DNA from: Minisyncoccia bacterium
GTDB lineage: Bacteria; Patescibacteriota; Minisyncoccia; Phycocordibacterales; UBA9973
DNA length: 64,000 bases
Direction of reading: 5' to 3'
NCBI GenBank assembly: GCA_049303835.1
Contig: JBAQNN010000003.1
Span: 11,933-75,932, forward strand
Shown: positions 1 to 64,000 of the stretch, piece after piece
Numbering within the stretch: position 1 is the first letter of the stretch
How the letters are laid out: every line of letters begins with the position of its first letter
The notes under the pieces: generated by a model
Seen by the model: the letters and a program-made list of their open reading frames with translations, nothing else
Databases searched by the model: none
What the model was told of the DNA's origin: nothing
Program-made: the position numbers and the translations under genes

Positions 1-1118
1 CCAAAACTCTAGATTCTTTAAGAAAAGAGGGAGCGACTGTTTATTTTCAAAAAGATTTCGGAGAACTGCCTGAGGCGGATTTATATGTTTACAGCGACGC
101 TTGGCTTTATAGAGGTCCAGAAATAATAAAAAATGCCAAAGATACGGGCAAAATGGTTATGAATTATTTTGAAGCTTTGGGTGAATTTGCTAAAGAGTAC
201 AAAGTCATAGCCATCGCCGGTACTCATGGAAAAACGACCACGACAGCCATGTTGGCGGAAATTTTAATAGAAGCGGGGCTAGATCCGACTGTCATAGTGG
301 GTTCTTTCGTAAAAAAGTTTGATAGTAATTTTCGCAAAGGAAACAGTGAATACTTGGTGGTAGAGGCGGATGAATACAATAAACACTTTCTAAATTTTCA
401 CCCATTTATTGCCGTTGTCACAAACATAGAAGCGGATCACTTGGATTGTTTTAAAGATTTGGCAGAGATAGAGAATGCTTTTGATAAATTTCTCTCCCAA
501 AGTCAAAATAAAATTTTAGCATACACTCAATATTTAGAAAAAGTGCCGAAACTTTCCGTTCCCGGAGTACACAATAGGATGAATGCGGCGGCGGCTCTCG
601 CGGTGGCAGATGTTTTAAATATCAATCAAGAAACAGCGCAAAAATCTCTCTCAGAGTTTACCGGTACTTGGCGCAGGTTGGAGAAAAAGGGGGAGACAAA
701 AAAGGGAACAATTATTTATGATGATTATGCTCACCACCCTACAGAGATCAGGGCTAGCTTAGAAGGCTTGAGAGAACTTTACCCCAAGGGACAAAAAAAT
801 ATTACGGTTTTATTTCAGCCACATCTCTATAGCCGTACGAAAGCTTTATTTGATGATTTTGTGAAAAGTTTCAAGGGAGCGGATCAAATTTTGCTTTTAC
901 CCATTTATTTTGCCAGAGAAGCCAAGGATGATAGTGTTTCCAGTGAAAAGTTGGCAGAGGCCATAAAGGGAACAGGAGAGGAAGCTCGAGCTTTTGCTAG
1001 TTTTGAAGAGGCAGAGGCCTTTGTTTTGAACTCAAAATGGGGGCCAAAAGATGTTTTTGTCACGATGGGAGCAGGGGAGGCTTACAAAGTTGCCGATAAG
1101 GTATTTGAGGTAGTCTAA
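1..1118 (+). CDS. murC: UDP-N-acetylmuramate--L-alanine ligase (Mur ligase), 5-prime partial; reading frame is open to the window edge
   Basis: Mur ligase P-loop AGTHGKTTTTAMLAEIL; MurC-like DDYAHHPTEI motif near C-term; no stop upstream of 153 in frame so the gene starts outside the window. Confidence 0.7.
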   Translation, partial: KTLDSLRKEGATVYFQKDFGELPEADLYVYSDAWLYRGPEIIKNAKDTGKMVMNYFEALGEFAKEYKVIAIAGTHGKTTTTAMLAEILIEAGLDPTVIVGSFVKKFDSNFRKGNSEYLVVEADEYNKHFLNFHPFIAVVTNIEADHLDCFKDLAEIENAFDKFLSQSQNKILAYTQYLEKVPKLSVPGVHNRMNAAAALAVADVLNINQETAQKSLSEFTGTWRRLEKKGETKKGTIIYDDYAHHPTEIRASLEGLRELYPKGQKNITVLFQPHLYSRTKALFDDFVKSFKGADQILLLPIYFAREAKDDSVSSEKLAEAIKGTGEEARAFASFEEAEAFVLNSKWGPKDVFVTMGAGEAYKVADKVFEVV

Positions 1119-1242
1119 TCCGTTGTCCACAGGCACTTTACTAGCCTATTTTAGCCTTATTTGTCAATAGTAGTATGTCAAAAGAGCTTTATTTTATAAG
1201 GTTTTTTTAAGTTGACATATGGTAAAAATGTTGTCTAACTAT

Positions 1243-1271
1243 TGACTTTTGAAACAGAATATGCTATCATA
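1243..1271 (+). promoter_or_regulatory. sigma70-like promoter candidate TTGACT-N17-TATCAT upstream of the secreted-protein gene
   Basis: hexamers with 17-nt spacing read directly in sequence; about 110 nt upstream of ATG at 1386. Confidence 0.3.
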
Positions 1272-1385
1272 TAAGCATATCCTTGTAATATAGGTGAAAG
1301 CCTATTAAATAAGGATATTTTAGTTTTAGTCACAAAGTGGCTGATCCGGCAGTACCGAAGTTGGCGGAGCACATACCGCCCAAAT

Positions 1386-2018
1386 ATGAAAAACAACAAT
1401 CTAATACGTTTCGTGCAGTCTTTAGTGCTTTTGCCTATAATAACCGCTTCGTTTCCGTTTGCAGGCATAAATAGCGCTAATCTGTCACAAGATTTATTGG
1501 TCAAAAAAGTTAATATTGAGGCTCAAGGTTTGGTGGCTCTTAACAAAGCTGCTGATCTGGAAGCCGACTCAGATCCCAAAGTGTTAAAGGCTAGAGCAGA
1601 AGCCATAGATACTTATTTCGCAAAACGCGATATGCCACTTGTAGGTATGGGGATGAAAATGGTTGAGGAAGCTATTAAAAACGATCTTGACTGGCGCTTA
1701 ATACCTGCTATCGCCGTACGCGAATCCACTGGTGGTAAGTTTGAGTGTAAAAAGGTTCCAAACAATCCATTCGGTTGGGGTTCCTGTAAGATTGGTTTCA
1801 AATCAAACGAACAAGCTATTGAGACTGTCGCCCGTAACTTGGGTGGTAACAATCCAAATACGGCATATCACTACAGCGACAAAGAGACGAAAGAAATTCT
1901 ACAGGCGTACAATCCTCCTTCTATTGTTCCGAGATATGCCGAACAAGTCATGGCCATAATGGATGTGATAGGAGACAAAAATTTGACCACTACTTTAGCT
2001 GTCGCAACCGTAATCTAA
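1386..2018 (+). CDS. secreted hypothetical protein (signal peptide; possible lysozyme-like/cell-wall-active fold, unverified)
   Basis: N-terminal hydrophobic signal LIRFVQSLVLLPIITASFPFAG; conserved-looking AIAVRESTGG...NPFGWG segment; long structured 5-prime leader. Confidence 0.5.
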   Translation: MKNNNLIRFVQSLVLLPIITASFPFAGINSANLSQDLLVKKVNIEAQGLVALNKAADLEADSDPKVLKARAEAIDTYFAKRDMPLVGMGMKMVEEAIKNDLDWRLIPAIAVRESTGGKFECKKVPNNPFGWGSCKIGFKSNEQAIETVARNLGGNNPNTAYHYSDKETKEILQAYNPPSIVPRYAEQVMAIMDVIGDKNLTTTLAVATVI

Positions 2019-2046
2019 AAAATCCCGCTTCTGGCGGGATTTTTTA
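2016..2046. terminator. bidirectional rho-independent terminator between convergent genes
   Basis: A-run, hairpin atcccgc-ttctg-gcgggat, T-run. Confidence 0.7.
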
Positions 2047-2055
2047 ATGGTTGTT

Positions 2056-3141
2056 TTATTCCAAATAAATCAAAGTCATCTTCTGGTCCTTTGGTTCAAA
2101 GAGGGTAATTTGGAAATTGTAGTTTTTTCCGAGTTCTAATTTTGCGCGAAGGGCTGCTTCGGACGGGAAAGTAGAATTGTGTACCAGTCCAGCTACTCCT
2201 TCTTTGATGGATACCAAGGCGCCGTGTTTGTTGTATTTAATGACTACGCCCTTGATGATATCTCCTTTCTTTAATTTGCCTTCAAATTCTTTCCAAGGAT
2301 TTTCCTTCAGAGCCTTAAGGGAAAGGGAAATCTTGCCGTCTTTTATTTCTATCACTTTGGCTTTTACCTTATCTCCAACCTTAAACATTGACCTAGGGTC
2401 TTCTACGAGCCCCCAATCAAGTTCGGAGATGTGAACCAGTCCTTCCAACCCATCTTCCAATTTCAAGAAGATGCCGAAATCAACGATACCAGCGACGACG
2501 CAGTCCAGGTTGTCTCCGATGGTGTATTTACTTAGGATCTCTTTTTTCTCTTCGGGGTTGTTGTCTTTCTCGGAGAAGATAAGTTTGCCTTCTTTTGGAA
2601 GAGTAGAAATAATCATGACAGAGATTTTTTCTCCGACGAGTTTTTTCAATTCTTTTAAGATTTTATCTTTATCAGAATCAAGTACACGAGGGTAGTGGTC
2701 TGCCTTGAGTTGGGAAGCAGGCAAGAATCCGGCAATACCTTGCCATTCCAAGATTAAGCCTCCTTTGTTTGCGTCTTTTACTTCCAAATTTAGAATAGTT
2801 TTCGCTTTTATTGCTTTCTCCGCCTCGCTCCATGCTAGGGCTTGTTTGGCTTCTTTGAGAGAAAGTTCTATATAGCCGTCTTCATTTTCTGCGTCAACAA
2901 TCTTCGCCTTGATGATGTCACCGAGGCTTATTTTATTGATAACATCTTTTGCATTGATAAATTCGCGTCCGTAAATGATACCGGTACCGAAAGGTGCCAA
3001 GTCCACATAGACCGAAGATTTTTCTATCAAAATTACCGGACCTTCTACGAGAGCATCCACTTCCGGTTTATTTACACTGCGCTCAGTGATGCCGCTTAAG
3101 ACTAAATTTTCTTCTACAACTTCTTCTTCCTTTTTTAACAT
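2056..3141 (-). CDS. rpsA: 30S ribosomal protein S1 (compact, multi S1-domain)
   Basis: repeated S1 RNA-binding domain signatures (GDIIKAKIVD..., GDKVKAKVIEI...), 361 aa. Confidence 0.75.
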   Translation of the reverse strand: MLKKEEEVVEENLVLSGITERSVNKPEVDALVEGPVILIEKSSVYVDLAPFGTGIIYGREFINAKDVINKISLGDIIKAKIVDAENEDGYIELSLKEAKQALAWSEAEKAIKAKTILNLEVKDANKGGLILEWQGIAGFLPASQLKADHYPRVLDSDKDKILKELKKLVGEKISVMIISTLPKEGKLIFSEKDNNPEEKKEILSKYTIGDNLDCVVAGIVDFGIFLKLEDGLEGLVHISELDWGLVEDPRSMFKVGDKVKAKVIEIKDGKISLSLKALKENPWKEFEGKLKKGDIIKGVVIKYNKHGALVSIKEGVAGLVHNSTFPSEAALRAKLELGKNYNFQITLFEPKDQKMTLIYLE

Positions 3142-3355
3142 AATAATTTTTGACTTAAAATTAAAACATCCGCCTTAAAGCGGATATAAGGCTTAGGTTC
3201 TAAGAGCGTACTCATGCCCAAAGGGTTACCCCAAATCCATGCTTTTAATATAAAATTAAGTTGTATAGACATAGTACTATAAATATATAAAATTGCAAGT
3301 ATAAAAATCTATTTTTTGCTTTGTTTTTCTTTAACTTTTTGCTATAATATAGGTA

Positions 3356-3982
3356 ATGATAATCACATATTTCGGCAAACAATTTTTCAAAATACAACAA
3401 GGGGACCTGGCCTTAGCCTTTAATCCAGTCAGTAAAAGTTCAAAAACTGGTATTACTGCCCATTTCGGTACTGATATTGCTCTACAGACGACCAACCACC
3501 CTGATTACAACGGCATTGAACAACTTTCTCATGGAGAAAGAGAACCGTTCGTTATTAATGGCCCGGGAGATTACGAGATAAAAGAAATTTTTATCAAAGG
3601 AGTATTGTCGGAATCATTGATCGCTGGCAAAAAATATATCAATACTATTTATTTATTTACTTTAGATGGCATCAATATTGCATTCTTGGGGGCGTTGTCG
3701 GACTCGGAACTTTCTAAAGAATCACGCGAAGCTCTAAATAGTCCGGACATTCTTTTTATTCCGGTTGGCGGGAATGGTATGTTAGACGCCAAGGCCTCAG
3801 CAAAGTTAGCTTCGTCTCTTGAGCCCAGATTGATTATTCCGATGGATTATGACGCTGGCACTCTCAAATCATTTTTGAAAGAAATCGGAGAAGAAAAAGC
3901 AGAAGTGGTGGACAAGCTTACTCTCAAGAGAAAGGATTTGGACAACAAAGAAGGGGAAGTGGTCGTATTGCAAGCAATATAA
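3356..3982 (+). CDS. MBL-fold (metallo-beta-lactamase-like) protein lacking the canonical HxHxDH motif
   Basis: N-terminus MIITYFGKQFFKI resembles the UPF0173/MBL hydrolase start; no HxHxDH seen; extended -10 TGcTATAAT just upstream. Confidence 0.45.
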   Translation: MIITYFGKQFFKIQQGDLALAFNPVSKSSKTGITAHFGTDIALQTTNHPDYNGIEQLSHGEREPFVINGPGDYEIKEIFIKGVLSESLIAGKKYINTIYLFTLDGINIAFLGALSDSELSKESREALNSPDILFIPVGGNGMLDAKASAKLASSLEPRLIIPMDYDAGTLKSFLKEIGEEKAEVVDKLTLKRKDLDNKEGEVVVLQAI

Positions 3983-4002
3983 TAAAGTAATAAAGTTAGA
4001 CC

Positions 4003-4236
4003 ATGAGAAAAATAATTCATCACATTAGAAGACAGCCTGACCATGTCAAGAAACACATACTGCATATTTTCACTGCTGTTTCTGCTGTTGTTTTAGTTTT
4101 GTTGTGGGTATATTCATTGGGAACAAATTTTACCGATACGAGCACGGAAGCCAAAGTAGATGAAGACCTAAAGCCCTTTTCGGCATTAAAAGCAAATCTG
4201 ATAGACGGATATTACAGTCTGGGAGAAACACAATAA
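4003..4236 (+). CDS. small hypothetical membrane protein
   Basis: 77-aa ORF with one hydrophobic helix directly upstream of gyrA; weak support. Confidence 0.3.
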   Translation: MRKIIHHIRRQPDHVKKHILHIFTAVSAVVLVLLWVYSLGTNFTDTSTEAKVDEDLKPFSALKANLIDGYYSLGETQ

Positions 4237-4251
4237 TTTGAGGCGTACAAT

Positions 4252-6714
4252 ATGGCAAAAAAATCAACAGAACCAACAAATGAAGAAGCGCACATAGACA
4301 CCATTCTACCGGTTGATGTCGTGGCGGAAATGAAGGAATCTTATCTGGCATATGCAATGTCAGTCATTACTTCGCGCGCCTTGCCTGACGTGAGGGACGG
4401 GTTAAAGCCTGTTCACAGAAGGATTCTTTTTGCCATGAATGAGATGGGACTCACTTCTTCTGCACGTTTCAGAAAATCGGCTGCAGTAGTCGGAGATGTG
4501 CTCGGAAAATACCACCCACACGGGGACTCGGCTGTCTATGATTCCATGGTTGGTATGGCACAAGAATTTTCCTATCGTTACCCGCTTGTTCTCGGACAAG
4601 GGAACTTCGGTTCTATTGATGGAGACAATGCGGCGGCCATGCGTTATACCGAGGCCAAGATGTCCAAGATTTCTTCGGAGTTGTTGCGCGACTTGGAAAA
4701 AGAGACGGTTGATTTTCGTCCGAACTACGATCAGACCCGAAAAGAGCCAATAGTTTTTCCTTCTTCTGTCCCAGCGTTACTTTTGAACGGTACATTAGGG
4801 ATAGCGGTCGGTATGGCTACTAACATTCCTTCGCACAATTTAGGGGAAGTATTGGATGCAACCAATTATTTAATTGAAAATGACGAAGCGACGACGGAAG
4901 ACTTGATGCAATTTGTGAAAGGTCCTGATTTTCCAACTGGCGGTATCGCTTATGGCTACAAAGATATGCTCCACGCCTATGGTTCAGGACGTGGCGGAGT
5001 GGTCTGCCGGGGAGAGGCGGAAATAGTGGAACAAAAGGATGGTAATTTTTCAATCATTATCACCTCCATTCCTTTTAGAGTAAATAAATCAAATTTGATA
5101 GTCAGCATCGCGGAGTTAGTCCAAGAGAAAAAACTTGATGGTATAAAAGCTCTCCGAGATGAATCTACCAAAGATATCAGAATTGTCATTGACTTGAAAT
5201 CAAGCGCTCATCCGGAAAAAGTTTTGAACTATATTTATAAAAATACTCAGCTTGAATCAAATTTTAATTTTAATATGGTGGCGCTAGTGGATGGTGTACC
5301 GAAAACACTTTCCCTCAAATCAATTCTTTCCTTGTTTATTGACCACCGAAAAGACGTGGTAAAGCGTAGGTCGGCTTATGATTTAAGAAAAGCTGAAGAG
5401 CGAGAGCATATCTTGCTTGGTTTAAAAAAAGCGCTTGATAAGATAGATCGGGTGATTACCGTCATTCGCGGATCCAAAGATTCTCAAATCGCAAAAGTAA
5501 ATTTGATAAAAGAATTTAAATTCTCCGATTTACAGGCCGCGGCTATTTTAGAGATGAGATTGGCAAAATTGGCTGGACTGGAACGTAAGGCTGTAGAAGA
5601 TGAGCTTGCCGAAAAACAGAAATTTATTGCAGAGATGAAAGATTTGCTTGCGAGTCCGAAGAAAATTTTGAAAACAATTGCAGGGGAGCTAAAGGATATT
5701 CGCGACAAATATGCGGATGAAAGAAGAACTAAGATAATAAAAGGTGGGGTAAAAGAAATTGCCGAAGAAGATCTGGTGCCAGAGAAAGAAACTATGTTGG
5801 TCTTGACTGCCGGTGGATATGTAAAATGTACGGATCCGGCCGAATATCATGCACAGAAGCGTGGCGGAGTCGGGGTCATAGATCTGGAAACCAAAGAAGA
5901 AGATTTCGTGACGATGCTGGTCTCTGGTTCTACTCATAGCAACCTGCTCTTCTTTACCAACCTCGGAAAAGTCTATCAAATGAAAATGTATGATATACCG
6001 GAAGGCCGCAGGGCGACCCGGGGTAAGTCTATTATGAATTTTTTGGCTTTGTCGGGAGAAGAAAAAGTGACTTCTATTCTCGCTATGCCGAAGGACTTAA
6101 GTAAAATTTCTTCTTCACTAATGTTGGTCACAAAACGAGGTACCGCCAAGAAGATGTCTTCCGAGAGTTTTAAAGATGTAAGAAGAAGTGGCATTATCGC
6201 CATTCGTTTGGACAAAGATGACCAACTCATCTCTGCATTAGAAGTAGAAAAGGGGAATGAAATTATGATCGCGACAGCGGAGGGACAGTCAATCAGGTTT
6301 AAAGAGTCCGACGTACGAGAAATGGGCAGGACCGCTGGCGGAGTGAGTGGAATTAGACTAGGCAAGAACGATGAAGTTATCGGAGTGGATGTCATCAAGA
6401 AATCTTCCGAGAAGGCTGCCTTCTTGACTATGAGTGCAAATGGTTTTGGTAAAAAGACCGATCTAAAAGAATATAAAGTTCAAAAACGTGGAGGCTCCGG
6501 AGTAAAAACAGCGAAAGTCACTTCTAAAACAGGTAAACTCATCGTGGCCAAAGTATTGGGAGGGGATGAGCAAGAATTGATTGCTATGTCTAAAAAAGGG
6601 CAAGTCATCCGCACGGCGCTCAAAGATATCTCTTCTTTGGGTCGTCAGACTCAGGGTGTGACCGTCATGCGTCTGCGTTCCGGTGATGGCATAGCCTCAC
6701 TCGCCTGTATCTAG
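4252..6714 (+). CDS. gyrA: DNA gyrase subunit A
   Basis: N-terminal catalytic region with [10 protein letters not shown] active-site Tyr context; GyrA-box-like QKRGGVG; C-terminal beta-pinwheel repeats. Confidence 0.9.
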
Positions 6715-6735
6715 TGTATAATATATAATATAACT

Positions 6736-7251
6736 ATGTTTACCGACCCATTAAAAAATTTGAAAACTCTCGGGCTAAGAGAGGATAATGTAGTAGCGGA
6801 TTTGGGCGCGGGTACTGGACACTATTCTGTAATGTTGGGAAGCTTTGTGCCAAAGGGCAAGGTGTACGCGGTTGAAGTACAAAAAGATTATCTAGAAACA
6901 ATCAAGAATAAAGTCCGAGAAGCACACCTGGGAAATGTGGAGATTATCTGGGGTAATGTAGAGAAAATTGGTGGCACCAAAATAGCAGATGCTATCCTAG
7001 ATGTGGTTGTCGCTTCAAACATATTGTTTCAAGTTGAAAATAAAGAGAATTTTCTTTTGGAGATAAAAAGAATATTAAAACCACAAGGCAGAGTATTCCT
7101 GATAGATTGGTCTGATCCGTCCGTCATCGGACTTCATAATATGATTTCAAAAGGTAAGGCAAAGGAAATGTTTGAGCAAAATGGTTTTGCCATAGAACAA
7201 GAAATTGACGCCGGGAGTCATCATTATGGTATGATATTAAGAAAGATTTAA
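6736..7251 (+). CDS. class I SAM-dependent methyltransferase
   Basis: motif I VADLGAGTGHYS and overall Rossmann MTase layout. Confidence 0.7.
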   Translation: MFTDPLKNLKTLGLREDNVVADLGAGTGHYSVMLGSFVPKGKVYAVEVQKDYLETIKNKVREAHLGNVEIIWGNVEKIGGTKIADAILDVVVASNILFQVENKENFLLEIKRILKPQGRVFLIDWSDPSVIGLHNMISKGKAKEMFEQNGFAIEQEIDAGSHHYGMILRKI

Positions 7252-7252
7252 T

Positions 7253-8548
7253 ATGAAGGTAAATTTTCAACTCATTATTTTAATCGTATTCATCGTCGCT
7301 GCTATTTTGGGTGTCCTGGTTTTTTCCGGAGCGATACCGCTCGGAGGAGACAATAATACTACCGGAGGTTTGGGAACTGTGGTTTTATGGGGAACGGTGC
7401 CCACCACAGCTCTCTCTACAGCCATAGAAGAATTCAACGAAGCCAATCCGAGTTTTGTCGTGCAATACGTACAAAAATCTGCCGAAACATTTGACCAAGA
7501 TTTATTGGAAGCATTGGCAGCAGGTCAAGGGCCAGATATGTTTTTCCTTCCGGACAATTTAGTTTTTCACTACGCCAATAAAATTTTTACTATCCCATAT
7601 GCGAGTTATCCGCTCGCTACCTTTAAGAATGTTTTTGCCGGGGCTGGGGAAGTTTTTTTGAGCAGCAAAGGAGTCATGGCTTTCCCAATGTCTATTGATC
7701 CGCTCATAATGTATTACAACAGAAGTATCTTGGATGCGAATGGCATCGTTTATCCGCCAACGACCTGGGATGAACTCTCCGGTATGGTGCCTAGTCTAAC
7801 CAAAAAAGATGAAGCAAATAAAATAATAAAAAGTACGGTGGCCCTAGGACATTATTCAAACGTAGTTCATTCCAAAGACATTTTATCAGCGCTTTTTATT
7901 CAAGCAGGGAACCCTATTATCACCGAGAAGGAAGGGGTGTATAGTTCGGTCTTGGGTTCACCGATAGGGAACTATAATCTCCCATCTATTTTAAAATTCT
8001 ACACGGATTTTGCAGACCCAAACAATCCTGTGTATTCCTGGAACAAATCTTTTGCTGATTCGGATGCTGTTTTTTCTAAAGAAGATTTGGCCTTTTATTT
8101 TGGTTATGCGTCCGAGCTCCAATCTTTGATAAATAGAAACCCAAATCAGAATTTCTTTGTGGCAGGTATGCCTCAGATTAAAAATGCGACTTTTAAATCT
8201 ACCGGTGCCAGAGTCACAGGTATAGCCATCTCTTCTTTCTCCAAAAATTTTAACACTGCGTTCACTGCCGCCAGCTTGATGGCGACATCTGATTTTGCTT
8301 ACAAGTTTGCCGTGGCGACGGGAGTAGCTCCGGCGCGTAGAGACTTGCTTGCTTTAAAACCTACTGATGCGTATTCTCCGACCTTTTACAGCTCTGCATT
8401 GTATGCTCGGGGTTGGCTTGATCCATCTTCTAGAGATACAGACAACATCTGGGGTGGGATGATCAATGGAGTGCTTTCAGGCAATATGTCTGCTTCGGAT
8501 GCGGTCAAAGATGCAAGCTCAAAGTTACAGCTTTTATTATTCAAATAA
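7253..8548 (+). CDS. membrane-anchored extracellular solute-binding protein (SBP family 1-like), orphan
   Basis: N-terminal TM helix; GQGPDMFF...YYNRSILDANGIVYPPTTWDEL resembles sugar ABC substrate-binding proteins; no permease or ATPase adjacent. Confidence 0.45.
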   Translation: MKVNFQLIILIVFIVAAILGVLVFSGAIPLGGDNNTTGGLGTVVLWGTVPTTALSTAIEEFNEANPSFVVQYVQKSAETFDQDLLEALAAGQGPDMFFLPDNLVFHYANKIFTIPYASYPLATFKNVFAGAGEVFLSSKGVMAFPMSIDPLIMYYNRSILDANGIVYPPTTWDELSGMVPSLTKKDEANKIIKSTVALGHYSNVVHSKDILSALFIQAGNPIITEKEGVYSSVLGSPIGNYNLPSILKFYTDFADPNNPVYSWNKSFADSDAVFSKEDLAFYFGYASELQSLINRNPNQNFFVAGMPQIKNATFKSTGARVTGIAISSFSKNFNTAFTAASLMATSDFAYKFAVATGVAPARRDLLALKPTDAYSPTFYSSALYARGWLDPSSRDTDNIWGGMINGVLSGNMSASDAVKDASSKLQLLLFK

Positions 8549-8552
8549 TTTT

Positions 8553-8930
8553 ATGAGAAAAACAACAAAATTTTTTATAAACATTGCAGTACTTTTAATT
8601 TTAATTATCCCAGCTATCTCTTTGGCCCAAGAAGACTCTAGATTGGTGACGTGCACGGAAGATTGTGACTGGACTGATTTGATGAATCTCGTAAATACTA
8701 TAATTAATTTTATTCTTTATAAAATGGCTATACCTATAGCAGCTATTATGTTTGCTTATGCCGGATTCAAGATGGTCACTGCTGGTGGGGAAGCTGCTCA
8801 TGCGCGAACAGAAGCAAAAGAGATTTTCACCAATACTGTGATAGGGCTGGTTTTGGCTGCCGCTGCTTGGCTTATTATTAAAACAATATTATCAATTTTG
8901 GGATATCAAGGCGCTTGGATTGGTTTTTAA
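8553..8930 (+). CDS. VirB2/TrbC-like pilin-family mini-protein (paralog 1); ATG start chosen inside the track ORF
   Basis: signal peptide ending SLA-QED, then two hydrophobic helices separated by a short charged loop (AGGEAAHARTEAKE). Confidence 0.5.
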   Translation: MRKTTKFFINIAVLLILIIPAISLAQEDSRLVTCTEDCDWTDLMNLVNTIINFILYKMAIPIAAIMFAYAGFKMVTAGGEAAHARTEAKEIFTNTVIGLVLAAAAWLIIKTILSILGYQGAWIGF

Positions 8931-8951
8931 TATAAAGTATAATTAAAATAT

Positions 8952-9332
8952 ATGAATTTTATTAAGAAAAGTTGGTGGAAATTAATTTTGGCGTTTTATG
9001 TTTTAGTTGTTCCAATTGCTAGTCTTGTTGCAGATGTTGATGGAACACCGTCTGATCAGTCTGGTAAAATTATCAATCCTCTAGAAAACAGTGGAATAAA
9101 TTCAATTCCAGCTCTCATAGAGAAAGTTTTGGAAGGGGTGTTGAAAATCGGCATACCGATAGTAGCCCTAGCTATCATTTATTCCGGCTTTCTTTTTGTT
9201 TTCGCCAGGGGGAATTCTGAAAAATTAGGCAAGGCAAAAGATTCACTTCTCTATACGATTATCGGCGCGGCGATACTTCTCGGGTCGTGGGCTATTGCCA
9301 AGATGATATCAAGTACGGTGCTCGCATTATAA
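8952..9332 (+). CDS. VirB2/TrbC-like pilin-family mini-protein (paralog 2)
   Basis: signal peptide plus two TM helices flanking ARGNSEKLGKAKDS loop. Confidence 0.5.
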   Translation: MNFIKKSWWKLILAFYVLVVPIASLVADVDGTPSDQSGKIINPLENSGINSIPALIEKVLEGVLKIGIPIVALAIIYSGFLFVFARGNSEKLGKAKDSLLYTIIGAAILLGSWAIAKMISSTVLAL

Positions 9333-9347
9333 ATTTAAAAATTAATT

Positions 9348-9941
9348 ATGGAAAAAATAGGGGATTTATTAACTGGGATTCAACAACTTTTAAATACGAT
9401 TATTCCAATTTTGATTTTGGTTGGGGTGGTTTATTTCGTATGGGGCGTGGTGAAATTTATGATTGCCGATGGGGAAGAAGCCAAAACCAAAGGGAAAGAT
9501 CAGATTATCTATGGACTTATAGGTTTTACTGTCATCATCGGTTTGTGGGGGTTGGTAAACATCGTCGTCAATTCTCTCGGTTTTGGTGCTGGTCAATTAA
9601 ATGCGCCGACGGTGACCAACCTTGGGGTTCAGGCCACTGGGTCAGCTTGTCGGATGGGTGAAAATTTTCAGGGTGTTTTGGGTTATTTCACTTGTATAAT
9701 TAATGATTCGGTTATACCTTTTATGTTCGCTATCGCCATAGCGATGTTTATCTGGGGAGCAGTAAAGTTTTTCATCATCAATGCCGACGAGGAAGCGAAG
9801 AGAGAGCAGGGTAAACAGTTTATGATCTGGGGTATTATTGCCTTGGCTGTCATGATGTCTGTATGGGGACTCGTAGGAATACTGACGAGCACTTTCGGAG
9901 AAAGTGGTAGTGTCCTTCCGCAGGTGACACCCCCAAAGTAG
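9348..9941 (+). CDS. VirB2/TrbC-like protein with internally duplicated (two-module) architecture
   Basis: two tandem copies of the module VYFVWGVVKFMIADGEEAKTKGKDQIIYGLIGFTVIIGLWGLVN / MFIWGAVKFFIINADEEAKREQGKQFMIWGIIALAVMMSVWGLVG. Confidence 0.5.
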   Translation: MEKIGDLLTGIQQLLNTIIPILILVGVVYFVWGVVKFMIADGEEAKTKGKDQIIYGLIGFTVIIGLWGLVNIVVNSLGFGAGQLNAPTVTNLGVQATGSACRMGENFQGVLGYFTCIINDSVIPFMFAIAIAMFIWGAVKFFIINADEEAKREQGKQFMIWGIIALAVMMSVWGLVGILTSTFGESGSVLPQVTPPK

Positions 9942-10055
9942 TATTTGCTTCCGTTTTTAGGAGAGGGTATAATTAAACAATATTATTAGTATATTATAAG
10001 GTCGCTTTTTCCGCCAAAGGCGGATAAAATTATTAGAGGGTTAGTAGTATAAATT

Positions 10056-10472
10056 ATGAAAAATAAATTAATGGTTTTGTCTGGTTTGGGTTTGAGTTTG
10101 CTTGCTCCGGTAGCCACATTCGCGCAAGGAGTTTCCACTAGTGGTGCTTCTTCCACCAGTTGTGATTTCGGTGCAAATGGAACACTTTTTGGAATTTTGT
10201 GTAGAGTGGGACAATTCTTAAACTCTGTTGTTCCTGTTTTGATAGCGCTTGCAGTCGTTTACTTTGTGTGGGGAGTCGTTTCTTTTGTTATTGCTAGCGA
10301 TGAAGAAGCAAAGACAACCGGTAGAAATCGCATTATCTTTGGTATCATCGGTTTGGCTGTCATCATCGGTATGTGGGGACTGGTAAACCTTTTGAGAAAT
10401 ACATTCGGTCTTAACAACACCACCAACATCACCCTTCCTACTGTGCCTGTAGTTATTCCTGGACAGAACTAG
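10056..10472 (+). CDS. VirB2/TrbC-like pilin-family mini-protein (paralog 4)
   Basis: signal peptide ...ATFAQG; module VYFVWGVVSFVIASDEEAKTTGRNRIIFGIIGLAVIIGMWGLVN. Confidence 0.5.
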   Translation: MKNKLMVLSGLGLSLLAPVATFAQGVSTSGASSTSCDFGANGTLFGILCRVGQFLNSVVPVLIALAVVYFVWGVVSFVIASDEEAKTTGRNRIIFGIIGLAVIIGMWGLVNLLRNTFGLNNTTNITLPTVPVVIPGQN

Positions 10473-10483
10473 AAATTGTTTAT

Positions 10484-10819
10484 ATGGATTTATTTTCTAC
10501 AAAAATTGCGTACGCAGCGAGCTCTAGTCTAAATGAGTTTATTGCGAACGTAGATAATATGATTATAAATCCACTTATCTCTTTTCTTTTTGCTTTGGCG
10601 ATAGCTTTCTTTCTGTATGGTGTCCTTGAATTCGTGATGAATCAAGAGAATGAGGAGGCAAAAACAAAAGGGAAGAGTCATATGATCTGGGGAGTTATCG
10701 GCATAACTATCATGATGAGTGTGTGGGGTATCTTGGGTATCGTGCTCAATACCCTAAACATAAACGAATCTGAAATAAATCCAAAAGAGGGGACAGTAAA
10801 CTTGACTCCACTTGATTGA
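10484..10819 (+). CDS. VirB2/TrbC-like pilin-family mini-protein (paralog 5)
   Basis: module FLYGVLEFVMNQENEEAKTKGKSHMIWGVIGITIMMSVWGILG. Confidence 0.5.
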   Translation: MDLFSTKIAYAASSSLNEFIANVDNMIINPLISFLFALAIAFFLYGVLEFVMNQENEEAKTKGKSHMIWGVIGITIMMSVWGILGIVLNTLNINESEINPKEGTVNLTPLD

Positions 10820-10854
10820 TAATTTAAAAATATAAACTTAGGAGAAATTAAAAA

Positions 10855-10884
10855 GGGCGACGTTCATGAAGAACGTCGCCCTTG
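10855..10884 (+). terminator. strong hairpin after pilin cluster (weak U-tail)
   Basis: gggcgacgttc-atgaa-gaacgtcgccc perfect 11-bp stem. Confidence 0.45.
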
Positions 10885-10942
10885 TGCGTTGGGCCAGTCG
10901 CACGATTTGGGCCCATAATCACCTCCTAACGAAGAACAGTTG

Positions 10943-11404
10943 TTACAGGTTCACCTTTCTATAAACCTGCACCCGCACATGCGGGTTTTTTTTATCCGGG
11001 GAGTCAAAGAATGTCTCCCCGGATCGCATTTGCGATGGAGCGCGGAAGTCTCCCTCCCCGGGGTAGGAGACTGAGTCTCTAACCCCTGAAAAGGTTATCC
11101 GTAGCGGGCGCCCCTCCGTCCGAATCTTGAAACTCCACGCAATCTGCGTGCTGCATGGAGTGTAGCACTCGTGCATGAGCACAAGCGCCTCGGTCGGTTG
11201 ATGGTAGTAGGTTGACGTCGGTTTGTTGTCCGGCGGCTTCGTCTCTTCCTCTTCTTTCTCACTCCACCAGGAAGAGACTGCGGATGTTCCGAGCTTTACC
11301 CCAGAGTAGATAAGGAAGCCGGTGAAGAGAAAAACTACCGTTACGATAGGGTAAAAGAGAAACCGAGCAGATTTGAAGCGGCGCATGGGCTTACCCCTTA
11401 TCAC
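10943..11404 (-). CDS. hypothetical membrane protein, operon partner of the SPFH gene (high-GC island)
   Basis: 153-aa ORF with N-terminal TM helix, overlaps the SPFH stop by 14 nt; GC about 57%; no recognisable NfeD motif; coding status uncertain. Confidence 0.3.
   Translation of the reverse strand: MIRGKPMRRFKSARFLFYPIVTVVFLFTGFLIYSGVKLGTSAVSSWWSEKEEEETKPPDNKPTSTYYHQPTEALVLMHECYTPCSTQIAWSFKIRTEGRPLRITFSGVRDSVSYPGEGDFRAPSQMRSGETFFDSPDKKNPHVRVQVYRKVNL
10970..10993 (+). terminator. rho-independent terminator (hairpin plus T8), second of a tandem pair
   Basis: cccgc-acat-gcggg followed by tttttttt; overlaps the predicted C-terminus of the minus-strand ORF 10943..11404. Confidence 0.55.
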
Positions 11405-12416
11405 TGACGGCCGTTACGATGCCACCACCAATGACATTTGGTTTGGCAACCTTAATCGCCTCCGCCATCGCGATAGCCGCGCCGTTTGGCTGAGATGCCC
11501 AAGCAGCGAGTTCCGCTCTGATCCCTTCCGCTCTTTCCTTGGAGGCGTTTTTCTCGCCAATGCCACGTTCCTTGGCAGCTTCGGCATCGAGCTTGGCGAT
11601 TGCAACCGCTTTTGTTGCTCGCGCTTCTTCTCCCTCGACGAGGTCAAAAGAGACGAAACGCGCATCGACGATTTCGACACCGAACTTGTTGTAGAGACTC
11701 TCAGAGTTTGTCCGATCCCCTAGAGCCTTGAGTGTCTCGACAAGCGGGCTTGCCTTTGAGCCCTTCTGCTCCAACCGAAGTTCATCGACATCACGAGACG
11801 CTGCGTATTGCCGAAACGCTCCAGCAACTGCCGCGGTGGTCTGGCCTTCCCAGCCACCAGCGAAGAAGAATGCCTTCTGCGGGTTGACGACTTGTGCTGT
11901 GAATACGAGTATGGCGTCGACGGTGAGGTTGCCAGCGGTCTCCGCTGACTCTATACCAACTGCCATGTTGTAACGGAAGAAGATGGAGGGTCCAGGACGA
12001 GTCTTCGGGACGAGACCCCACTCACCAGTGGGTTTCTTGTCCTTCTCGATCATCTCCCACTTGTCATACTTCACCTCGCGGTAAAGCAGATAGCGGAAGA
12101 ATCCGACCCGGGCGACACCTAGGTTGTATAGGTATCCTTCTCCCTCTCCCTTTTTCTCTCCATCGGGGAGAGATTCGAACTCGCCGTTTTTGTAGTTGTA
12201 GAGAGAGACCGATTCCAGAACGTCTGCGAATGGTCCTTTGGGATCACCGCGGACGACGATGTACATCTCTCCGGGAGGGGGGAGGGTCCGAAACGGACTC
12301 CACCATGTATCCTTTTTCCCGAGCGTTACGATTCCTCTCGGAATGAGGAACTCCACGGTGAAGATGATTAGTCCTACTGTCAAGATTGTGAAGAGGACGA
12401 TCCATACTATGTTCAT
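11391..12416 (-). CDS. SPFH / band-7 (stomatin-prohibitin-flotillin) domain protein, in a high-GC island
   Basis: N-terminal TM, VDAILVFTAQVVNPQKA SPFH core, Ala/Glu-rich C-terminal coiled coil; G/C-rich codon usage unlike neighbours. Confidence 0.75.
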   Translation of the reverse strand: MNIVWIVLFTILTVGLIIFTVEFLIPRGIVTLGKKDTWWSPFRTLPPPGEMYIVVRGDPKGPFADVLESVSLYNYKNGEFESLPDGEKKGEGEGYLYNLGVARVGFFRYLLYREVKYDKWEMIEKDKKPTGEWGLVPKTRPGPSIFFRYNMAVGIESAETAGNLTVDAILVFTAQVVNPQKAFFFAGGWEGQTTAAVAGAFRQYAASRDVDELRLEQKGSKASPLVETLKALGDRTNSESLYNKFGVEIVDARFVSFDLVEGEEARATKAVAIAKLDAEAAKERGIGEKNASKERAEGIRAELAAWASQPNGAAIAMAEAIKVAKPNVIGGGIVTAVSDKG

Positions 12417-12623
12417 ACTTCCTCCTGCGCCGGTGGCGCTGTGTTAAGCGCCCGCGGGCGCGGGTTTTGGAAAGGGAATAAGGTCGTAAAATCCTTTCGG
12501 ATTATTTTGTTTTCAGAGGGCTAGAGACTACTAAAATAGTATCACAAAATATCAAAAAAGTCAATCCCAAACGAAAGCCTTCGGCTTCGTACGGGACAGG
12601 CCTCTTTAGCATTGCGTAAACAA

Positions 12624-12656
12624 CAAAAAAATCCCCTTTATGGGGATTTTTTTGTT
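12624..12656. terminator. bidirectional rho-independent terminator
   Basis: aaaaaaa-tcccc-ttta-tgggga-ttttttt. Confidence 0.7.
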
Positions 12657-12662
12657 TAAATA

Positions 12663-13373
12663 TTAAGCGTGTTTCATCGGAGCTTGCTCGTAATTTTCTT
12701 TTGCGCCGAAAATTCTTCTGGCTAAAATGACTATAACAAGGATCAAGATAGCAAAGAGTATCCACTGTACCAATCCGGAAGGCAAGAAACTACCAGATCC
12801 GAAAATTGCATTTGAAGCGAGGTTGCTGTAACTGTCTGCTTCGTTTCCAGTTTCAACTGTTTCTACATATGTATCCGGAGAAATAGTGTTGTTGTTTGTT
12901 TTTGCAGAAGTAGAAGCGACAGGACTATTTACAGTAAAGAAGACACCATTGGAAGATCCTCCGCCAGGAGCTCCATTGTAAACAGTGATAAAGAATCCAC
13001 CATTATTTTTGTATGCAGATGTATCATTTCCAGTTATCTGAACCAATAGGTGAGAGTCGTCTATGAAAGTAGTAGGACGGCTAGAATTATTTATCTTAGC
13101 GACGGAGCCAGGGACAAAACCGCTACCGGTGATGGTGATAGTCTTTGTTCCCACACCCAAATTGATAGATTTTGGGGTAATAGAATCTATGGCAGGCTTC
13201 GGGTTGGTCGTATCTTTTTGGACCGGGGTATTGAAATTATAATCATTGTAATAAGTATAATTTCTACCACCTTCAGCGTTAGCACTGTTAAAAGGTATAA
13301 TTAACAAGCTAAATGCCAAAATAGATAGTATTTTCAAGCCGAAAAATATTGATTTGTTGTTTAATTTACTCAT
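12663..13373 (-). CDS. cell-surface protein with signal peptide, IPT/TIG-like Ig-fold domain and C-terminal TM anchor
   Basis: ATG start at 13373 preferred over the TTG at 13409; SITPKSINLGVGTKTITITGSGFVPGSVAKI pattern; C-terminal hydrophobic helix plus basic tail. Confidence 0.5.
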   Translation of the reverse strand: MSKLNNKSIFFGLKILSILAFSLLIIPFNSANAEGGRNYTYYNDYNFNTPVQKDTTNPKPAIDSITPKSINLGVGTKTITITGSGFVPGSVAKINNSSRPTTFIDDSHLLVQITGNDTSAYKNNGGFFITVYNGAPGGGSSNGVFFTVNSPVASTSAKTNNNTISPDTYVETVETGNEADSYSNLASNAIFGSGSFLPSGLVQWILFAILILVIVILARRIFGAKENYEQAPMKHA

Positions 13374-13476
13374 ACTATATAGTATAGCATAAAGTAAAAT
13401 AAAAGTCAAGAGGATAGATTATTGAGAGTAAAAAGCTTGTTATTTAGTCATTTTTTACATATAATCTATTTTGTTT

Positions 13477-13558
13477 GCCCGAGTGGCGGAACTGGTATAC
13501 GCGCACGACTTAAAATCGTGTCTCGCAAGGGATGTGGGTTCGATTCCCACCTCGGGCA
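13477..13558 (+). tRNA. tRNA-Leu(TAA), type II with long variable arm
   Basis: acceptor gcccgag/ctcgggc, anticodon loop acTTAAaa, T-loop GGTTCGATTCC; no encoded CCA. Confidence 0.8.
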
Positions 13559-13588
13559 CTGGGTAGAATTGTTTTTTAAAATTTATTT

Positions 13589-13661
13589 GCGCCCATAACT
13601 CAGCTGGTAGAGTAGCTCCCTCTTAAGGAGAATGTCGGAGGTTCGATCCCTCCTGGGCGCA
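13589..13661 (+). tRNA. tRNA-Lys(CTT)
   Basis: 73-nt cloverleaf, acceptor gcgccca/tgggcgc, anticodon loop ctCTTaa, T-loop GGTTCGATCC. Confidence 0.75.
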
Positions 13662-13696
13662 CAGTGCGAAATTATAAAGCACTAATTGTTTCTTGT

Positions 13697-13778
13697 GGGC
13701 GAGTGGCGGAATTGGTATACGCGTTAGTCTTAGGAACTAATGTCGCAAGACTTGAGGGTTCGAGTCCCTCCTCGCCCA
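13697..13778 (+). tRNA. tRNA-Leu(TAG), type II
   Basis: acceptor gggcgag/ctcgccc, anticodon loop ctTAGga, long variable arm, T-loop GGTTCGAGTCC. Confidence 0.8.
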
Positions 13779-13785
13779 CACGTAC

Positions 13786-13857
13786 GGCCTGGTAGCCAAG
13801 TGGTAAGGCATTCCTCTGCAAAAGGAATATGCGGCGGTTCAATTCCGCCCCAGGCCT
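13786..13857 (+). tRNA. tRNA-Cys(GCA)
   Basis: acceptor ggcctgg/ccaggcc, anticodon loop ctGCAaa, T-loop GGTTCAATTCC. Confidence 0.8.
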
Positions 13858-13869
13858 CAGATTTATTTA

Positions 13870-14193
13870 TTACTTTTCTCTAAGCAATTCGTCAATTTTT
13901 TGTCTGTTCTTTTCACCCAGATCTATGGCTACATCCAAGAAGGGAATCGTTTTAATTTCCAGATTCTTCTTCAAAAATTCTCGCAGTTCGCTCAAATTTC
14001 TTTTTACAAAATCAAGCGCACTTGTTTCTTTGGAGTCGGGTAGTACAGTGATAAATATGGTTGCCCTTTTGAGGTCAGGAGAAGTAGAGCAAGAAGTGAC
14101 AGTGATAAGTGAAGTTCTATTATTCTCGCGTCCTAAAAATGAAGCCGCGAGCTCTTTGACAGCATTTGCCACTTTGTCATTTCTTTGGGTCAT
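13870..14193 (-). CDS. rbfA: ribosome-binding factor A
   Basis: 107 aa, RbfA-like sequence, immediately downstream of infB as in canonical operon. Confidence 0.75.
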   Translation of the reverse strand: MTQRNDKVANAVKELAASFLGRENNRTSLITVTSCSTSPDLKRATIFITVLPDSKETSALDFVKRNLSELREFLKKNLEIKTIPFLDVAIDLGEKNRQKIDELLREK

Positions 14194-15710
14194 TTTTGTA
14201 TAATAGCGAATGATTCCAAGCTATCGCCGGCCACTATTTCTATTTTTGATTCAATCATCATTCCGAATTCAGTGCCTTCGGATACTTCGCTAGTTTTTGT
14301 TTTGCTTTTTTCCAGGTTTACGATTTTTCCCCGACCGATTTCAAAATCTCGGCGCATTATCCTAACGGTGCTGTTTAGATTGATCGTGCCCTCGGTCACT
14401 TTTCCTCCGACTATTTGACGTTCTTTAGTACGACTGAAAGCACGGATGACTTTTGCTCGTCCGGTAGTCTCTATAGTTTCTATTTTAGGTCTCTTTTCTT
14501 CCATCTGCAGGAGAAGCCACTCTGTCATCTTGTAAATTATTTCAAAGAAAGAAATAGTGATATTTCTCTTTTGGGCAATTTCAAGGGCGCTTCTGTCGGC
14601 TTTTACATTGAACCCGATGACGATGGCATCCTCGCAAGAGGTGATACCTTTGATGTCCGATTCTGTGATTGGGCCTATCCCTTTTCCGACAATTCTAAAT
14701 AGGGCGTTGTCATTTTTTATTTTTGCTATTTCTTTTTCAATAGCTTCTATGGAGCCGGAAACATCGGCTTTCAAAATTATTGGGATTATCTTTTTGCCAA
14801 CTTCCTTTTCTTCTTCTTTTTTATTTTTACATATTTCAAGCTTTTTTCCTTCTCGCCAATTTTCCACATACTTTATTGCGTCTGTTTTTTTCTCAAAAGA
14901 AACGAAGGGTGCTCCAACTCTCGGCATGTTGTCAAAACCCATGATGCGTATCGGAGAAGAGAAGCTGGCTTCGTCTATCATCTCTCCTTTGAAGTTTTCT
15001 ATTATGCGGGTAGAACAAGTACTTTCTTCCACCGCCACAGTCATCCCTTTTTTAATTGAGCCATTTTTTATGATGAGTGTGGCCAGGATTCCGCGTCTTT
15101 GGTCTAGGTTTACTTCAATCACAAAACCAGAGGCACTTTCTTTTTTATCGCCGGAAAGATTTTCCATCTCGGCTAAAATCAAAATAAGCGAAAGGAGATT
15201 GTCTATGCCTGTGCCGGTTTTGGAGGAAATTTCTGCAAATGGTATCTTGCCTCCATAATTCTCTAAATAAATCTCATTTTCGGCCAACTCTATCTTTGTT
15301 TTTTCTATGTTGGCTCCCGGTTTGTCTATTTTATTTATCGCTACTACGCACGGGATTTTACTTTCTGTTATCGTTTTCCAAGCTTCAATGGTTTGAGGTT
15401 TTACTCCGTCTTCTGCTGAGACGACCAAAATGGCGATATCTGCTATCTCTGCTCCTCGTTCTCGCATCTTGGAAAAGGCTTCATGGCCGGGAGTATCCAA
15501 GAAAGTTATTTTTTTCTCAATACCATCTTCATCCTTATGCACAACTTCGTAAGCTGAAATTCTCTGAGTGATGCCACCGGTTTCTCCCTCTACGACATTG
15601 GTTTTTCTTATATAATCAAGCAGGGTGGATTTTCCATGATCAATATGACCCATGACCGCTACGATGGGTGCGCGAATTTCCGTATTTTGTTTTTGAATGT
15701 TTTCAGCCAT
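14190..15710 (-). CDS. infB: translation initiation factor IF-2 (compact form lacking N-terminal extension)
   Basis: G-domain [32 protein letters not shown]. Confidence 0.9.
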
Positions 15711-15735
15711 ATTTTTTTTAAAACTTTTTTGACAC

Positions 15736-16191
15736 TTACACTCTTGCTTTCTCTAAAGCTTCTTTTTCTTCGGCAGTTAATTCATAAGTAGATTTTCCTG
15801 CTTTGATTGGTTTTGCAAAGATGCTCATTCGTTCACGAGAATACAAACTTGATATTACCAACCCGTCGCCTTCTTCGTTTAGCATACCTATCGCAAAACT
15901 TTGATTGCTACCTTGGTCGGGGAAAGGGTTGAAGCGGATGGTATCAAGTCCTCGGATGCTTTTTCGCAGCTTAGTGTTTATTGTGGTGATTTCTTTTTCA
16001 ATATTCTCTCTTGCCTTTTTGAGTTCCGAGATATTATCCTCAAGCACCAAGATAGTATCCTCTAAGTCCTTGGCTTTTTTACCTAGAAAAAATTTCTTTA
16101 AACGTTTTTCAGTAATAACCATCCAACCTGTTCCCATTAAGATGGCTACTCCGGTAAAAATAAAAAATATGATCTCGAGCTTTGTATTCAT
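15736..16191 (-). CDS. conserved membrane protein (DUF4446-like), N-terminal TM plus coiled coil
   Basis: single N-terminal helix, coiled-coil segment, C-terminal conserved FAIGMLNEEGDGLVISSLYSRERMS block. Confidence 0.35.
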   Translation of the reverse strand: MNTKLEIIFFIFTGVAILMGTGWMVITEKRLKKFFLGKKAKDLEDTILVLEDNISELKKARENIEKEITTINTKLRKSIRGLDTIRFNPFPDQGSNQSFAIGMLNEEGDGLVISSLYSRERMSIFAKPIKAGKSTYELTAEEKEALEKARV

Positions 16192-16215
16192 GAGCTTTCA
16201 ATATATACTATTTTT

Positions 16216-17409
16216 ATGTCTAAATCAAACTTGCCCAGCCGTGGCAGAGTGAAAAAACGGAATACAATATATCTTGATTATGCTTCAAGTTCTCTTTTGA
16301 AGAGTGCCAATCCAGGAGGCATACACGAATATGGCTTAAAAGAAAAAAATAAACTTGAAAAAGCAAGGACTACCGTTGCGCAAATTTTGGGCGCACATGA
16401 TTATGAAATAACTTTCACTTCCGGAGCGACAGAAGCAAATAATTTGGCCATTCTTGGTTTGATAAAAAATTTTAAAAAACCTCACATTGTTACTACAAAC
16501 ATAGAACACGCATCAGTCTTGGAAGTTTGTAGACACATGGAAGAAACCAAGCAAGCCGAAGTGACTTATGTGGAAGTAGAGGAAAATGGCATAGTTGACC
16601 CAAAAAGAATAAAAAAAGCTCTCAAACAAAACACTGCTTTGGTATCGGTTATGTATGCAAACAATGAAATCGGCACTATACAGCCCATAGTAGAAATTGC
16701 AAAAGAAATCAGACATTTTAACAAAATGAATCGCTCAAAAATATTTTTTCACTCAGATGCTACACAGGCGATAAATTATTTACCGATAAAGGTAGAGAAA
16801 TTAGGAATTGATCTACTGTCTTTTAACGGTGCAAAAATTTATGGGCCAAAAGGGGTAGGGGTCTTGTATGTCAAAAAAAATACACCCATTAAAAAAATTA
16901 TGTTTGGTGGAGAACAAGAACATGGATTACGACCAGGAACAGAAAATGTCGCCTTGGCGGTAGAATTCTCCGAGGTGCTAGGGGATGTAGAAAAAATAAA
17001 AAATAAGGAGGTTTTTCGTTTGACCAAACTTCGTGATTATTTTATAAACAAATTGAACCATTCTCACATTCTCAAGAGTGTCGGAATGATTTTTAATGGT
17101 GATTTGAAAGATAGACTGCCGAATAATATAAACATTACAATACCAGGAATTCCGAGTGACTTATTGGTGATAGAGCTTTCAACTAGAGGAATAATGGCAT
17201 CTGCCAAGAGCGCCTGTAAATCTGGTGATGGGAAGGCTTCTCATGTAATAGAAGCGATAAATAAAAATATAAGACCCGCCCGCCGTGGTGGGGATACGGA
17301 CGGCTCACTCCGTTTTTCTTTAGGGAGAGATACTACCAAAAGTGATATTGACTATACAATAAAATCTTTATCTGAAATTTTGCAAAAGTTAAAAAAGTGG
17401 TATAATTGA
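16216..17409 (+). CDS. cysteine desulfurase (class V aminotransferase, NifS/IscS/SufS family)
   Basis: IYLDYASSSLL..., FTSGATEANNLAI, PLP-lysine region and conserved C-terminal Cys segment. Confidence 0.8.
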   Translation: MSKSNLPSRGRVKKRNTIYLDYASSSLLKSANPGGIHEYGLKEKNKLEKARTTVAQILGAHDYEITFTSGATEANNLAILGLIKNFKKPHIVTTNIEHASVLEVCRHMEETKQAEVTYVEVEENGIVDPKRIKKALKQNTALVSVMYANNEIGTIQPIVEIAKEIRHFNKMNRSKIFFHSDATQAINYLPIKVEKLGIDLLSFNGAKIYGPKGVGVLYVKKNTPIKKIMFGGEQEHGLRPGTENVALAVEFSEVLGDVEKIKNKEVFRLTKLRDYFINKLNHSHILKSVGMIFNGDLKDRLPNNINITIPGIPSDLLVIELSTRGIMASAKSACKSGDGKASHVIEAINKNIRPARRGGDTDGSLRFSLGRDTTKSDIDYTIKSLSEILQKLKKWYN

Positions 17410-17412
17410 CGC

Positions 17413-17961
17413 ATGGATGTAAAAGATTTAAATAAATCACAGCTTATATTACTGGCCATATTGCTCAGTTTTGTCACCTCTATAGCGACGGGTATAACCA
17501 CTGTCACTCTGATGCAACAAGCGCCGGCATCTTTTACTGTACCGGTCACACGCATTGTAAGGGAAACGGTTGAAAAAATTGTCCCAGCTGAAAGTATTAA
17601 GACTCAGACATTGTCTGCCGAAGAAAAAAAACTTTTGGCAGATTTAAAGGCTATCAAACCACTCACGGTTACTTTATTTTTGAAAGGCGAAGTCTCAGAA
17701 TCGGGGGAGGTTATCAGTGAAGATAAAGTTTTGGGAACGGGTTTGTTTTTGGGTGATAACAAAGTTGTGATAGCTTCTGTAATACCGGAACTAAAAGAAG
17801 GGGAGGCATATATCGTGAAAAGTGTTTTAGGTGAACAAAAGGTTCTTAAAGCGACGGTAGAAAAAGATTTTACTATTGTTGAATTAATTCAATCAGAGGA
17901 AACGGTTGCACCTGTCACTGAAAATGGTACCAATACGTCAGCAGTGGAGACAATTCAATAA
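17413..17961 (+). CDS. hypothetical membrane-anchored protein
   Basis: N-terminal TM helix; no recognisable catalytic motif. Confidence 0.35.
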   Translation: MDVKDLNKSQLILLAILLSFVTSIATGITTVTLMQQAPASFTVPVTRIVRETVEKIVPAESIKTQTLSAEEKKLLADLKAIKPLTVTLFLKGEVSESGEVISEDKVLGTGLFLGDNKVVIASVIPELKEGEAYIVKSVLGEQKVLKATVEKDFTIVELIQSEETVAPVTENGTNTSAVETIQ

Positions 17962-18002
17962 AAGTTTTTATTTTTTAACTTTATTCTCATAAACTATTTT
18001 TT

Positions 18003-20714
18003 ATGCCACCACTAAATAAATTTACAACCAAAGCGAAAGAAGCCATCAAAAGATCTCACGAGCTGGCCATCGAGCGCGGAGTAAACCATGTTTCTTCTCT
18101 TCATCTACTTGCCGCACTACTACTCGCTGAAGAATCCATAGTAAATTCAATTTTAGATAAACTTGGGATAGATACGATGCTCTTAACTGATTCTGTTTTG
18201 GAACTAATTGAGTTGCCGGAATCGCATAGCACTCTTTCTCCGTCTTATCAGATTTATCTCAATCCGGATTTAGCTCAAGTGATTGAGCAATCGGTAAAAT
18301 TGGCTGAATACATGAAAGATGATTTTGTATCTACGGAGCATCTTTTCATTGCTATTTTAGAAGTGACCAGTGAAGCGAGAGAAACCTTGGCACGATTCAG
18401 AATTCACAAGGATCAAGTGGTAAAGATTTTGGGGGAATTGCGTAGTCAGAATATTACCGATGTTTCTGAGCCAAAGAAATTCAAACTGTTGATAAAATAT
18501 ACTCGCAACCTTACTAAGCTAGCCAAGGAAGATAAACTAGATCCAGTCATCGGCCGCGATAGTGAAATTACTCGTATTATGCAAATACTTTCACGCAGAA
18601 CCAAAAACAATCCTATTTTGATAGGAGAAGCGGGTACCGGCAAGACTGCGGTGGTAGAGGGTCTCGCGCAAATGATCACTAAAAATAATGTTCCTGAGTC
18701 TTTGAGAGAAAAAGAGCTTGTTTCGCTTGATTTGGGTTTGTTGGTTGCCGGCACAAAATATCGTGGGGAATTTGAGGAAAGATTGAAAGGAATAATGAAA
18801 GAAATTGAACGTTCTGATGGTAAGATAATTCTTTTTATTGATGAGATTCATACTATCGTCGGTGCAGGAGGCGCAGAAGGCACAATGGATGCTTCCAATA
18901 TGTTGAAACCAGCGCTTTCTCGTGGTGAATTGCGGGCTATCGGGGCGACGACCTTGCGAGAATATCAAAAACACATAGAGAAAGATCCGGCGCTAGCTCG
19001 TCGTTTTCAGCCGGTTTATATTGATGAACCTTCTACAGAAGATGCTATCGCTATTTTGCGCGGGTTAAAAGAAAAATATGAACTTTTCCACGGTATACGT
19101 ATTACCGATGATGCTATTTTGGCCGCAGTAAATCTTTCCTCACGTTATATTACCAACAGGTTCTTGCCTGACAAAGCAGTGGATTTGATTGATGAAGCTT
19201 CTTCTTCACTTAAAATAATGTTAGGAAATAAGCCACCAATATTAGAAGATGCCCACCGAAAAAAAATGCGTCTGGAAATAGAAAAAGAAGCACTAAAAAA
19301 AGAACTGGCTTCCGATTCTAGAGGAGAGAAGGATAAACACAATAAAAAAGCGAGAAACAGTGAGATGAAGAATAGGATCAAAGAGATAGACAGGGAAATT
19401 AGTAATCTTTCCGAGAAAACAAAAGAAATTGAACTAAAGTGGCAAAATGAAAAGGAAACAGTCTCGGAGATTCGCGCCATAAAAAAAGATTTGGAAAGTA
19501 TTCGTTTGGAAGCGGAAGATGCGGAGATGAGATCGGATCTCTCTTTGGCTGCGGAGATAAGATATGGGAAAATACCGGAGTTAAAAAAAGAACTTGAAGT
19601 AAAACTGACCCGATTAAAAAAATTACAAAAATCTCGCAGAATGTTGAAAGAAGAAATCACCGCTGAGGATATCGCAGAAGTAGTCGCGCGTTGGACCGGG
19701 ATACCTATCACTAAAATGATGGAAGAAGAACGCGCCAAGCTTGAAAAAATGGAAACGGAGTTGAACAAAAGAGTAATTGGGCAAGATGCTGCCATCAAAC
19801 GAGTGGCGGACGTGATTCGTCGTTCTCGTGCGGGCATCGGAGATCCCAATAGACCGATTGGTTCGTTTATCTTTTTGGGTCCTACCGGAGTCGGAAAGAC
19901 AGAATTGACCAAAGCCTTAGGGCAGTTTATGTTTAATGACGATAATGCGATTATTCGGGTGGACATGTCGGAATATATGGAGCGACATTCCATGTCCAAA
20001 CTTATTGGTTCTCCTCCTGGGTATGTAGGATATGACGAATCAGGTCAACTTACAGAGGCGGTAAGACACCGACCATATTCAGTAATACTTTTTGATGAAA
20101 TTGAAAAAGCACATCCAGAAATTTTCAATGTGCTTTTGCAAGTTATTGATGAAGGAAGATTGACTGACGGAAAAGGGAGAATAGTAAACTTCAAAAATAC
20201 CATCATTATTCTCACTTCCAATATTGGTTCTCAATTTGTGGAAAAAATGGAATCAATAGGTTTTTCTAACAATGGAAAATTACAAGATTATACGAATATG
20301 AAAGAAAAGGTTATGGAAGCATTGAAAGACAATTTTCGTCCAGAATTTTTAAATCGCCTGGATGAAATTATTGTATTTGATATTCTATCCGAAGAGGCAC
20401 TCAAAGAAATAGTAAATTTGAGAATTAAAACTGTACGAGAGCGTCTTTTGGGTAAAGGAATTGACTTGGAAATTTCAGATGAGGCGTTGTCCTATTTGGC
20501 AAAAACCGGTTATGACCCGCATTTTGGCGCCCGTCCACTCAATCGTTTGATTCAAAACAAAATTTTAAACCCAGTAGCCTCACACATCATTTCCAATAAT
20601 TTTAAAAACGGAGATGCAGTGTATGTTTCGGTAAAAGAGGGTGAATTAGTTATTGAAACAAAAAAAGGTCACACCAAAAGCCCGATTCGGGTAAAATCCA
20701 AATCCTCAGTTTGA
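18003..20714 (+). CDS. clpB: ATP-dependent chaperone ClpB
   Basis: Clp N-domain, two AAA+ modules ([15 protein letters not shown]; [14 protein letters not shown]), long middle coiled coil, 903 aa. Confidence 0.9.
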
Positions 20715-20776
20715 ATTTAATTGTATTTTAAATAAAAAGATGCAAAAAAGTATTTTTTGTGTTATTTTGTATGCAT

Positions 20777-20862
20777 GCGTCGGTGGTAGAGTGGTCAATT
20801 ACAACAGACTGTAAATCTGTCGCCTTCGGGCTACGAAGGTTCGAATCCTTCCCGACGCACCA
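20777..20862 (+). tRNA. tRNA-Tyr(GTA), type II, with encoded 3-prime CCA
   Basis: acceptor gcgtcgg/ccgacgc, anticodon loop ctGTAaa, variable arm, T-loop GGTTCGAATCC, then acca. Confidence 0.75.
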
Positions 20863-20919
20863 AAAGACTAAGAACTTGTTGTTTTTTAAAAGCTATGTTA
20901 TTATGATAGTATATTTCAG

Positions 20920-20940
20920 AAAGGCCTTCGGGCTTTTTTG
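20920..20940 (+). terminator. rho-independent terminator after tRNA-Tyr
   Basis: aaggcc-ttcg-ggctt followed by tttttg. Confidence 0.55.
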
Positions 20941-20954
20941 TTTGAATTTATAAT

Positions 20955-22769
20955 ATGGAAATTAGAAACATAGCAATAATAGCTCACGTGGACCACGGCA
21001 AGACGACCTTGACCGATGCTTTGATGAAACAAAACGGTGGTCTTCAAGACGAAGGAGTATCAATGGATTCAAACGATCTTGAAAAAGAGCGTGGTATCAC
21101 TATTTATTCCAAAAACACTTCTATTTATTATAAAGATACTAAGATAAACATCGTAGATACTCCCGGCCACGCGGACTTCGGTTCGGAAGTAGAACGGGTC
21201 TTGCGCGCGATTGACTCGGTGCTTCTTTTGGTGGATGCGGCTGAAGGACCGATGCCGCAGACTAGATTTGTTTTGAAAAAATCACTGGAATTGGGTTTAA
21301 AACCGATCGTAGTTGTGAACAAAATTGATAAACCTGCTGCTGATCCGCACAAAGTGCACTCGGAAGTTTTAGACCTATTTTTTGAACTGGGTGCGAGTGA
21401 AGAACAAGCAAATTTTGAAACAGTTTACGCGATTGGTCGTACAGGGGTGGCATTTAGAAATCTAGGTGACAAATCTGTTGATCTTTCGCCTCTCTTGGAT
21501 GTGATTTTAGAAAAAGTTCCGCCGGCATCTGTGAATGATGAGGGAAAAATGTCGGCACAAGTTTTTAACTTGGGTTATGATAATTTTTTAGGACGATTGG
21601 CTGTGGCGCGAATTTATTCTGGTAAAGTATTTTCCGGAAGCCAAATTTTTGTGAAAGGAAACGTTGACGGACAGCACGGCGTCAGGAAAGGTAAAATTAC
21701 TAAATTGTTTTCTTTTGAGGGAATAAACAGAAAAGAAACAAACTCTGCAATTTCCGGTGATATTGTGCTTATCGCTGGTATTCCGGATATCTATATCGGA
21801 GAAACAATATGTGAAGATGAAAGTGTGGAGCCCATGCCGCATATTGCAATTGATGAGCCTACTTTATCACTTAATTTTCTAGTCAACGACTCTCCGTTTG
21901 CGGGGCGCGAGGGTAAATTTGTCACTTCCAGACAAATCAAAGAAAGATTGGAAAAAGAATTGGAAATAAACGTCGGGCTCAAGGTTGATTTTTCTCCAGA
22001 CCAAGGTGTAAATAAAATGGGGCCGTCCTTTTTCAAAGTGTATGGCCGAGGAGAACTTCATATCGCTATTTTACTTGAAAACATGCGAAGAGAAGGTTTT
22101 GAAATGCAGGTTTCTCAGCCAGAAGTTATTATTAAAGAAGAAAATGGAATAAAGACCGAGCCGTATGAGGAGCTTGTGATTGATGTTCCGATGGAATTCT
22201 CTGGAAGTGTAATTGAGAAAATAGGAAAAAGGCGAGGTATTATGAAAGATATGGTAGAAAAAGAAGGTATTGCTAGGGTTATTTTTGATATACCCACTCG
22301 TGGACTTTTGGGCTATCGGGGTGAATTTATTATTGACACAAAAGGAGAGGGAATCATGAGTTCAAGGGTTGTAGGTTTTAGAGAATACGCCGGAGAGATA
22401 AAAAAGAGGGAATACGGTTCCATGGTTTCTATGATAGATGGTAAGGCGGTAGCTTTTTCTCTTGCAAATTTGCAAGAACGTGGTATATTGTATATAGGTC
22501 ACGGAGCGGAAGTTTATGAAGGGATGGTAGTTGGTAATGTTTTGAAGGGGGATGATATGTCTGTGAACCCCACAAAAGGAAAACAACTTACTAATATGCG
22601 AGCCTCAGGGACAGACGAGGCAATAACTCTCAATCCTGTTTTTGTTTTGAGTATTGAAAGAGGTTTGGAGGTAATGAACCACGATGAGTATCTGGAAGTT
22701 ACTCCGAAATCTGTGAGACTTAGAAAAAGATATTTAACTGAACTTGACCGAGTGAAAGCAAAGAGATAA
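20955..22769 (+). CDS. typA: translational GTPase TypA/BipA
   Basis: MEIRNIAIIAHVDHGKTTLTDALM, DTPGHADF, NKIDKP; 604 aa. Confidence 0.9.
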   Translation: MEIRNIAIIAHVDHGKTTLTDALMKQNGGLQDEGVSMDSNDLEKERGITIYSKNTSIYYKDTKINIVDTPGHADFGSEVERVLRAIDSVLLLVDAAEGPMPQTRFVLKKSLELGLKPIVVVNKIDKPAADPHKVHSEVLDLFFELGASEEQANFETVYAIGRTGVAFRNLGDKSVDLSPLLDVILEKVPPASVNDEGKMSAQVFNLGYDNFLGRLAVARIYSGKVFSGSQIFVKGNVDGQHGVRKGKITKLFSFEGINRKETNSAISGDIVLIAGIPDIYIGETICEDESVEPMPHIAIDEPTLSLNFLVNDSPFAGREGKFVTSRQIKERLEKELEINVGLKVDFSPDQGVNKMGPSFFKVYGRGELHIAILLENMRREGFEMQVSQPEVIIKEENGIKTEPYEELVIDVPMEFSGSVIEKIGKRRGIMKDMVEKEGIARVIFDIPTRGLLGYRGEFIIDTKGEGIMSSRVVGFREYAGEIKKREYGSMVSMIDGKAVAFSLANLQERGILYIGHGAEVYEGMVVGNVLKGDDMSVNPTKGKQLTNMRASGTDEAITLNPVFVLSIERGLEVMNHDEYLEVTPKSVRLRKRYLTELDRVKAKR

Positions 22770-22797
22770 AAATAATTATAAATTATGAATTAAAATT

Positions 22798-23829
22798 ATG
22801 CCAACAATATCGTTCAAGCCTCAAAAAATAACGAAAAAAATTACCTCACATCTCCAAGAGCGTTCTTCGGACGTAATCATGAATCGTTTTGGCTTGACTC
22901 CCGATGGAAAAAGAAAAACTCTTGAAGAGATCGGAAAAAAATACAACATTACCAGAGAGCGTGTCCGTCAAATTGAGGATGCTGCCTTAAGGCTTATTAA
23001 AAAGTCTGACGCTTATAAGGCGGAGCAGGCGATTTTTGAAGAGATTAAGCATTTGATACATAAAATGGGTTCAATTGTGGCTGAACATGACCTTTTACCA
23101 TTTATATCTAAAGATAAAACAACTCAAAATCATGTTCATTTTTTCTTAGTGTTGAGTGATTTTTTCAAAAATCACCGGGAAGATGATCATTTTCATGTTC
23201 GTTGGAGTGTAGACGACGCTACAACTGAAAAAGTGCATGATGCTCTAAAAAAACTTTTTGCTTCTTTGAACGATGAAGATCTTATTCCGGAAACAGAAAT
23301 GATCAAGAGGTTTTTTGAACACATGAAAGATTCTACCGAACAATATAGAGATGAAGAAATAGTAAAAAGATGGCTTTCTATGTCAAAAGCAGTGGCCAAA
23401 AATCCTCTCGGCGAATGGGGGAAGGCGTCTTCACCAAACATTTCTACTCGCGGGGTAAAGGACTTTGCTTTTTTGGTTATGAGACGTCATGGTTCCCCGA
23501 TGCACTTTAAAGAAGTAGCAGATTCTATTTCTAAAACTTTTGGGAAAAAGACTCACTACGCTACTTGTCATAATGAACTTATAAAAGACTCTCGTTTTGT
23601 ATTGGTGGGCCGTGGGATGTACGCTTTGTCTGAATGGGGGTATAAGGCAGGTATTGCTCGCGAAGTCATACAGGATATATTAAAAAGAGAAGGAGAACCT
23701 TTGTCTAAAGAGGCTATAGTGGAAAAGGTAATGAAAGAAAGATATTTCAAAAAAAATACTATTTTAGTAAATCTAGCAAACCCAAAATATTTTAAAAAGA
23801 ATAAAGAAGGACTCTACACCATAGCCTAG
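22798..23829 (+). CDS. DNA-binding protein with N-terminal sigma-70 region-4-like HTH and C-terminal HARE-HTH-like winged helix
   Basis: N-term [38 protein letters not shown] (sigma r4 signature); C-term [17 protein letters not shown] resembles HARE-HTH/RNAP delta N-domain. Confidence 0.45.
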
Positions 23830-23865
23830 CTGTATTTTTTCTTGTATTTGTACTAAAATATAAGA

Positions 23866-25287
23866 ATGGCTGAGAAAAAAGGAGAGGGCAAAGGAGGATT
23901 TGATAGTTTTCTTGATTCTCTAGAAGAAGTGATAATAGAAAATTGGCTTTGGATTTTAATCCTCATAATTGGCTATTTTCTTTTTCAGAATGAGTTGCAA
24001 TATACGACACTAAGAATAATTTTGCCTATTGCGGGAGTTATTTTACTCGGTCGTATCGCTTGGGTTCTCTGGGTTCATTATGTCCAACAAGATTTTATTT
24101 CAGGGATTGATTTTGTTTTGTTGGAGATAATTCCTCCGCGTGAAGTTTTGCGTTCTCCAAAAGCGATGGAACTTTTTTTTACCAATGCTCTCTACCACTG
24201 GAGTATGAAAGGGGGGAGAGAGGAGTGGTGGCAAGGGGCGGTATGGTTTTGGTTTTCACTGGAGATCGTTTCTATTGATGGACAAGTGCATTTTTATATT
24301 AGGACCCCGACCCGTATTAGAGGGCTAATTGAAACTCAGATGTATGCACAATATCCACAAGCGCAAGTAAAAGCGGTGGAAGATTACACCTTGGCAGTTG
24401 ATAAAATTTCTCCTGATAGCACTTGGAATGCTTGGGGATGCGAACTAAAATTAGAAAAACCGGAAGCATATCCTATCAAGACTTACGTAGATTTTGGACT
24501 AGATAAAGACCCGAAAGAAGAATTCAAAGTAGACCCAATTTCTCCTCTAATTGAACTTTTCGGGTCCCTTCAAAAAGGAGAACAAATGTGGATGCAGATA
24601 GTTGTCAGGCCATCAAAAACAGAATATCGCACAAAAGGTACTTGGTTTGGAAAACATGACTGGGTTGTGGAAGCTAAAAAAGAATTAGACAAGTTGTTGC
24701 TTCCATATACTTCTCAAAGAGATGAGCCTGGGGAAGGACTTGTTAAGTTGGCCCGAATAGAAGTTCGTGTCCCGGATACTTTAAAAAGAGCGGTGGAAAG
24801 GATGAATTTGAAAGTTTCTAAACTCGGATTTGATACGGGTATCAGACTTATGTATGTTGCCAAGAAAGAAGTATATAATTTAGAAAGTAGAAGGAATATC
24901 CGCCTTGTCTGGCGTCAATATGCAGCCCCAGATGTTAATGGTTTGACCCGTGTGAATGCTACTCAGGGAGATGCCTATAATTCTTCTTTTTTTGGACTTT
25001 CTTCTGAACAAGTGATGGTGTTGGCAGATAGAATGCTTCACGAATATCGTGAACGAGGATTTTTCCATCTTCCACTTCGTCACGTTTTTAACAACCACAG
25101 TCTTTCGGGGGTACTTTTGTTTGTTGTAAAGCAATTTTGGTTGCCTTATTTTCATCCCCCGACATTTGTATTAAACACAGAAGAACTGGCAACTCTTTGG
25201 CATTTCCCTGGCCAAATACTGAAAGTACCTACGCTTGAACGTATTGAGTCAAAAGAAGCTTCTCCTCCTACTAACTTGCCGACATAA
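23866..25287 (+). CDS. large conserved hypothetical membrane protein (two N-terminal TM helices, about 380-aa soluble domain)
   Basis: hydrophobic helices at about aa 25-70; no catalytic motif recognised. Confidence 0.45.
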   Translation: MAEKKGEGKGGFDSFLDSLEEVIIENWLWILILIIGYFLFQNELQYTTLRIILPIAGVILLGRIAWVLWVHYVQQDFISGIDFVLLEIIPPREVLRSPKAMELFFTNALYHWSMKGGREEWWQGAVWFWFSLEIVSIDGQVHFYIRTPTRIRGLIETQMYAQYPQAQVKAVEDYTLAVDKISPDSTWNAWGCELKLEKPEAYPIKTYVDFGLDKDPKEEFKVDPISPLIELFGSLQKGEQMWMQIVVRPSKTEYRTKGTWFGKHDWVVEAKKELDKLLLPYTSQRDEPGEGLVKLARIEVRVPDTLKRAVERMNLKVSKLGFDTGIRLMYVAKKEVYNLESRRNIRLVWRQYAAPDVNGLTRVNATQGDAYNSSFFGLSSEQVMVLADRMLHEYRERGFFHLPLRHVFNNHSLSGVLLFVVKQFWLPYFHPPTFVLNTEELATLWHFPGQILKVPTLERIESKEASPPTNLPT

Positions 25288-25290
25288 TTT

Positions 25291-26223
25291 ATGGACAATT
25301 CTTTTTTACTAGAAAGTAATGAAATTGAACATCCGACATCAAAGCTCAACAAAAAAAAGGTTGTGTATATCTTTGGTCTTGTTTTATTTGTAATAATTTT
25401 CTACTCTTTCTTTCTAAGTGCTCCTAGAAATTTTCCAGCAGGAGTTGTGGTGAGAATAGAACCTGGGATGAACCTCCGAAACGTGTCTTCTCTTTTGAAG
25501 AAAGAAAGTATTATACGTTCCAGAGTAATGTTTGAATCCTTCATGATAATTTTTGGTTCAGAGTTGCGCATTATATCTTCTGATTATCTTTTTGAAAAAA
25601 AATTATCGGTTTGGACTATAGCTAAGCGTATAGGAAAGGGTGAACACAATATGGCGCCAATATCGGTTACCATTCCGGAAGGTTACGACACAAAACAAAT
25701 TGAAGAGGTTTTTTCTACAAAACTAACACATTTTGATAAAATAAAATTTCTTTCAAAAACGGAAGGGATGGAAGGGTATCTTTTTCCGGACACTTATTTT
25801 TTTCTTAGTGATGCGAATGAAACAGATGTAATAAATTCAATGAACGGTAATTTTAAGAAAAAGATAGTGCCGTTGCTTCCGGATATTGCCGCTTTTGGAA
25901 AAACAGAAAAAGAAATTATTACCATGGCTTCTATTATTGAAAGGGAGGCAAAAGGGGACACGGACAGGGAAATAATTTCCGGAATTTTATGGAAAAGAAT
26001 AAAAATAGGAATGGCTCTTCAGGTAGATGCCGCGCCCGTTACTTACAAGACAAAAGAATTACCAAAGAATCCAATAGGAAATCCTGGGCTGTTGTCCATC
26101 AAAGCGGCGATTTTTCCAAAAGCATCATCATATCTTTACTATTTGCATGATAAAAATGGTAATATCCACTACGCAAAAAATTTTTCGGAGCATCAAATAA
26201 ATATAAAAAAATACTTAAAATAA
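25291..26223 (+). CDS. mltG: endolytic murein transglycosylase MltG (YceG family)
   Basis: N-terminal TM; VTIPEGYD, YLFPDTYFF, ASIIEREAK family blocks. Confidence 0.75.
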   Translation: MDNSFLLESNEIEHPTSKLNKKKVVYIFGLVLFVIIFYSFFLSAPRNFPAGVVVRIEPGMNLRNVSSLLKKESIIRSRVMFESFMIIFGSELRIISSDYLFEKKLSVWTIAKRIGKGEHNMAPISVTIPEGYDTKQIEEVFSTKLTHFDKIKFLSKTEGMEGYLFPDTYFFLSDANETDVINSMNGNFKKKIVPLLPDIAAFGKTEKEIITMASIIEREAKGDTDREIISGILWKRIKIGMALQVDAAPVTYKTKELPKNPIGNPGLLSIKAAIFPKASSYLYYLHDKNGNIHYAKNFSEHQINIKKYLK

Positions 26224-26227
26224 TGTT

Positions 26228-26755
26228 ATGAAAAAACATAATTTTGCTTTTATTGATATAGAAACTACCGGTCTTAATCTGGAAAAGAATGAGATTATTG
26301 AAATCGGTTGTGTACTTTCTACCCCCTTGTTGGAAGTGATTGAAGAATTTGAGTTAAAAATAAAACCCAAATATATTGAAAATGCCGACCCTGTCGCCCT
26401 CAAAGTAAATCATTATAAAGAAAAAGATTGGGAGAATTCTCTTGATTTAAAAGAGGCCATGGAAATTTTCTCACGGAAGGTAAAGGGTTGTATTATGGTT
26501 GGACATAACGTAGCTTTTGATGCAGGATTTTTAGAATATGCTTTCAATAAAACAGAGATTCCAAATACAATGCACTATCATAAACTGGATACAGTCTCTA
26601 TTTCTTGGGCCAAATTACACAGAGAGCCGGACCTTGAACATTTTTCATTGCGTGAATTGTGCGAACGTTTTGATATAAAAAATGAAAGAGCGCACACTGC
26701 TCTTCCTGATGCTCGTGCTACTTTTTTACTTTACAAAAAGCTGATGACTCTATAA
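26228..26755 (+). CDS. DEDDh 3-prime-5-prime exonuclease (DnaQ/epsilon-like)
   Basis: Exo I FAFIDIETTGL, Exo II HNVAFD, Exo III H...D near C-terminus. Confidence 0.75.
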   Translation: MKKHNFAFIDIETTGLNLEKNEIIEIGCVLSTPLLEVIEEFELKIKPKYIENADPVALKVNHYKEKDWENSLDLKEAMEIFSRKVKGCIMVGHNVAFDAGFLEYAFNKTEIPNTMHYHKLDTVSISWAKLHREPDLEHFSLRELCERFDIKNERAHTALPDARATFLLYKKLMTL

Positions 26756-26768
26756 ACTCAAAAGAGTT

Positions 26769-27929
26769 ATGAAGAAAACAGTATTTGTAGGGTTATCCGG
26801 AGGAGTAGATTCCGCTGTTTCTGCTGCTTTGCTCCAGAAACAGGGTTATGAAGTCGTTGGGGTCTTTATAAAGACCTGGCATCCGGAGTTTTTGGTTTGC
26901 AATGAAGAAGAAGAACGACGGGATGCTATGCGGATAGCAGCTTTTTTAGATATTCCTTTTTTAACATTAGATTTGGAGAATGTATATAAAAAAGAAGTTG
27001 CTGATTACATGATAAAAGAATATAAAATGGGTAGAACGCCAAATCCGGATGTGATGTGTAATAAAGAAGTAAAATTCGGAGCTTTTCTCAAAAAAGCACT
27101 TGCCATGGGGGCGGATTATGTGGCTACTGGACATTATGCAAATACAGAAATAGGATTGAAAAATCCTTTGTCTTTACTTCACCCTGCGGGCGGAATCTTC
27201 CGACAGCAGAATCTCCCAAACCTGTTTCTTAAAAAAGGAGCTGATTTATCAAAAGATCAAGTATATTTTTTGTGGACCCTAAAACAATCACAACTTAATA
27301 AAATTTTGTTTCCGATTGGAAATTTAAAAAAGACGGAAGTGAGGAAACTTGCCAAGAAATTCAGGTTGCCTGTGGCAGAGAAAAAGGACAGTCAAGGTAT
27401 CTGTTTCCTTGGTGCTGTAGATTTGAAAGAATTTTTGAAACACTATATTAAACCCAAACGAGGAAAAGTATTTGATGTGAATGGTGAAGAGATTGGCCAT
27501 CACGACGGAGCAGTTTTTTATACTTTGGGTGAGAGACACGGTTTTACTATTACCAAGAAAAGTTCTACAGACGGACCGTATTATATCGTAGCGAAAGATG
27601 TGAAAAAAAATATTCTTTTTGTATCGCAAGACAAGAATTTTGAAAATTCTTCGGCTTTTTTCCACCCTGCGGGCGGAACCTTCCGCTCAAGTAATTTTGA
27701 AAATTCTTGTTTTTTGGATGAAACGAATTGGATTAATGAAGTCCCAAAATTAAATAAAAATTATACAGCCCAAATAAGATATCATGGAGAATTTTTGTCT
27801 TGTGGAATAAAATCTACTTCTAAAAATAAGGCAGAAATAATTTTCCCAAAGCCGATATTGGTTGCTTCCGGACAATCTTGTGTCATATATGATGGCGATG
27901 TTTGCTTGGGTGGGGGGATTGTTGTATGA
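26769..27929 (+). CDS. mnmA: tRNA-specific 2-thiouridylase MnmA
   Basis: PP-loop VGLSGGVDSAVSA; ATGHYA; carries two in-frame GC-rich inserts (see findings). Confidence 0.85.
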   Translation: MKKTVFVGLSGGVDSAVSAALLQKQGYEVVGVFIKTWHPEFLVCNEEEERRDAMRIAAFLDIPFLTLDLENVYKKEVADYMIKEYKMGRTPNPDVMCNKEVKFGAFLKKALAMGADYVATGHYANTEIGLKNPLSLLHPAGGIFRQQNLPNLFLKKGADLSKDQVYFLWTLKQSQLNKILFPIGNLKKTEVRKLAKKFRLPVAEKKDSQGICFLGAVDLKEFLKHYIKPKRGKVFDVNGEEIGHHDGAVFYTLGERHGFTITKKSSTDGPYYIVAKDVKKNILFVSQDKNFENSSAFFHPAGGTFRSSNFENSCFLDETNWINEVPKLNKNYTAQIRYHGEFLSCGIKSTSKNKAEIIFPKPILVASGQSCVIYDGDVCLGGGIVV

Positions 27930-27936
27930 TTTATTT

Positions 27937-28407
27937 ATGTCTCAATTTTTTGCACAAAATAGTGAAATTATAATCAGATTATTAGTAGCGGGTGGGTTAG
28001 GTTTGTTAGTAGGTGCTGAGAGGCTTTTTGTCGGGAAACAAGCGGGAATGAAAACACATGCGCTTGTATCTTTGGGTTCCGCCTTGTTTGTGATAATCTC
28101 TGAATTAATTGCACTTGAATATACGGGTGTTGGTGATTTTGATCCTTCTAGAATTGCTTCTCAAATAATTGTAGGGATAGGATTTTTGGGAGCAGGCTCA
28201 ATAATGCTACAAGACTCCAGATTGCAAGGCCTTACTACTGCCGGTGGCTTGTGGGTTATGGCTGGGATAGGAATGGCTTGTGGTTTTGGTTTTTATAATT
28301 TAGCTATAGTCACCACCGTCTTTGTGCTTTTCGTGTTTATTGTGGTGAGTTTGTGTGAAAGGCCAATTAGAAAAATTTCTGAAGAAAAAAAAGAAACTTT
28401 GAACTGA
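27937..28407 (+). CDS. MgtC/SapB family membrane protein
   Basis: ATG at 27937 (the track ORF begins inside mnmA); LLVAGGLGLLVGAER...GLTTAGGLWV typical MgtC N-domain. Confidence 0.7.
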   Translation: MSQFFAQNSEIIIRLLVAGGLGLLVGAERLFVGKQAGMKTHALVSLGSALFVIISELIALEYTGVGDFDPSRIASQIIVGIGFLGAGSIMLQDSRLQGLTTAGGLWVMAGIGMACGFGFYNLAIVTTVFVLFVFIVVSLCERPIRKISEEKKETLN

Positions 28408-28416
28408 ATAAAAAAT

Positions 28417-30057
28417 ATGCAATCAGATGAAGTGAGATTAAAATTTCTAAAATTTTTTGAAAACAGGGGACATAAAATAATTCCTTCTTCTTCTTTGATT
28501 CCAAATGATCCATCTGTGCTTTTTACGACTGCTGGGATGCAGCAATTCAAGCCATATTATACCAATCCAGAAAGCGCCGATAGGGATTTTAATAGTAGAA
28601 ATATTGTTACTGCCCAAAAGTGCATCCGTACAGGAGATATTGAGTCAGTAGGTGACGCTACTCACCTGACTTTTTTTGAGATGCTCGGCAATTTTTCTTT
28701 TGGCGGATATGGCAGGAAAGAAGCGATTGAATATGCGTACGATTTTATCGTAAAAGAATTAGGTTTGGAAATTTCTTATGTGACTGTCTATAAAGGAGAA
28801 GGAATAGTACCCAAAGATGATGAGTCTTTTAATATTTGGCAAGAGTTGGGAGTAAAAGATGTGCGTCTTGATGGTAGTGATGTCTTCTGGGGTCCGACCG
28901 GGGATTCTGGCCCCTGTGGCCCTACTACAGAAATTTATTGCAAAAATGCGAATGGAGAAGACGTTGAAATCTGGAATGTGGTTTTTAATGAATATTTTTG
29001 TGACAATTCTAGGGAAAAATTGGATAAAGGCGAAGCAAATTTGAAAAAACTTGATATTTTAGGAATAGATACCGGCATGGGTTTGGAGCGGTTACTGGCT
29101 ACCGTTCAAAAAAAGAAAAATGTATATGAAACAGACCTTTTCAGCAATGAGTCAACTAGAGAAGAACGTGTAGTTGCCGACCATATCAAAGCTTCTCTTT
29201 TTATGATTTCAGACGGAGTAGTTCCATCCAATACAGGTGCTGGGTATGTTTTAAGAAGATTGATAAGGCGAGCCGTTAGGTTTTCTAAACAATCGCTTAC
29301 GAAACAGATTGAAAAAATAAAGAAGATTTATGAAGGATCATATATTCTTGATGATAAGGGAGAAATAGAAAAAGAAGAAAATAGGTTTCGTCAGACTTTA
29401 CAGAATGGTTTAAAAGAGTTTGAAAAAGGAGCCGACCCCTTTGTCCTGGCTACTACTTATGGTTTTCCGATAGAACTTACGCTTGAATTGGCAAAAGAGA
29501 AAGACATAAAGATAGATCTTGAAGAATTTAATAAAAAAATTACGGAGCATCAAAAACTCTCCCAGACATCTTCAGCTGGAATGTTCAAGGGTGGGTTGGC
29601 TAATCATAACGAGAAGACTATTAAACTCCATACTGCGCATCATTTGCTTTTGGCGGGACTTCAGGCAGTTGTCGGTAAAAATATAAAACAACGAGGAAGT
29701 AACATTACAGAAGAACGATTGAGAATGGATTTCCTTTGTGACCACAAATTAACTGATGAAGAAAAAAATAAAGTAGAAGATTGGGTGAACGAACGAATTA
29801 AAGAAAACTTGGAGGTCGTGCGCCGTGAGATGACTCTGGCAGAAGCAGAAAAACTTGGGGCAGAAATGGAATTTGGAACAAAATACCCCGGGGTTGTGTC
29901 CCTTTATTTTATAGAAGACAAACAGGGTATCCCTATTTCAAAAGAATTTTGTGGTGGCCCACATGTGAAAAATACCGGAGAGCTCGGGCATTTTAAAATT
30001 CAAAAAGAAGAAGCGGTAGCTTCTGGCATTAGACGCATCAAAGCGTTCCTTTCATAA
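28417..30057 (+). CDS. alaS: alanyl-tRNA synthetase, compact form without C-Ala domain
   Basis: N-term SSLIPNDPSVLFTTAGMQQFKPYY; editing-domain HTAHHLL and CGGPHV motifs; only 546 aa. Confidence 0.8.
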   Translation: MQSDEVRLKFLKFFENRGHKIIPSSSLIPNDPSVLFTTAGMQQFKPYYTNPESADRDFNSRNIVTAQKCIRTGDIESVGDATHLTFFEMLGNFSFGGYGRKEAIEYAYDFIVKELGLEISYVTVYKGEGIVPKDDESFNIWQELGVKDVRLDGSDVFWGPTGDSGPCGPTTEIYCKNANGEDVEIWNVVFNEYFCDNSREKLDKGEANLKKLDILGIDTGMGLERLLATVQKKKNVYETDLFSNESTREERVVADHIKASLFMISDGVVPSNTGAGYVLRRLIRRAVRFSKQSLTKQIEKIKKIYEGSYILDDKGEIEKEENRFRQTLQNGLKEFEKGADPFVLATTYGFPIELTLELAKEKDIKIDLEEFNKKITEHQKLSQTSSAGMFKGGLANHNEKTIKLHTAHHLLLAGLQAVVGKNIKQRGSNITEERLRMDFLCDHKLTDEEKNKVEDWVNERIKENLEVVRREMTLAEAEKLGAEMEFGTKYPGVVSLYFIEDKQGIPISKEFCGGPHVKNTGELGHFKIQKEEAVASGIRRIKAFLS

Positions 30058-30069
30058 CTTGGGTTAAGC

Positions 30070-31287
30070 TTGTTTATACTTATCTCTTTTTGTTATAATA
30101 GCATTATGGGTATTTTCTTTGGACACAAAGATAAGGATGAACTAATGTTGGTTTTTAATATAGGGTCTTCTTCAGTTGGAGCGGCGCTTTTTTTAGCACA
30201 AAAATCAGGGGTTCCAAAAATAATTTTCTCTACCAGAGAACCGATACCAATAGAAGAAGAAGCGAAGATAGATCGTTTTTTGTTCTTGGCAAGTAAATCC
30301 TTAGAAATAGTAGCAAAAAAGGTTCTCATGACTGGACTAGGAGCGCCTAGACGTATTTTTTGCGTTCTTTCGTCACAATTTTATGTTTCTCAGACCAGAA
30401 TTATATCTTTTAAACAGGATACTCCTTTTATATTTACTATTAAATTAGCAGACAGCTTGATCCAAAAAGAAATTAAAATTTTCCAAGAAGAACATGCGGC
30501 AAAATATGCAAGTATTGGTGGGGAAATACGCCCCATAGAGCTTAAAAATATAAAAACAATGCTAAATGGTTATGAGACGTCAAGTCCATTAGACCAAAAA
30601 GCCAAAGAATTGGAGATGGTTATCTTTGTTTCTATCAGTGGAGAACAGGTCTTGAAAAAAATAGAGGATGTCATAAGAAAATATTTTCATTTTGAGCAGG
30701 TAAAGTTTTCTTCTTTTGCTATGGCTTTTTTTACAACTGTTCGCGATGTATATAAACACCAGGAGAATTTTCTTTTAGTAGATATAGGTGGAGAAGTAAC
30801 GGATATCTCAATGACGAAGAGAAATATCCTTAGAGAATCAATATCTTTTCCTTTGGGCCGTAACTTCTTAACTCGGGGAGTGGCTTCTGGCTTGGGGTGC
30901 AGTTTGAATGAAGCGAATTCCCTTATTTCTCTTTTTAAAGACGGTCATGCGGAAAAAACAGTAGCCAAAAAGTTGACGTTGATAATGAAGCAACTCCAGA
31001 CAAAATGGCTTGAAAAATTTCAAGAATCACTGGCCAATCTTTCTCACGATATCTCTATTCCTTCCACTATCTATATAGCGATAGATAAAGATTTGGCGGA
31101 TTTCTTTTCAGAAACTATAAAAACTGAACAGTTCAGCCAATATACACTGGCTGAATCAAAATTTGAGGTTATTTTTTTAAGCACAGAACTACTTCATGGT
31201 ATTGCGACGTTTAAAGACGCGGTAATTCGTGAACCGTTTATTATTATTGATTCTATCTATATTAATCGTTTTTTAATTGAAACATAA
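30070..31287 (+). CDS. actin-like ATPase fold protein (PilM/FtsA-like), tentative
   Basis: phosphate-1-like VFNIGSSSVGAALF and phosphate-2-like LLVDIGGEVTDISM. Confidence 0.35.
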   Translation: MFILISFCYNSIMGIFFGHKDKDELMLVFNIGSSSVGAALFLAQKSGVPKIIFSTREPIPIEEEAKIDRFLFLASKSLEIVAKKVLMTGLGAPRRIFCVLSSQFYVSQTRIISFKQDTPFIFTIKLADSLIQKEIKIFQEEHAAKYASIGGEIRPIELKNIKTMLNGYETSSPLDQKAKELEMVIFVSISGEQVLKKIEDVIRKYFHFEQVKFSSFAMAFFTTVRDVYKHQENFLLVDIGGEVTDISMTKRNILRESISFPLGRNFLTRGVASGLGCSLNEANSLISLFKDGHAEKTVAKKLTLIMKQLQTKWLEKFQESLANLSHDISIPSTIYIAIDKDLADFFSETIKTEQFSQYTLAESKFEVIFLSTELLHGIATFKDAVIREPFIIIDSIYINRFLIET

Positions 31288-31289
31288 AT

Positions 31290-32648
31290 ATGCCTAAATA
31301 TCTTTTTGAAGACATGGTAAGAAGTAAGCGTCAAAGACGAGAGAAGAGTGGGGATATTCGTATCTCTTCCGTAGATTTGTCGCAGAAGGAAACAAAAAAA
31401 GAACCAAAAGAAAATGAACAGCCAGCTGATTTGAAAATAATTTATGAAATGCCGGAATTCGGAAAGTCTAAAAATAATGAAGTTGGTTACGTTAAGTCTC
31501 GGGGAAGAAACATGTTGTGGTTTTTAGCCTTGGTTTCTGTGATGTTTTGCCTTTTTGCACTTTCTTTTCTGTTTTCAAGCGCAGAAATTTTGGTAGATCC
31601 GAAAATAAAGGAAGTCGTTTTAAATGAAAATTTATCTGCCAATTTGAATTCAAATGATAGTCTGTCTTTTAACTTAGTGGTTTTTGACGACACAGAAAGT
31701 AAAACATTAACAGCCAATGGAGAAGAAGATGTAGCAAAAAAAGCTACGGGTACAGTTGTTATTTATAATTCTTTTAGCTCTGCACCACAGACTTTAAATA
31801 TAGATACCAGGTTGGAAGGCTCAAATGGAAAAATTTATAAAACAAAAACAAAAACAGTCGTACCCGGGATAAAAAAGGGAAGTACTATTCCTGGGTCGGT
31901 TGAGGTGGAGATTTATGCTACGGATGCAGGAGAAGAATACAACAGTGGTCCACTTGATTTTAAAATTTTTGGGTTTAAAGGTACCCCAAAATATTCCAAA
32001 TTTTATGGTAGATCAAAACCGGGGACACAAATAATAGGAGGATTTAGGGGTAAGGTTCCATCTGTAAAAGAGGAGGATAAAAAAGTCGCTATCACTGAAA
32101 TGGAAACAATTTTAAAAGCGAAACTTTTAAAAAAGGTGGTGACTCCCGATTTTGTTTTATTTGAAAATGCAGTGTCCTTCAATATAGAAGATGCAAATAT
32201 CTTGTCTGGTACATCCAACGATAATAATGCAACCATAACACTCAAAGGTACGATTTACGGTATTTTATTTAATGAACAAAAACTAACAAAAAAGATAACA
32301 GAAAATAAAATTAAGGAATACGATGGAAGCGAAGTATATATACCAAATATTACAGATTTAGTTTTCTCTTTACCTGAACAGATAAACTTGTCCGACAAAG
32401 GTAGCCTTGATTTTGAAAATCTAAAAAGTATAAATTTCAATTTGTCCGGTTCAGCAAAAATAGTTTCCAAGTTGGATAAAGATAAATTTACTGCCGATCT
32501 ACTCGGCATATCAAAAAAAGATTTTGTACAGATTTTGTCTCAATATCCAAATATTGAATCGGCTGTTTTAAAATTAAGATTTCCATGGATGCAGTCTATC
32601 CCCGACAAGACGGAAAATGTGAAGGTTATCATAAATTATCCGGAGTAA
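31290..32648 (+). CDS. bitopic membrane protein with large extracytoplasmic domain (possible pilus-assembly PilN/PilO-like partner), hypothetical
   Basis: basic cytoplasmic N-term, single TM at about aa 75-97, Ser/Asn/Thr-rich ectodomain. Confidence 0.35.
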   Translation: MPKYLFEDMVRSKRQRREKSGDIRISSVDLSQKETKKEPKENEQPADLKIIYEMPEFGKSKNNEVGYVKSRGRNMLWFLALVSVMFCLFALSFLFSSAEILVDPKIKEVVLNENLSANLNSNDSLSFNLVVFDDTESKTLTANGEEDVAKKATGTVVIYNSFSSAPQTLNIDTRLEGSNGKIYKTKTKTVVPGIKKGSTIPGSVEVEIYATDAGEEYNSGPLDFKIFGFKGTPKYSKFYGRSKPGTQIIGGFRGKVPSVKEEDKKVAITEMETILKAKLLKKVVTPDFVLFENAVSFNIEDANILSGTSNDNNATITLKGTIYGILFNEQKLTKKITENKIKEYDGSEVYIPNITDLVFSLPEQINLSDKGSLDFENLKSINFNLSGSAKIVSKLDKDKFTADLLGISKKDFVQILSQYPNIESAVLKLRFPWMQSIPDKTENVKVIINYPE

Positions 32649-32694
32649 TCTCTTGACGTTGTAGCTTTATTTTACTATAGTGTATAGCACATAC

Positions 32695-32940
32695 ATGAGT
32701 GATTCAAAAGATGAAAAAATTGTGACGGCTAGGGGAGTTGTCACCGAAGCGTTGCCCTCTACTTTATTTAGGGTGATGATAAAAGAAAATAATGCCGAAA
32801 ACGTCGGTGAAGAGAAAGAAATTTTGGCGTATCTCGGTGGCAAGATGCGTATGCATAGAATCAAGGTTTTAATAGGAGATTCGGTGGAGGTCGTGCTCGA
32901 TTCTTATGGTGGCAAAGGTAGAATAGTGAAAAGGTTGTAA
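32695..32940 (+). CDS. infA: translation initiation factor IF-1
   Basis: S1-like fold sequence ARGVVTEALPSTLFRV...GKMRMHRIKVLIGDSVEV; ATG at 32695 preferred over the upstream GTG; TTGACG-N17-TATAGT promoter ending about 12 nt upstream. Confidence 0.75.
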   Translation: MSDSKDEKIVTARGVVTEALPSTLFRVMIKENNAENVGEEKEILAYLGGKMRMHRIKVLIGDSVEVVLDSYGGKGRIVKRL

Positions 32941-33065
32941 TTTTTTTAATAATGGTGTATTATACTGGGTACAGTTTGTAAAAGGTGATAACGCTGAAAA
33001 ATAAGGGTTTTTCCTTGTTTTTCTTCTGTTATGTAGTCTTTTTAAAAAGTGTTGTAAAATTTTTT

Positions 33066-33176
33066 ATGAAAATAAAATCATCTGTAAAAAAAATTTGTGA
33101 TAATTGTAAAATGGTCAGACGAGCCAGGCATTTGAGAATAATTTGTACTAACCCTAAACATAAACAAAAACAATAA
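33066..33176 (+). CDS. rpmJ: 50S ribosomal protein L36
   Basis: [36 protein letters not shown], zinc-ribbon CxxC...C..H pattern; the track ORF is N-terminally over-extended. Confidence 0.85.
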
Positions 33177-33179
33177 TTT

Positions 33180-33560
33180 ATGAGAATCCTAGGAATCACA
33201 ATACCAAATGAAAAAAGACTTGAGATTGGTTTAACCTGTCTATATGGCATAGGTGTTTCTTCTGCCCGAAAAATTTTGGATCAAGTTGGTATTGATCGTG
33301 GGAAGAAAGCCAAGGATCTAACATTGGATGAAGAAAACAAGATTCGTCTTTTGATAGAAAAAATCCCAATTGAAGGAAACTTAAAGAGAGAGATAGCTGC
33401 TAATATAAAAAGACTAAAAGATATTAAAAATTACCGTGGAGTTCGTCATATGAAGAGATTGCCGGTTCGGGGACAACGCACCAAGACAAATTCCAGAACA
33501 GTAAGAGGTAATGTCAGAAAGACAATGGCTTCAGGAAAGAGAAAAGAGAGTAAAACATAA
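33180..33560 (+). CDS. rpsM: 30S ribosomal protein S13
   Basis: MRILGITIPNEKRLEIGLTCLYGIG... Confidence 0.9.
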   Translation: MRILGITIPNEKRLEIGLTCLYGIGVSSARKILDQVGIDRGKKAKDLTLDEENKIRLLIEKIPIEGNLKREIAANIKRLKDIKNYRGVRHMKRLPVRGQRTKTNSRTVRGNVRKTMASGKRKESKT

Positions 33561-33594
33561 AAAATAATTACGAATTATAAATTACGAATTACGA

Positions 33595-34044
33595 ATGCCA
33601 AAAAAAGAAGAAAAAAATAAAGAAGAAGTTGAAGTAGAAAAAATCAACTCGGAAGAAAGTGAAGTAAAAAAAGCTTCATTAAAAACACCAAAGAAGAAGA
33701 TAGTCTCAGGTGTTTTGCATGTTGAGGCAACTTTTAACAACACTAAGGTTCTTTTTTCAGATAAATTAGGCAATACACTATTTTGGTCAAGTGCAGGATC
33801 TTTGGGTTTCAGGGGAGCCAAAAAGGGAACTCCTTTCGCAGCTTCCAAGGTGGGCGACATAATCGGTAGTAAAGCTATAGCCCTTGGAGTAAAAGATTCT
33901 GACGTTGTTATTTTAGGAGTGGGTTCTGGGCGAGAGCCTGCAGTGAGAGCCTTTATGGCTCATGGAATTGAAATAACTTCTATTTTAGATGCAACCCCTG
34001 TGCCACACAATGGACCAAAAGCAAAAAAACCACGAAGAGTATAA
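33595..34044 (+). CDS. rpsK: 30S ribosomal protein S11 (with K/E-rich N-terminal extension)
   Basis: conserved S11 core GVLHVEATFNNT...GFRGAKKGTPFAA... Confidence 0.9.
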   Translation: MPKKEEKNKEEVEVEKINSEESEVKKASLKTPKKKIVSGVLHVEATFNNTKVLFSDKLGNTLFWSSAGSLGFRGAKKGTPFAASKVGDIIGSKAIALGVKDSDVVILGVGSGREPAVRAFMAHGIEITSILDATPVPHNGPKAKKPRRV

Positions 34045-34068
34045 TAATTAATAATTACGAATTCAAGT

Positions 34069-34671
34069 ATGATTAGTAAACCAAAATTTAAAATTTGTAG
34101 AAGATTGGGCCCAGGAGTTTATGACAAATGTCAAACTTCAAAGTTTGCTGCAGCTTCTACTAAATCTTTACCAGGGGGTAAAAGACCAAAAGCTCCTACT
34201 GAATACGGAGCACAGCTCATAGAAAAACAGAAGACTCGTTTGTCATACGGAATATCAGAACGTCAACTTTCTAATCACGTCAAAAAAGTTTCTCATATCA
34301 AAGGAGCGGGGACAGCAGAAAAATTATACGAAAATCTTGAATCTCGTCTTGATAATGTTATTTACCGGATGGGTCTCGGGGCAAGTAGGCGCGCTACTAG
34401 GCAGATGGTATCTCACGGACATTTTATCGTAAACAATCACCGAGTCACCATTCCTTCTTATGAAGTGAAAATAGGAGATGTAATAAAAATTCGTGAAGGT
34501 AGTAAAACTAAGAAAATTTTTGAAAATTTAGTAGATAGACTGAAGGATTACAACGCTCCAGCTTGGGTGACGTTTGATTTAAAGAATCAAGAAGGGCGCA
34601 TCTTATCAAAACCAAAAAATATTGAAACATTTTTAGACCTTAACGCTGTGCTTGAGTTTTACAGTCGTTAA
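34069..34671 (+). CDS. rpsD: 30S ribosomal protein S4
   Basis: RLDNVIYRMGLGASRRATRQMVSHGHF, S4 domain. Confidence 0.9.
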   Translation: MISKPKFKICRRLGPGVYDKCQTSKFAAASTKSLPGGKRPKAPTEYGAQLIEKQKTRLSYGISERQLSNHVKKVSHIKGAGTAEKLYENLESRLDNVIYRMGLGASRRATRQMVSHGHFIVNNHRVTIPSYEVKIGDVIKIREGSKTKKIFENLVDRLKDYNAPAWVTFDLKNQEGRILSKPKNIETFLDLNAVLEFYSR

Positions 34672-34746
34672 ATTATTAATTTTTTGTTTATATCTGTTGC
34701 AAACAGATAAATATTATCAAAGTTTTAAAATTATAATTATAAAATT

Positions 34747-35721
34747 ATGCCTGAATATAAAATAATTATGCCTTCCAAACCTAAGATAGTTGAGGAAAAT
34801 GGCAATAAAGGAGTATTTGAAATAGACGGCCTGTCACCAGGGTATGGGCACACTTTGGGTAACAGCTTGAGAAGGATAATACTTTCTTCCTTGCCTGGGG
34901 CAAGTATTACTTCCATAAAAATAGATGGTGTAGCCCATGAATTTCAAACCATGGACGGCATAAAAGAAGATGTAATTGTAATGATTTTAAATCTAAAGAA
35001 AACTCGTTTTAAAATGCTGTCAGATGAACCGCAAACAGTTTCTCTTTCTATAAAAGGACCCAAAGAAGTCTTAGCAGGAGACATAAAGACCGGTGGGCAA
35101 GTTGAAATCTTGAACCCAGAACTACACATTGCCGAAGTCACCGGGAAGATAAACTTGAACATAGAAATGAAAGTAGAGAAAGGTTTGGGTTTCATCGCCA
35201 AAGAAGTTTTTCAAAAAGAAAAAGTGGATGTAGGGACCATTGCAGTAGATGCTATTTTTACACCGATTCGTCGAGTAGCTTACGAGGTTGAGAATATGCG
35301 CGTAGGTGATAAGACAAACCACAATCGTCTTCGTATCTCAATTGAGACGGATGGTACTCTCACTCCCCGTGAGGCCTTGTCTAATTCTATTGGGATAATG
35401 ATAAACCAATTAAAGGCAATTGTTGATTTCAAGGAACCAGAGGAAGAAATAAAAGTAAGTAAAAAAGTTTCAAAGGAAGAAGAGGAAGAAAAAGATGAAA
35501 AGAAGGGAGAAGATTTTGCAGATGTGCTAAAGACTCGCACGGATACTTTAGATCTCTCTACCCGGACTCTGAATGCTTTGACTTCAGCGAACATCAGAAC
35601 TCTCGGAGGGCTCGCTCGCAAGAAAAGAGAAGATTTACTTGAGCTAGAGGGTATCGGCGAAAAAGGAATTACAGAAATTAAAAAAGTTTTGAATAAATTT
35701 GGTCTTAATTTAAAAGAATAA
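34747..35721 (+). CDS. rpoA: DNA-directed RNA polymerase subunit alpha
   Basis: NTD GYGHTLGNSLRRILLSSLPG; CTD LDLSTRTLNAL; acidic about 40-aa linker insertion. Confidence 0.9.
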   Translation: MPEYKIIMPSKPKIVEENGNKGVFEIDGLSPGYGHTLGNSLRRIILSSLPGASITSIKIDGVAHEFQTMDGIKEDVIVMILNLKKTRFKMLSDEPQTVSLSIKGPKEVLAGDIKTGGQVEILNPELHIAEVTGKINLNIEMKVEKGLGFIAKEVFQKEKVDVGTIAVDAIFTPIRRVAYEVENMRVGDKTNHNRLRISIETDGTLTPREALSNSIGIMINQLKAIVDFKEPEEEIKVSKKVSKEEEEEKDEKKGEDFADVLKTRTDTLDLSTRTLNALTSANIRTLGGLARKKREDLLELEGIGEKGITEIKKVLNKFGLNLKE

Positions 35722-35725
35722 TTTT

Positions 35726-36079
35726 ATGCGACACCACAACAATACAAGAAAATTCGGTAGAGATAAAACACAAAAGCGCGCGTTGCTTAATTCTTTGGCT
35801 CTCAATTTGATTGTGCGCGAAAAAATAAAGACTACTGAACCAAAAGCGAAAGAATTGAGACCTTTTATTGAAAAACTCATAACTCGCGCTAAAAAAGGAG
35901 ATGTAGCGACTCGCAGATCTGTTATCGCTAAGCTTTCTAGTAGTAGCAAGGGGGTAAAAAAGCTATTTGATGTTTTGGCACCAAAATATGCCGATAAAAA
36001 AGGAGGATATACCAGAGTACTAAAATTAGGAGCCCGAAAGTCGGACGGTGCAAAAATGGCGATTATAGAATTTGTTTAA
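35726..36079 (+). CDS. rplQ: 50S ribosomal protein L17
   Basis: MRHHNNTRKFGRDKTQKRALLNSLALNL... Confidence 0.9.
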   Translation: MRHHNNTRKFGRDKTQKRALLNSLALNLIVREKIKTTEPKAKELRPFIEKLITRAKKGDVATRRSVIAKLSSSSKGVKKLFDVLAPKYADKKGGYTRVLKLGARKSDGAKMAIIEFV

Positions 36080-36098
36080 TTTTCAATAATAGTTTAGT

Positions 36099-36476
36099 AT
36101 GAAAAACGCAATGAAAAAAACAGAAGCAAAAGAAATAAAGACCATAGATGCAAACGGAATGGCGCTCGGCAGAGTAGCAAGTACGGTGGCTATGTCTTTG
36201 ATGGGAAAGACAAAGGCTACTTTTGAACGCAACAAGTATTCCGGTTTCCCAGTGAAAGTAATAAATGCTTCAAAGCTTCGTATTACCGCCAAAAAACTGG
36301 ACGAAATTTTTCATACCAGATATTCAGGAATGAGAGGTGGGCTTCGTATTTTAAAAGGCACAGAGACAATGGAGAAAAAAGGCTTAAAAGAACTAATCAA
36401 GCTTGCGACCTTTCAGATGCTTCCGGACAATAAATTGCGCAGAACTATGATGAAAAATTTAACAATTGAAGATTAA
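36099..36476 (+). CDS. rplM: 50S ribosomal protein L13
   Basis: IDANGMALGRVASTVAMSLMGK... Confidence 0.85.
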   Translation: MKNAMKKTEAKEIKTIDANGMALGRVASTVAMSLMGKTKATFERNKYSGFPVKVINASKLRITAKKLDEIFHTRYSGMRGGLRILKGTETMEKKGLKELIKLATFQMLPDNKLRRTMMKNLTIED

Positions 36477-36906
36477 TATGGATAAAGAAAACACAAAAGA
36501 TAAATACATTGAAGCGATAGGAAGACGTAAAACTTCTACAGCTAGAGTGCGCATCAAACAATCTGCAAAAAATCATTTTATTGTGAATGATAAAGATGCC
36601 AAGGAATATTTTAAAACAGAAGTAGAGCGTCGTTTGATTTTAGATCCTATAATGAAAGGTGTATCGGCGGATGGTACAAAATCTGATTTAAAATGGAGTG
36701 TAGAGGTGCATGTATCAGGTGGCGGTTTTCATTCGCAAGCTGAGGCAGTTCGTCATGGATTGTCTAGGGCTTTAGTATCGCATGACAGTACATTGCGAGG
36801 GAGTCTAAAGACTTTGGGATATCTGAAACGCGACCCTAGAGCAAAAGAACGCAGAAAATTCGGTCTCAAGAAAGCTCGCAAGGCTCCACAATGGAGTAAA
36901 CGCTAA
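36466..36906 (+). CDS. rpsI: 30S ribosomal protein S9
   Basis: GRRKTSTARVRIK...; C-terminal ...KARKAPQWSKR. Confidence 0.9.
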   Translation: MKINMDKENTKDKYIEAIGRRKTSTARVRIKQSAKNHFIVNDKDAKEYFKTEVERRLILDPIMKGVSADGTKSDLKWSVEVHVSGGGFHSQAEAVRHGLSRALVSHDSTLRGSLKTLGYLKRDPRAKERRKFGLKKARKAPQWSKR

Positions 36907-36926
36907 ACTTAACAATAACTTTAAAA

Positions 36927-36954
36927 TACCCCTTGAAAATAGGGGTATTTTTTG
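36927..36954 (+). terminator. rho-independent terminator after rpsI
   Basis: accccT-tgaaaata-Aggggt plus tttttt. Confidence 0.7.
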
Positions 36955-36967
36955 TTAGGATGGATTT

Positions 36968-37579
36968 ATGGACGAAAAAGAAAACGATAAAAAAGATTTA
37001 TCCGCCGAGGCGGAAGGAAACACAGGAAAACCGGAAGAATCTGAGGTTCTTGAATTTGAGTTTAATGATGACGGAGAAGAAGATTTAAAGAAAACTCTGA
37101 AAAAGTTTAGAGCTGACTTGAAGCAATTAAAAAAAGAAAAGGAAGAGTATTTGACTGGCTGGCAAAAAGAACGGGCAGATTTTGCTAATTATCGTAAACA
37201 AGAAAATGAAAGAAGACTAAATTTCTCAGAAAATGTGAGTGAGCGAATTTTGGGTCGTTTTTTGACTGTGATTGATAGTTTTAATATGGCATTTGCAAAT
37301 CGTGAAGCTTGGGAAAAAGTTGATGAAAACTGGCGCAAGGGAGTGGAGTACATTTATGGACAGATGAATACCATTTTTGAAGAATATGGTGTAAAGCCAG
37401 TCGGAGAAGAAGGTGAGGCTTTTGACCCAAATATTCATCAATCTGTAGAACTAGTAGAAACAGATAAAAAAGAATTAGATCATAAAGTAGCGAAAGTAAT
37501 TCAAAAAGGATACAAATTGGGCGTTCGCATAATGCGTCCAGCCAAGGTGGACGTATATGAATACAAAGCCAAAGAATAG
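36968..37579 (+). CDS. grpE: nucleotide exchange factor GrpE
   Basis: acidic N-term, coiled coil, ERADFANYRKQ GrpE signature. Confidence 0.85.
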   Translation: MDEKENDKKDLSAEAEGNTGKPEESEVLEFEFNDDGEEDLKKTLKKFRADLKQLKKEKEEYLTGWQKERADFANYRKQENERRLNFSENVSERILGRFLTVIDSFNMAFANREAWEKVDENWRKGVEYIYGQMNTIFEEYGVKPVGEEGEAFDPNIHQSVELVETDKKELDHKVAKVIQKGYKLGVRIMRPAKVDVYEYKAKE

Positions 37580-37673
37580 TAACTTGTCTTTAAGGCTATT
37601 CTATACTATAAAAAAGTGGTATAATAATAGAAAGGTCAAACTCTTTCTTATCAGATAATATCTCTAAAATTTT

Positions 37674-37979
37674 ATGGTATTTATTTATACAACTTGCGCG
37701 AATTCTAGCGAGGCAAAACTCCTTGGTAAATTAATTATTGATAAAAAAATGGGTGCTTGCGTAGATTATTGGCCAATTAACTCAATGTACAATTGGGAAG
37801 GTAAATTAAAAGAGGTATCCCAGGTGATGTTGATGATCACTACTCTTGAAAATAAAATTGAAGAAGTCAACGATCTCATATCAAAACACCATAGTTACTC
37901 TACCCCACTTATCGCGGGTGTAGATGTTCGTAGGATGAACCGTGCGTATAAAGAATGGATGACAGAAAAAATTGTTTGA
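37674..37979 (+). CDS. cutA: divalent-cation tolerance protein CutA
   Basis: 101 aa; CutA1-like YTTCANSSEAKLLGKLII...Y.W.G; extended -10 TGGTATAAT upstream. Confidence 0.7.
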   Translation: MVFIYTTCANSSEAKLLGKLIIDKKMGACVDYWPINSMYNWEGKLKEVSQVMLMITTLENKIEEVNDLISKHHSYSTPLIAGVDVRRMNRAYKEWMTEKIV

Positions 37980-38015
37980 TTAATTTTATTGTTTAATTTG
38001 TGTGTTTTTTATATT

Positions 38016-38534
38016 TTATTTCCCAAAAGTTTCAAACAAAACTTTCTTACTTTCGTTGTCTATGAATTCAGTGACGATGATCATCATTTCAGTCGTGAGG
38101 CTCAAATCTTTTTTTATGTTCATAAATAAGTGTTCAAAAGGGAAGGGGGAAATCCAGGCAGAATTTTTCAGGCACACAAAGCCGGCTTTTTTTAATAGGT
38201 AGCGCAGACTTTCACGTTCACTTTTTCTACTCTCCGGCAGGTCAAGTAAAATAATCCTCCAAAGTCCATCCCAGGAAGAGGGGACCAGCGCCTCTTCTCC
38301 CTCTAGGCGCAAAGCGTTTAATTTTGTTTTGCCTTCTTTGGTAATACGTACGAATTTTCGGTTGGAAGAATTTAATATTTCGGCGCATCCAGAATCTATA
38401 AGATTTTTTATGGAACGAGTTATAGCATAAGAGGTTTTGGAATCACCCCCATCTTTAAAAGATTCAAGTGGGATGGCTGGTTTTTCTCCCAATATTTTCA
38501 ATATTTTATTGGAATATTTAGATTTGCTTGACAT
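38016..38534 (-). CDS. PaaX-like winged-helix transcriptional regulator, divergent from dnaK
   Basis: N-terminal wHTH; WDGLWRIILLDLPESRKSERESLRYLLKKAGF block resembling the PaaX core. Confidence 0.4.
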   Translation of the reverse strand: MSSKSKYSNKILKILGEKPAIPLESFKDGGDSKTSYAITRSIKNLIDSGCAEILNSSNRKFVRITKEGKTKLNALRLEGEEALVPSSWDGLWRIILLDLPESRKSERESLRYLLKKAGFVCLKNSAWISPFPFEHLFMNIKKDLSLTTEMMIIVTEFIDNESKKVLFETFGK

Positions 38535-38653
38535 AGATATATCCTATCATATATACTACTTTTATACAAATAATTAGTGGTCGCAAAATTTAAGTCAAAT
38601 AAACATTATAAGCTTACCCGTCAAAAGTATGGGTAATAAATATATAAAAAAAT

Positions 38654-40555
38654 ATGAGTAAAATAATAGGCATAGATTTGGGTACAACAAATTCGGCAGT
38701 GGCCATCATTGAAGGTGGCGCTCCAAAAATTGTGGAAAATGTGGAGGGGAATCGTACAACTCCTTCAGTCGTAGCCATAGCGAAAAATAGCGATAGGATT
38801 GTCGGTCTTTTAGGTAAAAGACAAGCTGTAACAAATCCTGAAAATACTATTTATGGTATCAAGCGTTTTATGGGGCACAACTTTGACGATCCAGAAGTGC
38901 AAAAAGATTTAAAGAATGCTTCTTTCAAAATACAAAAATCTACCAATGGAGGAGTAGAAATAAAAATTGGAGATAAGTGGATGCGTCCGGAAGAAATTTC
39001 CGCGATGATTTTGTCAAAAATAAAATCCGACGTGGAAGCGAAGCTCGGAGAAAAAATTACTGAAGCGGTCATTACCGTGCCGGCATATTTCAATGATGCG
39101 CAAAGAAAGGCGACAAAGGATGCGGGACAAATTGCGGGCTTGGATGTAAAACGTATCATCAATGAACCGACGGCAGCTGCTCTTGCTTATGGGTTTAATA
39201 AAAAGAAAAATGAAAAAATTGTAGTGTACGATTTTGGTGGGGGAACATTTGATGTGTCTGTGCTCGAGATAGGTGATGATGTCATTGAAGTAAAGTCTAC
39301 CGACGGAGACAGCCATCTGGGTGGACGTGATATTGACCACAAGATTATCAATTGGATAGCGGAAGAGTTCAAAAAAACTTCCGGAGTGGATGTCCGTGGA
39401 GACAAGCTTGCCTTGCAACGTTTAGATGAAGCGGCAGAAAAAGCAAAAATAGAACTTTCTACTGCCATTGAGAGTGAAATAAACATTCCTTTCATTACTT
39501 CTACTACAGAGGGTCCTCAACACCTACTTCTTAAAATGACTCGTGCTCAACTTGAATCAATTGCCGAAGAATATATAAATAGATCTATAGAAATTACTAA
39601 ACGAGCAATGGCTGCTTCTGGTTTCAAGATTGAAGATATGAATGAAATAATAATGGTTGGTGGACAAACTAGAATGCCAAAAATTGTGGAAGAAGTGAAG
39701 AAAGTTTTTGGTAAGACCCCAAATCTTTCCATTAATCCCGATGAAGTTGTGGCTCTCGGAGCTGCCGTACAGGCAGGAGTTTTAGCAGGAGATGTTCGTG
39801 ATGTTCTACTCTTGGACGTGATTCCTTTATCTCTAGGCATTGAGACCTTAGGCGGAGTAGCTACAAAATTAATTGAACGCAATACCACTATCCCTTCAAA
39901 TAAATCTCAAGTATTTTCTACAGCTGCCGATAATCAAACTTCAGTAGAAATACATATAGTACAAGGAGAACGTCCTATGGCCTCTGATAATAAATCTTTG
40001 GGACGATTTATTTTAGATGGTATTCCACCAGCTCCTCGCGGGATGCCACAGGTTGAAGTTGCGTTTGATGTGGATGTGAATGGCATTTTGAATGTGACGG
40101 CAAAAGATAAAGCTTCTGGTAAAACTCAGTCTATCAGGATTGAAGCAAGTTCCGGCTTAAAAGAAGAAGATATTAAGAAAATGCAAGCGGATGCGGAACT
40201 GCATGCGGAAGAAGATAAGAAGAAAAAAGAAGTGGTAGATGTGAAAAACACCGCGGAAATGAGTATTTACACAGCGGAAAAAGCGCTAAAAGATAATGAA
40301 GCAAAAATCCCGGCCGAATTAAAAGACAGTGTAAATACGAAAATTACCGCCTTGCGCGGAGTGAAAGACGGCACCGATGGCGAAGCGATTAAAAAAGCCA
40401 CTGAAGAACTTTCTGTGGAAATGTCCAAAATTGGCGAAGCGATAAGTAAAGCCGGAGCTGAAACTCCACCGACAACTCCACCAGAAGAACAAAATGAAGA
40501 AGTAAAGGAAGCAGAAGTTAAAGAAGAAAAAGAAGGAGAGGAGCCAAAAGCGTAA
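38654..40555 (+). CDS. dnaK: molecular chaperone DnaK (Hsp70)
   Basis: [18 protein letters not shown], full NBD plus SBD, 633 aa. Confidence 0.95.
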
Positions 40556-40561
40556 CTTCTA

Positions 40562-40586
40562 AAAAGCCCCATATGGGGCTTTTTAG
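40562..40586 (+). terminator. rho-independent terminator after dnaK
   Basis: aaaaa-gcccc-atat-ggggc-ttttt. Confidence 0.7.
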
Positions 40587-40616
40587 TTTAGTAAATATTT
40601 GATATAATTTATATAT

Positions 40617-42632
40617 ATGGAACTTCCAGAGATACCTATAAATAAAGATGTCACCTATCTCGGGCTCACTACTTTTCGCGATAAAAATCAGCTTTTTGGT
40701 ATTAAGCGCAAAGACAGACGTCAGCATGTTTATATTTTAGGAAAGTCTGGTACCGGTAAATCTGTGCTGATGTTTAACATGATTATCCAAAACATTCAGA
40801 ACGGTGAAGGAGTCTGTATGGTTGACCCGCACGGGGAAAACGTAGAAGCTGTCCTGTCCGCCATCCCTCCACACCGCATGAAAGATGTGATCTATTTCAA
40901 TCCCGCCGACGCGGATTACCATATTGGTTTTAATGTGTTGGAACTAGTAGACCCACAATACAAACATTTGGTAGCTTCGGGCCTCATGGGTATCTTTACG
41001 AAAATCTGGGCGAACGCTTGGAGTGCTCGTATGGAATATATTTTGAACAATACTATCCTTGCTCTTCTAGATACTCCAGGGACAACTCTCTTGGGTATCC
41101 CCAGAATGCTCGTGGACAAAGATTATCGTCAAAAAATAATTTCTAATTTGAAAGACCCTGTCATCAAAGCTTTTTGGGTGCATGAATATGAGGCTTGGCA
41201 AGACAAGTTCCGAAACGAAGCTATTGCGCCAATTCAAAATAAAGTTGGACAATTTCTCTCTACTTCTATTATCCGAAATGTCGTAGGTCAATCCAAGAGT
41301 ACCATCAATATTTTTGACATGATGAACGATGGAAAGATTTTTTTGGTGAATGTTTCCAAAGGACGCATCGGTGAAGACAACTCCGGTCTCTTGGGGGGCA
41401 TGATCATTACAAAAATTCAGCTGGCTGCTATGGAACGCGTACGTATTCCCGAGGATCACCGAAGAGACTTTTACCTTTATGTGGATGAATTTCAAAATTT
41501 TGTGACGGATGCTTTTGCCGGAATATTGTCTGAAGCGCGTAAATACAGGTTAAATCTAACTGTGGCGCACCAATATACCGCTCAACTGGTGGTAGACAAA
41601 AGCTCTGCTGTGCGTGACGCAGTGTTTGGCAACGTGGGCACGATGATAATTTTCCGGGTTGGTTCCGATGATGCGGATTTCTTGGAGAAAGAATTTGACC
41701 CGGAATTTACCCCACAAGACATTGTGAATTTGCCGAACTACAAAATTTACCTAAAGCTGATGATAGATGGGGTGACTTCCAGACCGTTTTCCGCCAAAAC
41801 CTTACCTCAAATGGTAAAGTCCGGAGATAAAAAAATAGAAGAGGAGGTTATAAAAACTTCCCGTGAATTATACTGTAGACCGAGAGAAGTAGTAGAACGA
41901 GAAATAAATGAGTGGAGTGAGATGTCTCTGGGGGATCATGAATATTCTTCTTCGGGTAGCGGAGGAAACTTAGAAAAATTTCCAATTACTTGTTCACTTT
42001 GTGGGCTTCAAAAAACCGTGCCTTTCAAACCAGAACCAGGGAGACCGGCATATTGTAAAGAATGTATAGCTAAAATAAAATCAGGAGAAGTAAAAGTAGA
42101 AAAGAAAGGCAAAGATCAAATTGCCTATGATGAATCAAAGTTTTATAAACCCTTGGCAGACCTAGGGATAGAATTTGAACAGAAAGATAGGGGTGGAGCT
42201 GAGCCTGCTCACCAATTGGCGGGTGTAGAAGAAAATAAATTTATTTCTCCGACACAAAGACCAACAACACCCCCTCCAACAAATAAGCCAAGTGTCTTTG
42301 GAGCTATCAAAAAAGTATTTACCAAACCAAAACCTATCCGTTCGGCAAGCGGGGACAATCTGGGGCTCAAGGAGGTTTTAAATAAATCTTTACCAACGCC
42401 AGTATCTTTAAATTCTTTAAAAAACAATATACAGGAAACTAAAAAATCCATCCATTCTAACGTAGATCGTGCTGCTACCAGCGAAGACATGAATAAGTTA
42501 AAAGATTTGATTAAAGAAAAGACTGAACAAAAAAAAGAAGAAAATTATCAAAATAAAAACAAAACTTCGCCCGTTGACGGGTTACCGACGAGAGAAGTGC
42601 CGGAAGACGTTCTAAAGAAAGTTTTGGAATAA
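40617..42632 (+). CDS. soluble FtsK/HerA-superfamily P-loop ATPase of the T4SS coupling-protein (VirD4/TrwB/TraD) or VirB4-like clade, with C-terminal CxxC-x17-CxxC zinc ribbon and disordered tail
   Basis: Walker A ILGKSGTGKS; VDPHGE; Walker B YLYVDEFQNF; ARKYRLNLTVAHQYTAQL and FGNVGTMIIFRVGS blocks typical of TrwB/VirD4; no N-terminal TM; C-term CSLCG...CKEC. Confidence 0.55.
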   Translation: MELPEIPINKDVTYLGLTTFRDKNQLFGIKRKDRRQHVYILGKSGTGKSVLMFNMIIQNIQNGEGVCMVDPHGENVEAVLSAIPPHRMKDVIYFNPADADYHIGFNVLELVDPQYKHLVASGLMGIFTKIWANAWSARMEYILNNTILALLDTPGTTLLGIPRMLVDKDYRQKIISNLKDPVIKAFWVHEYEAWQDKFRNEAIAPIQNKVGQFLSTSIIRNVVGQSKSTINIFDMMNDGKIFLVNVSKGRIGEDNSGLLGGMIITKIQLAAMERVRIPEDHRRDFYLYVDEFQNFVTDAFAGILSEARKYRLNLTVAHQYTAQLVVDKSSAVRDAVFGNVGTMIIFRVGSDDADFLEKEFDPEFTPQDIVNLPNYKIYLKLMIDGVTSRPFSAKTLPQMVKSGDKKIEEEVIKTSRELYCRPREVVEREINEWSEMSLGDHEYSSSGSGGNLEKFPITCSLCGLQKTVPFKPEPGRPAYCKECIAKIKSGEVKVEKKGKDQIAYDESKFYKPLADLGIEFEQKDRGGAEPAHQLAGVEENKFISPTQRPTTPPPTNKPSVFGAIKKVFTKPKPIRSASGDNLGLKEVLNKSLPTPVSLNSLKNNIQETKKSIHSNVDRAATSEDMNKLKDLIKEKTEQKKEENYQNKNKTSPVDGLPTREVPEDVLKKVLE

Positions 42633-42637
42633 TAGAT

Positions 42638-44098
42638 ATGTCTAAACCAAATAGGGTACAAATAATAAAATACGCTCCGCCTCCACCAGAGCTACCTGTT
42701 TTCGGAAAAGTGAAACCAGAAGAGGTTTCTTTTATTGGACGTACAAATTATGTAGCTTCTTTGGAAGAGAAAAAATTTATTTTTGGCATCAAACGTGTAG
42801 ATCGCCGAAGACATTTATATATCATCGGAAAGTCTGGTGTGGGCAAAAGTAAACTACTTGAGTTGTTGATGCGTCAAGATATAGTCTATGGCCACGGTAT
42901 TTGTTTGATTGATCCACATGGAGATGAGATAGACGCTATCTTAAACTTTATACCAAAAGAACGTATTCACGATGTCTGCATTATTGACCCTACAGACTTA
43001 GATTTTCCTGCTTCTTTTAATCCACTTGCCAACGTTGATCCTTTGTTCAAGTTTCAGTTGACACAGGGTTTGATAGAAGTTTTTCAAAAACAATTCGGAG
43101 CGAACTGGACTCCTCGCTTGGAGCATGTCTTTCGTTTTACTTGTCTGGCACTCTTGGACTATCCACATGCCACGATGCGGGGCATGATTTCAATGTTGAC
43201 GGACAGAAATTACAGGCAGAAAGTAGTGGAATATATCACAGATGATATGGTAAAAAGATTCTTTGCTATTGAATTTGCCGATTGGTCCGAGAAATTTGAT
43301 ACGGATGCCATCATCCCGCTCGTAAACAAACTAGGGCAGTTTCTATCCGATCCACTTCTCCGAAACATCTTCGGACAGAAGCAAAATAAAATAGACATCA
43401 GTGAGTTGATGAACCAACAAAAAATTATTTTGATAAACCTTTCCAAGGGCCGTCTCGGAGAAGAAAACTCCTCTTTCCTGGGTTCAATGTTCTTGACGAA
43501 AATAAAACAAGCGGGGATGGAGCGTGCAGCTATCCCAGAAAAAGATCGCAAAGATTTTTATCTATATGTAGATGAGTTTCAGAATGTCGTCACCCAAACT
43601 TTTGAAAATATTTTATCAGAGGCGAGAAAGTATGCCTTGAATTTGACCATTGCCCATCAGTATGTCGGACAGATTTTGCCGAAAGTACATCAAGCAGTAT
43701 TGGGTAATTGTGGGAGTGTCATTTCTTTTCGTATTGGTGGAGAAGATGCCGTTAAAATGAAACCCGAGTTTGCGCCGGTTTTTGACGTGAAAGATATGAT
43801 TAATCTGGCAGTGGCAGAATTTTTTGTCAAAATGACTATTGATGGAGAATCTTATGACCCATTTTCGGCGGAAACACTCCGAGTGCTTCTACCGACCCAC
43901 CCTTCTTATAGAGAAGAAATAATTGAAGCTTCTCGTGAAAAATATTCAATACCAAAGGATGATGCTGCAAAACTTATCGCAGAAGAGGAAGCGACAATCA
44001 TCAGGAGTGCAGAAGAAAAAGCGATAATTGAAGGGAAAATAGCAAAGGAAGGAAATTCAGAAAATAAAACTTCACAAGAGGCTGAGCCTATGATATAG
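42638..44098 (+). CDS. second soluble VirD4/TrwB/VirB4-like P-loop ATPase (paralog of the upstream gene)
   Basis: FGIKRVDRRRHLYIIGKSGVGKS, IDPHGDE, YLYVDEFQNV, ARKYALNLTIAHQY; about 45% identity by eye to the upstream gene. Confidence 0.55.
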   Translation: MSKPNRVQIIKYAPPPPELPVFGKVKPEEVSFIGRTNYVASLEEKKFIFGIKRVDRRRHLYIIGKSGVGKSKLLELLMRQDIVYGHGICLIDPHGDEIDAILNFIPKERIHDVCIIDPTDLDFPASFNPLANVDPLFKFQLTQGLIEVFQKQFGANWTPRLEHVFRFTCLALLDYPHATMRGMISMLTDRNYRQKVVEYITDDMVKRFFAIEFADWSEKFDTDAIIPLVNKLGQFLSDPLLRNIFGQKQNKIDISELMNQQKIILINLSKGRLGEENSSFLGSMFLTKIKQAGMERAAIPEKDRKDFYLYVDEFQNVVTQTFENILSEARKYALNLTIAHQYVGQILPKVHQAVLGNCGSVISFRIGGEDAVKMKPEFAPVFDVKDMINLAVAEFFVKMTIDGESYDPFSAETLRVLLPTHPSYREEIIEASREKYSIPKDDAAKLIAEEEATIIRSAEEKAIIEGKIAKEGNSENKTSQEAEPMI

Positions 44099-44113
44099 TT
44101 TTCCAATAAAATT

Positions 44114-44770
44114 ATGAAAAAAGACTACTATGAAATTTTAGGAGTTAGTAAAAATGCCTCCAAGGAGGAAATAAAAAAAGCTTTTTATAAGTTGGCACAC
44201 AAACATCATCCTGATAAAAAAGGAGGTGATGAAGCTACTTTTAAACAGGCCAATGAAGCCTACCAAGTACTTTCTGATGACTCTAAACGTTCTCAATACG
44301 ATCAGTTTGGAGCTGGCTTTGAAAATATGGGGCAACAACAAGGTGGATACGGGCAAGGCTTTGGTGGCTTTGAAGGATTTGATTTTTCCGGTTTTCAAAA
44401 CGGAAGCGCGGAGTTTGATTTTGGGAATTTAAACGACATTTTCAGTGATTTCTTTGGTGGAGGAATGGGCGGTTTCCGTTCTACCCGAACTCCACGTGGT
44501 AGAAATATGCAAACGGAAATACAGATTTCGGTAGTAGATTCAATATTAGGAGTAGAGAAAAAAATGATATTGGGTGGGCGCAAAGAAATAACAATCAAAA
44601 TTCCCGCCGGTATTCAAAATGGGCAGACTCTCAAAATGACCGGTTATGGAGAAGAAATAAAAAATGGCAAACCGGGGGATTTATTTATAAAAGTAAGTAT
44701 AAAATTTCCCCATAAAATTTCTCAAAAGGCTCGGGATCTTTTAGAACAGCTCAAAAAAGAGGGGATTTAG
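44114..44770 (+). CDS. J-domain co-chaperone (DnaJ-like, lacks zinc-finger CxxCxGxG domain)
   Basis: J domain with HPD (DYYEILGV...HPDK), G/F-rich region, one C-terminal beta-sandwich domain; 218 aa. Confidence 0.7.
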
Positions 44771-44773
44771 ACT

Positions 44774-45385
44774 ATGTTTCCTGAACAGATTATCTTTGTT
44801 GGAGTACTTATTAACCTAGTTGGGTTAATTTGGTATATAAAAAATATAATTTCCGGTAGCACCAAACCGAATTTAATTTCCTGGTTTATTTGGAGTTTGG
44901 CTCCTTTTATAGGGGTGTTTTTCCAGATTAAAGCGGGGGCAGGATTTTCTACCTTGCCGATATTTATGGCAGGATTTACTTCACTCGTGGTCATAACAAT
45001 TTCGGTTTTGAAGAAAAATGGATATTGGGAAATAAATATTTTTGATGTTGTTTGTGGAATAATTTCTTTATTTGCTTTGATTTTATATGTTTTTACCCAC
45101 AATTTAAGCGTATCAATATTATTCGCCATTATTAGTGACGCCCTGGCTTATATCCCAACCATTAGGAAATCATGGAGTTTCCCGGAAACTGAAACAGGCC
45201 TGATGTATATCACCGGTATCGTGAGCAACCTTATAGGCTTACTTACGATAAACACGTGGACCTTCCCAATTTATTCTTTTGGAGTTTATATTATATTATT
45301 TAATGCGATGGTAGTATTTTCAATCTATCGCAAGAAAATATTAAATATGCTATATTTCAGGAATGACAAACAGAATGAAAAATAA
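44774..45385 (+). CDS. hypothetical polytopic membrane protein (about 6 TM)
   Basis: hydropathy only. Confidence 0.35.
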   Translation: MFPEQIIFVGVLINLVGLIWYIKNIISGSTKPNLISWFIWSLAPFIGVFFQIKAGAGFSTLPIFMAGFTSLVVITISVLKKNGYWEINIFDVVCGIISLFALILYVFTHNLSVSILFAIISDALAYIPTIRKSWSFPETETGLMYITGIVSNLIGLLTINTWTFPIYSFGVYIILFNAMVVFSIYRKKILNMLYFRNDKQNEK

Positions 45386-46226
45386 ATTTGTTACAGTTTC
45401 CGCGATTCAGACGGCGGTATCTTCTGACCAAAGGGCAAATCTGATTAAAACCGCAAAACTAGTGGAACAGGCTGCAAAAAAGGGCGCCCAGATTATTTGT
45501 CTGCAAGAGCTCTATCGGACCATATATTTTCCGCAGTATAAGAATGCGAAAAAAGATGATTTTTCAGAAACAATCCCGGGCGAGTCTACGAGGGTTTTTT
45601 CTGCAGTCGCAAAAAAATATAAAGTGGTAATTATTGTGCCGATTTATGAAAAAGATAAAGAAGGACGTTTCCATAACTCCGCAGTAGTTATAAATACAGA
45701 TGGAAAGCTTATGCCGACTTATAGAAAAATTCATATCCCACAAGACCCTCTTTTTTACGAGAAAAATTATTTTGCAGACGGCAACGGGGGATACAAAATA
45801 TACAAGACGAAATATGCTACCTTCGCGGTTTTAATTTGTTATGACCAATGGTTCCCAGAAGCGGCCCGCGCGGTAAAGCTTGCCGGAGCGGACGTCGTGT
45901 TTTATCCGACAGCGATAGGAACTATCGTGGGAGAAAAACAAAAAGAAGGGGATTGGCATAATGCTTGGGAGACAATTATGCGCGGACATGCCGTGGCCAA
46001 CAGTCTTCATATCGTGGCTGTAAACCGCGTCGGGAAAGAAGACAAATTGAATTTCTGGGGGCAGTCTTTTATCTGCGATGCCTTCGGTAAAATTATTAAG
46101 AAAGCGGGGAAACTGAAAGATGAAGTTTTAATATCAAAAATTAATTTATCCAGCAATAAAATTGTTGAAGAAGAATGGGGTTTTATGAGAAATCGTCGCA
46201 CAGATACCTATAAAAAACTTTTATGA
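45363..46226 (+). CDS. aguB: N-carbamoylputrescine amidase (CN-hydrolase family)
   Basis: nitrilase-superfamily Glu/Lys/Cys context (ICLQELY..., C at LICYDQWFPE); co-oriented with and overlapping aguA. Confidence 0.75.
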   Translation: MTNRMKNKFVTVSAIQTAVSSDQRANLIKTAKLVEQAAKKGAQIICLQELYRTIYFPQYKNAKKDDFSETIPGESTRVFSAVAKKYKVVIIVPIYEKDKEGRFHNSAVVINTDGKLMPTYRKIHIPQDPLFYEKNYFADGNGGYKIYKTKYATFAVLICYDQWFPEAARAVKLAGADVVFYPTAIGTIVGEKQKEGDWHNAWETIMRGHAVANSLHIVAVNRVGKEDKLNFWGQSFICDAFGKIIKKAGKLKDEVLISKINLSSNKIVEEEWGFMRNRRTDTYKKLL

Positions 46227-47221
46227 TGTCCGGAGAATGGGAACAACACAAGGTGACCTGGCTCGCGTGGCCGAATGATGACGACTTTTTCCAAGATAGA
46301 ATGGAAAAAGTAAAAGGCGTATACTTAAAAATAATTCTGGCGCTTCACAAGGACGAGACCATAAAAATTCTGGTTCTAAACCAAAAGGTGGAAGATGAAG
46401 TACGTAATGTATTACGTAATAGTAATGTTGATGTTTCTAAAATCGTTTTTTACCAAACGGAATATGTGGATGTGTGGATACGAGACTATGGTCCGACCTT
46501 CATAAAAAACGCGGGAAATGTAAAATGGATAAAATGGAATTATAATGGATATGGAGGCAAGTTCCCAGAACTTTTCCCCGACAATGAGGTTTTTAATAAT
46601 TTAGAAAAAGAAGTTTCTGGTGAAAAAATAGATATAAACATTGCCATGGAGGGGGGAGCAATAGACAGTAATGGACAAGGTGTTATTGTAACCACAGAAG
46701 AATGCTTGGCGCTTAATCGTAATAAAGACAAGTCAAAAAATGAAACAGAAGAAATTCTTAAAAATAGTTTGGGAGCAAAAAAGGTGATTTGGCTCAAGAG
46801 AGGAATCTTTAATGACCATACGGACGGGCATATAGACGAAGTGGCGCGATTTGTAAGCCCGAATAAAATTTTGCTTGCGTATGAAGAAAATACAACAAAT
46901 GAAAATTACGAAAGGCTGAAAGAAAATTTGGAAATTCTAGAAGAGTCCACTGACCAAGATGGAAATAAATTTGAAATAATTAAACTGCCGATGCCTCATA
47001 TGAAGTATGATGATGGCACCAAGGCGCCGGTTTCTTACGCGAATTTCTATATTGGCAACAGAACGGTCTTGGTCTCTCTGTTTAATGATGAAAACGATGA
47101 AAAAGCTATTTCAATAATTAAATCTTGTTTCCCCGACAGGGAAGTCGTCGGGATAGATTGTACGGATCTTATATATGGAGGAGGAGCTCTTCACTGTATC
47201 ACTCAACAAGAGCCCAAATAG
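46223..47221 (+). CDS. aguA: agmatine deiminase
   Basis: GEWEQHKVTWLAWPN N-term and C-terminal ...GGALHCITQQ catalytic Cys typical of agmatine/peptidyl-arginine deiminases. Confidence 0.8.
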   Translation: MMSGEWEQHKVTWLAWPNDDDFFQDRMEKVKGVYLKIILALHKDETIKILVLNQKVEDEVRNVLRNSNVDVSKIVFYQTEYVDVWIRDYGPTFIKNAGNVKWIKWNYNGYGGKFPELFPDNEVFNNLEKEVSGEKIDINIAMEGGAIDSNGQGVIVTTEECLALNRNKDKSKNETEEILKNSLGAKKVIWLKRGIFNDHTDGHIDEVARFVSPNKILLAYEENTTNENYERLKENLEILEESTDQDGNKFEIIKLPMPHMKYDDGTKAPVSYANFYIGNRTVLVSLFNDENDEKAISIIKSCFPDREVVGIDCTDLIYGGGALHCITQQEPK

Positions 47222-47224
47222 AAT

Positions 47225-48589
47225 CTAAATTCTATTAATCTTTTGTCCTTCTCCAGTATCTTTCACTTCATACCCAAGAGCGTTTATTTTATCTCGCAAC
47301 TCATCGGATTTTTTGAAATCTTTATTTTGGCGCGCTTCTTCACGTTCGTCTTTTAGTTTTAAAATTTCTGCGGGAATTATTTCTTCTTTAAGATTTTCAA
47401 AGCCGAGTCCTAATACTTTATCAAAGTCCAAAATGGTGGCTTTTTTGTCGGCATCAGACATATTTTCGTCTTTGACGACATCCCAAAGAAGGGAAAGGGC
47501 TCGGGGGGTGTCTAAGTCATCTTCTATGTATTCTTTGAACTTATTTTGGTATTCCTGGTGTACTTGCCCAACCTCGTTTCCTAGCCCCAAATATAGCCCA
47601 TAAAGGCGTTTTAAGGCTGTTTCTGCTCCTTCTAGGGCGTCCCATACAAAGTTTATTCTGGTGCGGTAATTAGCCATTAAAAGCCAAAACCTATAAGCAA
47701 CTGGGTTGATTCCTTTTTCGGCCAAATCTCTCAAGGTGTAAAAATTGTTGGAAGATTTTGCCATCTTTTTTTGATCCACCAGGACCCACTCATTGTGCAT
47801 CCAATACTTTACAAATGGTTTTCCTGTAGCTCCTTCAGATTGGGCTATCTCGTTTTCGTGGTGTGGAAAAATATTATCTACTCCACCCGTGTGCAGGTCT
47901 ATCTCTTCTCCTAAATTTTTCATGGACATGGCTGAACATTCTATGTGCCAACCGGGACGACCTTTGCCCAGGCTTGTTTCCCAGGAAACAACTCCGTCTT
48001 TTTCATCCCAAGCTTTCCAGAGTGCGAAATCTTGTGCGTTATCTTTCTCGTACTCATCTGTTTTAATTCTACCCGAAGCATTTTCTTTTTGTTCTTCTAA
48101 AATAAGATGTGAAAGTTTCCCATAATTTTTGAATTTTTTAATATCAAAGTAAACTGACCCATCCGCGCTTTTATAGGCTAGTCCTTTATCTAAAAGTTTA
48201 TTTATAATATCTACCATCTCGTCCACATAGTCGGTCGCCTTGGTAAATTTTGTGGGTTCCAAGATGTTGAGAGATTTTATGTCTTTTAAAAATTCTGTCG
48301 TATAAAATTCCGTAAATTCTTTAAGTGTTTTGCCTTCCTTTTGCGAATCGCGAATAGTTTTGTCATCTATATCGGTGATATTCATTATATGTTTTACTTT
48401 ATACCCGCAATATAACAAAACACGTTTCAAAGTATCAGCGAATATGTAAGCTCGGTAATTTCCTATGTGCGGGTAGTTATATACAGTCGGTCCGCAGGAA
48501 TAAAAACCGACATTAGGTGGGTTGATTGGAGTAAAAGTTTCTTTCTCCCGGGTGAGGGTATTATAAAATTTGATTTTGCTTGAATTCAT
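47225..48589 (-). CDS. cysS: cysteinyl-tRNA synthetase
   Basis: HIGN (YSCGPTVYNYPHIGN) and KMAKS class I motifs; Zn-binding Cys. Confidence 0.9.
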   Translation of the reverse strand: MNSSKIKFYNTLTREKETFTPINPPNVGFYSCGPTVYNYPHIGNYRAYIFADTLKRVLLYCGYKVKHIMNITDIDDKTIRDSQKEGKTLKEFTEFYTTEFLKDIKSLNILEPTKFTKATDYVDEMVDIINKLLDKGLAYKSADGSVYFDIKKFKNYGKLSHLILEEQKENASGRIKTDEYEKDNAQDFALWKAWDEKDGVVSWETSLGKGRPGWHIECSAMSMKNLGEEIDLHTGGVDNIFPHHENEIAQSEGATGKPFVKYWMHNEWVLVDQKKMAKSSNNFYTLRDLAEKGINPVAYRFWLLMANYRTRINFVWDALEGAETALKRLYGLYLGLGNEVGQVHQEYQNKFKEYIEDDLDTPRALSLLWDVVKDENMSDADKKATILDFDKVLGLGFENLKEEIIPAEILKLKDEREEARQNKDFKKSDELRDKINALGYEVKDTGEGQKINRI

Positions 48590-49586
48590 TTCTGTATATT
48601 GAAATTAATGTATAGAGCAAACTGATCGTGAGCGGTCCCATCAAAATACCTACCGGGCCCAACAGAGAAATGCCTCCTAGGACGGAAAACAAGATTAAAA
48701 GTGGCGGGATATTTGTTTTTCCACCGACCACCAATGGAGTCAAGAAATTATCAATTGTTCCCACTACGATGACAGCCCAAATCAAAAGTCCGATAGCCGA
48801 GGTAATATTTCCTGTCACAAAAAGGAAAATAATAGACGGAACCGATACGAAAGCGGTGCCGAAAGTCGGAATCAGAGAACAAATGGCGGCCACCACACCC
48901 CAGAGAGCAGGATTGGGAACATTAAAGAACCAAAGTCCAAAACCCATCAAAATACCTTGCACTAAAGCGATAAACAGAGATCCTTTTACTACGCTATTTA
49001 CTGCCAAAGTCAATCTTGAAATGATTTTTTCATCATCCTTATCGGCAAGGGGGGATAGGATTACTACAGCTTTCCTCCACCTCTCTCCATCTTTTAAGAA
49101 ATAAAAGATAATAAAAAGCAACAACACAAAAGAAAAGAAAGCCGAGACAACGGTACTGAATACATTTGCCACGTTACTTGAAATGTAGGAGATAAAACTA
49201 GAAATTTTTTCATCTATGTCAAAAGTTACTCCAGAAGGTAAAAACTTATTTACAGTGTTTTCTATGGAATCCATAAATGGTCCGGCGTTGCCCGCGTTAT
49301 TTAAAACAGAAAGGTAGGCATCTTGACTTTGATTAAAAACAATAACTCCAATAGCCAAAATTGGACCACAAAGCACTATAGTAAAGAGTATTATGGTGAT
49401 AACAGCAGATAACCAACTAGGGAGGCGCTTTTTATTTAACCATATGTATATTGGGTAAAGTACTATGGAAAAAGAAGCTCCTAATACGAGCACGACCCAA
49501 AAAGGCTGAAAAATAAAAAAAGTGAAAACGAAGGTTAGAAATAAAAGCCCAAAGAAAAAATACTTTTCTATAGTTTTTGATTGCAT
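48561..49586 (-). CDS. AI-2E family transporter (PerM/UPF0118)
   Basis: 8-TM profile and conserved C-terminal GPLTISLLY-like segment. Confidence 0.7.
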   Translation of the reverse strand: MQSKTIEKYFFFGLLFLTFVFTFFIFQPFWVVLVLGASFSIVLYPIYIWLNKKRLPSWLSAVITIILFTIVLCGPILAIGVIVFNQSQDAYLSVLNNAGNAGPFMDSIENTVNKFLPSGVTFDIDEKISSFISYISSNVANVFSTVVSAFFSFVLLLFIIFYFLKDGERWRKAVVILSPLADKDDEKIISRLTLAVNSVVKGSLFIALVQGILMGFGLWFFNVPNPALWGVVAAICSLIPTFGTAFVSVPSIIFLFVTGNITSAIGLLIWAVIVVGTIDNFLTPLVVGGKTNIPPLLILFSVLGGISLLGPVGILMGPLTISLLYTLISIYRNEFKQNQIL

Positions 49587-49644
49587 ATGGGTTTATTATA
49601 GCTTATCCTTGCTTTTTTGTGAAATTTCATATAATATAGGATTT

Positions 49645-49971
49645 ATGGAATTTGCAGTTATACAAACAGGTGGAAAGCAATATAAAGTCTCCCAAGGGAG
49701 CCTTGTTTCTATTGAGAAAATAAAGACCACCGGTGTTGAATATAAAAAAGGGGATAAGCTCGTTTTTGACAAAGTCTTACTCGTAGATGACGGAAAAGAT
49801 ACGACTATCGGCACACCATATATAAAAGGTGCAAAAGTTGATGGGGAAATCGTAGAAATTGGCCGTTCCCGAAAAGTTATGGTTGTAAAATATAAACAAA
49901 AATCTCGTTACTTAAAAAGAAACGGTCACCGCCAACCATTCTTCAAAATAAAAATAACTTCTATAAAATAA
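49645..49971 (+). CDS. rplU: 50S ribosomal protein L21
   Basis: ATG at 49645 (the track ORF is over-extended); MEFAVIQTGGKQYKV...KYKQKSRYLKRNGHRQ. Confidence 0.85.
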   Translation: MEFAVIQTGGKQYKVSQGSLVSIEKIKTTGVEYKKGDKLVFDKVLLVDDGKDTTIGTPYIKGAKVDGEIVEIGRSRKVMVVKYKQKSRYLKRNGHRQPFFKIKITSIK

Positions 49972-50000
49972 AAAAACCACTCATCTGAGTGGTTTTTTTA
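49971..50000. terminator. bidirectional rho-independent terminator between rplU and recR
   Basis: aaaaaa-ccactca-tctg-agtggtt-ttttt. Confidence 0.7.
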
Positions 50001-50615
50001 TTGCCTATTTTTGAGAGCGTTTTTGAGAGTGTCGTTGTCGGAATATTCTAGCTCTGTGCCGGTGGAGAGACCCTTGCCTAAGGAAGAGATTTTTATTTCT
50101 AATTTTTCTGTGATGTCTTTTAATTGTTCACGTACATATTGGTCTGTATGATCACCTTGGGGGCTGATAGAAAAGGCGAGGATTATCTCTTGTAGATTAT
50201 TTTCTTTTTCTTTCTTAATTTTTTCTTGCAGTTCAGAAATACGCACTCGGCTCTTGGTAGTTTTCTCAACGATAGGCACCAGTCCGCCCAGAATAAAATA
50301 TTTTCCATGATAAACTCCGCTCTTTTTGATACTTTCCAGATCAGAATCTTTTTCTACTATCATCAGGGTAGAAGAATCAATACTCGGGTTGGCACAGAGT
50401 TCGCACAGTTTTTCTTTTTTTGAATTTAAAATAAAAAACCTAAAGCATTCTTTGCATTGGGTCACTTCTTTTTTTAGTTCCAAAACAAGTTCAGAAAGAT
50501 TCTGTGCATAGGAAGGATTTCTGGCCATCAAAAAATAAACAAAACGCTTGGCTTGGCGTTCTCCAATGCCGGGAAATTCTTTAAATATTTCAGTTAACTT
50601 GTCTATAATATCCAT
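49998..50615 (-). CDS. recR: recombination protein RecR
   Basis: HhH, C4 zinc finger CKECFRF...CELC, Toprim domain. Confidence 0.9.
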   Translation of the reverse strand: MDIIDKLTEIFKEFPGIGERQAKRFVYFLMARNPSYAQNLSELVLELKKEVTQCKECFRFFILNSKKEKLCELCANPSIDSSTLMIVEKDSDLESIKKSGVYHGKYFILGGLVPIVEKTTKSRVRISELQEKIKKEKENNLQEIILAFSISPQGDHTDQYVREQLKDITEKLEIKISSLGKGLSTGTELEYSDNDTLKNALKNRQ

Positions 50616-50617
50616 AT

Positions 50618-52024
50618 TTAAAATTCATCCAATTCTCCACCCATTTTTGATGGTGCAAATTCACTGATATTACTCTTTTCCAGATTTAGGAAAGTGGTGG
50701 TTTTTTCATCAAAGTAAAGTTCTACTTTTCCAACAGGACCATTACGATGTTTTTCTACCAAAATTTCGGCTATATTTGTTCTTTCTGATTCATCCTTACC
50801 TTTATCTTCGCGATGAATAAACATCACTACATCCGCGTCTTGCTCAATAGAGCCGGAATCGCGAAGGTCAGAGAGACGGGGTTTGCCTCCACGAGATTCT
50901 ACCGCGCGAGAAAGTTGGGACAAGGCAAGCACCGGCACGTCCAATTCTTTAGCCAAACTCTTCAAAGATCTACTGATTTCGGTGACTTGGTTGACCATGG
51001 AGTCGTAATTTTTGGAGGTGGTCATCAATTGTAAATAGTCCACCACGATAAGGTCTAAACTTTTTTCTGCTTTTATTCTGCGAGACAAGGCTTTCATACG
51101 AACAATAGAATTTCCTGGCGTGTCGTCAATAAATATTTTTGCTTTTGCGAGTTTACCCAACGAATCCCGAAGCAAGGAGAATTCTCTATCGGAGGAAAGG
51201 TTCCCTGTGCGTAAATTCCAAGCATTGACCCGAGACTCTGCCGAGAGCATTCTATCCACGAGTTGCTGGGAGGACATTTCCAAAGAAAATATTAAAATAG
51301 ATTTTTCATGTAAGACTCCGGCCATACGTGCAATATCCAAAGCGAGGGTAGTTTTACCCATACTTGGTCTAGCTGCTAAAATCACTAAATCAGATTTTTG
51401 TAAACCAGAAAGCATCGTATCCAAATCTCTAAACCCCGTCGGTAGCCCACGGAGCATTCCTTTATTCTCGTGCAGTTTTTCCAAACGTTCATATGCCTCA
51501 GGCAAGGCGTCTTTCAAATTTACAAATTTTTGATTTTTAGGGGAAGAAACCACGCTAAAAATTTTCTTCTCCGCCATATCCAAAATATCATCCATATGGT
51601 CATCGCCTTCTTCAAAAGCAAGTTCGGAAACATAATCCGCTGCTTCAATCAGACTTCGCAAGACATATTTTTTTTGTACTATATCAGCATAGTGCTTGAT
51701 GTTGGCAGAAGAGGGAACTACGTTTACAATTTCAGCCAAATATTGATTCCCCCCTACTGCTTCAAGAACTTTTTGCTCACTCAATTTAGTGGAAAGAGAG
51801 AGCATGTCTATCGGTTCATTTTTGACCGAGAGGTCTAGCATTGCTTGAAAAATTTTCTTATTTTTTTCAACATAAAAAGAATCAGGGGTGATCATGTCCT
51901 CAACCTCATGCATGGCGTCTTTGCGGAGCATTATTGAGCCTAAAACTGCTTGTTCGGAGGGGATACTTTGTGGAGGAATACGCAGGTTACTATTCTTCGG
52001 ATTATTTTTTCCATTTTTTATCAT
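50618..52024 (-). CDS. dnaB: replicative DNA helicase DnaB
   Basis: Walker A ARPSMGKTTLALD, RecA-like C-domain, N-terminal DnaB domain. Confidence 0.9.
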   Translation of the reverse strand: MIKNGKNNPKNSNLRIPPQSIPSEQAVLGSIMLRKDAMHEVEDMITPDSFYVEKNKKIFQAMLDLSVKNEPIDMLSLSTKLSEQKVLEAVGGNQYLAEIVNVVPSSANIKHYADIVQKKYVLRSLIEAADYVSELAFEEGDDHMDDILDMAEKKIFSVVSSPKNQKFVNLKDALPEAYERLEKLHENKGMLRGLPTGFRDLDTMLSGLQKSDLVILAARPSMGKTTLALDIARMAGVLHEKSILIFSLEMSSQQLVDRMLSAESRVNAWNLRTGNLSSDREFSLLRDSLGKLAKAKIFIDDTPGNSIVRMKALSRRIKAEKSLDLIVVDYLQLMTTSKNYDSMVNQVTEISRSLKSLAKELDVPVLALSQLSRAVESRGGKPRLSDLRDSGSIEQDADVVMFIHREDKGKDESERTNIAEILVEKHRNGPVGKVELYFDEKTTTFLNLEKSNISEFAPSKMGGELDEF

Positions 52025-52115
52025 GAGGCCATTCTAGCACGATAGAAAAATTGTCCAAGCGCAAAAGTGGGTTAAGGTGTTACTAAAATGTGGACAAGTA
52101 TGATAATATAAAAGT

Positions 52116-53087
52116 ATGTCAAAAAAGGTATTTTCCAAAGTGTTTCTTTCGGGTGTTCAGCCTTCAGGTAGGCCACATATTGGCAATTATTTTGGGGCAA
52201 TGAAGCAGTTTGTGGATTTGCAGAATGAACACGACGGATATGTTTTTATTGCAGATTATCATGCCATGCACTCTCTTAGAAATCCAAAAGAGATGAACGA
52301 AAATATCAAGAGCGTTTTGTTGGACTATTTAGCTATCGGACTAGACCCAAAAAAAGTGACTTTTTTTAAACAAAGTGATATCTCCGAGCACACCGAACTC
52401 GCTTGGATTTTTGATACCATTACCACCATGCCATTTTTGATGCGCGCACACGCTTTTAAAGATGCGCAGGTGAAAAATAAAGAAATAGATGTCGGTACGT
52501 TTAACTATCCGGTTTTAATGGCAGCTGATATTTTGATGTATGGTCCAGACATGATTCCCGTCGGAGCGGATCAAAAACAACATGTGGAAATCGCTCGCGA
52601 CATAGCGGAGAAATTTAATAATGTTTATGGCAATGGAGTTGAGATTTTTAAGTTGCCGGAGCCGATGATCTTGAAAGATGTGGCAATAGTACCCGGCACG
52701 GACGGTAGAAAGATGAGTAAGAGCTATGATAATACCATTCCACTTTTTGCAGAATATGAAGAGATAAAAAAATGTGTGATGAGTATAGTGACGGACTCTA
52801 GTGGGGGAATACCACAGAATGTCTATGCTATTCATAAACTTTTCCGCAACGAAGATGAATTGAAGAAAATTTACGAAGAGAAATCGGGTAAGTATAAAGA
52901 ATTGAAAGAAATGCTCGCGGAAGATATAGAAAAGTTTATTGCACCACTACGCGAAAAGAGAAAAGAATTTGAAAAAGATATCCCTAAAGCATTAGCCATC
53001 CTGAAAGCTGGAGGTGAAAAAGCAAAAAGGATTGCAGAAGTAAAAATGGAAGAAGTTCGGGAGAAGATAGGGGTGAATGTTTATTAA
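52116..53087 (+). CDS. trpS: tryptophanyl-tRNA synthetase
   Basis: SGVQPSGRPHIGNYFG (HIGH) and KMSKS. Confidence 0.9.
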   Translation: MSKKVFSKVFLSGVQPSGRPHIGNYFGAMKQFVDLQNEHDGYVFIADYHAMHSLRNPKEMNENIKSVLLDYLAIGLDPKKVTFFKQSDISEHTELAWIFDTITTMPFLMRAHAFKDAQVKNKEIDVGTFNYPVLMAADILMYGPDMIPVGADQKQHVEIARDIAEKFNNVYGNGVEIFKLPEPMILKDVAIVPGTDGRKMSKSYDNTIPLFAEYEEIKKCVMSIVTDSSGGIPQNVYAIHKLFRNEDELKKIYEEKSGKYKELKEMLAEDIEKFIAPLREKRKEFEKDIPKALAILKAGGEKAKRIAEVKMEEVREKIGVNVY

Positions 53088-53240
53088 ATCTATTGCTTTT
53101 TTAAAAATTATAGGTTATATTATACACGTGAATAAAAATACACAGCAAAATAATCACATTAAGTTTTTCTTCTTTACCCCCAACCTTAGAGGGCTGATAT
53201 TTGTGCTGTAAAAATACTCAAACGAAACTTACAACTCAAA

Positions 53241-53270
53241 TACCAACCTTCCAAGGTTGGTATTTGTTCT
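53241..53270 (+). terminator. hairpin terminator (taccaacc-ttccaa-ggttggta plus T-rich tail) immediately upstream of the GC-rich islet
   Basis: perfect 8-9 bp stem then tttgttcttt. Confidence 0.5.
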
Positions 53271-53282
53271 TTAGGAGGAAGT

Positions 53283-53576
53283 ATGAACAAGAAGTCGTTG
53301 CACGAGTGGTATCCCGGGGCGGTGAAGTCCGGCAGGACCCATCTGACGGTCCCCAAGAACACTCTCGGTCTGTCGTGTGGGTGCAAGAGGGGTGAGGAAG
53401 ACCCCGAGTTTGAAATCCACTGTGTCCCGGGTTTGCCATGGGTTCACTGTGGTCCGAAGGGGTGCTGGAAGTCTCTCGATCTTCCAGTGCTCCCGTATCT
53501 CAAGCCCAAGGCAGGCAAAGAGCTGCCTTACAACTACCCCCGGCACGCTCCGCACTTCGTTCGGACTTCCTGTTAG
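53283..53576 (+). CDS. hypothetical small cysteine/histidine-rich protein (97 aa) in a high-GC islet; coding status tentative
   Basis: strong SD AGGAGG 4-5 nt before ATG (unusual here); GC3 well above GC1/2; flanked by terminators; pattern C-x-C...HC...HC-x3-GC. Confidence 0.3.
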   Translation: MNKKSLHEWYPGAVKSGRTHLTVPKNTLGLSCGCKRGEEDPEFEIHCVPGLPWVHCGPKGCWKSLDLPVLPYLKPKAGKELPYNYPRHAPHFVRTSC

Positions 53577-53607
53577 TTTCTCACGCGCTCGGCGTAATTC
53601 GAGCAAC

Positions 53608-53651
53608 TGGCGACTGTGTTCCCTTGGATGGGAGCCGGTCGCCATTTTTTT
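53608..53651 (+). terminator. strong rho-independent terminator closing the GC-rich islet
   Basis: tggcgac...gtcgcca long hairpin followed by ttttttt. Confidence 0.65.
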
Positions 53652-53673
53652 ATATTTATGCTAAAATATTTTT

Positions 53674-55023
53674 ATGAAAAATCGTATTTATATTAAAGAT
53701 TTAAAGGATCATATTGGTAAAGAAGTCATCGTCGCTGGGTGGGTGGATGTCAGGCGTGACCAGGGTAAAATGGTATTTTTTGATATGCGGGATATGACAG
53801 GCAAAGTTCAAGCAGTGGCTTTGCCAAATCACGCAGAAGTCATAGAAAAAGCGAAAGAAATCAGACTTGAATGGGCACTTAAAGTTAGTGGTTTGGTAAA
53901 CAAGCGACCCGAAAGAAACATTAAGGCTGGAGTATTAAACGGAGATATTGAATTGGAAATTTTAAATGTAGAAATCTTAGGTGAAGCCCTTCCGTTACCG
54001 TTTGATATGTCCCTTGAAGGATATAATCTTGACTTGACTACAGAACTGGATAATCGGGCTTTGGTCTTAAGACAGCCGAAAGTGCAGGCAGTTTTTAAAG
54101 TGCAAGAAACAGTCATTGATTCCTTCAGGGAATTTATGAAGAAAAATATGTTTTTTGAATTTCAGGCCCCAGCCATTACTCCTGCCACGGCAGAAGGAGG
54201 GGCGGAAGTTTTTAAGGTTGATTATTTTGACAAGAAAGCATACCTAACCCAATCGCCCCAGCTTTACAAGCAGATAGTAATGTCTGCTTTTGAGAGGTGT
54301 TTTTCCGTAAATAAAGTTTTTAGGGCCGAACCATCATCCACCACCAGACACCTGACGGAAATAGTTTCTTTGGATGCCGAGATGGGATTTATTGATTCAT
54401 GGATGGACGTACGTGATATGGCAGAAGAGACAGTCAGATTTATTTTAAAACAAGTGGAGGTGAAAAATCCCGAGCATTTAAAAATTTTAAACGCGACGTT
54501 GCCGGTGATGATAGATAAAACTCCGACTCTTTCATTGCGCGAGGTTCAACAGAAAATTTTTGAAAAGTTTGGCCGGGATGTTCGTGGAGAAAAAGACACG
54601 AATCCGGAAGATGAAAGGCAAATTTGTGAAATTATCAAAGAAGAAACCGGGTCAGATTTTGTGTTCATTTACGGATATCCAACTCGCAAGAAACCTTTTT
54701 ATGTTTATCCAAACCCAGAAGAGCCGGAATATAATGAGGGCATGGATCTTCTCTGTAGGGGGGTAGAATGGCTCTCTGGAGGACGAAGAGTCAACGATTA
54801 CAAACAACTTACAGAACACGTAGAACTTTGGAAAATGGATCCAGAAAAAGTAAAAATGTTTCTGGAAGCGTTCAAATACGGAGTTCCACCTGAAGGAGGA
54901 TTTGCCCTCGGAGCTGAACGAATTACGATGCAACTTTTGGAACTGAAAAATATTCGCGAAGCTTCAATGTTTCCTAGAGACATGAATAGAATAGACGAGA
55001 GATTAAATAGTGACGGATTTTAA
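53674..55023 (+). CDS. aspS: aspartyl-tRNA synthetase, compact type-2 (archaeal/non-discriminating-like) form
   Basis: N-terminal OB anticodon-binding domain, class II motifs; 449 aa; cannot exclude AsnRS from sequence alone. Confidence 0.75.
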   Translation: MKNRIYIKDLKDHIGKEVIVAGWVDVRRDQGKMVFFDMRDMTGKVQAVALPNHAEVIEKAKEIRLEWALKVSGLVNKRPERNIKAGVLNGDIELEILNVEILGEALPLPFDMSLEGYNLDLTTELDNRALVLRQPKVQAVFKVQETVIDSFREFMKKNMFFEFQAPAITPATAEGGAEVFKVDYFDKKAYLTQSPQLYKQIVMSAFERCFSVNKVFRAEPSSTTRHLTEIVSLDAEMGFIDSWMDVRDMAEETVRFILKQVEVKNPEHLKILNATLPVMIDKTPTLSLREVQQKIFEKFGRDVRGEKDTNPEDERQICEIIKEETGSDFVFIYGYPTRKKPFYVYPNPEEPEYNEGMDLLCRGVEWLSGGRRVNDYKQLTEHVELWKMDPEKVKMFLEAFKYGVPPEGGFALGAERITMQLLELKNIREASMFPRDMNRIDERLNSDGF

Positions 55024-55035
55024 AGGAAGAATTTT

Positions 55036-55365
55036 ATGGATTTATCGAATAAAAAATGTATACCATGCGAGGCGGGTGGGGTGGACCCATTTAGTGAAGC
55101 GCAAGCCGAAGAATATTTGAAAGAGGTAAGCGGTTGGGTGCTTGATGAAAAAGCGCAAAAAATTTGGAAAGAATTTAAGTTTCAAGATTTTTTAGAAGCC
55201 ATAAAATTCGTTAATTTGGTGGCAGGAATTGCGGAGGGTGAGGGACATCATCCGGATATTCACATTTATTACAATAAAGTTACCTTAGAACTCTCTACGC
55301 ATGCGATTGGTGGGCTTTCTCTAAATGATTTTATCCTAGCGGCTAAAATAGACGAACAAAATTAA
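55036..55365 (+). CDS. pterin-4a-carbinolamine dehydratase (PCD/DCoH)
   Basis: EGHHPDI...Y...L.TH motif. Confidence 0.8.
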   Translation: MDLSNKKCIPCEAGGVDPFSEAQAEEYLKEVSGWVLDEKAQKIWKEFKFQDFLEAIKFVNLVAGIAEGEGHHPDIHIYYNKVTLELSTHAIGGLSLNDFILAAKIDEQN

Positions 55366-55366
55366 T

Positions 55367-56755
55367 ATGAAAATAATTTTTAAAGACAATATCAAAGGCA
55401 TAAAGGGGGAAGTTCTTTTTGTGTCTGTTAACCCCAAAAATAAAGACGAGATTGTGAAAGAGGATGGGACAAAAACACTGTATCTAAAATGCGACGAGAT
55501 AGAGAAAATGAATTTAAGAAAACTATTTCTACTCGTACGTAAAATGATAATTATGGGGAAGAACGCAAGAGCAGAGCGGTTGGCTTTTTATTTTAATGAT
55601 TTTAAATTTAAAAATTTAGAACTAACAGAAAAAGAACTAGGAGAAATTGTCGGTTCGCAACTTGATTTTGCAAACTATGAATTTAATAAATACAAGACTC
55701 CGCCAAAAGAAGGATTTAGTCTGATTAAAGAAATTTACACTTTAGGAACGTCTAAGGAAGTAGAAAAAGCAATTTTAAAAGGGAACGTCGTTGCCGATGA
55801 GGTAAACAAAACCCGTTCACTTTCAAACACGCCAGGTGGAGACATGACGCCGTCTATTTTAGCTCAAAAGGCAAAAGAAGCGGTAAAGGGTTTGCCGGTA
55901 AAAGTAGTGGTGCTGGGTGAAAAAGAAATGGAAAAACATAAAATGCAGGCCATACTTTCTGTCGGGCGGGGATCGGAAGAAGAATCAAAATTTATAATTA
56001 TGGAATATGCTGGAGACAAGAAGGGCGAAAAGCCTATCGTGCTCGTCGGAAAGGGGGTGACTTTTGATACCGGCGGAATAAATTTGAAACCTTCTAATAG
56101 TCTTCTTGGGATGAATATGGACATGTCTGGAGGAGCGGCAGTGATACACACGATTGCATTGGCTGCAAAGATGAAATTAAAGAAAAATATAATTGGTCTT
56201 GTTCCGTCTGTTGAAAATATGGCCTCGGGAAAAAGTTATAGGCCGGGAGATGTTATCCGTTCAATGTCCGGTAAAACGATTGAAGTGTTAAATACCGATG
56301 CTGAAGGACGCGTAATCTTGGCGGATGCTTTGACCTATGCGCAAAAATATAATCCAGGTGTAGTGGTTGATGTGGCAACTTTGACTGGCGCGGCAATGGT
56401 GGCTTTAGGAGAAAGAGCCTCAGCTATTTTCACGGAAGATAATGATTTGGCAAGAACGATAGAAAAAATAGGAGAAAAAACTGGAGACTATGTTTGGCGC
56501 TTGCCGATGTGGGAAGAATATGAAAATGAAATAAAAGGAACTCTGGGGGATTTCACCAATATCCACCACAAAGACTCCCGCTATGGTGGGGCGATTTACG
56601 GAGCAGTTTTTCTGCATCAGTTTATTAAAGGCTACAAATGGGCACATATAGATATGGCTCCTCGGATGGTCGCGATGGCTGGCGAAAACCTCGCCCTGGG
56701 CGCTACAGGCTCTCCGGTAAGGCTGCTATATAAGTTTATTGAAGAGTATAAATAA
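55367..56755 (+). CDS. pepA: leucyl aminopeptidase (M17 family)
   Basis: NTDAEGRVILADALTYA, VGKGVTFDTGG. Confidence 0.85.
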   Translation: MKIIFKDNIKGIKGEVLFVSVNPKNKDEIVKEDGTKTLYLKCDEIEKMNLRKLFLLVRKMIIMGKNARAERLAFYFNDFKFKNLELTEKELGEIVGSQLDFANYEFNKYKTPPKEGFSLIKEIYTLGTSKEVEKAILKGNVVADEVNKTRSLSNTPGGDMTPSILAQKAKEAVKGLPVKVVVLGEKEMEKHKMQAILSVGRGSEEESKFIIMEYAGDKKGEKPIVLVGKGVTFDTGGINLKPSNSLLGMNMDMSGGAAVIHTIALAAKMKLKKNIIGLVPSVENMASGKSYRPGDVIRSMSGKTIEVLNTDAEGRVILADALTYAQKYNPGVVVDVATLTGAAMVALGERASAIFTEDNDLARTIEKIGEKTGDYVWRLPMWEEYENEIKGTLGDFTNIHHKDSRYGGAIYGAVFLHQFIKGYKWAHIDMAPRMVAMAGENLALGATGSPVRLLYKFIEEYK

Positions 56756-56756
56756 A

Positions 56757-57512
56757 ATGGAGAATGATACTTATCAAATAAAGACGACTGGATTTGAGGG
56801 GCCTTTTGGGTTGCTTTTAAATTTGGTGGAAAAACGAAAACTTTTTATAAACGATGTATCTCTGGCGCAAGTGACCGAAGATTATCTTCAATATATAAAC
56901 AAATTAGGAGGACTTCCTTCTGCCGAAATTTCTAGTTTTATTTTAGTGGCGTCTACTTTACTTTTAATCAAATCAAAATCACTTTTACCAAACTTAGACT
57001 TAACTTCTGAAGAAGAGGGAGACATTCGCGATTTAGAAGATAGACTGCGTCTGTATAAAATTTTTACGAGTTTGAGTAGCAAGATAAACAATAATTTTGG
57101 TAAAAGAATTATCTTCGCTCCGCTTGAGAGAAGAAATGAAGTTTTGATATTTTTACCTGATGAACAAATTACCAGAGAATCAATGATGACTTTCGCTCGG
57201 AATGTTCTAGATGGTATGCCCAAGAAAGTATTTTTACCGAAGGTGGAAGTAAAGACAGTGATAAGTATTGAAGAAATGATAGACAAACTGACTGAGAGAA
57301 TTAAAAATTCGCTAAAAATGAATTTTAAAGATCTACACGGACATGATGGCAAGGTTGCTACGCGTGAAGAAAAGGTAGTTGTTATTGTCGGATTTCTTGC
57401 TATGCTGGAGCTGGTGAGACAGGGGATGATAGATGCTATGCAGGAAAGTGACGGGGGGGATATAATGATAGAAAAAATTGAAGAAAATTACGAATTAGAA
57501 ATTACGAATTAA
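56757..57512 (+). CDS. scpA: segregation and condensation protein A (kleisin)
   Basis: ATG at 56757 preferred over the TTG at 56739; LLNLVEKRKLFINDVSLAQVTEDYLQYI. Confidence 0.8.
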   Translation: MENDTYQIKTTGFEGPFGLLLNLVEKRKLFINDVSLAQVTEDYLQYINKLGGLPSAEISSFILVASTLLLIKSKSLLPNLDLTSEEEGDIRDLEDRLRLYKIFTSLSSKINNNFGKRIIFAPLERRNEVLIFLPDEQITRESMMTFARNVLDGMPKKVFLPKVEVKTVISIEEMIDKLTERIKNSLKMNFKDLHGHDGKVATREEKVVVIVGFLAMLELVRQGMIDAMQESDGGDIMIEKIEENYELEITN

Positions 57513-57517
57513 AAATT

Positions 57518-58093
57518 ATGGAATTAGGTAAAAAAATAGAAGCGGTACTTTTTTTTAAAGGTGAGCCTGTTTCCAGAAAAAAACTCTCGGAGATTTTAGA
57601 AGTAGGACAAGTTGAAATAAATGAGGGAATAGAGAAACTGAAAGAAAATTTACAGAATAGGGGAGTAGTGCTCATGGAAAATGGTGATGATGTCACATTG
57701 GGTACCGCTCCTGAATTCTCTAAACTAATTGAAGATTTACAAAAAGAAGAATTAAATAAAGATTTGTCTAAAGCGAGTCTGGAAACATTGTCTATTATTT
57801 TGTATAAAAATGGTGTGAGCCGAGCGGAAATTGATTATATTCGTGGAGTAAATTCTAGTTTTACTCTACGCGCATTATCTGTCAGAGGTTTAATAAATAA
57901 AACTACAGATGATAAAGATAATAGACGTTTTATTTACAAACCAAGTTTTGAACTTTTGTCTTATATGGGAGTTAAATCTACAGAAGAATTACCTGATTGG
58001 GAAGAAGTAAATAATTCAGTCAACGTGGCCGTAAAAAATATGGAAGCGGAAAATAAAGAAGAGAACGGAAACCCACCCCTATCTCAGGTATAA
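57518..58093 (+). CDS. scpB: segregation and condensation protein B
   Basis: IEAVLFFKGEPVSRKKLSEIL tandem winged helix. Confidence 0.8.
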   Translation: MELGKKIEAVLFFKGEPVSRKKLSEILEVGQVEINEGIEKLKENLQNRGVVLMENGDDVTLGTAPEFSKLIEDLQKEELNKDLSKASLETLSIILYKNGVSRAEIDYIRGVNSSFTLRALSVRGLINKTTDDKDNRRFIYKPSFELLSYMGVKSTEELPDWEEVNNSVNVAVKNMEAENKEENGNPPLSQV

Positions 58094-58098
58094 TTTTC

Positions 58099-58902
58099 TT
58101 AGAAGCATTCGGAATTGATGCCGAGCACGTAGTTATTTATTAAATTTTGCTCTAATGCATATTCTTCTCCCAAAAACCCTACTAGCTCTTCGTCTTGAAT
58201 AAGATTTATATATTTTTGGGTTAAATTTTTAGCGATAGGTAAATAAGACCAATGCCACTTTTCTTCATTGTAGCCAGTAGGTCTGTTCGGGCCCTTCGCA
58301 TTGTAGGGCTGACAAAAGCCGAAGAGGGGAGCATTTTTATTTAACCATTCATATACTAAAGCTCCTTCAGAAGTTTTAAAATATTCTGGAGTAGCTGCAT
58401 TTATATCTATATCAGTGCCCCAATGATGACGAGATGTACCAGGGACGGCGCTATACTCCAATATTTTTTTGAATCTCTCTCCTCCGCCAATTGAGAGTGC
58501 GTTCCACTTATTATTCCAAAGATTTTTTTGATATTCAAAATTTCTGGTAGCTGAAGCTATAGCGAGGGTCACCCCGTCTTTTTTTGCAGCTTCTTTCATT
58601 TTAGAAAAAGCATCCAAAACCTCTTTTCTCAAATACATTTTATACCCACCTATATTATATTCTTCCGGCACAGATGCGAAATCTTCTCTTGTGCTTGGAT
58701 CAAATTTGCCCATTAGATAGATCTTCTCTTCAGCTTCAATTTTTGCTTTCAATATTTGCTGTTCCAGCAGTAGTCTTTGACTGATTATTTCATTTGCCCT
58801 TTGCTTTTCAAGATAAGAAAAGAAAGAAGAAAAGATAATGAGCGTCAAAGAAGCCAAAAATACAACCAGGGGGAATATATATTTAAAAGTTGATTTTTCC
58901 AC
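58099..58902 (-). CDS. D-alanyl-D-alanine carboxypeptidase, VanY / peptidase M15B family, membrane anchored
   Basis: N-terminal TM; SRHHWGTDIDI metal-binding motif. Confidence 0.7.
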   Translation of the reverse strand: MEKSTFKYIFPLVVFLASLTLIIFSSFFSYLEKQRANEIISQRLLLEQQILKAKIEAEEKIYLMGKFDPSTREDFASVPEEYNIGGYKMYLRKEVLDAFSKMKEAAKKDGVTLAIASATRNFEYQKNLWNNKWNALSIGGGERFKKILEYSAVPGTSRHHWGTDIDINAATPEYFKTSEGALVYEWLNKNAPLFGFCQPYNAKGPNRPTGYNEEKWHWSYLPIAKNLTQKYINLIQDEELVGFLGEEYALEQNLINNYVLGINSECF

Positions 58903-58962
58903 TTACGAAGGATAACATGCGGATGCATTTTAATCAAAAAAAAATAGTGCTATAATCTTTCT

Positions 58963-60018
58963 ATGCTTATAGATTTAGTGAAAATCTCTATCCCCACGGC
59001 ATTTGCCTTTTTTTTAGGCCTTTTTCTTACCCCATTTGCGACCCATTTTTTTTATAAGTATAAAATGTGGAGGAGATATTCCAGAAATGAAGCCACCACT
59101 ACCGCTGATTTTCATAAAATACACAACGAAGAGGAGGAGCTAAAGACTCCCAGGGTGGGTGGCATAATAGTGTGGGTTTCCGTATTGCTTACGACTCTAA
59201 TTTTTTATTTGGCATCAGTTTTCTTTCCCTCGGATAATACCGAAAAAATGAATTTTTTGAGCAGAAATCAAACTCTGATACCTTTTTTTACTTTACTTCT
59301 CGGTTCTTTGATCGGGTTATGGGATGATCTCATTCAAATTTATGGAGATGGTAAATTTGCGAGAGATGACAAATCTTGGCGTATGTGGAAAGCATTTTTG
59401 GTATTGATAATTTCTTTATTAATCGGTCTGTGGTTTTACGACAAATTAGACATGACCTCTATCCATATTCCATTTAGTGGAGAAATTTATTTAGGAATCC
59501 TTATTATTCCATTTTTTGCTTTAGTTACTCTAGCGACTTTTTCGGGAGGAGTGATAGATGGTTTGGATGGGTTATCCGGTGGAGTGCTCTCCGCTATATT
59601 TGGTGCTTATGCGGTCATTGCTTTTGCTAATAACCAAATAGATATTGCTGCTTTTTCTGGAGTCATTACTGGGGTAATTTTGGCTTTTTTGTGGTTCAAC
59701 ATTCCACCGGCCAGATTTTATATGGGGGAGACGGGGATCATGGGGCTTACCATCACTCTGGCGACCATTGCTTTTTTGACTGATTCAGTTTTGATCCTTC
59801 CGATTGTGGCTCTGCCGCTCGTCATTACTTCGGGTTCTGTCGTCTTGCAATTTATTTCTAAAAAATTAAGAGGCGGTAAAAGGATTTTTCGTATAGCACC
59901 ACTACACCATCATTTTGAAGCAATCGGTTGGTCTACTTATAAAGTAACAATGCGATACTGGGTTCTATCTGTCATATTTGCTATTGTCGGTATAATTTTG
60001 GCTATAATTAGTAGGTAG
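58963..60018 (+). CDS. mraY: phospho-N-acetylmuramoyl-pentapeptide transferase
   Basis: 10-TM profile; DDxxD-like GLWDDLIQI; conserved HHHFE. Confidence 0.9.
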   Translation: MLIDLVKISIPTAFAFFLGLFLTPFATHFFYKYKMWRRYSRNEATTTADFHKIHNEEEELKTPRVGGIIVWVSVLLTTLIFYLASVFFPSDNTEKMNFLSRNQTLIPFFTLLLGSLIGLWDDLIQIYGDGKFARDDKSWRMWKAFLVLIISLLIGLWFYDKLDMTSIHIPFSGEIYLGILIIPFFALVTLATFSGGVIDGLDGLSGGVLSAIFGAYAVIAFANNQIDIAAFSGVITGVILAFLWFNIPPARFYMGETGIMGLTITLATIAFLTDSVLILPIVALPLVITSGSVVLQFISKKLRGGKRIFRIAPLHHHFEAIGWSTYKVTMRYWVLSVIFAIVGIILAIISR

Positions 60019-60028
60019 GAGCTAGGCA

Positions 60029-61141
60029 TTGGTAAAAAATATGAAAGAAAAAAAGGTAGACAAATTTTTTCTGGTAATCGTATCGCTTTTGCTTTTTTTA
60101 GGTGTGGCTATCTTCGTGTCTGCTTCTTTTGGACTTTTAGCAAAAAATGAAGAAACTTTCTACTCTGTGCTCTTTAGTCAACTGGTTTTAGGTCTTGGTC
60201 TCGGCTTGGTTTGTATGTACGTTTGTTTAAAAATAAATTATAAATTTTGGCGCAATTATTCTTTTTTGATTTTTCTTGGATCAATTTTATTAACAGCGGC
60301 AGTTTTTATACCATCTCTTGGATGGAGTCATGGAGGGGCAGAGAGATGGATAGATGTTGGATTTACCAAATTTCAGCCTGTAGAATTTTTAAAATTTGGA
60401 TTTGTAATTTATTTTGCAGCGTGGCTCTCTTGGGTAAAAAATAAGGTGCAAGATTTTAGATTTGGAATTTTACCTTTCGCTATTTTAATTTCAATTATTG
60501 CCCTTATTCTATTTAAGCAACCGGATACTAAAAGTTTTATTTTGATTACTGTCACAGGAATATCTATGCTCTTTATCTCCGGTGTTCCCGTAAAATACCT
60601 CTTGGGCGTTGGTGTTGGGTTGGTGCTTTTGCTTAGTACTTTGGTATATTTTACTCCGTATTTGCAAGCACGGGTTAAGACTTTTATTAATCCCGGCCAT
60701 GATTCACAAGGATCTTCTTATCAAATCCAGCAGTCGTTTATAGCCTTAGGTTCAGGTGGGGTTTTTGGTAGGGGATTTGGTCAGAGTGTACAAAAATTTA
60801 ACTATCTACCCGAACCTCAAGGAGATTCAATTTTCGCTGTTTTAGGTGAAGAATTTGGCTTTGTAGGGACTTCTATCACTATCATTCTTTACATTCTTTT
60901 TCTTTTGCGAGGATTTCGCATTGCCAATCGTGCGCCGGATTATTTTAGTGGACTTTTGGTTTCAGGAATTGTTATACTTATTACGGTTCAGTCGTTTATG
61001 CACATAGCTTCTATCACTGGAGTTTTCCCGTTGACGGGGGTACCACTTGTATTTATGAGCCAGGGCGGTACTTCTCTTATGGTATATCTGGCAATGATAG
61101 GAGTGGTATTAAATATATCTAGATTTCAAAAAAATTTATGA
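60029..61141 (+). CDS. ftsW: SEDS family peptidoglycan glycosyltransferase FtsW/RodA (FtsW by context)
   Basis: 10-TM SEDS profile between mraY and murG. Confidence 0.8.
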   Translation: MVKNMKEKKVDKFFLVIVSLLLFLGVAIFVSASFGLLAKNEETFYSVLFSQLVLGLGLGLVCMYVCLKINYKFWRNYSFLIFLGSILLTAAVFIPSLGWSHGGAERWIDVGFTKFQPVEFLKFGFVIYFAAWLSWVKNKVQDFRFGILPFAILISIIALILFKQPDTKSFILITVTGISMLFISGVPVKYLLGVGVGLVLLLSTLVYFTPYLQARVKTFINPGHDSQGSSYQIQQSFIALGSGGVFGRGFGQSVQKFNYLPEPQGDSIFAVLGEEFGFVGTSITIILYILFLLRGFRIANRAPDYFSGLLVSGIVILITVQSFMHIASITGVFPLTGVPLVFMSQGGTSLMVYLAMIGVVLNISRFQKNL

Positions 61142-62268
61142 AAATAGTTTTTACTGGTGGGGGGACGGGAGGGCATTTTTATCCGGTTATCGCGGTTGCC
61201 CAAAAAGTCAATCAAATAATAGATCATGAGCACATACTGGGAGCTAAGCTTTTTTATATTTCCGATGGTCCTTATGATAAAAAAATGCTTGTAGAAAATG
61301 AGCTCTTGTTTGAACAGGTTAGCGCCGGGAAAATGCGCACTTATTTTTCTCTTAAAAACTTTTCCGATATTTTCAAAACTTTTTTTGGTGTTATTAATGC
61401 AATTTTTAAATTATTCTCCATCTATCCAGATGTCGTATTTGGCAAAGGAGGATACGCATCATTCCCAGTGATGTTTGCTGCCCGATTTTTGCATATTCCA
61501 GTCATTATTCATGAATCGGACTCAGCTCCAGGTAGGGTAAATAAATGGGCCGGACGTTTTGCTAAAAAAATAGCCCTTTCTTTCCCTGAAGCAGCCGAAT
61601 ATTTTCCTAAAGAAAAAACTGCTTGGACTGGTCAACCTATAAGATCTGAAATAGAACACGGGGCGTTACGCAAGGAAGCGCTTGAGTATTTTAAACTGGA
61701 AGAAGAGTTGCCGGTAGTGGTCATTATCGGTGGTTCTCAAGGGGCAGAGCTGATAAACAATACCGTGTTGAACGCATTGCCGAGGCTGACAAAAAATTAT
61801 CAAATTATTCATCAAACTGGTGTAAATAATTTCAAGATTGTCTCAGGGCAAGCCAATGTGGTATTGGCGGACGATAGATATAAATCTAGATATATTCCGA
61901 TCGCTTTTTTAAATCCCTTGCAGTTAAAAATGGCCGCTGGGGCCGCTACTATCATCGTCTCTCGAGCTGGATCGGCATTGTTTGAGATAGCCTCTTGGGG
62001 GGTTCCTTCTGTCTTGGTTCCTTTCAGTAATTCTAACGCCGATCATTCAAGGAAAAACGCTTTCAATTATGCGAGAGCCGGAGCTTGTAGTGTGATTGAA
62101 GAAGCCAATATGACAGCAAATATTTTAAGCTCGGAGATTGAAAGAATTTTAGAAGACCAAGAAAGTTATGAAAGAATGAAACAAAACGCAAAAGCTTTTA
62201 GTAAACCCGGTGCGGCCGAAAAAATTGCCAGAGAATTGGTGGACATTGCTCTTAGTCACGAAAAATAA
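61138..62268 (+). CDS. murG: UDP-N-acetylglucosamine--N-acetylmuramyl-(pentapeptide) pyrophosphoryl-undecaprenol N-acetylglucosamine transferase
   Basis: MKIVFTGGGTGGHFYPVIAVA, GT28 C-terminal domain. Confidence 0.9.
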   Translation: MKIVFTGGGTGGHFYPVIAVAQKVNQIIDHEHILGAKLFYISDGPYDKKMLVENELLFEQVSAGKMRTYFSLKNFSDIFKTFFGVINAIFKLFSIYPDVVFGKGGYASFPVMFAARFLHIPVIIHESDSAPGRVNKWAGRFAKKIALSFPEAAEYFPKEKTAWTGQPIRSEIEHGALRKEALEYFKLEEELPVVVIIGGSQGAELINNTVLNALPRLTKNYQIIHQTGVNNFKIVSGQANVVLADDRYKSRYIPIAFLNPLQLKMAAGAATIIVSRAGSALFEIASWGVPSVLVPFSNSNADHSRKNAFNYARAGACSVIEEANMTANILSSEIERILEDQESYERMKQNAKAFSKPGAAEKIARELVDIALSHEK

Positions 62269-62290
62269 AAGTTTGTGCTAATATCTATTT

Positions 62291-63847
62291 ATGGGAGATT
62301 TTAAAGTAGTAACCAGATTTGCGCCCAGTCCGACGGGGTTTATGCACGTGGGGAATTTAAGGACGGCTTTTTATTCGTATTTGTTGGCTAAAAAGCATAA
62401 TGGGACTTTTATTTTAAGGATAGAAGATACTGATAAAGAAAGAGAAGTAAAAGGCGCCACAGAACATATTTTGAAAGTTTTAAAATGGGTAGGTGTAAAT
62501 TGGGATGAAGGTCCTGATATTGGAGGTCCGCATGCTCCATATACTCAATCTGAAAGACTGGATTTATATAAAAAATACGCCCAAACTTTGATAGAAAAAG
62601 GACTTGCTTATCCTGATCCGTATACAGAAGAAGAAGTAGAAAAACTTCGCGAGAAAGCAGAGTTAGATAAAAGACCATTTTTATATCGTGAACACAGACC
62701 AGAAAAATTTGATGTTTGGGATGGCACAAAACCCCTTCGTTTTAAAGTTTCAGAAATAAAAAGTTACAAGTGGAATGATTTAGTTTTTGGAGACTTGTCA
62801 GCTGGGCCAGAGGCTTTAGATGATTTTATTTTAATAAAAAGTGATGGATATCCGACTTACAATTTTGCACATGTTATAGATGATATAGAAATGGGGGTAA
62901 CTCATATAGTGCGTGGGCAAGAATTTATTTCTTCTACTCCAAAATTCTTGTCTTTGTATGAAGCTTTGAAAATAAAACCTCCATTTTTCGTTTCCTTGCC
63001 ACATATTTTAGGAAAAGATGGCAATAAAAAACTTGGAAAAAGAGATGGTGCAAAAGATGTTATGGAATATGGGGAAGAAGGGTATTTACCAGAAACGATG
63101 ATTAATTTCTTGGTTCTTTTAGGTTGGCATCCAAGTGATGATAAAGAAATATTTTCAATGGAGGAATTGAAAGAAGTGTTTGAAGTAGAAAGGATACAAA
63201 AATCCGGTGCGCAATGGAATGACGACAAGCTTGATTGGATGAATAAGGAATATTTAAAATTATTGCCACCAAAAAAAATTGAAGAAGAAATTTTAAAACG
63301 TTTACCCACAGAATTACAAAACAAGGATTTGGTTCCGGTCATCTTTGAACGTATATCAAAATGGGGAGATGTGAAAAAGTGGGTAGAGGAAAAGAGAAAT
63401 ATTACAGAAACCAAACCGGACACGATAAATGCCTTAATGCTGAATGATTATTTAAATCCCTTGTTTGACCCCGTGATTATAGACGCGCGGTCTTTAATTC
63501 CGAAAGATTTGGAGATAAAAAAGGTTATTGAATATTTAAATACGGTTAAAGATTTGGTGAAAAAAAATGATTGGATAAAACTTGTTGAAAAAAATGACGA
63601 TAATGAATTATGGGTATTTGCCGGGAAAGAGGGGAGGGGGAAAGTATTGCCCCCGGTTCGAGTAGCCTTGTCCGGCAAAGATAAATCCATAGATCTCTTT
63701 GAAATTATGAAAGCAATAGGTCAGGATGCCACTTTACGCAGAATAGAAAACGCGATAAAAAGACTGGAAACGCCGGAAAAAGAATTAAACACTGAAACAG
63801 GAAATAAAATTCCGACAGAAAGTCATATATTTACAATTAAAAAATAA
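62291..63847 (+). CDS. gltX: glutamyl-tRNA synthetase
   Basis: RFAPSPTGFMHVGNLRTAFYSY (HIGH-class) and KLGKRDG (KMSKS variant). Confidence 0.9.
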   Translation: MGDFKVVTRFAPSPTGFMHVGNLRTAFYSYLLAKKHNGTFILRIEDTDKEREVKGATEHILKVLKWVGVNWDEGPDIGGPHAPYTQSERLDLYKKYAQTLIEKGLAYPDPYTEEEVEKLREKAELDKRPFLYREHRPEKFDVWDGTKPLRFKVSEIKSYKWNDLVFGDLSAGPEALDDFILIKSDGYPTYNFAHVIDDIEMGVTHIVRGQEFISSTPKFLSLYEALKIKPPFFVSLPHILGKDGNKKLGKRDGAKDVMEYGEEGYLPETMINFLVLLGWHPSDDKEIFSMEELKEVFEVERIQKSGAQWNDDKLDWMNKEYLKLLPPKKIEEEILKRLPTELQNKDLVPVIFERISKWGDVKKWVEEKRNITETKPDTINALMLNDYLNPLFDPVIIDARSLIPKDLEIKKVIEYLNTVKDLVKKNDWIKLVEKNDDNELWVFAGKEGRGKVLPPVRVALSGKDKSIDLFEIMKAIGQDATLRRIENAIKRLETPEKELNTETGNKIPTESHIFTIKK

Positions 63848-63867
63848 TTTGTTATAATATAAATATT

Positions 63868-64000
63868 ATGAAAGTAAATTTTTTCCATGTTTGCGAAAAT
63901 GCATTGATTGAGCAGGGGACTGGTAATATTTCCATTATTGGTATTTTTGAGAATATCAATGCCCAAAATTTCCCGGCGATGCATCCGTCTATGAGCCTGG
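63868..64000 (+). CDS. hypothetical protein, 3-prime partial at window edge
   Basis: ATG after an extended -10-like TTGTTATAATAT; open to the window end. Confidence 0.3.
   Translation, partial: MKVNFFHVCENALIEQGTGNISIIGIFENINAQNFPAMHPSMSL

Follow-up and report, generated by a model that had tools for sequence, protein, structure and literature searches.

The window, by which we mean the whole 64,000-nucleotide stretch analyzed here, comes from a Minisyncoccia MAG of the ‘Nomurabacteria’ type of Paceibacteria (Patescibacteria/CPR, ultra-small). It contains an array of five genes, p1 to p5 (Table 1), which are separated by gaps of 21, 15, 114, and 11 nt and encode six pilin-like hairpin modules, two of them fused in p3. 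An earlier reading made from the letters of the DNA had picked out five consecutive small ORFs (111–197 aa), and all five are real genes on the + strand at the coordinates then given. The array lies far beyond chance expectation, with all five proteins passing PF18895, conservation in ~76 genomes, and dN/dS below 1 in every gene.

Table 1. Features of the pilin-like array and its flanks, in window positions.
Feature	Positions	Strand	Remarks
SBP_bac_1 solute-binding-fold protein	7253-8548	+	PF01547, 62.2 bits
p1	8553-8930	+	125 aa ORF
p2	8952-9332	+	126 aa ORF
p3	9348-9941	+	197 aa ORF
p3 module 1 (type D1)	9348-9581	+	nearest paralog p4; own positional ortholog group
p3 inter-module linker	9582-9665	+	pLDDT <50 at residues 82-96
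p3 module 2 (type D2)	9666-9941	+	most conserved module
p4	10056-10472	+	138 aa ORF
p5	10484-10819	+	111 aa ORF
13-bp GC-rich palindromic hairpin	10853-10883	.	34 nt past p5 stop codon

The five proteins all exceed the gathering threshold of PF18895 (T4SS_pilin; 26.6 bits), p1, p2, p4, and p5 with 39.2, 30.8, 31.4, and 35.0 bits and p3 with 72.2 bits over two stretches, and an NCBI protein that is 100% identical to p3 carries the name ‘MAG: pilin [Minisyncoccia bacterium]’. The family PF04956 (TrbC/VirB2; gathering threshold 27.9 bits), to which the sequence-only reading had pointed, recognizes p2 (29.8 bits), while p1 stays just under the cutoff (25.1 bits, E=2e-5) and p3, p4, and p5 give no match at E≤1. 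The core of that reading, a tandem array of VirB2/TrbC-like T4SS pilins, is therefore upheld by PF18895 for five proteins and by PF04956 for p2. All 18 of the aligned p2 orthologs match both families (PF04956 at E≤0.01), and p3–p5 are tied to VirB2 by PF18895 and by their resemblance to p1 and p2 only. The NCBIfam model NF045849 (cutoff 40 bits) is passed by p3 (60.4 bits) only by adding its two modules, the other four proteins scoring 13.6–29.7 bits. When PDB sequences were searched with profiles built from the p3 and p2 ortholog alignments, the outcome was no match or spurious GPCR segments, and fold and sequence searches of solved structures gave generic helical hairpins only and no pilin. 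To our knowledge, no PF18895 protein has ever been observed to form a pilus.

The predicted topology agrees with the hairpin that had been described, two helices joined by a short, polar, charged loop. Hydropathy gives one such pair of segments per protein and two in p3, for which an AF2 model built from a 113-sequence alignment (mean pLDDT 68; a 13-sequence alignment had given 60) has two helix-loop-helix units, with helices at residues 2–39, 43–76, 107–144, and 150–182. The EEAKTKGK-like loop and the WG(L/I)V motif ascribed to the whole array are found in both modules of p3 and in p4 and p5 only; they are absent from p1 and p2, which form a separate subtype (A) with the loops GGEAAHARTEAK and RGNSEKLGKAK. 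Nor does every protein appear to have a signal peptide, as had been claimed. Judged from hydropathy and inspection for AxA sites, an n-region, h-region, and AxA site are present in p1, p2, and p4, whereas p3 begins straight at its first module and p5 has the short conserved N-terminus MDLFSTKIAYA. Among orthologs, assessed by counts of hydrophobic segments, two segments are the rule for p5 (69/76), and p3 has five segments in 51 of the 76 and four, as in the window, in 16, the extra segment in most p3 orthologs being consistent with a signal peptide. In p1, p3 module 2, and p4, the N-terminal region carries a pair of cysteines.

The subtype A protein p1 consists of a signal peptide, a Cys-x3-Cys N-terminal stub, the two-helix hairpin, and the C-terminal sequence ...LSILGYQGAWIGF, and it is the fastest-evolving member of the array (dN/dS 0.38 versus L083). 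In 12 of the ~76 relatives its positional ortholog is enlarged to 200–617 aa by N-terminal extensions, and four of the six that were scanned with Pfam contain fn3 (L080), TSP_1 (L065 and L074), or DUF5018 (L066) domains that follow the signal peptide and precede the hairpin. Because these domains lie ahead of the hairpin, the N-terminus of p1 probably faces outward. The other subtype A protein, p2, joins a signal peptide and a variable N-terminal region to a strongly conserved hairpin (dN/dS 0.26 for the whole gene and 0.07 for the hairpin core). Subtype B comprises p4, with signal peptide, Cys pair, and hairpin (dN/dS 0.04), p5, apparently without signal peptide (dN/dS 0.05), and p3, with four predicted helices and likewise apparently without signal peptide in this lineage (dN/dS 0.05).

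That p3 contains two complete modules in one polypeptide is borne out by its two PF18895 stretches and two helix pairs, but the origin proposed for it, a tandem intragenic duplication, is not. We conclude from sequence comparison that p3 is an old fusion of two distinct paralog types, because its modules are 38% identical to each other versus 57% for module 1 and p4, because each module has its own ortholog group across ~76 genomes (mean identity 54% for D1 and 58% for D2), and because a stand-alone D2 gene exists in L080 (at 9474-9773). In 74 of 75 loci it is position D2 that best matches the window's module 2, which bears the motifs DEEAKREQGKQFMIWG and VLPQVxPP. In the linker, P87 is invariant and C101 nearly so among aligned orthologs, and this segment looks like the C-terminal tail of a pilin that runs directly into a mature N-terminus, the intervening signal peptide being absent.

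Upstream, the gene for the SBP_bac_1 protein ends 4 nt before p1 and adjoins the array in all 75 loci with room for it, so it appears not to be an incidental neighbor. At the N-terminus of its product lies a hydrophobic segment, an anchor or signal, and an adjacent permease is absent. The translation contains zero cysteines, so lipobox lipidation is excluded and the protein is not the lipoprotein it had been called. It should be noted that GyrA lies upstream in 67/67 loci and the whole region is syntenic in the clade, and therefore adjacency alone is no proof of a functional link between binding protein and array. On the other side, the high-GC block that had been noticed is real (~10850–12500, 51–58% GC versus 36–42% around it), and its left edge is the hairpin downstream of p5, which is likely a terminator. 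This hairpin alone stands out in a scan of positions 4000–13500 for sigma-70 promoters and terminators, which showed no enrichment over shuffles (24 versus 17.7 expected, and 10 versus 9.9). Within the GC island, orf341 was considered as a counterpart of the Band_7 protein found at the same site in L001, and the two proved dissimilar when compared directly (E=0.31). One distant homolog of orf341 has PF01145.

We consider it likely that the six modules encoded by the five genes are VirB2/TrbC-type pilins of the T4SS apparatus typical of Patescibacteria, and the array products are best read as distinct, non-redundant parts of a surface filament or stalk that is associated with the T4SS. The apparent lack of a VirB2-typical signal peptide in p3 and p5 counts against a T4SS-pilin reading. 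VirB4, VirB6, or other T4SS core genes were recognized neither among the scanned ORFs, which comprise most of the window's larger ones, nor in ~20 kb upstream in the relatives L086 and L087. Counted with these relatives, the search reached from ~20 kb before the array to 53 kb past it, and the window's only resemblance to a T4SS comes from two weak VirD4/TraD-like ATPases ~30 kb off. VirB4 is found in 2,417 of 3,035 Patescibacteria assemblies (PMC12102498), and from this literature frequency of ~80% we infer that virB4 is probably present in this genome. A different explanation is that the proteins are pilin-fold hairpins that have ceased to work with a T4SS and form, together with the binding protein, a module of the envelope or of uptake, for instance as a membrane scaffold by which a substrate-capturing protein is kept at the host interface. 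The 4-nt spacing and unbroken adjacency of the binding-protein gene, the failure to recognize a core gene from -20 to +53 kb, and the apparently missing signal peptides of p3 and p5 would all fit such a module. The adjacency argument is weakened, however, by the clade-wide synteny, and elsewhere pilin genes lie near virB4 (1,135 of 1,948 Patescibacteria assemblies; PMC12102498) and in S. epibionticum a series of predicted pilins that lies within the T4SS cluster is essential along with it (PMC10633639). We therefore regard the T4SS-independent module as unlikely.

The conservation of the array bears on another explanation, that it is a cassette for antigenic or host-range variation in the style of the trwL (VirB2) genes of Bartonella Trw, with equivalent copies diversified on their exposed part. 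The trwL genes are likewise side-by-side, sequence-variable VirB2 paralogs, believed to adjust binding to the host (PMC12857230, PMC12102498), and variation of this kind has been suggested for patescibacterial arrays (PMC12102498). Adhesion domains have been swapped between lineages in p1-type orthologs, and p1 and p2 evolve 5–10 times faster than p3–p5, with most of the change in the signal peptide and the N-terminal part of the mature protein, albeit in one of two comparisons only, since versus L084 p1 and p2 are conserved as well. The Trw copies, however, are regarded as interchangeable and antigenically variable, whereas the 1-1-2-1-1 layout recurs, immediately downstream of the same binding-protein gene, in ~76 species-level genomes at a conserved chromosomal position among housekeeping genes, and every position there is its own ortholog group (identity 44–59% at the same position versus 16–48% across positions). 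Within the window the paralogs are old (22–57% pairwise identity; 62–73% between copies in the DNA of the TM2 stretches), and neither recent DNA-level duplication among the copies nor lineage-specific close tandem copies were found. The diversifying selection that had been suggested was not detected: omega is below 1 wherever dS is estimable, and in region-wise comparisons it never exceeds 1, at low power with dS near saturation (0.4–1.5) and a few small sub-regions saturated. For p3–p5, dN/dS is ~0.04–0.05, a constraint like that of GyrA and the S1 protein. Hence the paralogs are ancient and position-specific, most likely non-redundant, and mostly under strong purifying selection, and we consider a variation cassette quite improbable. 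That the proteins are small pore-forming or toxin membrane proteins (holin, bacteriocin, or TsaT-like toxin) is effectively refuted, since the only matches are insignificant (phiLC3 holin, E=0.14 with p1; TsaT, E=0.022–0.82), PHROGs and NCBIfam give no significant holin, bacteriocin, toxin, or phage family (no PHROG at E≤0.01), the context holds no lysis or immunity genes, and the proteins have significant matches to curated pilin families and a conserved chromosomal site among housekeeping genes.

The array adds one more well-conserved case to a phenomenon already described and is not a new kind of system. Divergent tandem arrays of VirB2-like pilins have been published for Patescibacteria (Wang, 2023; Quinonero-Coronel, 2025), with 441 arrays of 2–11 genes each at a mean identity of 25% (Quinonero-Coronel et al., 2025; PMC12102498), and are also treated in a T4SS review (PMC12857230). 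Such an array consists of at least two tandem pilin-HMM-positive genes of low identity, and the window has five genes with six modules. With the published arrays, which include the T4SS-locus pilins of S. epibionticum ML1 and the ‘Sec-secreted array’ of N. lyticus TM7x, it shares the PF18895 and PF04956 families, tandem small genes of low identity (22–57% versus the reported mean), a monoderm CPR host, and chromosomal location. It differs from them in not adjoining virB4, in always being preceded by an orphan binding-protein gene, in its stable positional orthology in ~76 species, and in belonging to Paceibacteria, whereas published arrays are most abundant in Microgenomatia and Saccharimonadia. 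In the published papers on Patescibacteria arrays, we found no mention of a covalently fused two-module pilin. The classical conjugative pilins, Agrobacterium VirB2, RP4 TrbC, and F TraA, resemble the array in signal peptide, two hydrophobic helices, and short charged loop, a likeness that by PF04956 takes in p2, nearly p1, and not p3–p5. They are, however, encoded by single genes in diderm T4SS operons and form homopolymeric pili, and some are cyclized (TrbC, VirB2) or N-acetylated (TraA), whereas neither processing enzymes nor neighboring T4SS genes are seen at the window's array. The pilin-like protein of Mycoplasma ICEs (NF045849, Mbov_0395 / MMCAP2_0565) is a further monoderm two-helix conjugal transfer protein, and the window's array has no ICE context.

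Based on the family membership, topology pattern, conservation, orthology, and selection regime presented above, we put forward a hypothetical mechanism for the T4SS-pilin array in which the insertion route, filament formation, co-assembly, and T4SS dependence in this genome are inferred. The modules would enter the cytoplasmic membrane as helical hairpins whose two termini face outward and whose charged loop lies inside; p1, p2, and p4 would do so via a cleaved Sec signal peptide and p3 and p5 presumably by direct insertion. From there, a machine powered by VirB4 and encoded at another genomic site would extract the modules into a host-contacting surface filament or stalk. Because the modules form six ancient, position-specific types that are not interchangeable, they would most likely co-assemble or fill separate places such as shaft, base, and tip. 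The p3 protein would hard-wire a 1:1 pair of two types, and the p1 type would be the outward-facing carrier that displays adhesion domains in some relatives. In a bolder version, which we hold to be doubtful, the six types would be obligate partners in one heteromeric T4SS filament or stalk, with p3 fixing D1 and D2 at 1:1, p1 displaying adhesion domains at its tip or side, and a co-transcribed, membrane-anchored SBP capturing host-derived molecules there. If true, Nomurabacteria-type CPR bacteria would possess a dedicated organelle for host contact and uptake, unlike homopolymeric conjugation pili.

In the sole Patescibacterium tested genetically, a T4SS with a pilin series is essential for epibiotic life. 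Such arrays can stand far from virB4, and surveys of virB4 neighborhoods therefore miss them. The window's array constrains any model of the apparatus in three respects, in that its paralogs are ancient and individually conserved, which favors separate structural roles over interchangeable variants, two paralog types are covalently linked, and one type scaffolds adhesion domains in relatives.

Five consecutive ORFs on the plus strand, p1 to p5 (see table), were found within 8553-10819, as the sequence-only reading had stated, and its assignment of them to a T4SS pilin (VirB2/TrbC) array is borne out. Every one of the five scores above the curated gathering cutoff of PF18895 (T4SS_pilin), p3 with two matched stretches, and p2 is also above the threshold of PF04956 (TrbC/VirB2), with p1 slightly below it; both families are matched by 18 of 18 aligned p2 orthologs. 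The best NCBIfam match of p2-p5 is NF045849, a mycoplasma ICE pilin-like family, where only p3 passes the cutoff because the scores of its two modules sum, and p3 is 100% identical to the NCBI entry 'MAG: pilin [Minisyncoccia bacterium]', encoded on a 279-kb contig. Each protein carries hydrophobic segments of ~25 residues paired via a short charged loop, p3 with two such pairs, and the AlphaFold2 model of p3 (113 homologs, mean pLDDT 68) has four long helices (residues 2-39, 43-76, 107-144, and 150-182) with a disordered linker at residues 77-106. Two features had been ascribed to every gene. Signal peptides, judged from a basic n-region, hydrophobic core, and AxA-type site, are predicted for p1, p2, and p4 and not for p3 and p5, and the loop EEAK(T/R)xGK with the TM2 motif WG(L/I)V is confined to both modules of p3 (p3a and p3b), p4, and p5; p1 and p2, which differ in their loops and in TM2, belong to another subtype. 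The intergenic gaps from p1 to p5 are 21, 15, 114, and 11 nt. An intergenic element, GTTTTTA...GTATAATTAAA, precedes p2 and recurs in the 114 nt that separate p3 from p4 (copies 73% identical); it includes a perfect TATAAT and may be an internal promoter.

Features of the pilin array and its surroundings, with dN/dS of the pilin genes against the close relative L083
Feature	Position	Strand	Description	dN/dS
SBP_bac_1 gene (SBP)	7253-8548		ends 4 nt before p1	
p1	8553-8930	+	125 aa	0.38
p2	8952-9332	+	126 aa	0.26
p3	9348-9941	+	197 aa	0.05
p4	10056-10472	+	138 aa	0.04
p5	10484-10819	+	111 aa	0.05
Repeated element, copy 1	8923-8962		before p2	
Repeated element, copy 2	9953-9992		before p4	
Palindrome	10853-10883		GC-rich, 13-bp, after p5	
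orf153	10943-11404	-		
orf341	11391-12416	-		
Choice-of-anchor Z protein	12663-13409	-	248 aa	
Four tRNA genes	13477-13858	+	Leu-taa, Lys-ctt, Leu-tag, Cys-gca	
dnaK	38654-40555			
First ATPase	40617-42632	+	671 aa, weak VirD4/TraD model match	
Second ATPase	42638-44098	+	486 aa, weak VirD4/TraD model match	
dnaJ	44114-44770			
Agmatine gene pair	45363-47221	+		

We consider it likely that p1-p5 are non-redundant VirB2-family subunits of a patescibacterial T4SS. In the proposed mechanism the modules would insert as hairpins with both the N- and C-termini outside, a VirB4 machine encoded elsewhere would assemble the pilins into a host-contact filament or stalk, and the six module types would each be non-redundant. 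The window ORFs scanned yielded no recognisable VirB4, VirB6, VirB3, or VirB8 family, and neither did the ~20 kb upstream in the relatives L086 and L087, which holds ddl, Mur ligases, secA, and Nramp. This absence of virB4 linkage at the locus is what keeps some weight on an unlikely alternative, a T4SS-independent envelope or uptake module acting with SBP, the solute-binding-fold protein encoded directly upstream of p1. The upstream order is gyrA, a methyltransferase gene, a 1-nt gap, and SBP. Wherever a locus has space for SBP, this gene adjoins the array on its upstream side (75/75), and gyrA lies upstream in 67/67. Such adjacency suggests a functional link and is no proof of one, given that synteny in the clade extends over the entire region. 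SBP had been described as an orphan solute-binding lipoprotein; it is an SBP_bac_1 gene with no adjoining permease gene, and its product has a hydrophobic N-terminal segment, but it is not a lipoprotein because the translation is without any cysteine. The two adjacent, weakly VirD4/TraD-like ATPases between dnaK and dnaJ, an odd position inside a chaperone operon, have TrwB_AAD_bind, DUF87, and TraG-D_C domains with a CxxC-x17-CxxC zinc finger (the first) and DUF87 (the second). They are probably T4CP homologues far from virB4, of the kind reported for Patescibacteria, whose genomes have about two each, seldom close to virB4 (PMC12102498).

A survey of p3 relatives, with one genome per species, gave 144 genomes and 79 retained loci. 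Nearly all of these loci are labelled Nomurabacteria or Paceibacterota, and a few bear different names such as 'uncultured Candidatus Saccharibacteria', one Bacteroidales, and one Shapirobacteria. A module HMM run on all ORFs showed a nearly constant layout of two (sometimes three) single pilins, the two-module pilin, a ~130-aa pilin, and a ~108-aa pilin. Identity over module columns is 44-59% for the same position across genomes versus 16-48% between positions, and the best match of a window module is the same position in most loci (second module of p3, type D2, 74/75; p5, 70/75), so that by sequence comparison the array is a set of six module types that is old and has remained stable. Exhaustive profile searching (E<=0.001) returned 10,947 cluster representatives at the 50% identity level, with the full two-module architecture in roughly 40-50 clusters among the matches listed. 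In many independent assemblies (L002, L004, L008, L010, L017, L019, L026, L028, L037, L049, L050, and L076) the contig breaks off 19-29 kb ahead of the gene for the double pilin, which points to a recurrent assembly-breaking element (repeat, rRNA operon, or hypervariable region); L086 comes within 215 bases of one of these ends without revealing the element.

Diversifying selection, which had been suggested from the divergent N-termini, finds no support. By the Nei-Gojobori method against L083 (GyrA 97% identical, dS ~0.4-1.4), dN/dS of S1, LactB3, GyrA, MTase, and SBP is 0.02-0.035, and the additional divergence of p1 and p2 falls in the signal peptide and the N-terminal stretch of the mature protein, which are conserved against a second relative, L084. 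Omega above 1 was not found in any region with estimable dS, a test that is weak because dS is near saturation (and saturated in a few small sub-regions), and the DNA identity profile is mosaic, which fits allele replacement through recombination. Within the 5' part of p5, 60 bases (10497-10556) are 100% identical to L083, at borderline significance, with flanking segments at 82-95%; the first 24 codons of p5 have no synonymous change and the p5 core has dS ~0.6. This identity could be a recombination tract or nucleotide-level constraint. Positional orthology and strong constraint both contradict a Trw-like variation cassette, which we regard as improbable. A holin or toxin has next to no credibility, as the pilin proteins match no PHROG family and E-values for holin and toxin models are insignificant; with pilin-family matches present and no holin or toxin family, the pilin reading therefore stands.

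The third gene had been explained by tandem intragenic duplication, and this is contradicted by the identities. Its two modules are 38% identical to each other, versus 57% between p4 and module 1 (51% between p4 and module 2). Typing of the two modules (D1 and D2) across loci with group-specific HMMs found a stand-alone D2-type gene of 99 aa and no D1 in the more distant locus L080, a triple D1-D1-D2 in L002, and additional free D1 and D2 genes in L046 and L052, respectively. The p3 linker resembles a pilin C-terminal tail that runs straight into a mature N-terminus with its Cys pair, the junction having no signal peptide. From these features we infer that p3 arose long ago by fusion of two distinct paralogs, and not by a recent intragenic duplication. 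By segment count, p3 orthologs have five hydrophobic segments in 51/76 loci, consistent with a signal peptide; the window lineage has four, as in 16/76 loci overall, and the first Cys pair is missing.

The first pilin of the array (p1 type) is 200-617 aa long in 12 of ~76 loci, reaching 321-617 aa in L080:7160-9013, L065:8213-9523, L074:1857-3098, and L066:8303-9445 and also in L041, L053, L073, and L075. A Pfam scan covered six of the 12, in which the extra regions follow the signal peptide and precede the conserved '...GLVPC...C(D/G)F...' motif and its hairpin. It found fibronectin type III (fn3) repeats in L080, the thrombospondin type 1 repeat above threshold in L065 and L074, and DUF5018 slightly below threshold in L066 (36.5 vs 38.2 bits); L041 and L053 have no recognised Pfam domain and carry Ser/Thr/Pro-rich spacers instead. 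It is unusual for a bacterial pilin to serve as the scaffold for a TSP1 repeat. These extensions fit an N-out topology and a cell-surface role, and they mark p1, the window copy of which is the minimal form, as a putative variable 'display' subunit.

Downstream, the high-GC island of the sequence-only reading corresponds to a 1.6-kb block of 51-58% GC (10850-12500) that adjoins the palindromic hairpin, in a genome of roughly 39%. The C-terminal part of orf153 is 55% identical to its counterpart at this site in L001, there likewise GC-rich, and homologs of orf153 and orf341 lie downstream of the array in 13/61 and 2/61 loci. Only 49 orf341 homologs were found, mostly ~55% identical, from Zambryskibacteria and other Patescibacteria, one with Band_7. 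The block is a variable insertion that does not belong to the pilin system; it looks like a small cassette that CPR bacteria probably exchange. Beyond it lie the choice-of-anchor Z repeat protein (NF058597, 77 bits; C-terminal membrane anchor), which is conserved past the end of the array in 60/61 related loci, and, ~1 kb past the insertion, the tRNA genes. The remaining window is ordinary chromosome (Mur ligase, S1 protein, GyrA, IF-2, ClpB, BipA, ribosomal proteins, RpoA, DnaK/DnaJ/GrpE, DnaB, and several tRNA synthetases). It includes adjoining N-carbamoylputrescine amidase-like and agmatine deiminase-like genes, both below equivalog cutoffs, for a possible ATP-yielding agmatine-to-putrescine pathway that recalls the arginine deiminase theme of Saccharibacteria.

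Minisyncoccia is a class within the phylum Minisyncoccota (formerly CPR / Patescibacteria), and pilin arrays of this kind are already in print (Wang et al.). Quinonero-Coronel et al. 2025 applied PF04956 and PF18895 to 3,035 genomes and reported 441 arrays (2-11 pilin genes each, identity 25% on average), VirB4 in 2,417 of the 3,035 Patescibacteria assemblies, and a pilin gene near virB4 in 1,135/1,948 (PMC12102498); a T4SS review of 2025 draws attention to these arrays (PMC12857230). No mention of fused two-module pilins was found in these three sources or the wider literature searched. The core finding is thus correct, but the array is of an already known kind, and what is new lies in its details: remoteness from virB4, an invariant SBP neighbour, stable positional orthology, a domain-bearing p1 type, and a conserved fused di-pilin.

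Follow-up and report, generated by a model that had tools for sequence, protein, structure and literature searches.

A GC-rich islet in a Minisyncoccia genome encodes a small Cys/His protein behind a putative leader-peptide attenuator

Leader-peptide attenuation is the textbook mode of regulation in operons for amino-acid biosynthesis in free-living bacteria, with trpL, pheL/pheM, hisL, thrL and leuL of Escherichia coli and the Rfam families Trp_leader and Phe_leader (RF01859) among the known examples. Arrest peptides acting at or near their own stop codon are known from TnaC and from the ErmCL and CatA86 leaders. Bacteria of the CPR (Patescibacteria) are unable to make amino acids and depend on a host for them, and we know of no other description of nutrient-supply sensing in such host-dependent cells. 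A literature search for attenuators or small zinc proteins in CPR found nothing.

The leader described here precedes a small gene, designated X, in a Minisyncoccia (CPR) MAG. It resembles the attenuators of amino-acid operons in having a short upstream open reading frame (uORF) that repeats codons for one amino acid in tandem, predicted antiterminator and terminator helices that are mutually exclusive, a uORF stop positioned for a terminating ribosome to mask the antiterminator, and a U-tail directly before the gene. It differs from them in its CPR host, in a uORF that is apparently leaderless or near-leaderless and starts with GTG, in the reuse of one scaffold with different tandem codons (F, Y, W, C), in a conserved C-terminal LIF(A/V)L-stop that overlaps a conserved RNA box, and in the regulated genes, which are small Cys/His proteins rather than biosynthetic or charging enzymes. 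By sequence it is no member of Phe_leader, scoring 17.6 bits (E = 3.2) against a gathering score of 55. With the TnaC and ErmCL/CatA86 arrest peptides it shares a short uORF with a conserved C-terminus and a layout in which ribosome position would decide the fate of a downstream terminator or Shine-Dalgarno sequence (SD); unlike in those systems, the LIFAL conservation may stem from the RNA box rather than from the peptide, as the box of one leader copy (L006_2) lies out of the uORF frame. T-box leaders of aminoacyl-tRNA synthetase genes are similar in that a terminator-bearing leader lies in a synthetase neighbourhood (trpS-X-aspS here, pheST-X in the related locus L006), but in the present leader the specifier loop is replaced by tandem codons within a uORF, and the regulated gene is X. 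A T-box or an aspS leader was considered as a candidate and rejected, as there is no Rfam T-box match and X's own terminator separates X from aspS.

The window, the whole 64,000-nucleotide stretch of DNA analysed, has a GC content of 38.6% and contains only two strong GC islets, one of which holds X. GC reaches 0.57-0.60 in 200-nt windows over positions 53300-53599 and is 0.32-0.43 on either side, bearing out the first-pass annotation of this DNA, which had reported a GC-rich islet of ~400 bp and ~57% GC. Gene order around the islet is trpS-X-aspS, the neighbours at large are housekeeping genes (cysS, an AI-2E transporter gene, recR, dnaB, trpS, aspS, PCD, an M17 peptidase gene and scpAB), and X is apparently absent from the deposited annotation. 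The PCD gene near X in the window and the pheST genes upstream in L006 are no more than circumstantial links to the sensed amino acid. Our best explanation, which as a whole we hold with moderate confidence, is that the islet forms a transcription unit of its own, ~560 bp long (53093-53651), the features of which are collected in Table 1. The islet had also been called terminator-flanked; both hairpins are indeed present, but the upstream one appears to be the attenuator of X's own leader, the main feature of the locus, which that description missed.

Table 1. Observed and predicted features of the X transcription unit and its right edge.
Feature	Position	Strand	Description	Basis or remark
Putative promoter	53093..53121	+	TTGCTT (53093-53098), 17-nt spacer, TATATT (53116-53121)	6 nt before uORF start
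Predicted leader uORF	53128..53211	+	GTG start, 27 codons + TAA, MNKNTQQNNHIKFFFFTPNLRGLIFVL	Recurrence in eleven copies
Predicted antiterminator	53180..53260	+		MFE structure of leader
Putative attenuator terminator	53237..53272	+	13-bp hairpin CAAAUACCAACCU/AGGUUGGUAUUUG with 4-nt loop (hairpin 53237-53266), then UUCUUU tail	
Shine-Dalgarno sequence	53273..53278	+	AGGAGG, 4 nt before ATG	
CDS of protein X	53283..53576	+	97 aa, pI 9.1	Codon-periodic divergence, in-frame indels, dN/dS, open frame
Small 3'-UTR hairpin	53587..53604	+	GCUCGG-CGUAAU-UCGAGC	
Intrinsic terminator of X unit	53609..53651	+	GGCGAC...GUCGCC hairpin (53609-53643), then A + T7 (53645-53651)	
Promoter-like site for aspS	53639..53667	+	TCGCCA, 17 nt, TG-n-TAAAAT	Conserved in relatives

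The X reading frame is a genuine coding gene under strong purifying selection. Differences between homologues are ~2.5 times as frequent at third codon positions as at positions 1 and 2 (e.g. 18/18/45), gaps of 3 nt keep the reading frame, ATG and stop delimit the similarity, and dN/dS is 0.06-0.21 in 15 pairs, a range which contradicts the earlier alternative of a decaying fragment. GC at the three codon positions of the 97 codons (0.55/0.47/0.72, compared with 0.49/0.28/0.38 for trpS and 0.52/0.32/0.36 for aspS) points in the same direction, as had been argued from GC3. Frame +1 is the only one free of stops across all nine X homologues. The islet had been described as open in every frame; in the window only frames +1 and -1 lack stops, the remaining four having 1-4 each, and the antisense frame is broken in five of the nine homologues. 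One gene caller picked the antisense ORF in locus L001.

A structured non-coding RNA, with the ORF an accident of GC-richness, had been left as a possibility and is now effectively refuted, with next to no probability remaining. The whole region does fold with z = -6.1, largely because of its two terminator hairpins, and an RNA would be in keeping with the open sense and antisense frames of the window and the antisense call in L001. At gathering thresholds, however, Rfam identified only tRNAs elsewhere in the window and none on the islet, and at E ≤ 10 over 53100-53720 it returned only junk (MIR1888, sau-41 and the sub-threshold Phe_leader match). Neither covariance-model matches nor conserved excess structure were found in the islet for RNase P, SRP, tmRNA, 6S and the like; the RNase P, SRP and tmRNA readings are rejected on Rfam, and the partial RNase P and SRP similarities noted at first are chance. 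Folded alone, the CDS gave z = -2.9 relative to dinucleotide shuffles and z = -1.7 when synonymous codons were shuffled instead, and across four homologues the latter value was -1.7, -0.7, -0.5 and +0.8, so that excess RNA structure within the X CDS is not conserved. Codon-periodic divergence, low dN/dS and the interrupted antisense frames likewise argue against an RNA.

Upstream of X, a conserved leader of 155 nt is predicted to consist of a promoter, a near-leaderless uORF, an antiterminator, a terminator and the SD. The putative promoter went unreported in a scan with the E. coli consensus, since its -35 element matches that consensus at only 3/6 positions. The layout TTGC(T/A)T, 16-17 nt, TAnAnT and 6-12 nt to the uORF recurs in L002, L005, L009, L004A, L004B, L006_1, L006_2 and L008, while the sequence between these elements diverges. 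The uORF has a GTG start and no SD. Its run of four tandem Phe codons (FFFF) is improbable for its composition (p < 5e-5), and apart from FFFF and the LIF(A/V)L at its C-terminus most substitutions are non-synonymous, so that selection on the peptide itself is at most a possibility; in close relatives the uORF is free of indels, which start directly past its stop. The SD of X had been singled out as unlike that of most genes in the window, and a perfect AGGAGG was indeed found in only 2 of 47 window genes, 24 of the 47 matching at only two of six positions. Such weak use of SD sequences fits SD-independent or leaderless initiation of the uORF.

The 5' strand of the antiterminator (53180-53211) contains box 1, CTGATATTTGTGCTGTAA, together with the uORF stop; its 3' strand (53229-53260) contains box 2, TTACAACTCAAA, together with the 5' arm of the terminator. 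With the terminator 3' arm withheld, the antiterminator formed in all ten leader copies folded, and its complementarity exceeded that of shuffles in eight of eight (z -2.3 to -4.6). In alignment A9, 97% of antiterminator cells were paired, versus 37-53% with the partner slid; among these alignable copies the antiterminator sequence is conserved and no pair covaries on both sides, and a cross-type duplex table for its strands was not cleanly diagonal. The terminator stem varies in sequence with leader type and keeps its pairing, four pairs being changed on both sides; no shuffle of 500 reached this number, all four changes coming from one sequence. A search of the 5' part of the leader for a pause (1:2) hairpin yielded only a weak 4-bp helix in the fold, not obviously conserved.

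The hairpin before X doubles as the sole terminator after trpS, and it could in principle be the trpS terminator and nothing else, leaving X as an ordinary, constitutively expressed small gene. We consider this improbable. Although no other terminator-like element follows trpS, the hairpin starts 150 nt past the stop codon of trpS, with its end 16 nt from the X ATG, the same leader and hairpin are found in front of X or other small ORFs at loci without trpS (L009, L004, L006, L008 and L010), and a competing antiterminator is present in every folded copy.

Eleven leader copies of seven types, mostly on short metagenome contigs, were collected, lying upstream of X homologues and of other small Cys-rich ORFs. 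All eleven contain a uORF of 20-28 codons (24-28 in ten), which starts 6-12 nt past a -10-like hexamer in the nine copies that include upstream sequence. The uORF stop falls inside box 1 in ten of the eleven; the uORF of L006_2 stops 9 nt sooner, with a UGA at the start of the box, and the box, conserved as RNA, does not encode LIFAL there. Tandem codons are FFFF in the clade of the window and FF, YY, WW or CC elsewhere, and a tandem of F, Y, W or C was present 7-16 codons before the stop in all six distinct types tested (chance probability 0.006 for WW and 0.012 for CC; product over the six types ~7e-6). X homologues follow FFFF, FF or YY leaders, the amino-acid specificity not being uniform. 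Of the distant loci, L006 and L004 each have two copies with the same boxes and layout and L010 has a further one, and in L008 the layout is similar but the box has diverged. MAFFT misaligned the leaders that diverge most (L004A, L008), and these were analysed by individual folding. Covariance model R1 retrieved a copy on which it had not been trained, L006_1, at E = 6e-10. Neither a pattern search nor the covariance model found further copies in the window, where the other GC islet has no leader motif. A search for related loci from the close alignment gave a single locus from genomes (L006), a single one from metagenomes (L009) and none from viral contigs.

From this architecture we infer that expression of X is probably gated by a leader-peptide transcription attenuator. 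Transcription would begin at or beside the GUG of the 27-codon uORF. With Phe-tRNA plentiful, the ribosome would reach the uORF stop (53209-53211), which lies inside the antiterminator 5' strand, so that a terminating ribosome would keep that strand unpaired; the terminator hairpin with its U-tail would then form and transcription end 10 nt before X. A ribosome stalled at the four Phe codons (53164-53175) would instead leave the antiterminator strand 53189-53211 free to capture the terminator 5' arm, RNA polymerase would read through, and X would be translated from its strong SD. X would thus be made on Phe-tRNA shortage. The FF, YY, WW and CC versions of the shared leader design suggest that a set of small proteins may be induced by shortages of particular aminoacyl-tRNAs. 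The locus therefore has what is expected of an attenuator in a leader uORF with a plausible start, tandem codons, a terminator before the gene and a predicted antiterminator overlapping the uORF end; the regulated gene is not one for synthesis or charging of the sensed amino acid, X being no enzyme of the Phe pathway.

Several of these observations could also be read as a terminator/antiterminator switch set by a trans-acting factor or ligand at the boxes CUGAUAUUUGCGCUGUAAAA and UUACAACUCAAA, the short frame being incidental. X itself is a candidate for that factor, as a basic zinc-finger protein that would regulate its own gene. The boxes are kept as sequence and not as pairing alone, in L006_2 the box is not read in the uORF frame, the uORF lacks an SD and varies freely apart from FFFF and LIFAL, and X is basic. 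Such a switch leaves unexplained the near-constant length of the uORF, its start fixed just past the -10 box, its stop always on the antiterminator strand and the improbable tandem of F, Y, W or C in every type. Moreover, no Rfam riboswitch matched, and autoregulation specific to X is at odds with the same leader upstream of ORFs unrelated to X. We judge a factor or ligand switch unlikely, and favour the leader-peptide attenuator.

By its sequence, X is a member of a previously undescribed small-protein family. It has four close homologues and is rare, with 36 representatives among 1.84 billion proteins. An N-terminal domain of ~65 residues (W9, C32, C34, R36, F43, W53, H55, C61) is followed by a Pro/Lys-rich linker and the C-terminal motif HFVRTSC; X contains only two Phe residues. 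W9, C32, W53 and H55 do not vary among the 37 members of the family, position 34 is occupied by Cys or His, and Cys predominates at position 61. The AF2 model has a mean pLDDT of 77, with residues 1-70 at 75-89. No Pfam or NCBIfam assignment was obtained for X and its companion ORFs, the 37 members gave nothing meaningful against Pfam, NCBIfam, PHROGs or PADLOC, a sequence-profile search of the PDB with the family gave only E ≥ 0.8, fold comparison gave no match, and the window contains no paralogue of X. The conservation of C32, C/H34, H55 and C61 makes a single structural metal ion, probably zinc, their most likely ligand; the metal-binding mini-protein considered in the first-pass annotation is plausible on this conservation. 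At the end of the variable basic tail, a conserved aromatic-basic motif, (Y/F)(F/L)(V/A)(R/K), is probably the contact site for a partner.

Resemblance to PHD-type or treble-clef fingers (BPTF PHD, PDB 2fui/2ri7) is a lead only. The local motif L-x-C-x-C ... F-x-I ... W-x-H is like the first half of a PHD finger, in which C,C and H,C could equal ligand pairs 1 and 3, together holding one zinc of the cross-brace. Ligand pairs 2 and 4 are missing, however, X having four conserved positions where a PHD or cross-brace finger needs eight Cys/His ligands (C4HC3, two zinc), and the profile-to-PDB match has E = 1.6 with no match of fold.

X had also been thought compatible with a modified-peptide precursor, and a precursor of a ribosomally synthesised, post-translationally modified peptide would indeed be small and Cys-rich with a Cys at the C-terminus. 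This now appears very improbable: maturase, protease and exporter are all absent within ±8 kb, among housekeeping neighbours, and from the related loci, and conservation in X lies in a domain of ~65 residues predicted to be folded, the C-terminus being variable, with no signal or leader motif and nothing of a leader/core layout.

The codon usage of X is far from that of its host (CAI-like z = -8.3), and GC3 stands at 0.57-0.72, through rare codons, despite saturated synonymous sites; the distant members L007, L008 and L010 are not enriched in GC3. Divergence of CDS and flank is discordant in both directions: between the window and L002, dS is 1.31 for aspS and 0.20 for X, and between L005 and L009 the leader is 98% identical while X has dS 1.2. 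The downstream terminator is nearly invariant in L002, L005, L009 and L004. The promoter-like site for aspS forms the right edge of the conserved block, similarity with L009 ending just past it; in L009 the block lies between other genes, and the arrangement in L004 is different again, with a half copy of the 3'-UTR hairpin before an inserted 51-aa ORF, Y, and a full copy after it. The other GC islet of the window has a 16-nt SD/start context identical to that of X.

These features would be compatible with a horizontally exchanged cassette of foreign, higher-GC origin, moving between related CPR lineages, in which GC-richness and atypical codons reflect origin and not function. We regard this, as one joint proposition, as doubtful but worth keeping in view, and it is compatible with the attenuator. 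The aberrant codon usage, the discordant divergence, the changed context of the block in L009 and L004 and the SD/start context shared by the second islet speak for it. Against it, tblastn against phages and plasmids found no relatives of X, nor did viral-contig collections, phage, plasmid and defence libraries held no X homologue, and the flanks in the window lack integrase, transposase and repeats. GC3 held high with synonymous sites saturated indicates maintenance rather than recent import, the leader is AT-rich like the host, the distant members are not GC3-enriched, and short metagenome contigs may be chimeras, joined where a leader or terminator recurs. The lasting GC-rich, rare-codon CDS and the decoupled divergence of CDS and flank pose a separate question, of selection at synonymous sites or cassette exchange.

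The conserved X family is new for CPR genomes, in which a large share of genes is unexplained, and an attenuator in a reduced CPR bacterium is unexpected. If true, attenuation logic would serve here as a transferable module, its sensed codons open to exchange, before small non-enzymatic proteins, and the leader would show how host-dependent cells sense nutrient supply. Tentatively, CPR/Patescibacteria may carry a dispersed regulon of GC-rich, rare-codon, SD-led small metal-binding proteins behind modular attenuators with leaderless uORFs, the tandem codons (Phe, Tyr, Trp, Cys) setting which aminoacyl-tRNA shortage is sensed and the cassettes being exchanged independently of the leaders. Such a regulon, if true, would be a previously unseen system of starvation sensing and response in ultra-small symbiotic bacteria.

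The GC islet at 53251-53650, one of two marked islets in a window whose overall GC content is 38.6%, peaks at 0.60 and holds ORF X, whose neighbours trpS and aspS have GC1/2/3 values of 0.49/0.28/0.38 and 0.52/0.32/0.36, respectively. A perfect AGGAGG Shine-Dalgarno (SD) sequence, such as that of X, precedes 2 of the 47 genes in the window. The first-pass annotation had described the composition, ORF, SD and flanking hairpins accurately apart from two points. It held every frame to be open, and the stop-free frames are +1 and -1 only. Both hairpins of the terminator-flanked layout are present, but the upstream one is not simply the trpS terminator, since 150 nt separate its start from the trpS stop and 16 nt separate its end from the X ATG.

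A structured RNA had also been left possible. An Rfam scan of the islet gave no family at threshold, and a permissive scan returned only noise. Folding the + strand across the entire region gives z = -6.1, a value that includes both terminator hairpins; for the coding sequence alone, z-scores in four homologues were -1.7, -0.7, -0.5 and +0.8 against shuffles preserving protein and codon usage. Excess RNA structure is therefore not conserved, and this result and the Rfam negatives effectively rule out an RNA reading of the islet. A protein search identified four full-length homologues of X (65-96% identity). Among homologue DNAs, third codon positions are ∼2.5-fold richer in differences (e.g. 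18/18/45), gaps are of 3 nt and in frame, and similarity runs from the SD/ATG to the stop, also in homologues with unrelated flanks. Nei-Gojobori dN/dS was 0.06-0.21 in 15/15 pairs. Frame +1 alone is stop-free in all nine homologues, and an antisense ORF, chosen by one gene caller in the related locus L001, is interrupted in five of them. Taken together, these patterns bear out the proposed coding function and indicate that X is almost certainly a real protein-coding gene.

Features of the islet in the window, parts of the shared leader in order, and uORF peptides by leader copy
Feature	Position or copy	Strand	Description
ORF X	53283..53576	+	97 codons; GC1/2/3 = 0.55/0.47/0.72
SD of X	53273-53278	+	perfect AGGAGG
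Upstream hairpin	53237-53272		13 bp + U-tail
Downstream terminator	53609-53651		
Shared leader part 1			TTGC(T/A)T, 16-17 nt, TAnAnT
Shared leader part 2			6-12 nt, then GTG or ATG start
Shared leader part 3			uORF of 20-28 codons; stop within box CUGAU(A/U)UUUG(C/U)GCUG-UAA
Shared leader part 4			spacer
Shared leader part 5			box UUACAACUCAAA
Shared leader part 6			hairpin, stem sequence type-specific; U-rich tail, UUUUGUUCUUU in most copies
Shared leader part 7			GGAGG SD in most copies, then ORF
uORF peptide	window clade		MNKNTQQNNHIKFFFFTPNLRGLIFVL
uORF peptide	L004A		MMILRYVGIKINKETWWSVNEDAFALFC
uORF peptide	L006_1		MNKLGAQQYFFSICPLCTSTRSLIFAL
uORF peptide	L006_2		MNINRRTISIVCCSASNLEG (tandem Cys codons)
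uORF peptide	L008		MKGFKSIKINSFFCITFIKKELSIFV
uORF peptide	L010		MFKTAGNFNNYYTAYISRTLIFAL
uORF peptide	L004B		window-clade type, two residues different (...FFFFTCNLRGLIFAL)

An exhaustive profile search of 1.84 billion proteins yielded 36 representatives of the X family, mostly of 85-130 aa. In a 37-sequence alignment W9, C32, W53 and H55 are invariant, P24, L30, G33, R36 and F43 are nearly so, Cys or His occupies position 34, and position 61 is mostly Cys. Many members carry a C-terminal (Y/F)(F/L)(V/A)(R/K) past a variable, basic, Pro/Lys-rich linker; the pI of X is 9.1. The family had no match in Pfam, NCBIfam, PHROG or PADLOC and no sequence relative in the PDB, where the best profile matches were insignificant (E 0.8-1.6), the sole suggestive one being to the first half of the BPTF PHD finger (E = 1.6, insignificant). 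AlphaFold2, run with the family alignment, modelled a helix and three short strands (mean pLDDT 77; 75-89 for residues 1-70) and a low-confidence tail. We infer that the core is a small domain with one putative metal site (C32, C/H34, H55, C61) and that the tail bears a putative docking motif. The initial proposal of a metal-binding mini-protein finds support in the conservation of these residues; metal binding is moderately probable, and X represents a new, uncharacterised family of small, probably metal-binding proteins. The other proposal, a modified-peptide (RiPP) precursor, is not supported by the neighbouring genes: cysS, an AI-2E transporter, recR, dnaB, trpS, aspS, pterin-4a-carbinolamine dehydratase, an M17 aminopeptidase and scpAB. 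Two proteins from the family search, P0005 (588 aa) and P0023 (3107 aa), match the central part of the X profile (~residues 41-76) repeatedly, the former in 10 stretches and the latter in 8; P0005 consists of tandem ~50-aa repeats with HC..E..ID...DLPFLYCSHDGCG.

DnaB, TrpRS and AspRS of the window (52116-55023) are NCBI MFZ3011763, MFZ3011764 and MFZ3011765 from a Minisyncoccia (Patescibacteria/CPR) metagenome-assembled genome (MAG). Since these accessions are consecutive, X appears to be unannotated in the deposited record, which apparently has no protein between trpS and aspS. A distant homologue is found in a Candidatus Saccharibacteria MAG (L006). A translation-related gene cluster at 47225-55365 includes cysS (-), trpS and aspS (annotated as aspartate--tRNA(Asn) ligase), the last followed by the gene for pterin-4a-carbinolamine dehydratase (55036-55365), an enzyme associated with the hydroxylation of aromatic amino acids. 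The window's only Rfam matches are tRNA genes, four clustered at 13477-13857 and one at 20777-20859.

In codon usage X departs strongly from its genome (CAI-like 0.53 vs 0.73 +/- 0.02, z = -8.3), and GC3 is 0.57-0.72 in all six clade alleles despite saturated synonymous sites. GC3 is not enriched in distant family members; most members for which DNA is available have elevated GC2, a consequence of amino-acid composition. Between the window and L002, dS of X is 0.20, yet that of aspS reaches 1.31 and leader identity is 83%; between L005 and L009, dS of X is 1.2, yet leader and trailer are 98% and 94% identical. Such discordance between coding sequence and flanks, which runs in both directions (window, L002, L004, L005, L009), suggests either that a coding cassette was exchanged between lineages or that unusual constraints, such as synonymous-site selection, apply; short metagenome contigs joined into chimeras at the repeated leader/terminator are a possible further source. 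No relatives were found in the phage, plasmid and viral-contig collections searched. The first GC islet (window 10926-12500) contains two ORFs (11391..12416 and 10943..11404, both -) for membrane-anchored proteins of 341 and 153 aa, neither with a Pfam match and both resembling X in their atypical codons (CAI-like 0.54-0.56, GC3 0.60-0.64). The 341-aa ORF has the window's only other perfect AGGAGG SD, and its 16-nt start context, AGGAGGAAGTATGAAC, is identical to that of X. The leader motif is absent from this islet.

The AT-rich 155 nt upstream of X, its leader, proved strongly conserved in an upstream-region alignment. In L009 the whole block, from promoter-like element through terminator, lies between a membrane-protein gene and rpsN (as read), a context that differs from the trpS/aspS setting. 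This architecture recurs in front of the X homologues of L006, L008 and L010, ahead of a run of three genes (Z, X, Y) in L004, and before unrelated small ORFs encoding a 51-aa helical protein (L004) and a 106-aa Cys/Trp-rich protein (L006). A covariance model built from seven leader copies recovered an untrained copy, L006_1, at E = 6e-10 and detected no further copies within the 64 kb of the window. L004 190-1600 comprises two tandem leader-controlled units. In leader A, a uORF with tandem Trp codons precedes the 51-aa ORF, which has a weak TPR_2 match (E = 7e-4) and is similar to the extension that P0021 carries N-terminally of its X domain; leader B (FFFF) is followed by Z (72 aa, C..HEC..CxxC), X and Y (51 aa). 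Y weakly matches the TnpB/Cas12f zinc ribbon PF07282 (E = 0.057; motif FKCDYCK..YRDANLL), its insertion is flanked by the 10-nt repeat CTCGG(T/C)GTAT, and the end of a TrpR/YerC-like gene is apparently upstream (read by eye). The order in L006 is pheS-pheT, the X homologue and, directly downstream (6040-6535), a second leader with a tandem-Cys uORF and the GC-richer 106-aa ORF, for which no Pfam match was found.

At minimum free energy, the window leader folds into a long hairpin in which 53180-53211 pairs with 53229-53260, and which therefore cannot coexist with the terminator at 53237-53266. When the 3′ arm of the terminator was withheld, its 5′ arm paired with the strand of the last uORF codons and stop in 10/10 folded copies, and antiterminator complementarity exceeded shuffled controls in 8/8 copies tested (z -2.3 to -4.6). 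The partner strand varies with the terminator by type: AGAGGGCU/AGCCCUCU, UUUGCGCU/AGCGCAAA, UAGAAGGCU/AGCCUUCUA and GGAGCUA/UUGGCUC. Counted formally, the signal is more modest. Four terminator pairs are changed on both sides, all from one sequence, a result matched by 0/500 shuffles. In the alignable set the antiterminator is 97% paired vs 37-53% when slid; it is conserved in sequence there and shows no covariation. A terminator/antiterminator switch in the leader is, on sequence grounds, likely.

Seven leader types were distinguished, and in all six tested a tandem F, Y, W or C pair lies 7-16 codons 5′ of the stop. Given uORF composition, chance probabilities were p < 5e-5 for FFFF, 0.006 for WW and 0.012 for CC, and ~7e-6 for some tandem pair in all six types, with the residue set picked after seeing the data. 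In a classical attenuator, a ribosome reaching the stop masks the antiterminator strand and the terminator forms. Similarly, a ribosome at the uORF stop would cover the antiterminator strand and allow terminator formation, while one stalled at the tandem codons would leave that strand free and permit transcriptional read-through. The uORF starts with GTG, directly past the -10 box and without an SD, implying leaderless or near-leaderless translation; the -35 element is weak by the E. coli standard and so went unreported by a promoter scan. This start mode fits the genome's weak SD usage: 24/47 window genes match AGGAGG at only 2/6 positions (3-12 nt upstream), pointing to a large share of translation starts that do not depend on an SD.

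Several observations weaken the attenuator reading. Besides the GTG start and the weak -35 element, most uORF residues differ non-synonymously among close relatives, and in L006_2 the uORF does not read the conserved box in frame, so that the box is conserved there at the RNA level. Nor do the genes behind the leaders show a recognisable connection to the amino acid that would be sensed; hints are limited to pheST directly 5′ of X in L006 and pterin-4a-carbinolamine dehydratase two genes downstream in the window. The chief alternative is a switch that works through the same two hairpins and is operated by a protein or ligand. uORF translation probably operates the switch, with Phe-tRNA a tentative candidate signal for the window copy. 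The control region scores 17.6 bits against Rfam Phe_leader (gathering score 55) and is not a member of this or any other curated leader family; searches of the literature outside subscription journals found no prior description. As read from sequence, it shares the uORF-stop masking and tandem-codon stall design of leader-peptide attenuators, but would differ from curated examples in host, uORF start mode and the kind of genes controlled, and by its modular reuse with different tandem codons.
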